Below, one piece after another: positions 1 to 27,847 of a stretch of 27,847 nucleotides of DNA. A model generated the notes under the pieces. The model worked only from the letters and a program-made list of their open reading frames with translations. It did no database searches and had not been told where the DNA came from. Position numbers and translations under genes: made by a program. Source of the DNA: Psammoneis japonica (Eukaryota). The stretch is taken from NCBI GenBank assembly GCA_008632985.1, contig QPGO01000175.1, forward strand, positions 124,001 through 151,847, in the 5' to 3' direction. Every line of letters begins with the position of its first letter. Position 1 is the stretch's first letter.

Positions 1-774
1 GTGCAAGAGGCATTGAGAACACAGCTTTGTGGAGAAAACTGCACTCCGTTTCACCGCATTGGGAGCGGTTTGTTGCAGCCGAGAGACCGGCAGAGAATGA
101 AAAAACGAAATCTGTTTTGCCGCTGCCTCACTGTGGCCCACACCAACACTGACCACAGCAGACCCACATTCCCCAGTGCCCACAAAGGGCAGCAGGGACA
201 ATTTGAACACTGTCGGACATTGTCAGAAAGACAATGGGGTGCTTGTGGACCGCCGGCATGCACGGCGCACGTCAGTTGAACATGATTTTTAGAATCTCCA
301 AATCATGCTGCACTCTTCCATCTTCCATCACACTTGCAACTTGTGCCACCAGCGCATTCACTGCAGCACCGCCAGATGTGCAGGATGCTTGACAGGCCTG
401 CTCAATTCCATGGCTGTGTGCACATGGCAGAGTGGCGCCCCTTTTTGCGTCTTGCCCTGTGGACTTTGGCTCCAACAGCGGGAGCTTCTCAGACACATCA
501 CAGCTTTTTCTTTTACACAAGGGACAAGCAATGACAACAGGGATGGAAACTTGAATGGGAGCGGTGCCAGATCATCTTGATGAAGTCGAGTTTGCTGCGT
601 GCTTCTCTGACGGACAGCAAGCAAGCTCATTTGGAAAAGTTTCTGAAGTCTGCCAATCCAAAAACCGTGAAACAGGCAAGTGATCCACTTTTGGATGAGA
701 CATTGTTCCAGGCAGCCGATGATGACAACAAACAAGAAGCTCTGCCTGCAATTGTCAAAAAGAAACTCCAAACT

Positions 775-2275
775 TGTTTGTGAGATGGCAGAAAAAAAAA
801 CAGATGTTGTGTTCCCAGAAAGCTTGAGAGTGGTGTGGCGCCAACATGAGGCATGTCCATCAAGCAGAGGCATCACAGCGTTCCTCATTTGTCCCTTGTC
901 TGTTGCGTGACTTGTTTTTCTTTTGCCCTTGGGAAGGTTCTTGCAGCAATGAATGGCAAAGTTGAGCATTGTGTCTTTCTCCATGCTTCTGTTTGTGGTG
1001 GTCCGGACATCAAAGCCATGCTGGTTTTTGCTGAAGAACTTGGCGTTGGGGTTGGGATTTGCTGGGGTGAGGCCATCAAGACACATTTCATCAACAGCAG
1101 TCTCGTCTTCTGGAGCATTGGTGCGGTTGGAGTCATTGGTCTTCTTCTTGCATTTGGAGGCATGTGCAAGGAATGGCGGCATTGCACCTTCAATTTCTTG
1201 GCGTGGAATGGTGTTGATGCGTGTGGAGGCAGATGGTCACAAGGTGATGAGTGCACTCAACATCCATCCAGAGCAAGGTGGGAACAACAAACAAAGTGGC
1301 ACCCCTTTGCTTGCCATCTGCTCTGGAAGAGACACACACAGTGAGATGATGACTTGTTTTCCCGTCACCCTCAGGAGTCCTCTGAAAAATTTGCAGCTTC
1401 TTCATCACCTCCTTGAAGACCAGCACTTTCTTTTGGCATTTCATTGTGTCCGTTGCAACTTCATCCACATGTTGTGTTTTCAAAAAGCCCCAAGCCTCTC
1501 AACCAACATCAACTTCACCTGCAGCATGGAGATGCTTCACAAAAGACTGCCACTTTGCAAAGTGCGCATCATCCCGAACCTCTTTGATCCCCTGCTCAGT
1601 GCAAATTGGGTCCAAGCTTGAAGTTGAAGCCAGTTTTGCTGGCTTTGGGTGGTGTTGGAGCATGGAGCACACAAAATGATCAGACACAGATGGTTTTTCA
1701 TGCTCGTCAATGAACTCATCAGTCAAGTTGTTCACAATCTCAAGAGTGGTGTCCTTTGACACTGTGCACCCGCCCATCTGACCCAACCAGCAGCAAACTT
1801 CAACAATGTGCTGCTCTTTGTTGTCAGCAAGAAGAGCTGTGTTTCCCTTGTGCAAGACAGTGATTGCCTCCTTTGCCTTCTCATCTTTTGCTCCAAAATG
1901 CTTGCAAATGGCTTCTTTTGCTTTCTCCACTGAAGCATTTTCTTGACAAAGACAACAAAGTCCACTTTGTTCCCAGGCCCAATTCAGGGTGTTGCAAAGG
2001 GAGCTGCACTTGGGGTGGACATTCTGGCAGTGACAGCTTGAAGAAACTCCGTTGCCATTTGTGCAGAAGTCCACAAGAATGTGGACCTTCAAAGACTTGT
2101 CCTCACCTGAGCATTTCGTTCCCTTTGCTCTGCCTCTCACCTTGGCTTTTTCCAAAGGTTTGAAAACATGCACCGGTGAAGGGGCAGCGACACTGTCAAT
2201 GCACTGAGGATGAATGCACGTGGTGGAAAACATGGGTTGCCACTGCAAGATGAGTCCACTTTGTGTTGTGGGCAT
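775..2275 (-). mobile_element. Degenerate pogo/Tc5-like (DDE_1, CENP-B-type) transposase relic with several frameshifts
   Basis: Pieces in order on the minus strand: HTH-like N-terminal part (EQHIVEVCCWLGQMGG...SSLDPICTEQ..VRDDAHFAK); first-Asp motif read as H-N-M-(2-nt insertion)-D-E at 1460-1476 (family pattern YNxDE); HLTVCVSSRADG; PPFLAH; TTNRSMEKDTMLNFAIH; second-Asp motif PLLDGHAS (~845-870); FFLPSH (~780-800). The third catalytic Asp and the TIRs were not recognised. Confidence 0.75.
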
Positions 2276-2552
2276 TTTAAAAATTTCTGTTGAGCTGATT
2301 GTTTCACGCAGATCATCATAAAATTCAAACCTCATGTAAAATCGCTGCTGGGATGTGCATCGACAATGACAGAAAAAACAGTGCAACAATGCATTGTGCA
2401 CATGCTGCACATGCGCTCTTGTCATGCAGGCACTTGCAAATCAAATGGCGCATCAACAGCTCAACAGTGTGGACAACAGGTTCGGAACCAGAGTGCCATG
2501 GTTGACAAGTCAGGATGACGGTTTTTGCAATTTTTTTTCGAGAAGTTGAGTG

Positions 2553-2573
2553 GATGAGAGATGAGAGATGAGA
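2553..2573 (+). repeat. Short tandem repeat (GATGAGA)x3
   Basis: gatgaga gatgaga gatgaga read directly; a reverse-complement match tctctcatc lies at about 2591-2599. Confidence 0.7.
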
Positions 2574-5500
2574 CTGCAGGGAAAGATTTTTCTCTCATCT
2601 GGAACTTGACAGGAAGCAGAGTTGATCAAACAAACCAAAGGAAGCAAAGATGGAATGGTCAAGAGCATCAAATGAGTTGTTGGGTTCTGCAATGAAGTTG
2701 TGCCCATTGAGACAGTCTTTGTTGAGAGTTGTTGTTGTCTCAAAGGCTGTGAGAAAAAAAAATGACTGCAGCTGCACTGTGCTCCTCCATTTTTGACAGA
2801 TGCACGTGATGTTTTGTGTTTCACCCAACAGGTCATCTGAGGTCAACATGCGTGCATTGCAGACACACACACTGCAGGACAGTTGACACTGGTTTGATTT
2901 GAGGGATTTGACTGTGGCTCTTCTTTGCAAAGGGAAGCACCCCAATGCTCCCACAATTGTTTGGTGGCAGCACCAGAAAGAGGGGACAATGAGGGAGCAA
3001 TCTTGGACAAGAACATTGAATCTGCTCAGTTGTCTGTGAGGCAGAGAATTGCGTGAAGACCAGATTGTGGCACTGTGCACAGCTGCAAGCACGCATGTTG
3101 ACAGTGTGTTGCAACTCTGCTGTGTTTCAATGACATTGTGGAGGAGCATGCCACTGATGGCACACCCGCTGTGGTTTTTAGATGTGATCATCTTTGGAGT
3201 GGGTGCCCCAAAGGGGGCCCTGCACCACTCCAAAGCTTGCTTGGCACATGACATCCAAAGTGTTTGTTTTGGGTGCAGTGCAGAATGCAGCTCCCTGTTT
3301 GTGACAATGATGACAGCCGCAAGTTGAAAACAAAAGCATGAGCTGCAGCACAACAAAAACCTTGAGTCTGACTTGTTCATGGCAGGGGGTGTGCTGACTT
3401 TTTGTCTTTTCTGGGCTGCAGCTCAGCATCACTCTCTCAAAATGTTCAGCAACACTGGGATTTTCTGGCACCCAATTTGGACCTGTGGGGTGTTGGCTTG
3501 GCTTTTTTGAACAACAATCTGAGACAAGTGAGGTGGCCTGGTGTGATGAAGTGTCGCCAGCCAATCGCGAGTTGTGCAGATTGCCAGTTCTGTTGTTGAA
3601 GTCAAGAGCTGGTGCAGGTCACCTTTTTTTGTTGGTCTTGTTTTTGTCACAGACATCTCTTGCTTTTGGACCCATTGGAGGTGGGCTTTTTCATGATGTT
3701 GATCAGGCACATTTGCAATTGTTGCAGCCTTCCTTGTTTGAGGGCCACTGTGCTTGTCAACCCAGCACACATCATTTTGACATGTCTGGGAATCAACTTT
3801 CCTTGTTTGCCAATCCTTGTCAAAGCAGCTGTGACAATGAGCCCCGTTTCAACAAGCCTTTTTTTTTTGACCAATGACCATCACTGTGAATGGCTCAATG
3901 TGCAGTGTTTTTGTGAAGTGTGCCTCAGTGCAAGGACAGAAGGCTTCAGTGCAGATGTCTTCTCTGCTGCCAAAGGATTGAAAGGGGACAAGCTCAGAGA
4001 CTTTTTCACCCAGAAGTTGATGAAGAGGCAGAGTGGCAGCAAATGCTGTGTGTTGTTGTTTGGCCCTGTTGGCTTTTCAGGAAAGCAGTTGGCAGGTGGT
4101 GTTGCTGTTGCAGCAGGCACATCTTTGCATTGCATGGTTTTGCTCCACCCAGCATTTTCAACTGTCATTTGTTTTTTTTCAGGTCAACATTGTTTGTTGC
4201 AGGAGAATGACAGAACTTGTTTTTTGCTTTTGGTTTGGTGCAGTCATCTCTCTTTGTTGTCCAAGGAGAGAAGCAACAAGGAGAAACAAAATTGGGAAGA
4301 AGCGACAGGAGCAGTGCACCAAAATGGCATCTTCATTTTCAGCTGGGGATGTTGGTCAATGCAAAATGTCAGAAGTCAGCACTCACTGCTTCTTGTGACT
4401 GCCTGCTCCTTTTTGCAGATTTGGCTGATCCAGGGCTCACTTCCAAAACACAGCAATGCAGTCCAAAACAGAGAGCCATGGACTCATGTCATTGATTTGT
4501 GGCATCAGAGTTGGGCCCATGTTTTTGACCTCCAGGGCTGCCAAATGCAGACCAAGAACCCAAAGATGGGAGCACATTGATGCTGGAGCCAACCACAATT
4601 TGACAGCAGCAAAAATTGGATTTTAGTTCAAGACATTGAGCTTTGCCTCCACTCCCATGATTTCATGAAGACTGCTTCTTTGATGAAGTCTTTTTGCATG
4701 CATGACAAAACCATCAGCACGGGCAGGTGCAGAAAAGGTTTGTTGTGCTGGTTTGGTCTGCAACAGGTCCAAAGTTGGAAGCAAGGCTGAAAGCTTCAGA
4801 AGTGAGCACCAAATGAAGACTTGTTTCACCTGTGTTCAAAGCTTTGCCATGGAGCTGAGTGATGCTCCCAAATGTCTTTGCAAGGGGGGTTCAAATTTGG
4901 GCATCAAGGGTGTTTTGCTTTGGGAAAGAAAACAACTCAGCCAACCAGCTTTGATGCCTGTGCTTTGGGACATTTCACAATTGACGTGCAATGTTGACTT
5001 CAGCAAAAACCATGACAAGTGACAACAACCCATTCTGCCACTTTCCAAAGGAGCTGCAATGCACACAAGCCATGCTTTGCAAGTGCCACATGGGGGCTTC
5101 ACAAGCCAAGAACACTTTGCAATCCAATCAGATGGACAACAAACAACCAAACTTTGGCTGCATTGGAGCTGCTTTCAAAGTTCAGTGCAGCAAAATGTCT
5201 TTGACTGAGCAAAGATTGGAAAAGCTTGGTGAGAGGAGTGGGAAAAGGCAAGGCCAACAGAAGGAAGGGTTGGGCAGAACAAAAAGGAAAGATGGTGCAG
5301 CTGCGCAAGAGAAAGATGTGATGGATGTGACGTTGTTGGTCATGTTTCATTGCTTTGGCAGTGTTTCTCCAAGAAAGATGCAAACTGGCCGTGTTGTTGG
5401 GATGGAAGATGTTGAAGTGGTGATGAACTGAACTTGGGCAAATCAAACAAAGCCTCAACTGTGAACCTGTCTGTTGTCTCCCAGCATTGAAAAATGCGTT

Positions 5501-6266
5501 GCACAAACAACAAGTGATGGGCTGGGTTGAACAGCTGTGAAATGAGAGTCAGTGGGGGGAGTGCAGTGGGGTGGTGATCAGAATTTCACATTTCCGCTGA
5601 ATGCACTGGGGCTGCTTTGCTGCATGTTGATTGGCCAGAAGATGCAATGATTTGTCCACGTGGCAGAATTTCCCATTTCCAAACACCAGATTGGCTGCAC
5701 ATTGTCGCTGCTGTCCGGGTCAATCGATGCAAGATGCAATGGCTTGATTTTGAATTTTGGGCATGTGCCCGGTCATGCAGGTGGCAACAAGTTTGTGAAA
5801 AAAAGAAGAGGAAAAGGAGGAGAAGGGAGAGGAGAGATGACATTCTCCGTGGTGCTTGCAATGCATTTGGCGTGCACGATGCCCAGACGATTGGCGCTTC
5901 CAATGCAGCCAGTGCAGCCCCAGCTCTCCACTCTGCTCTCTGGCAAACACTGGAACAGCAACATGCCATGATCTGTCCAAACACATTGTCTCTGCTGCTT
6001 CGCTGCTCACGGAAAATTTACACACCCACTGCTGACACTGCCATTGAGATGCAGCCACATGATCAGCCAAAACTCCATCACTTTTGACAGCCGGCTCCAC
6101 CTCATTTCATCCATTTCCTCTCTGGACCCAACTGGATGTGGAAAGTTCCAGAAACAGATTTCCCCAAAACAACAAATGGTGTCAAAAGACTTGTGTCATG
6201 TGGGGCCTGGAACATTGCACTGGCCCAGAAAGCCATTGTGAGCTTGGCCCTTCAACCACCGGACTT

Positions 6267-6296
6267 GAGCAAATCTCCACCTGTGGAGATTTGCTT
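6267..6296. repeat. Palindrome copy 1 GAGCAAATCTC-cacctgtg-GAGATTTGCTT
   Basis: Inverted arms read directly from the sequence. Confidence 0.9.
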
Positions 6297-6552
6297 CGTT
6301 GCATCACAAATGTGGCAAATGAAGCAATTTCAGATGTGGACAACATTTCATTCATGCGATTTTGTTTTGGAATGCGCATGGGCCGAAAATCTGGGGGAAC
6401 CCTTTTTGCAATCTAGAAAGTTCAAAGTCGACTTTTGACGCCGGTTTTTTTGCAAGCTCCATCTGTGAACAGAGAGGAGCTGAGTCTCAACCTGCAACAA
6501 TGCAGGTTGTCATGAATTGCCATCACAAATGGAGCAACAATGCCACTGCCTT

Positions 6553-6584
6553 GGAGCAAATCTCCACCGGCAGAGATTTGCTCC
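6553..6584. repeat. Palindrome copy 2 GGAGCAAATCTC-caccggca-GAGATTTGCTCC
   Basis: Perfect 12-bp inverted arms. Confidence 0.9.
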
Positions 6585-6700
6585 CAATGAGTGAATGCAT
6601 GTGGTGTGCTTCATGCGTGGATTCTGCACGATGCGACATTTTCATGCCATGTGCATTGCATCATTGTAAAAGTCCATGACACGCCCCAAATCCTCAAGCA

Positions 6701-6730
6701 GAGCAAATCTCCACCAGCAGAGATTTGCTC
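6701..6730. repeat. Palindrome copy 3 GAGCAAATCTC-caccagca-GAGATTTGCTC
   Basis: Perfect 11-bp inverted arms. Confidence 0.9.
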
Positions 6731-8804
6731 CCCTGGTGGTTGAAGGGTTGAGCACAGTCAAAGATGTTCACACTGGAAAATGACAGGCAAAATGAAAATG
6801 TGAGTGGAACAATGCACACAACGACAATCCATTGGGGGATCACATGTCACAGCACACTCACTGGGGCATCTTCAAGAGGGAGAGCTGGGTCGCCTTCCCA
6901 ATTTTTATGCTCCCAAGTGCCGCCAGTGGTTCGTGGCATCCTTGCATCCAAGAGGAGGCGATGAGCCTGCCAACACAAGCCTCAACCTCCCCATTTTGCC
7001 CATTGCTGCAAAGCCCAGACCAGTCGGCACACTGCCAAGATCTCCCCACATAACATGGACAATGTTGTGTCTTAGATGATGAAGAGAGTCAATTGCAGAA
7101 TGGGAAAAAAGGCTCATCATAGACCAGACACCTGCACACATGAACAAGACGCACAAAAAAAGGCTCGTGAGGCATGCAAGATTCGTCAAAACGAGTCCAA
7201 CACTCAAACAATTAGAGCACACTCCTGGGATTGCCTTTTTTGGACTGTGACAAGACTGTCTGACAATTGCCAACATCGCAAGTGTCCTCCAGGCTCCATC
7301 GCGTCATTTTGTTCCAATGGCGCGCACTTTCCAAAAATTGTGATGGCCGAAACACGACATGCCGTGATGATGTGCCGACCAAGCCCCCAAGAAGGATGTC
7401 AAGCAGCATGTCACAAATCCACACCAACATGCACAATGGGTGCACAAAAGGATGCAGAGTGGGGCAAAGCACAATGATTCCAAATGGGTGCACTTTGGCA
7501 GCACCAATGACTTGAAAAACATGCCAACATCACAGATGTCACAATCGACCACATGAGACAATCAATCGACCTTGCAAGACGCGTTCCAGCCCCAGGTGGG
7601 ACTCCGTGTGAGACATTGGGCCCGCGGAGTTCTGCGTGCGAGCTCCGCAGTGCAAGAACTTAATTGATGGACATGTTTGTCTTCAACATCAAACAAACGG
7701 CCCCAAGTTTGTGGTGCAATCATGCCCCTTGCCACTCAACGTTTTTGCAAATTTGCCTGCCCTGTGCGATTCTCAAGACATTGTAGAATCGCGCTGCAAC
7801 AAAAAATGTCAAAAGTTGTTGGACGGATCACTCAACAAGTGCACCATAAAATGACACAAAATGTTGAAAAAATCACGTAGAAATCCACGTGCACAACATG
7901 CGACGAGATTCAAAAAACTGTCGATGTCACAGCTCAGCAGTGCGAGGTCCCACCTGGACCTGGAGCGCGTCACAAGCTGTGACAAAATTCAACAACAATC
8001 TTTGGCAAGCATTCAAACGGCGTAAAATGAGAAAACACAAAAAGAGCTTGCCTTGGCAGCACTGTCAACCAGTCAGATGTTGCCCGCACCATGCCGCATT
8101 TGAGCTGCGAGTCGAGGCACGCAACCGTTTGCAGCATGTGCAGCAACCAAAGCACCCCAGGAGACCAAACCAACAATGCGTCAAAACCTCTTTGTGACAA
8201 CTGCAGAAAGAGATCACCCACAAAAAATGCGTCCACCCCACGATGCATGCCATGGCGAGATGCATCAAAGTGCAATGTGCATGGCCGTTTCTTGCGGTGC
8301 GGCATGCCAAATCGGGAGCATTTGAGTGGAATGAAGGAAATGAAGAGGATTCCTCCTCAGGCGTCCTTGTCAAACATGTGCCAAAGTGGACCGTGCATTT
8401 CCACTTGTCTTTGTCAAAATGGAATTGCGTCCTTATCAAATTCTACACAAGTTCCAGTGTAAATCCTACAAGAGCCACCCAGGTACAGCAGCTGGACGAT
8501 TGCCGAATTTTGGTTTTTGTGGATTTGCGTTGCCGCCTGCGCGTTCAAATCGTGCGAGCTCCAAAAAAATAGGAGTGAAATGGAGTGTGAAATAGCTATC
8601 GAAAAGACTACTTTTTTGTGTCGTTATCAATCTTCGCTTGTAATTTGAATCATCCGGTTTGCCTCGGATATGCTTAAAGATGCCGACATGTGATGGAGAA
8701 GCCTTCATTAGTAATCCTTGTCCCACATTCTTGTGAGCCACGTTTCCTTCTACTTCGAATGTCGTCTCATCGACTCTCGCCCACGATCCGCCCTCTTCGC
8801 CTGG

Positions 8805-10450
8805 TTAAACTAACTTTCTGCTTTTCTCCAGCTCATCAAGGACGTCTTCGCTTCCAGCCTCTGTTTTTAAGTAGCCGCGACTTTCCAAATACCAGACAGT
8901 TGTTTCATCGGAATGAGAATCCATATTCCTTATGTCAACAGATCCGTCGTGTTGTGAATCACCACGAATATCCCACAGATCACCAGTATCATCTTCTTTA
9001 TGTCCTCCTCTTCTGTCAGATTCCTCCCAGTCCGAGTCGCCGCTACCTTTCAGCATCATAAACTGCAAGATCGAAATCTTCGAGTGTCACCAGACAATTC
9101 AAAATAGACGATGGGTCGTCTTCATCTCTACTCCCGGAATGACAAGAAAAGTCACGTACAGCTCGCTCCAGCGCATGACTCGCAGCTGCCCTAGCGACTC
9201 CGGCCATCACCGCTCCCGACATGCCTTTACATTGCGCTGCAAGCAAACGAAGAAGTTGTTCATACGAGAAGGTAGCGCCTGTACCATTTCTCAGTGTTAC
9301 AACGTTGGTGAGATATGCGACCATTGCTCTAGACAACAGTGGTATCTATAAATGATAGCCACAGCTTACCTCTATGTACCTCGACGCTGCGGTGTTCTCG
9401 GGTGGATTTGACACTACAAGCCTCCCTGCGCGACACCTGCTCTTGGTATGAACCAGAAGAATACTCATTCGCTGTGCTACAGTCATCGGTGGTGAAACCT
9501 GAATTCATACCTCAAAGCGACAGGGTCGTAAGGGTGCTGGTCGACATTTACATTTAAGAATAAAACGGTCGGATACAAGTGAAAAATCTAATCAACACGA
9601 GTCCAAGGCACCGTGACTCTTACCGGGCTCAGTGGGGCTTCGTTTGTTCGTAAGTCCGATAACTTATGACGGAACTTCAAGGGGATCAACACCGCCCATC
9701 TTTGTAAGAATTGATTCACAACTGAATCTCGCGCTACACCCGTGTCAACTTGATCGCCCTTGCCTTCACGACCACTGCTTGTCCGTGCCATCGCGTAGAA
9801 TTCATCCATGACAATCACGTCAAGGGCTGTGCATGGGAGAGGGACGCACCGCCATCAGGCGTACCGATGCGATAAGAATAATCGTAAATTGGAGGAGGAT
9901 TATCGAACACCTCACGCAAAATCTTTAGAGGAAGATGAAGGGAATAGAATATAAGGGAGAGAATAAGGTTTCGGGAGACCAATTCAACAAATGATCCTTC
10001 ATAGCGACACACGCACCTTCTCGCTCGACAAAACAAATTTATCCATGAGCTCGGGATCCGACATCACCGTAACTGGACGGGCCGGGCACAAAATTTTGCC
10101 AATGGTTCGAGCCACTAATAATGTCTTTCCACAGCTAGCGCGGTCTCCCCATAGAGAAGCAATCCTCGACCGTTAATTCCCAACTGCTAAAAAAGCTCCG
10201 GTGGAAGCTCCAGAGCTAGCAACAAGAGCCGAAGCCTCGATTGTAGCTGCCCGTTCCAGCGCATCATCAACATGCGCTTTGCTCTTCGGTTTGATCTCTG
10301 AGAAAAGGAGTCTGGATCTAAGTTCCACGACATCAGCAGCAGATGATGTTGAAGCGATTCAGCACTCGTTTTTTCGTGTGAGGCACACGGCACCCATCAA
10401 AACGGAAGCACTGCATGCAAGCAACATGGAAAACAACGAGCATCTTCTCT
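8805..10450 (-). pseudogene. NSF/Sec18-like AAA+ ATPase pseudogene with introns
   Basis: GLLLYGETASCGK (degenerate Walker A, followed by a frameshift, ~10125-10170); PELMDKFV; IVMDEF (Walker B); DTGVARDSVVNQ; PLRPCRFEV* (SRH/arginine finger with in-frame TGA at 9505-9507); lid helix LAAQCKGMSGAVMAGVARAAASHALERA. Putative introns ~9923-10016 (GTGCGT..AG) and 9537-9623 (GTAAGA..CAG). The 5' end is approximate. Confidence 0.85.
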
Positions 10451-10689
10451 AGTGACTCAATCAGACAATCTACCGGTATTCCATGATGGCAGTGGCGACG
10501 ACGCAGGTTCCATCATGGTCGGAAATACTCGGAACAATGCCGCGCGCAGGCAGAGCATCTATTATTTTTTGCATGTCAAAAGCTCGAATATTTTGCGGTG
10601 TGACGTCTTTTTTACGTCTTGCACGCCAAAAATTTTAAACCTGATAAAATCGAGCTCGCACAGCGGTTGTCTCGTAGATGGGCGTCACC

Positions 10690-11082
10690 TCACAACATCA
10701 AATAAATACCGGTACACCGGTACGTAACCGGTAACATGACTCTATCATAAGGTACGGCTGACATCCAACATGGGAGGTCTACTTTGTAAGTGGCTAGTGC
10801 GTCACTGAACACGTTGGCTTCTTTGTAGGTTACTTGGAAAAAGAACATGGTCCCTATTTTGAGCCACCGTGTAGAAGGCGAAGCGAAGAAATTGCCCGGC
10901 AACCTTTTACCGACAATTGTAGTGTCTTCTGGCTTTAGACGTGGGCAGCAAACATTGAATAAACTTTTTAATACATTTTCGCTGGTTGTTTCTAAACGGT
11001 TCATGATCGGGAGCTTGTGCGCGACATCATCTTTCGCAGGTTTCGGCAGCTCTTGAGAAGCAAACACACTAGACACGAACAA
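10690..11082 (-). CDS. Possible hypothetical protein or gene fragment (130 aa)
   Basis: Open frame with protein-like composition; no recognised domain; the true start is unclear. Confidence 0.25.
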   Translation of the reverse strand: MFVSSVFASQELPKPAKDDVAHKLPIMNRLETTSENVLKSLFNVCCPRLKPEDTTIVGKRLPGNFFASPSTRWLKIGTMFFFQVTYKEANVFSDALATYKVDLPCWMSAVPYDRVMLPVTYRCTGIYLML

Positions 11083-12119
11083 AGAGATAACTCAAGTGCT
11101 GATCGATACGAACATGTTCATAAGTGGCAGCATGATCATGCCCTTTGTTGATGCAATTGACGACTGACGACGAAACCACCCTCGTTGCTTGACGTCTTGA
11201 CTCGAGTCGACTCCGTTTGTTCTCGTGGTGGCTGTGGTATCCTTTGGCCGAAAAAAAAGACTACGACAAAGCTTCTACTTGCTGCGGTACTACCCCAGTC
11301 AAACTCCGAATTTATAGGCTACATACCGATGCTTGTGACGAATTGGAGGACATGGCAATCGAAATGGGCTTGAACGAAATACTGTCGTTCCAAACTTAAA
11401 TGAGTGGCAAGTTGGTGGCATCCAACGAACAAAACCAAAGAACTGAGCACTTCAACGCGTGGTCTCCAACCTCCAACACACTTTGTACTGTGTGCACAAT
11501 AACACTGCATCCGGCACCGGCACTTTGACCATGACTGAGGCGAGTGCTTGTGCGCCTCGACGGATACGGTCCCTTACAGTCGGTTCTGTATCCCTTGATA
11601 GTAGAACAAGATGATTTTTTCTCGTTGGAATCAACTGACACGCTTCAGGAGCGCTCATTTGATGGAGTAGCCCTGTACTGCAGCTGTAAATGACGGTTTT
11701 CAACGGATGGGTGGTGTCAAGCTCACGTCCAGAGCCTCTAGCGGACGCCTAGTTTGATCCATATCACTTCCTGCCAATCTGAGTTCAATCATAACAAAAC
11801 AGTATCATGCCGTCCACAACCAGATTTCTCTGACGAGAATTACGCGGCAAACGCCTAGAAAAGGAATGTTGGGTCCCTATCTGGGCGTCACCGAGATGGC
11901 GAACACTGTACAGGAACGGACAGCTCTGCCAATTCATTCCTACCTAACATGAGCACAACAAGCAGCACGCAAATCTCACACTGGACACAAAAGAATGGTT
12001 TGTCGTATAACTGTTATGGCTTTTCTGTGGCATTTGATCCATTTTAAAAGCAAAGCTTCTCTCGATTCTGAGCTCGCTCGAGAGCCATTTTTATTCGCTG
12101 TAGATCTGACTGACTTTCA

Positions 12120-13942
12120 ATGTCATTAAAGGATCTCCACCATGGTTCACCTACAAGTAATTCTGGAGGATGCAACTGCTACGAAACTGAAATATCTTTT
12201 GTGGTGGCACGAGAACTCATGCTTCGCACCGTTGCCATGGTTTTCTTTTTCTCCTTTTATGGGCCGTATAAACAAAACTCTGGAATTATGGGAGCTTATG
12301 GGCTTGTCCCAGCTCATTCATATATGAACGTTTTGCAAAACGCGTCGCCTTCCAAGTGGAACGGCTTCTTGAACCATCCGACTCTGTTTTGGTGGATTGC
12401 TCCCTCAGATCGAAATCAAAAGGCAGTAGCAATTGCTGGTATTGTGCTTTCGATTATGGGGAAAATCGTTGGGGATTACGGATGGTTCACTTTGGCTTCC
12501 TACCGATTTCGATGGGCAATATATTTCTCCATGTGGCTGCTACATTTTTCAATTGTGACCATAGCCGGTGGTACTAGCTTGTATTCTTACGGATGGAAAT
12601 CACAGCTTCTGGAAACTGGAATCTTGTGTATTTTTCTATGTCGATTACCATGGATTGATGATTGTCCTCGGTCCTCGAGAATCCTCAAGTGCCAATACAG
12701 TGCAAACGCTTCCCATTCTGTGGTTGTTTCGATGGTTGAGCTTCCAGATTTTGATTGGAGCTGGGCTCATCAAACTCCGCGGTTCGTCGTGCTGGATCAA
12801 GAAAACGTGTCTGTACTACCACTTTGAAACACAATCGTTACCTTCCCTGCTATGCTTTATATTCCACTTTTTACCCAAGAGTATCCTGTCGAGAGCGGTT
12901 GACTTGGATCTATTTGTGCAAGTCTACACAAGTTGGTTTGTCATGGTGCCGGATTTCAAGATTTTGCGGCATTGCGTTGGTCGTTCTGTACGCCGATTGG
13001 GAGGATTTATCCTAGCAGGCTTCATGGTCAACCTTATGTTGTCGGGGAATTTCAGTCTTCTTAATCATATCACTATTGTTCCTGCATTGGCTTGTCTGGA
13101 TGACGAATGCTTTGGAATCCTGTCGCGTTGGGTGGTACCGACAACACCCTTCGTCAGTGAAAAAGGCGAAACTCGTGGTTAGTTTCTCCGCGATACATTT
13201 TGAGCGTTTTCTTGATTGCCCTGATAGGCTACTTGTCAATTTCGACTGTATCGAACCTGTGGGGGAGCGACGGACGGCAAGTGATGAATGGAAGCTTTGA
13301 TTGATCTCGTTTGTTGAACACGTAAGGTGCCTTTGGTAGTGTTGGAGAGGCTCGATACGAACCGATTACTTCGGTGAGTACGGGCGATCGATCAGAACGG
13401 GTGGAACTAGAGTTCCCTTACAAACCAGGAAGTATCACTCGGAGACCGTGCTTTTGCGCTTTGTATCACCATCGGCTGGATTGGAACATATGGTATGTCA
13501 GTTTTCTAGTTGCCAGTCTTGTTGCCCGGCTCATACTCCAGTAAACTTTGAAATTGATATCGTGTCAAGCAGGTTTATTGGATTTAAGCCGCATCAAGCC
13601 TTCTTGCGTCAGCGTGAAGCATGGCTCTACCAACTACTTGAAAAGCTTCTGGACATACGTGAAAGCGAAAGGCCTTGGTCTTGCTCGACAAGACTTCTGC
13701 TGCGTACTTAGTGGACACATACAACCAAACCAATACACAGCAGCTACCGATAAGAGTTGCCAAGGTTGACATGTACCATTATCAAATGGCGAATTCACTT
13801 TGGAACATTGTCAATTACGAACAAGACAAACAGAGCCACGCAAGCCGTGTGGTGGAAAAGATCTTGGGAAGGTAGAATTGGGTTCAAAAACGAAACGAAT
13901 AGACTAAGATTATCATTGGCATCGTCACACGGAAGCAGCTAG
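12120..13942 (+). pseudogene. Lipase maturation factor (LMF1/LMF2 family) pseudogene
   Basis: Family motifs YGWKSQLLETG, FRWLSFQILIGAGLIKLRG, YYHFETQSLP, SGNFSLLNHITI, QVMNGSFD*SRLLNT*GAFGSV, ELEFPYKPG and YHHRLDWNIW. Frameshifts near 12650-12710, ~13180 and ~13680; in-frame stops TGA 13302-13304 and TAA 13323-13325; intron ~13493-13572 (GTATGT..CAG). Confidence 0.92.
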
Positions 13943-14149
13943 AGTAGGAATCTCGCTCACCGCGAGTGGCTTGGTAATTACAGTCCGCTGTACGGGTACT
14001 CTTTTCAACAATGACGACCACGCGACAGAACGTGACAACGTGCACTATACTACTTAAAAAGGCAAAAGCAGTGAAAAGATAGGTCCTACAAGCGCGTACG
14101 ACCGGATGTTGTGCACGACTCCTGCTGTTCTATACCGTGCCAATATCTA

Positions 14150-14690
14150 ATCATGGCATCTTGACGTCCATTTCATATGCGCGTCGATTCGTTTCGTCGG
14201 CTCGTTTTAACATCGCCTCAGCTAATCTTGAGCACGAGCTTCTTCCAGCACCCGCCTCGTTTCTGCTTGATTTTCAAGGTCCAGCTTGGCTTGCTCTTGC
14301 GCGTCTAGCACTTTATGTTCCAGTTCGTCCATACGCTCTTGTGTCCCACATGCACAGGTGTTTTTGTCAAAGTACTCTTATTCAACCTTCTCAAGGCTTT
14401 CCATTTCGTCAACGATACGATGCTTGCGGCGAGCTCGATTCACCAATGAAATCGAATCAATAGTGTTGAGTTGTTTACGACGCAAGTACTCTTTTTGTGT
14501 CCTGTTTAGTTATTTGGAGCTCTATGCCCTGGTGTTTCGAGACATTGGCTGACATGAGCCGCAAGCCCCATCGCTCCAGGTCACGTGCTGGTTTTGGATC
14601 ATCTTGTCGATCACGATTAAGCAATGACGGATTGGATTGTCGGGAGGTAATGGGGTAGAAGAGCCCTGGTGGCATGTAGAGACGCCACAT
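14150..14690 (-). pseudogene. Disrupted coiled-coil coding relic
   Basis: The minus strand reads RIVDEMESLEKVE*EYFDK...ERMDELEHKVLDAQEQAKLDLENQAETRRVLEEARAQ and, after a shift, LAEAMLKRADETNRRAYEMDVK. E/K/Q/A-rich helical composition interrupted by stops; boundaries approximate. Confidence 0.4.
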
Positions 14691-14992
14691 TCATTATCTT
14701 GAGCGATGGCTTCGACCAAAGGTTGGATATGGATCAACCAACCCAGTGCATCCAACATCGTACGCAAGTACGCCGAACCCCCCACCCCGACACGTTAAAG
14801 TTCCACAGCAGTCGTGTTGTACTCGTGACGCAATGTTACGGTGAACAAAGCAAAAGCGCAGCGTTGAAGAGTACATATGTCAATAAGAAATACGATGCTA
14901 CTAGAGAATGTATTATCAGAACTAAAGCATGCTTGGAACAGCATGAGAGCCTTTCAGCAGGCCTAAACCCTCTCTCACTTGGCAGTATTTGC

Positions 14993-16057
14993 TTACAGCG
15001 CTTCCACCTTGGCCTTGAGGCGTTCAAACTCAAGTTGCTTTGACCGAAGCATGCTATGCGAAGGTTCCTCGAGTAACTTCTTGGCCTCATCCGCACCGAA
15101 GAGCTCCGATGCAACATCCAAAGTTTCCTCAAAGCCGAACGTCTCAAGAATGTCAGCGAGGGGGAATCGCAAGTACAGGGCAAATCGGACATTCCTTCCT
15201 CTGCTTTCACAAATGTTAAATGCATGGATGTCACCACAAACGTCGTGGTTGGCATCAACGCCCTTGTTCCTGAGTTCGTGCACCCAACCGAGGACATCTA
15301 CAGGACTCATGCCTTTGACCTCGGCAGGACTGGAGACTCCGACAACGGCCCGGATTTCCTCCTTTGACATGTCCGCGCACTCCTTCTCCTCGTCAGGCAA
15401 GGTTGCCATGGAAAGCAGCTCCTGCTTGTATTTCTGAGAATCAGAAATATTCTGAGTGGCGACAGTCACCGCCGCACGAGCTTTGACTTCGATTTCTTGC
15501 CAGTTGGATTGCTCCATCAGTGCTTCCGTGTGTTTCGTTTCGAACTCGATCCGCTTGGCTTCCACGCCTGCCTCCCATTCTTGCCACGCGGCGTAGATAC
15601 GCGACACATTCTGCTTGCATGCATTGTTGTAGCCGCGGGCCAACACTTCTGCCTTGCAACACGCGTCGTACCTCTCCGAATTCTTCTTCACGTTATCCTC
15701 GAGAGCCTCACGGTATCCATTCTTCTTGTTGTAGTTTTCCAAGGTGATCTTGCCTTTGCGATGGACACCGATAATGGGGCAAATGATATCACCCTTCGAC
15801 AACACGCTCAACGCTTTCTCGGATACACTGTCCAGATTGTAGATGTCTGGACGGGGTCCTAGAGCTACTGTTCCAGTCACGGGGGTGAGACGAACAGCTT
15901 GGGCTGATGCATTCAAACGACGACGTTTGGTCCCACTCTGACCACGATTGGGCGTACGGAACTCCCTGGTAGTACGCAAGGCATCCGGAGTAAACAAGGT
16001 GTCCGCACTGTTGCTGTAAGAAATAGCTTCTGCCACCGCACTGGTAGAAAACTTCAT
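14993..16057 (-). CDS. Hypothetical protein, 354 aa, with coiled-coil segments and a basic NLS-like motif (TKRRRL)
   Basis: Uninterrupted ORF from ATG 16057 (ACCATG context) to TAA; natural composition; no recognised domain. Confidence 0.7.
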   Translation of the reverse strand: MKFSTSAVAEAISYSNSADTLFTPDALRTTREFRTPNRGQSGTKRRRLNASAQAVRLTPVTGTVALGPRPDIYNLDSVSEKALSVLSKGDIICPIIGVHRKGKITLENYNKKNGYREALEDNVKKNSERYDACCKAEVLARGYNNACKQNVSRIYAAWQEWEAGVEAKRIEFETKHTEALMEQSNWQEIEVKARAAVTVATQNISDSQKYKQELLSMATLPDEEKECADMSKEEIRAVVGVSSPAEVKGMSPVDVLGWVHELRNKGVDANHDVCGDIHAFNICESRGRNVRFALYLRFPLADILETFGFEETLDVASELFGADEAKKLLEEPSHSMLRSKQLEFERLKAKVEAL

Positions 16058-16210
16058 GGTGATGGTTGCTGTAAGAACTTGGTTCGTGTCAAAGGCGAGA
16101 AATCGGTCAATTCTGGGAATTGTGAGCAATGAGACAGCTCGTTTCTTTGTGGAAATCGTTCGCTCAGCTCTCTTTTCCCCGTAGGTTTGATACCATATTC
16201 TACGACTTTT

Positions 16211-16475
16211 GATCGTAACGGAAATCTGCAACGGCGGCTCATATTGAAATGCCGTGGCTTCCACGCGAAGTGAAACGGCAGAAGGTCGATCATCGTGACG
16301 ACAATCTGCAACGACGGCTCATATTGAAATGGCGTGGCTCCCACGCGAAGTGAAACGGCAGATGTCGTAGCCTCCACGCAGACAGAACCGGCAAACGACA
16401 ATGCGTTTTCTTAGCGGCAACGGCAGGTCGTACTGAAATATCGTAGCTTTTACGCTGACAGAAACGGCAGAAGGC
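16211..16475. repeat. 80-bp tandem duplication plus diverged partial copies
   Basis: 16211-16290 and 16291-16370 align with an exact 80-bp period (AATCTGCAACGRCGGCTCATATTGAAATG..CCACGCGAAGTGAAACGGCAGA). Further partial copies at ~16364-16395 and ~16417-16475. Confidence 0.9.
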
Positions 16476-16719
16476 AATGAGACTGCTCAGCGGTGACTGC
16501 AGCCCGCGGTGAATCTCTGACGCTGCCTGCTCAAGCATCCGCGCAACAATGAACGGCAGGTGGCAGTAATGAGTACAATCAGAGGAAACGAAAGCTCATA
16601 GTCCATACGTGCAACTTCCATTTATCCCAGAAATGAAGCGACAAGACGCCATGGTGGTTCCGATAAGCATGTGTGCGCCTTCTCTAACTGGAATAAGAAA
16701 AAGAATGGATCGGAACGAA

Positions 16720-16890
16720 AGTTTCAAATTTGAAAAAAGCTCCATAGCAATAGATTATTCATGAAGGATAATCATTAATCTGTTATATCTATCTGGCTAC
16801 GAGGATATTGCATATTTATCAAAAACATAAATAACTGAATACTCTAAAAAATATAATCTCTACTAAAACATGTGTATCTCATTTTTCGAA
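16720..16890. other. AT-rich intergenic patch
   Basis: Visibly A/T-rich (e.g. aaaaacataaataactgaatactctaaaaaatataatctc) compared with the surrounding sequence. Confidence 0.6.
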
Positions 16891-18664
16891 ATCCCATTCG
16901 TGTTTATCGACAATCTTCACGATGGTTTGCCGGCCTAGTCTTTAGAGAAACGATGTGGCGGATCCGTGAACTAACATGCGCTCGAGAGTTGCTATTTGCA
17001 ACAGAATGTTGCCCATCACAAGACGCGTGGGCGAGCGGTCGAGGTCGAGGACAACTAACAAGTCCCTTTTCTGGTACAGTACTTCACTGAATGCCGTTTT
17101 CAACTAGATGAGAACTGGTGGCCCTCTATTTGCCATCGTCAAGTCGTTTATTGAAAATGGTGTAAAAACCCTTGCAGCTTGCAGTTCTAGCACTAGCTCA
17201 ACTGGTTTTGTCAAGGATGTTTTTGACTAAGCTTTTGTGATGGCGGGTAAAATTCTACCGTACACGGCACCGATAGCGGCGCAGAGCTGAGAGAGCGCTG
17301 CGAATCGATTGCAATGGTTGAGGAAACTTGACGATCGCTGGAAGAAGAGGACGAGAGGAACATGGAATTACTGGCATGGAAGGAGTCGAGTACGTGGAGT
17401 ATCCGACCAAAGAGAAGTGACATTAGAAGAGAAGTCAAGTGCGGCCATACTTGATTCGAATGAAGCCGATGAACAATGGAATTCTCTTCGGCATTCAGCG
17501 AGAAGCCGACAAAAGCACCTTGGCTGTCTCATGCCGAACTATCATCTGGACATTCCAATGAAGCTTCGCTGTTTCAACCAGCTAGGTAAGCCTTTTCTGC
17601 GTCCTGGTATTATTGTTGGATGGCGTGCTGATGCTCTGCGTTCTGAACCTCAATGAGAACAGAATCTCAGGTTTCCGCGCGTCTGTGATTTACGGGCAAA
17701 CAGTAAGCTGCTCCATTTTTACACCTGGAACAAAAAGAGAGGCTCTCCATGCGTGCTTGTGAACTAGAGGGACCGTTTCACAGCTTTCGTAGCTAGGAAA
17801 GCTTTGTATGTGTAGTTAAGAAGCAATTATCACGTCAACGATCTTCACTACTATAATAACCTCAAACTCCCCGCTTGACGTGTAAATAGCATCCTTGTAC
17901 CTAAGTCACAATACTTTCATTTCATGGACATCAACTCAATCGCATGGGAATCTCGACATTTTGGACGTTTCGTCCAATCTGCAAGGCAACGTGCTGACGC
18001 AGGCTTGTAAGTTCAAAGTACTCCGTGTAAGCACCATAATAAGTCGCTTCATGTCGTTTCTTGCTGGGGGGCGGGGGCATTCCAACTCAAATTTGGCAAA
18101 TGAAAAATCCAGGTATGATCATGAGCCGTCTTGCATGCAATGACTAGTAGCTTAATTTTTCGGGACCTCACCATTTTTATTTTTGTCAATAAACAGAATC
18201 GCTGATTCTCAATTTGGACTTGCAGCGGAGACCGAAGATAGAGGACCGCCCCGTTCTTACTAGTTCTTCTTTAACTTGGGGACGACTGCTCGAGCAGCTG
18301 AAGACGATCAGGAACAGGGCCACTTGCAGAATGAAAACAGTATCCAGCATCACACATGATCTCGTCGAATCTGATACGTCGTTGAAAACCAAAGCTAGGT
18401 CAGGCTTCAACGTCACGCCGTATCAATTGTTGCAATCCATTGGGTGTCGTCGACCAGAGCATACTTCCTAGAGAATATGGCGATATCGATGTATCAAAAA
18501 TGGAGCAATAGATATTATTCTGAATATAAAATGTAAATGCCTCGAATGAGCGGTCGTTCTCTCGGCCACTACTCCATCCCACTCCTCCACTCTAGCAGTA
18601 GCTAATAGAAAATATGACTGCATCACTGTGCGAAAAGGAAAAATACAATATCTTGATCATTCTT

Positions 18665-19114
18665 TCAAGTCTTTGTTGTCTGACAAAGGCATCTTAGAAA
18701 GAAGGGAGTCTTTTTCTTATTCTTGTCGGTATTTTCTGTAGCTTCCGGTCCTTCACAGTCCTTTATCTCCCGCGAGCGCATTCGTGACGTTTTGATTTGT
18801 TTTACTTCTTTTCGAGCTTCCACCATGCTCGATCGAGAGTGCTTTTTCTGTACTAGGGTATCGCGTCGTTGCTTGGTTAGCTTTTTAGCTGGTTGTGGTC
18901 CACCCTTCTTTTCTCGCACCTCTTCAAAGTCTTCCACCGAGAATGTTTCCGAACCAATTTTTCTTCCAATTGCCACAGGAAGACCATCTGTTACGGATGG
19001 GTTGTCACCCAATCGAATGCTGTGTTCGTGAATTCGGACCTTGCTGAAACTCACGCTGCTTTCCGGCGTGTCCGAAGTGAATTCTGCACTGGTATTGTTT
19101 GGAGAGCCTTCCAT
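18665..19114 (-). CDS. Small protein (149 aa) of the diatom-type VxF..V.I.E....LGDNPSV..G.P family
   Basis: Motif SVSFSKVRIHEHSIRLGDNPSVTDGLPVAIG followed by FSVEDFE and a basic C-terminus; ATG at 19114; intronless and intact. Confidence 0.8.
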   Translation of the reverse strand: MEGSPNNTSAEFTSDTPESSVSFSKVRIHEHSIRLGDNPSVTDGLPVAIGRKIGSETFSVEDFEEVREKKGGPQPAKKLTKQRRDTLVQKKHSRSSMVEARKEVKQIKTSRMRSREIKDCEGPEATENTDKNKKKTPFFLRCLCQTTKT

Positions 19115-19586
19115 CTTTATCCCGTCCAAGACGTTATTTTCAACTTTTGTCTGTCAATTTGAAAAGGTTGTTATTAGGTCTCCGGCAGCTTGGTGCATAT
19201 ACCGGTAAGTCAAAGCAACGCCGCAATAATGCCGACACCAACAAAAGAAGTTGAACTCCGATGCATGAGCTCGCTTGCGTCACCCAAATTCAGTCGTGGC
19301 AGTTGTCTTGAAAACGCCAACACTAATAAGATTCCACGTTTCAGGAAACCCGGAGTTTCTACGTCGACTTTTCGCGCCAAATCCGTCATAACCGTCAACG
19401 TCACCCACGTTGCAATGACCAGTACATTTTCTACACAGTTGTACGCGTCATGATCTCCCGCGCACCTCCCGCGGCATTGGTCGCACATCTATCATCAGTC
19501 TCAAGTCATCTCACACACAACACACAGCACACCTCAACCGCACACACTTGTTCTAAACTACTCTTCATCTCGTCGTGTGCTCCACC

Positions 19587-20549
19587 ATGTCGGTCAAGTC
19601 TGTTTCGTCGTTTTCGTTTCTCCCTGATGATTACTTTGTCGTGAAAAAGTCCGGGCTAAGTCAATTCCAAGCCATGACGGCGTACCTCGGCGGCTCTTGC
19701 TTTCAGACCATCATGGATAACCCCGTCACAGCATACCGTCAGTTGGTGCAGCAATACGCCAAGGACACGGCGGGAAAAGCAGTCGATCCTAAAATTGCCA
19801 CTGCCGAAGCTCGTGCTGTCTTTCGTGCTCACCCTCTGTCGGCTTCCATGAGTGGCGTCGGACCTCGTTTGGTGGGTGTTGGATTCAAGCGTATTCCTAA
19901 ATTCGGAACTCTTTTGGCGATTTCTTTCTTTCTGGGAGAAGGAGAAGCGCCCGGTGTATGGGCAGCAACAGGTGCATCCATTCTATCAGCGCCCTTTATC
20001 AATCCCATCCGCATGATTGAAAAGCAACAGCGTGCTTACTTTAAGCAGACGGGAACGACCAAGCCCATTTGGGAAATTTTAAAAGAATCCGCTGCGCAGC
20101 GTTTTGCGCCCCTGTTTCGCGGTACCGTGCCACTCATGGGACACTCCTTGGCGAGTGCGCTTTTGGGACTGGTCGGACAGCCGCGTTTGCAAAAACACAT
20201 TCAATCCGAGTTGGGATCCAAAACCAATTGGGGACGATCGGCGACCGGACTCGTCGCGTCTGCCGTTGTGTCGCCCATTTATGTCTTTGTCACCAACCCA
20301 CTCAGTCGTCTAGAAGTCATTATGCAAACCAGTTCCATTCAAGGCAAGAGCATTTCCGTCATGGAAGCCATCAAGGAGGTGGTGAGGGATTCGGCCAAGT
20401 TTGGATTGCGTGGAGTCTTTCGTGGACAGGGGATTGGAATTGCCAAGGCGATCATTTCGCTTACACTCTTTCACGAGGGACGCATGTTTTTGCAAGACTA
20501 CTTCAAGGCGTATAATGTCAACCATGGATATGCTCCGGCGCAAGAGTAA
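19587..20549 (+). CDS. Mitochondrial carrier (SLC25) family protein, 320 aa, intronless
   Basis: Three ~100-aa repeats with Pro-kinked odd helices (NPVTAYRQ, NPIRMIEK, NPLSRLEV) and matrix-helix motifs (PLFRGTVP, GVFRGQGIG); ACCATG start preceded by a CA-rich leader. Confidence 0.85.
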   Translation: MSVKSVSSFSFLPDDYFVVKKSGLSQFQAMTAYLGGSCFQTIMDNPVTAYRQLVQQYAKDTAGKAVDPKIATAEARAVFRAHPLSASMSGVGPRLVGVGFKRIPKFGTLLAISFFLGEGEAPGVWAATGASILSAPFINPIRMIEKQQRAYFKQTGTTKPIWEILKESAAQRFAPLFRGTVPLMGHSLASALLGLVGQPRLQKHIQSELGSKTNWGRSATGLVASAVVSPIYVFVTNPLSRLEVIMQTSSIQGKSISVMEAIKEVVRDSAKFGLRGVFRGQGIGIAKAIISLTLFHEGRMFLQDYFKAYNVNHGYAPAQE

Positions 20550-22586
20550 AGGTTTATGAGAACAAGGGCAAAACAAAAAAGAAAAAATTAGTCACTTTAG
20601 TGTATAATGTCGTACATGAGCGAAGTTTTCCGCAACTTTTTATTTATTCTTTCGGCTTATAAAAAGTAGGCCTAGTATGACAGAACTCGAGCAAAACTTT
20701 GGATAGGTTTAGATCGTCCTCTAGCTGTCATTGTACTTCAAGACGAATTCAAATGATGCGACTTCTTGTTGAGGCGCTTTGCGCTGCTGCTCTTTACCCT
20801 TTTACTAGCCCAGTCATTTTTAGCCCTGGCGAATTATTATCGCCCAGTAGTATTATGTTTCTATAGGGAATCGAGAAAACACCACCCATCAAGAAGGATA
20901 TGGTACGCTGTAGTCCAGCCACGCACAGAGTTTACGGCGAAAAACTAAAAGCGTTTGTAAGAGAATACATGATGATTGGTTTGATTTGAATTGGCACACT
21001 ACTAGAGTTATTACTTAGCACACGAGAAGGCTGAATGTTTGTTTCAAGCAAATATTGGTTTCCTCTATCTCTTTCCGGGTTGATAATTCGAGTCCGACTC
21101 ACAAGCTCACAAGTCCCAGCGATTTCTGGCAACAGGAGACTTCAGTACAAGTTCCATCACTCCGGCAGCATTTATGGGCTCAGAAGACATTCGCACTCCT
21201 GCGGACGATGCTCTGGTGCTCGGTATATTATTATTTGTGCTGCGGGCAACAAAAGGAGTGCCGAAAGCATCCCCCAAAAATGTCGCCGTCATTGCCAGTC
21301 ATGAGGGGCATCGAGATTCCAACGATGTCCCTATCATGACTATTACGAGTACTATGCTCCAGACTTTGACCTTCATCTCAAACCAGAACCACGAGAGAAT
21401 CTGAAAAAGGCGGAGTGAGTAGCTCCATACATACACTTGTTGTTGCTCTGGAAGCTTCACCAAGACCCAATCCCCTAAATAGACATTTTCACAAAACACC
21501 TAGAACTGAGGCGCAGCAAACCCGACAAATAGAACTGCAAAGAGCCGAAATCCCAACTGCCAAATGTATAGCACGTTTGACGCGAGCCCCAACAGTCGAA
21601 ACAGAAAGACCAAGATGTGAATCAACTAGAGTATGGTGCAACCCAATCCAATCAGTTTGGTGGCACTGTCAGTAATCTTTGACTCTCCAAAACTAGATCC
21701 AAGCACGCAAAGAAGCAACGTAGTAGCCCGGAGAGTTTTCTTCTCGACATTTCTCACACGACAAACGTTTTCTGGATACCTTAGGCAAAACTCTGCCAAG
21801 AAACAGATACACGACCGTGAGATTAAACAATGCAGTTGGATAGCCCAAGGACACTTCGTCATTTCAGACAATTTGTCCAAATCACGGGCAAACGAAGGCA
21901 GGCGGCTTCCACCGACAAGCCAAGCTCAGTGTCGGAATTGGAACCGCGCTATGCATTGCTCTACAACCAATGGCTTATTCTTTCATACGTGCACTTGTAT
22001 ACACTCGGCGGGAGAGAGGAGCCGCGTTACCTGTATCGGCTTGAAGGCCTCGTTTGGCAGTTTGAAATTAGAATGAGTCTGTCCTGAGAACTGAAATAGC
22101 TTCTTGTGAATAATGTGTCTAGTACAAATGCCATGACACCTAGCAACTTGAACATGGACCCTTCCGTGCCAACGGAGCATCCGACTTTCACTGCAAAACA
22201 TCGCAATAACCGCTTGCCCTATTCGTGATTCATAACATTTTTGGCCGATGATCTCAGATAACGTGCCTGAAAGACTCAAAAACCCTATGCGGGTAGCCAA
22301 AAGGTGGATATTGTCATTTTTCGCAACCATGTAGGTGGCCGCTCTCGACCGCTCTGTTTCCATGGTTCCAGGGAAGGCGGCAATTATCCTGCTTCTTATA
22401 GAGTGGCCGAAACCAGCGAAAAGAAAAAGAAGGGCGTGTAGCTCAACTTCTGTCCAAGATGAGCAACAAGGATCAGCATTAAGGAAGAATTCGTCAGACC
22501 TCGATAATCCGCTTGAGTTAAGAATATGATACCACAACAATTCGAGGAAGACTTACTGATTGGATCAGTTCGAGAATGGGAAACGA

Positions 22587-23278
22587 CTAAAACTGCTGAT
22601 CATCGTCCTCACTGCCCACGCTTGATGAAGAGGACGTACTGCCACTGTAGCTGCTACTATTACTGCTGCTGCTGCCACTGCGATTGCTGGCCACCTCTTT
22701 TTTGGTAATACTGCCATCATCAATGTCTGCTTCCTTCTTATAGCCCCTGTGGCCGCTGCTACTTTGTATTTCAGCATCTTTCTTATGGTGGACTGTTGGC
22801 GTCCTCAAGCTCCTATCGTGACTAAATACACAATTGTTGCCCTTTTTGCATTTCCCATTCTTGGCAAAGAAAGTGCACAGTCGCTGATTCTTCGGCGTAA
22901 TCTCGTCTTGCACAGGTCTTGCAAATCGGCACTTGGTCACGTCGTCTCGTTTCTTGGCGCAGAAGAAAAAGTACACACCGTTGGCCCGCGATTGATCACC
23001 ACCAGCCTTACTTTTCTTCACCTTTTTCAGCCGGGACGTTTCTCCGCAAAAACACTTGGGAGGCTTGATCTTTTGTAACTCTCTTGCGCGTTAATGTCCG
23101 CAGCCGAAGGGTCAACGCCAGGCACAGCAACGTGATGCGTCTTTTTCTTTTTTCGCTTCTTCTTGGAACATTGTTGGATCCAATGACCAGATATTCCGCA
23201 CAAATCACAGACATAGCCGTCCGGTGGAGTAGATACCTTGCGTTTGCTGTTGCTTGCGGTCGCTTCTGCTTCGCTCAT
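22587..23278 (-). CDS. Zinc knuckle (CX2CX3GHX4C) + GRF-like + CCCH zinc-finger protein with one frameshift at ~23091 (pseudogene or sequence error)
   Basis: PPDGYVCDLCGISGHWIQQC; after the 1-nt shift RARELQKIKPPKCFCGETSR...YFFFCAKKRDDVTKCRF; then CTFFAKNGKCKKGNNCVFSH (C-x8-C-x5-C-x3-H); Ser-rich tail. Confidence 0.8.
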
Positions 23279-23332
23279 GGTCTCATGGTATGGTAGTGTC
23301 GCTCGAGTTGGTGAGCACGTGTACATAGAGTT

Positions 23333-23438
23333 GCGAGGTCTGAGGTCTTTTGAAAAAACCGTTGGACCTCGCGAAAAAACCGTTGGACCTCGAGAAAAAA
23401 GTCGCGAAAAAGGCATTAGACCTCGCATTAGACCTCGC
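23333..23438. repeat. Composite short tandem repeats with a recurring GACCTC(GC) motif upstream of the zinc-finger gene
   Basis: 21-bp unit GAAAAAACCGTTGGACCTCG(C/A) x2 (23352-23393); 12-bp unit GCATTAGACCTC x2 (23413-23436); inverted GCGAGGTC/GAGGTC at 23333-23347. Confidence 0.85.
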
Positions 23439-23526
23439 GGCTCGCTCATGCAGCCTGGAGCACACCAGACACCATGACGAATGACGAGCACCATCGGACG
23501 AAACGCGTCTCAGGATAACACAGCAT

Positions 23527-23607
23527 CGGTCTCCACTTGCCCATTTCAAGGAGATGGTTCATAATGTACCGAATCATCAGTGACTAAAAATGGGCAAGTG
23601 GAGATCG
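23527..23607. repeat. 81-nt hairpin / inverted repeat
   Basis: CGGTCTCCACTTGCCCATTT (23527-23546) pairs with AAATGGGCAAGTGGAGATCG (23588-23607): 17 bp perfect, 20 bp allowing one G-U. Inner stem GATGGTTC/GAATCATC closes a 10-nt loop. Confidence 0.85.
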
Positions 23608-24861
23608 TAAGCTGAGGGAAAAACAAAAAGAAGAAACTGAGAGGCATCTTTTGTTCTTCTTTTTTGACGTGATTGTATATAATCCTGCGTCAACATTGGC
23701 GTCATGGATCGGTCGTACAAGTATTGGTGCCGTATGACCATCTTTGGCAATGCTAGTTCGAAAGAGGGCGGGCATCTTGTTGGTACATGCCGTGGAGGTT
23801 GTCTGGAGTATATTTCAGTGGCATTGTGGACGGCAATCCGAGGAGCATTTCTGTGTGGTGCCGCACGCGACTCTACAGGCAAAAAATCAGTAAGAGCCGC
23901 TCGCATAGCCTGATGATTTCATGCCAGTCATCCAGATGGTATTTGTGAATGGCACCGGTACCGGGCGGTTGGTCATCGAAAAATTACGACCGTTGTCAGA
24001 TTAGAAGTATCTCGAACTCGAACCTTCGCTTTGCTATTGCTAGTGAGCCGGGAAAAGTGGCTCCTCATTACGACGGTTTCATGTGTACGAGTAACACAGT
24101 ATCACAGAAGAGAATGGCATGCATGCAGGCTTCTGCAGGACAGATTGAGCGGGTGGACGATGCCACTCTTGTCATCTGAGCTGCTCATCAAGAAATGGAC
24201 TCATGACTGCAAGCAATTTTTCGAGGTGACTTATGCATGGTGACAGAAAGATCCTTGAACATGAAATCGAGGACTTCCAAGAGAATTATGTAGATGCATC
24301 TGTCTCCTTCACTGTCATAGCCATCAATGTTCAACATGTTCGAACGAGAGAAAAATTGTCTTTGCGGAAAACGAAAGCGGGCGAGTGCGCTCTCGGCCAC
24401 AAACATGAACCTGTTCGACAAGAAGAATGGATCTCGAAATATGACACGCCGGAGAGGATTTTGTCGATCTTCTACGAGACGAGGCTAGAGTTGTACATTG
24501 AGAGGAAGTAGCTTCTATTACAAAAGGGTGCGACGGGACAAAAAGATGTTGGCTAATGAGGCTCGATTTGCCGAGGGCTTGTGATGGAGATAACGACGTA
24601 GGCAATCGTAAACAGACTAATATTCTCGCTGATCTTGCGGACTGTGGCTACGACTTGATGGCAAGGAAGAGAAGCTGATAGTAGCAAGGACCGATGATGT
24701 ATCCGGGGTATCAATTGGTTTTACACGCTCGCTCCGTGTTCCATTTCAATCCAACGATTCGAATCATCTTTTCACTTTTATTTCTTTTAGCGCTACCATA
24801 ATAAAAACATTGAATCATACATCTTGTACATCATGTAGCTATCTACTGTGCAGTCGAAGGA

Positions 24862-27783
24862 CTATTCGTGTTGCGCGTAGCTTCTTTCTTGGGTCGTGCT
24901 TGTCGCCGACTGCGACGTCAAAGCAGTAGTGCCATTATGTCCTTGTGGCACCTTGAACTCAAAGTCACTGACGAGACTTACGTGATCGCTCGGCATGAAC
25001 TCATTCGGCATGGCTACAGCATACTCCTTAATCTGTTGTTCTGTCGGCATAACAGCGGAGCGTTTGCGTTCAAAGTCGGGTTCGGAAACCAAGATATAGT
25101 CAAGCGTCTCTTCAAAATCAATTGCATAGTTAGTAAACTTGGGCATTTCTTCATATCCCGAAATGAGATTTGGGAAGGAGGTCGGCAAAACTAGAGGAGG
25201 AGGGGAAATCGCGAGCTCGTTCTCATTCTCGTGACTGGAAGCAAAAACTCCGATTCCGCCTTCATCGTCACTATCGCTGTCGATGTATTCTCGAGCATCC
25301 TGAAACGCCTCCTGTTGATAGATCGGTTGAAAATTTGCATCTTCAGCGTCAACCTCGTCATTTCCAACGTAGCCATGCTCTACCATAAACTCATAGTCCC
25401 CCATATACCACTTGTAGTCGTGCAGATGCTTCCAAGTATCAAAATGGTCAGAGCTTAGCCGACGCTGCAACAAAAGCTGCAGCGCGCCCGATAAAGGAGT
25501 TGCATTCATATCACCGCATAGGACGATTGGATACGGTGATCGTTGCTTCTGTTGATTTCCATCATTGAACTGCCGACGGACGGTGTCCAGTTGCTTACAG
25601 ACAACGTATGCCTGCATGGCACGCACATGATCTGCCATTGGGTGGTAAAACAAATGGGTGTTCCCAACCACTATCTTTTCTGGCTTGTGGTATTGTGAAT
25701 TGCGCAGTGTTAAGGTTGCAATCTGAAGTATCTGTCCGACCTTTTCCCTCGTGACTCGCCGAAGTTCGTCGTGCTTCGACAAGAGATTATCAATGTTATC
25801 CATGGAATCCCACTTAGAATAGCCGTGGCGATGCTTCGCGTCCACATCGTCTTCGTTGGTGCCCATGAACAAGTCACGCAAAGAAAAGGAAGCTTGATCT
25901 GACTGAGACGCATACTCAAAGGAATCAAGGGACCAAAACATCGCGCAACCCTCTAGCTGTGCGCTAGCTTTGTTACTGTAGTATCCTTGATAACCTTGTG
26001 ACGCCATGACGGGCTCCAAAAAGGAGTAGAAAATCGTGGAGTCCACCTCTTGGAGACAGATAATGTCAGCTTGATGCGCGAGAATTTCATAAACAAGCAT
26101 AGGCATTCGACGACTCCTATGCAGAAATTGTGGATCACAATGATTGTACCTATCGCAGAACACGGGGCGGTGAGGTGAGATGGGGAGAAAACGGTTTAGA
26201 ATCCCGAGGAATGCCGATATTCCTCACAAAATAAGAAACTTACATGAGCTTCTGGTCAACTTCTCTCGAGGTGTATAAATCAGCAAGAAGGTTGTAGGTC
26301 AAAACTCGTATACTGTTTTCACCTCTTTCTCGTGACGTATTTAGCCAGTCGTCGCGAATTGGGCTTAGGAGCGGCATACGAGGCAAAGCCTCCACTGGAT
26401 ATCTGAATTCGTCTATTGAGATAACAAGATGGGATTAGAAACACGATGCGGTACAGCAACTCTGTCAACAATGATCTTTCTTACATGCTTCTTCGCAGCC
26501 GTGGCCATCGTGACCAGGGCGAGTCGGTATGATGAGCACCGCCAGTTTCTTTCCCACAATATCTTCTGTTGGGATGAAACAATGTGAGTCATTACATACC
26601 TCGGTTCCGTCGGCAAACCAAGACACCTCTGCTTTGCTGGCGTGAAGAATTTCTGTTGATATCACAATAGGGACGCCAACAAAAAGACGAGATTCAAACT
26701 TATCATAGGTCTTGACAGACAGAACTGTTGGAGGGCACGATGAGATCTGAAGGCTAACGGGACAGCAAAGGCTTGGAACAGTCAATAAGAGTTCAATGCT
26801 GTCACTTCCGGCAGCCGCAACATCCCTGCAAAGGCTTTCGCTGGACATTTGAGAAATATCAAGTTTCCTATATCCATCCTTGGAGACGGGTGTCATAGAC
26901 AACTCATCTCCATCAGTACCACTGCCGTCAATGCCCAAAGAGCTATCCAAGGGAACCATGATGGATGAACTGCACGCCCCTGCCAGAACTTTCGACGAAA
27001 GTCGAATGTTCCTCTTCTCCTTTCTTCCCAAATGCCTTCCGCAAAACAAAGCAAAGTCGCATCCTTTGTTTTGAAGCCTCCTCTCCATTGAAATACCTAA
27101 GCGATGGAGCATCCGATCCGCAGGCTCGTCCCCTTTTCGATTCAAGTGTATCTCCAAGTGTCCCTTATTTGCAAGCGTACGCTCCATGTTGGTGAGTTCA
27201 GAACTTTCTGCACGTCTGTTTTCCTTTGCTTCAGTTTCTTCTAGATCAAGGTCAACAGTGACATTGATGGAAACAATCGGGTCCGCCTTCTGATCTTCTT
27301 GTCCAGCTTTAATCCTTTTGCAGGCATATGAATCATCTCTTGCCTTGCTGTCTGTATCCTTTTGTAACCGTAACGATGTAGTTGCTTGCGATTGCGCATC
27401 AACTCTGACACGTCCTTTACCTTGCATTCTGGCTTTCCTGGTTGATACTCACGGAAATCCCTAGGCATGACTCGTGCCGTCAAATGTCCTCGAAGGTGCC
27501 AATGGCCGTCTCTGTCCTGTTTGGATTCGTCTTCGTCGCTACTACTTGATGTCTCATCCGTTGACATGCTTATTGAAACAGATGAGATGGATCGTCGCCT
27601 TTGAGTTGAGCGAACAAATGTGGGCGGCAGGCGACGCTTTAGACGATTATTCGTTCGAAACGGTCCCTTCCTCGAAATCGTAACTCGTAGTAGGCACGCC
27701 CACATGGCCACGACTACAATTATTCGAAGAACGCCTATCAATACACTCGCTAAGAATTGTTCTGTGCAATCTGTTGTTATCAT
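24862..27783 (-). CDS. PDE12: 2',5'-phosphodiesterase 12-like EEP (CCR4/nocturnin/Angel superfamily) nuclease, spliced
   Basis: EEP motifs RVLTYNLLADLY, IICLQEVD, GCAMFW, VVGNTHLFYHP, VLCGDMNATP, FTNY..TLDYI and MPSDH; PDE12-like N-terminal part (EIHLNRKGDEPADRMLHRL; VGKKLAVLIIP). Frame-preserving introns 26413-26484 (GTAAGA..TAG) and 26150-26243 (GTAAGT..TAG). The 5' frames join only through a possible intron 27290-27420 or a frameshift. Confidence 0.88.
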
Positions 27784-27847
27784 GCCGAAGGTTCGTACGT
27801 ACGGCCTCTTGCGTCATTGCAGATACACTCGTTGATCGATAAGGATG

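Follow-up and report, generated by a model that had tools for sequence, protein, structure and literature searches.

A block of transposon relics nearly devoid of TpA and poor in CpG, probably mutated in place by two transition processes

What could remove nearly every TpA step from a stretch of DNA in which A and T account for 26.8% and 25.4% of the bases? This question is raised by positions 1 to 8433 of the window, i.e., of the whole stretch of 27,847 nucleotides analyzed here. Delimited by dinucleotide counts and assigned to neither strand, this block is open at the left end of the window and may extend beyond it. It contains 20 TA, whereas base composition predicts 574.3 (rho 0.03; TpA frequency 0.0024), while positions 8434 to 27847 contain 838 against 1361.9 (rho 0.62). 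The Poisson probability of 20 or fewer TA in the block is 2e-213 relative to the composition expectation, and 1e-122 if the flank's own rho of 0.62 is used. Conversely, CA and TG are both enriched about 1.75-fold (922, rho 1.77, and 923, rho 1.74, respectively). A prior sequence-only reading had described about 20 TA in 8.4 kb, eight of them in the first 6.4 kb, a gap reaching to 2277, and abundant CA and TG; the counts bear out each of these statements. The TA sites are 290, 514, 2278, 2319, 2337, 3179, 4624, 6019, 6414, 6667, 6906, 7051, 7073, 7120, 7213, 7661, 7784, 7847, 7878 and 8023, with none between 515 and 2277. Along the block, rho for TA is 0.00-0.04 over positions 1-6000, and then rises rightward to 0.06 and 0.12. 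The surviving TAs lie in T4A/TA4 tracts.

The block is also poor in CpG, a depletion absent from the earlier reading. There are 159 CpG, against 480.9 expected (rho 0.33, versus 1.01 outside), with values per kilobase of 0.06-0.44 over positions 1-7000 and 0.67 over 7001-8000; the CpG deficit and the TpG/CpA excess are confined to the block. Taken together, the pyrimidine-purine steps (TA, CG, CA and TG) make up 24.0% of all steps in the block and 24.2% of those outside it, which is what would be expected if transitions alone had occurred. In a simple model, 95% of the TA in the flank sequence was converted to CA/TG and 67% of the CG to TG/CA, and the resulting k-mers were compared with those of the block. 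The correlation with the block rose from 0.742 to 0.964 for 3-mers, and from 0.690 to 0.944 for 4-mers; conversion of TA or CG alone gave 0.86-0.88. Unless CG is converted as well, the k-mer spectrum of the block is not matched. About a third of the CA/TG excess comes from CpG loss, and so the excess does not derive from TA alone.

The main identifiable element in the block is a broken transposase gene with weak pogo/DDE_1 affinity, at 358..2440 on the minus strand. It consists of three colinear ORF pieces (1502-2440, 1193-1498 and 361-1236), with an in-frame stop at 1499-1501 and a change of frame in the 1193-1236 overlap. Twenty-eight remote homologues were found at E <= 1e-3, the best at 5.5e-11, and the pieces are colinear with two of these, P0144 and P0139, across NMDE- and LDGH-type acidic-residue motifs, which we take to be catalytic. 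None of the 125 ORFs of the block matched Pfam, and DDE_1 (PF03184) was matched weakly in 2 of 20 relic homologues, with scores of 22.1 and 19.7 bits (cut-off 22); the relic is colinear with these two. At best, the relic would therefore be a divergent, uncurated relative of the pogo/Tigger-type DDE_1 transposases. The amino acid composition of its three ORFs departs from that of the 28 homologues, with Tyr at 0.3% (versus 2.8%), Cys at 5.5% (2.2%), His at 5.8% (2.9%) and Arg at 4.0% (6.4%). Arg was lost, and Cys, His, Gln and Trp were gained; the missing Tyr and the wealth of Cys and His noted earlier in the translations are thus confirmed for the relic.

Other parts of the block differ widely in abundance. 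A 394-bp MITE-like element at 7578..7971 (strand unassigned) is bounded by 25-nt terminal inverted repeats, 88% complementary; the summed contig depth reaches 136,298 in the bin 7601-8000, and the genome appears to carry very many copies of the element. At 6248..6747, also unstranded, a palindromic unit of 29-48 nt occurs in three copies with a summed contig depth of 2900-4100, versus about 60-70 in the flank; these units are probably the ends of small nested elements. By contrast in depth, the segment 2578..5817 (no strand) is single-copy, being covered by one 3241-nt contig of run X1 (depth 66.9), which departs from the window by 2 letters and 1 gap. Its long ORFs, at 2595-3422 (minus) and 3600-4580 (plus), had no Pfam, PHROG or viral-contig match, and no viral match was found for the block. 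As the earlier reading proposed, the TA-poor domain does contain transposon relics, the transposase gene and the MITE among them.

The right edge of the block falls within 8424..8443 (unstranded), between the last TA-free run (8024-8433) and the first TA of the flank, at 8434. Further TAs follow at 8444, 8460, 8467 and 8484, i.e., five in the first 51 bases, and at 8433/8434 the block gives way sharply to the flank, within a few tens of bases. A unique-depth contig of run X1 begins at 8429, so that the edge matches a repeat/unique junction. Within about 200 bases lies a host gene with normal TA and CpG (8466..10522, minus strand). Contigs of run X2 skip stretches of 78-94 nt, whose plus-strand ends are CT..AC (twice) and CA..AC; read on the minus strand, these are GT..AG and GT..TG. 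The gene matched no Pfam family; a host ORF has its best relative at 61% identity.

We then compared the block with other copies of its repeats, taken as contigs of a public sequencing run; these differences are pairwise, and unpolarised without a full family consensus. Among 40 of the 687 rows of differences, spanning positions 43-1587 in a few contigs, the window has CA/TG where the other copy has CG in 16 cases and the reverse in 2, and CA/TG where the other copy has TA in 6 cases and the reverse in none, all unpolarised; one adjacent pair is CA versus TG. For the MITE, we aligned the consensus of 23 other contigs (agreement 0.93) by eye, offset by 2 bases; it carries TA at two places, at which the window reads CG and TG. 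At several sites other than TpA, the window departs from this consensus by T>C or A>G; the mutation spectrum may be wider than TpA, or the MITE of the window may come from a sub-family. Because the MITE and the 800-1600 repeat retain TA in their other copies, the loss appears to be specific to the copy, or the place, found in the window. Contigs derived from the reads of run X1 reproduce the TA-free sequence, with 2 differences over 3241 nt at a depth of about 60-70x. At a few CpG/TpG sites their letters are not those of the window, and run X1 is therefore not simply the same consensus as the window.

The sequence-only reading had named no system with such a signature. This does not hold, since the signature itself has already been reported in Bigelowiella natans, whose mutation-accumulation lines show it (Mettrop et al., bioRxiv 10.64898/2026.01.13.699255). 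According to the main text of this preprint, 230 of 231 mutations in two viral regions were A>G or T>C, the GC-biased ones all at TpA, and the mutation rate was ~6e-7 per site per generation, at TpA only. The mutations arise de novo in integrated viral DNA, resident in the chromosome, and were detected by Illumina sequencing in independent lines. The genome is described as containing 124 TpA-poor, CpA+TpG-rich clusters; low-TpA coding sequences are enriched in DDE endonuclease and RT domains, with a mean TpA frequency of 0.0018, compared with 0.0024 in the block. Were the window from B. natans, the block would probably be among these 124 clusters, tabulated in Table S10 of the preprint. With the cluster cut-offs given there (at most 0.43 for Rho_TpA, at least 1.52 for Rho_CpA+TpG), all eight full 1-kb windows of positions 1-8000 qualify, at 0.00-0.12 and 1.69-1.85, respectively, and the transposase relic and the MITE give the block a foreign or mobile origin as well. 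The B. natans clusters and the block thus share the loss of TpA and the gain of CpA+TpG on both strands, and both involve DDE-transposase-like and unannotated sequence. They differ in that the block is near saturation (rho 0.03, against 0.45 reported for the actively mutating NCLDV region of B. natans) and is transposon-derived, with no viral match. The block is also co-depleted in CpG, which goes unmentioned in the main text of the preprint, as do a sharp gene-side edge and an A/T-tract context of surviving TAs. New here are the CpG loss, the sharp edge beside a gene, the survival of TA in A/T tracts and the sparing of ApA.

We consider it likely that the block is silenced mobile DNA, comprising a dead transposase gene, MITEs and some unique sequence, which two transition processes, each with CA/TG as its product, have mutated in place and nearly to completion. 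The first would be an A:T-to-G:C hypermutation at TpA, restricted to the locus and acting on either strand (TA to TG or CA). The second would be the decay of CpG to TpG/CpA, most simply through deamination of 5-methylcytosine in methylated, silenced DNA. The agent of the first may be a DNA adenine deaminase of the ADAT2/TadA type. In the tRNA substrate of these enzymes, A34 is preceded by a conserved U33, and a requirement for a 5′ T would fit such an agent. The preprint likewise proposes an ADAT2-type adenine deaminase, as a candidate only, for B. natans (10.64898/2026.01.13.699255), and to judge by the signature the same process may have produced the block. The hypermutable regions of the preprint are reported to have no C>T excess (1/211), so the CpG loss would be a separate, slower process or older than the block. 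Cytosine methylation would mark the block, and targeting might be set by the sequence of the element or by a chromatin mark that ends at the neighboring gene. Of the earlier proposal, mutation of TpA on both strands to near saturation agrees with the near-equal CA and TG counts (922 versus 923), the TA carried by other copies and the loss of Tyr. Its description of the process as repeat-targeted is too narrow, in that ~3.2 kb (2578-5817) is single-copy.

It is possible, if rather unlikely, that one targeting system marks silenced mobile DNA and that deamination within the mark affects both the A of TpA and the C or 5mC of CpG. A dual-specificity ADAT2-like enzyme could act on TpA and CpG; such enzymes are cited, for amphioxus and Trypanosoma, in the preprint (10.64898/2026.01.13.699255). 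Under a single system, the sharp edges would make guidance by sequence or small RNA probable, rather than spreading chromatin, and TpA in T4A/TA4 tracts might be structurally protected.

Mutation in place by two processes has also to be weighed against the notion that the block or its elements were edited elsewhere and inserted already TA-free, either as an extrachromosomal, single-stranded or RNA intermediate or at another heterochromatic locus later duplicated here. The sharp edge, its coincidence with the start of unique-depth sequence and the lack of leakage into the flank (five TAs in the first 51 bases) are what such an insertion would leave. However, B. natans mutations occur in integrated DNA (10.64898/2026.01.13.699255), and parts of the block that differ greatly in abundance, including the single-copy 3.2 kb, are equally TA-free, whereas other copies of the MITE and the 800-1600 repeat retain TA. 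Moreover, TA density climbs gradually rightward, as expected of younger insertions into a block mutated in place, and the equality of CA and TG, with both strands affected, is not predicted by an RNA or single-strand intermediate. We therefore judge editing before arrival to be improbable.

An alternative to adenine deamination, raised in the earlier reading, is error-prone synthesis with a WA-to-WG spectrum like that of pol eta; occurring while the silenced block is repaired, it would yield A>G at an A preceded by T. The motif of pol eta, WA, comprises AA as well as TA, but the block shows no deficit of ApA or TpT (rho 1.26 and 1.36, versus 1.17 and 1.12 outside). The GC-biased mutations in the B. 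natans viral regions, moreover, were all at TpA (10.64898/2026.01.13.699255). Pol eta thus fits poorly, and we give it very little credence. Less probable still is an intrinsic or selected composition, in which the block never had TA or was purged of it by selection, for instance against the insertion of TA-targeting transposons or against cleavage by UA-cutting RNases. TA is indeed somewhat low across the whole window (rho 0.62), but the loss of ~97% is alike in broken genes, MITEs and non-coding DNA, the transposase homologues have normal Tyr, other repeat copies carry TA, and selection on the product of an inactivated gene is unlikely; these comparisons of sequence support a mutational rather than an intrinsic deficit. 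The faintest prospect is a sequencing, base-calling or polishing artefact, such as a modified base read as G or C: run X1 is possibly from the same material as the assembly, but its read-built contigs give the same TA-free sequence at about 60-70x while departing from the window at a few CpG/TpG sites and so not being one and the same polished consensus, the patterns in the protein and among paralogues are what fixed mutations leave, and the B. natans mutations were seen by Illumina in independent lines (10.64898/2026.01.13.699255).

Three better-known systems resemble the block in part. Fungal RIP likewise resembles a genome defence, being a transition hypermutation of mobile DNA that is locus-restricted and near-saturating and largely spares neighboring genes. 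RIP converts C to T mainly at CpA, raising TpA and lowering GC, and requires duplicated sequence; in the block, on the contrary, TpA is destroyed, A:T becomes G:C, and 3.2 kb is single-copy by contig depth. With rho of 0.03 for TpA and 1.77/1.74 for CpA/TpG, i.e., the reverse signature, RIP was rejected. The CpG decay of methylated transposons through 5mC resembles the block in its CpG depletion (rho 0.33) and the matching gain of TG/CA, in the amino acid shifts of the relic (Arg down; Cys, His, Gln and Trp up) and in the 16 rows against 2 where other copies have CG, and would explain only about a third of the CA/TG excess; our literature search turned up nothing pertinent on cytosine methylation in B. 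natans. Finally, ADAR-type A-to-G hyperediting affects retroelements, and APOBEC editing of LTR elements is reportedly found fixed in genomes (PMC4866542). In both, deamination serves innate defence and leaves mobile DNA with clusters of transitions, as may have happened in the block, and ADAR prefers U before the edited A, according to the Discussion of the B. natans preprint (10.64898/2026.01.13.699255). Yet APOBEC and ADAR act on RNA or reverse-transcription intermediates and mark one strand, whereas the block is affected equally on both; its main identifiable element is a DNA transposon rather than a retroelement, and the B. natans mutations occur in chromosomal DNA.

The erasure of TA has a practical consequence. 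It removes almost all TAA and TAG triplets, of which 28 remain on both strands of the block, and many long, overlapping open frames result (3.8 per kb of at least 100 aa, versus 2.2 outside). Gene models in TA-erased blocks therefore deserve distrust, since stop-poor sequence yields long open frames. As to the wider meaning, genome defence by A:T-to-G:C hypermutation of resident foreign DNA at TpA is a new addition to those reported from eukaryotes; our literature search returned one preprint alone on it (10.64898/2026.01.13.699255). The saturated block displays the end state of this process, and constrains the mechanism, in that both strands are affected to the same degree, ApA is not depleted, the block ends sharply near a host gene, CpG loss spans the same interval, and the few TAs left lie within A/T tracts. 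Transposon and single-copy DNA are affected too, and not viral inserts alone. If the source of the block is not B. natans, a possibility separate from that of a single targeting system, this defence would exist in more than one protist lineage.

From a base composition of 26.8% A and 25.4% T, 574 TA dinucleotides would be expected in the first 8433 nucleotides of the window, yet just 20 occur. The observed/expected ratio, rho, is thus 0.03, and CA (922) and TG (923) each occur about 1.75-fold above expectation. The remaining 19.4 kb, referred to here as the flank, carries several TAs per 100 bp, at a rho of 0.62. Tested against the flank's own TA level, the deficit of the block has a Poisson p of 1e-122 and hence did not arise by chance. 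The sequence-only reading had described this erasure, and its account is confirmed down to the positions: the first 6.4 kb carries 8 TAs, and the stretch from 515 to 2277 carries none. Because the sequence is TA-free already at base 1, the block may extend to the left past the start of the window.

A second depletion, unnoticed in that reading, occupies exactly the same interval. CpG rho is 0.33 in the block overall and 1.01 outside; per kilobase it ranges from 0.06 to 0.44 over 1–7000 (0.06 in 4001–5000) and is 0.67 over 7001–8000. The four pyrimidine-purine steps nevertheless sum to 24.0% inside the block and 24.2% outside, which is the pattern expected if transitions alone acted. In a forward simulation, 95% of TA in flank DNA was converted to CA/TG and 67% of CG to TG/CA. 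This raised the correlation with the block from 0.742 to 0.964 for 3-mers and from 0.690 to 0.944 for 4-mers, whereas a single conversion, of TA or CG only, reached a 3-mer correlation of just 0.86–0.88. The simulated contents of TA, CG, CA+TG and G+C match those of the block to a few tenths of a percent. The block thus resembles ordinary DNA of this genome that has undergone two kinds of transition, each ending in CA/TG.

The right edge of the block is sharp. No TA occurs from 8024 to 8433, and TAs then follow at 8434, 8444, 8460, 8467 and 8484, so that the edge at 8433/8434 is defined within about 50 bases. Unique-depth sequence begins at 8429, in register with this edge, and the nearest stretch covered by contigs of X2, one of two coded public sequencing runs compared with the window, is no more than about 190 bases away. 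Spreading chromatin would account for such an edge less well than a limit set by sequence or by a boundary element. DNA that was already mutated on arrival would fit the edge too. Mutation in place is favored, however, by the gradient of TA density along the block, where rho is 0.00–0.04 up to 6 kb and then 0.06 and 0.12, and by the TAs borne by other copies of a MITE-like element within the block. Two TA-poor patches are also found inside host genes, at 15001–15500 (7 TA) and 20001–20500 (9 TA), against about 29 expected in each. Both have normal CpG and, at the 1-kb scale, only mildly raised CA+TG; they lack the signature of the block and probably reflect coding composition.

The process appears to have been specific in its sequence context. 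ApA (rho 1.26) and TpT (rho 1.36) are not depleted in the block, which argues for a strict requirement for a 5′-T and against a pol-eta-type WA motif; the pol-eta-like WA>WG spectrum offered earlier as a candidate is therefore disfavored. The surviving TAs are not a random sample either. A 5′ TTT or a 3′ AAA flanks 11 of the 20 (at 290, 514, 2278, 2319, 2337, 3179, 4624, 6667, 6906, 7847 and 8023), compared with 38 of 837 flank TAs (4.5%; Fisher p ~1e-9) and 113 of 1843 CA/TG sites in the block (p ~7e-9). R-TA-Y, which accounts for 30% of TAs in the flank, is absent among the 20 survivors (p = 0.002). From the enrichment in tracts, TpA within T4A/TA4 seems to be refractory. Several surviving TAs also look like splice-site motifs (TTTTAG, GTAAAA), and for these either the tract or the motif may be the relevant context; that the tract TAs were kept for some function, or were regenerated at those sites, is less likely than that they resisted conversion.

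Part of the block derives, in all likelihood, from a transposase gene. When 1.84 billion representatives were scanned in full with HMMER, the minus-strand frame 1502–2440 matched, over its C-terminal half, 28 distant relatives (E ≤ 1e-3, best 5.5e-11, 33% identity); a word-indexed protein search with the same ORF gave 0 matches, and the relatives surfaced solely in the full scan. In 2 of the 20 relatives scanned, a weak DDE_1 (pogo-type) domain lies further downstream, at 22.1 and 19.7 bits for a cut-off of 22. The minus-strand frames 1193–1498 and 361–1236 are colinear with this downstream DDE_1 part, with aligned NMDE-type and LDGH-type motifs, which may be catalytic acidic motifs. The interval 358–2440 is thus annotated as a putative broken transposase gene on the minus strand, from a divergent family whose pogo/DDE_1 affinity is weak; it is interrupted by an in-frame stop at 1499–1501 and by a frame change within the 1193–1236 overlap. 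The pogo relic proposed earlier is accordingly plausible, given the colinear relatives and the weak DDE_1 domain, but its membership in DDE_1 is weakly supported. Other searches added little. Pfam gave no credible family for the ORFs of the block (22 of at least 100 aa, at E ≤ 1, and 103 of 45–99 aa, at E ≤ 0.01), with four sub-threshold, chance-level matches, all from the longer set. A PDB sequence search with P0144, a homologue colinear with the relic pieces, and an NCBIfam search with 5 proteins returned nothing relevant.

The residue content of the relic frames differs from that of the 28 homologues in Tyr (0.3% vs 2.8%), Cys (5.5% vs 2.2%), His (5.8% vs 2.9%) and Arg (4.0% vs 6.4%). Changes of the kind TAY>TGY/CAY and CGN>TGN/CAN would produce such a shift. 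Stop codons were affected too: on both strands of the block, 28 TAA and TAG triplets are left, against 399 TGA. Owing to this loss, the six frames of the block contain many long, overlapping open frames (at least 100 aa; 3.8 per kb, vs 2.2 outside), and gene models within TA-erased blocks are possibly spurious.

The remainder of the block contains parts that differ greatly in abundance. The MITE-like element, 394 bp long with 25-nt inverted ends, lies at 7578–7971. Contigs at least 85% alike sum there to a depth of 136,298, against about 60–70 in unique flank; although it does not give a copy number, this value indicates that the element is very abundant. A metagenome scan with its end motif gave 119 loci, all chance matches confined to the motif. 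Three palindromic repeat units are present at 6248–6747. By contrast, a lone 3241-nt contig of single-copy depth spans the segment 2578–5817, for which Pfam, PHROGs and viral contigs gave no relatives; the ORF 3600–4577 has none among viral contigs, and a PHROGs search with 20 ORFs gave one chance-level match and nothing else. Self-comparison of the window revealed no copy of any block sequence elsewhere in it, and Rfam and tRNA scans of the window gave 0 hits. Holding both an abundant MITE and a single-copy segment, the block is a composite, and all its parts are equally TA-stripped.

Comparison with other copies bears on the direction of change. In the consensus of 23 other MITE contigs (agreement 0.93; aligned by eye, with a 2-base offset matching a listed indel), TA stands at two places that are CG and TG in the window. 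Within 7582–7643, one TA is altered at both bases to CG in the window element, and a few differences in this stretch are T>C or A>G outside TpA, possibly reflecting a broader, weaker activity. We also compared the window with contigs of X1, the other coded run. Among the 40 differences listed of 687, all at 43–1587 and from a handful of contigs, the window has CA/TG where the other contig has CG in 16 and where it has TA in 6. The window has CG against CA/TG in 2 and TA against CA/TG in 0; an adjacent pair at one site, CA in the window and TG in the other contig, accounts for 2, and the rest are other transitions (4), transversions (9) and an ambiguous case (1). Over all places, transitions (497) outnumber transversions (175) and run about equally in both directions (window A/T at 239, G/C at 258). 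This copy thus appears more decayed than the others on both the TA and the CG axis, a polarity that only a full family consensus could formally prove. Taken together, the copy differences, the MITE consensus and the residue shift of the relic make it unlikely that the lack of TA is intrinsic composition.

That it is a sequencing artefact is very unlikely, since contigs built from X1 reads repeat the TA-free sequence over 826 nt (3 differences), 460 nt (1) and 3241 nt (2), although X1 possibly derives from material related to the window's and its platform is not on record. X1 is not merely the same polished consensus, because at 43, 565, 651 and 853, the differing sites listed, the window has TG/CA where near-identical X1 contigs of single-copy depth have CG and only the X1 letter is present; these differences are unpolarized. 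In such near-identical contigs, 6 differences fall in 4527 nt of the block and 0 in 3090 nt of the flank (one-sided Fisher p = 0.044); this hints, if weakly, that the block continues to change more rapidly than the DNA around it.

Outside the block, the genes of the window are of ordinary eukaryotic types (LMF1, a mitochondrial carrier, CCCH/CCHC zinc fingers). Within 8620–10522, X2 contigs omit stretches of 78–94 nt whose plus-strand ends are CT..AC (twice) and CA..AC, i.e., GT..AG (twice) and GT..TG on the minus strand. By these ends, X2, a run not recorded as RNA, looks like the spliced transcript of a multi-intron, minus-strand host gene ending beside the block. Its cover is little or none over 2801–5600, which is no evidence that the block is silent. 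A host ORF of 453 aa at 24865–26223, of CCR4/phosphodiesterase nuclease type, has 304 relatives (best 61% identity); its named matches are diatoms, at 33–38%. A 71-nt direct repeat occurs three times in 16212–16471 (100%, 92% and 65% identity; spacing 80 and 109). The copies occupy the 5′ end of a 441-aa minus-strand frame (14996–16318) with no Pfam family, and the sequence just past that end.

The sequence-only reading knew of no named system with such a signature, but a preprint now describes one (Mettrop et al., bioRxiv 10.64898/2026.01.13.699255, version dated April 2026). Of the 302 nuclear point mutations that it reports from mutation-accumulation lines of Bigelowiella natans, 231 fell in two integrated viral regions, at a rate there of ~6e-7 per site per generation; 230 of the 231 were A>G or T>C, and the GC-biased ones were all placed on TpA. 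Low-TpA coding sequences (n = 324; mean TpA frequency 0.0018) were enriched for DDE-endonuclease and reverse-transcriptase domains, and the authors propose an ADAT2-type adenine deaminase and a role in defence. By the definition given there, eight consecutive windows of our block classify as a cluster, so the earlier central inference of TpA-directed hypermutation was right. The TpA frequency of the block, 0.0024, compares with that mean of 0.0018. The block is saturated, however, with a rho of 0.03 as against 0.45 in the actively mutating NCLDV region of the preprint. TpA (4.3%) and CpA+TpG (14.3%) in the rest of the window are close to the coding-sequence means given there (4.1% and 13.7%), a resemblance that is not specific. 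Our literature search for this TpA signature elsewhere found no other report, only work on fungal RIP, APOBEC and ADAR.

The mutational reading of the block is thus supported, and as its mechanism we infer adenine deamination with methylation-linked targeting. CpG is never mentioned in the main text of the preprint, and our literature search found no relevant report of cytosine methylation in B. natans. The simplest reading of the CpG loss is that the block, once silenced, would have been cytosine-methylated and then deaminated; if so, targeting of the TpA process would be linked to a methylated compartment. The block is a further, extreme instance of the kind of system described in 2026 and not categorically new. 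To that system it adds saturation, the loss of CpG in the same interval, a sharp edge, the sparing of ApA, non-random surviving TAs and, possibly, a broader spectrum. If the window comes from B. natans, the block is probably among the 124 clusters that the preprint lists; if it does not, the process is present in a second organism.
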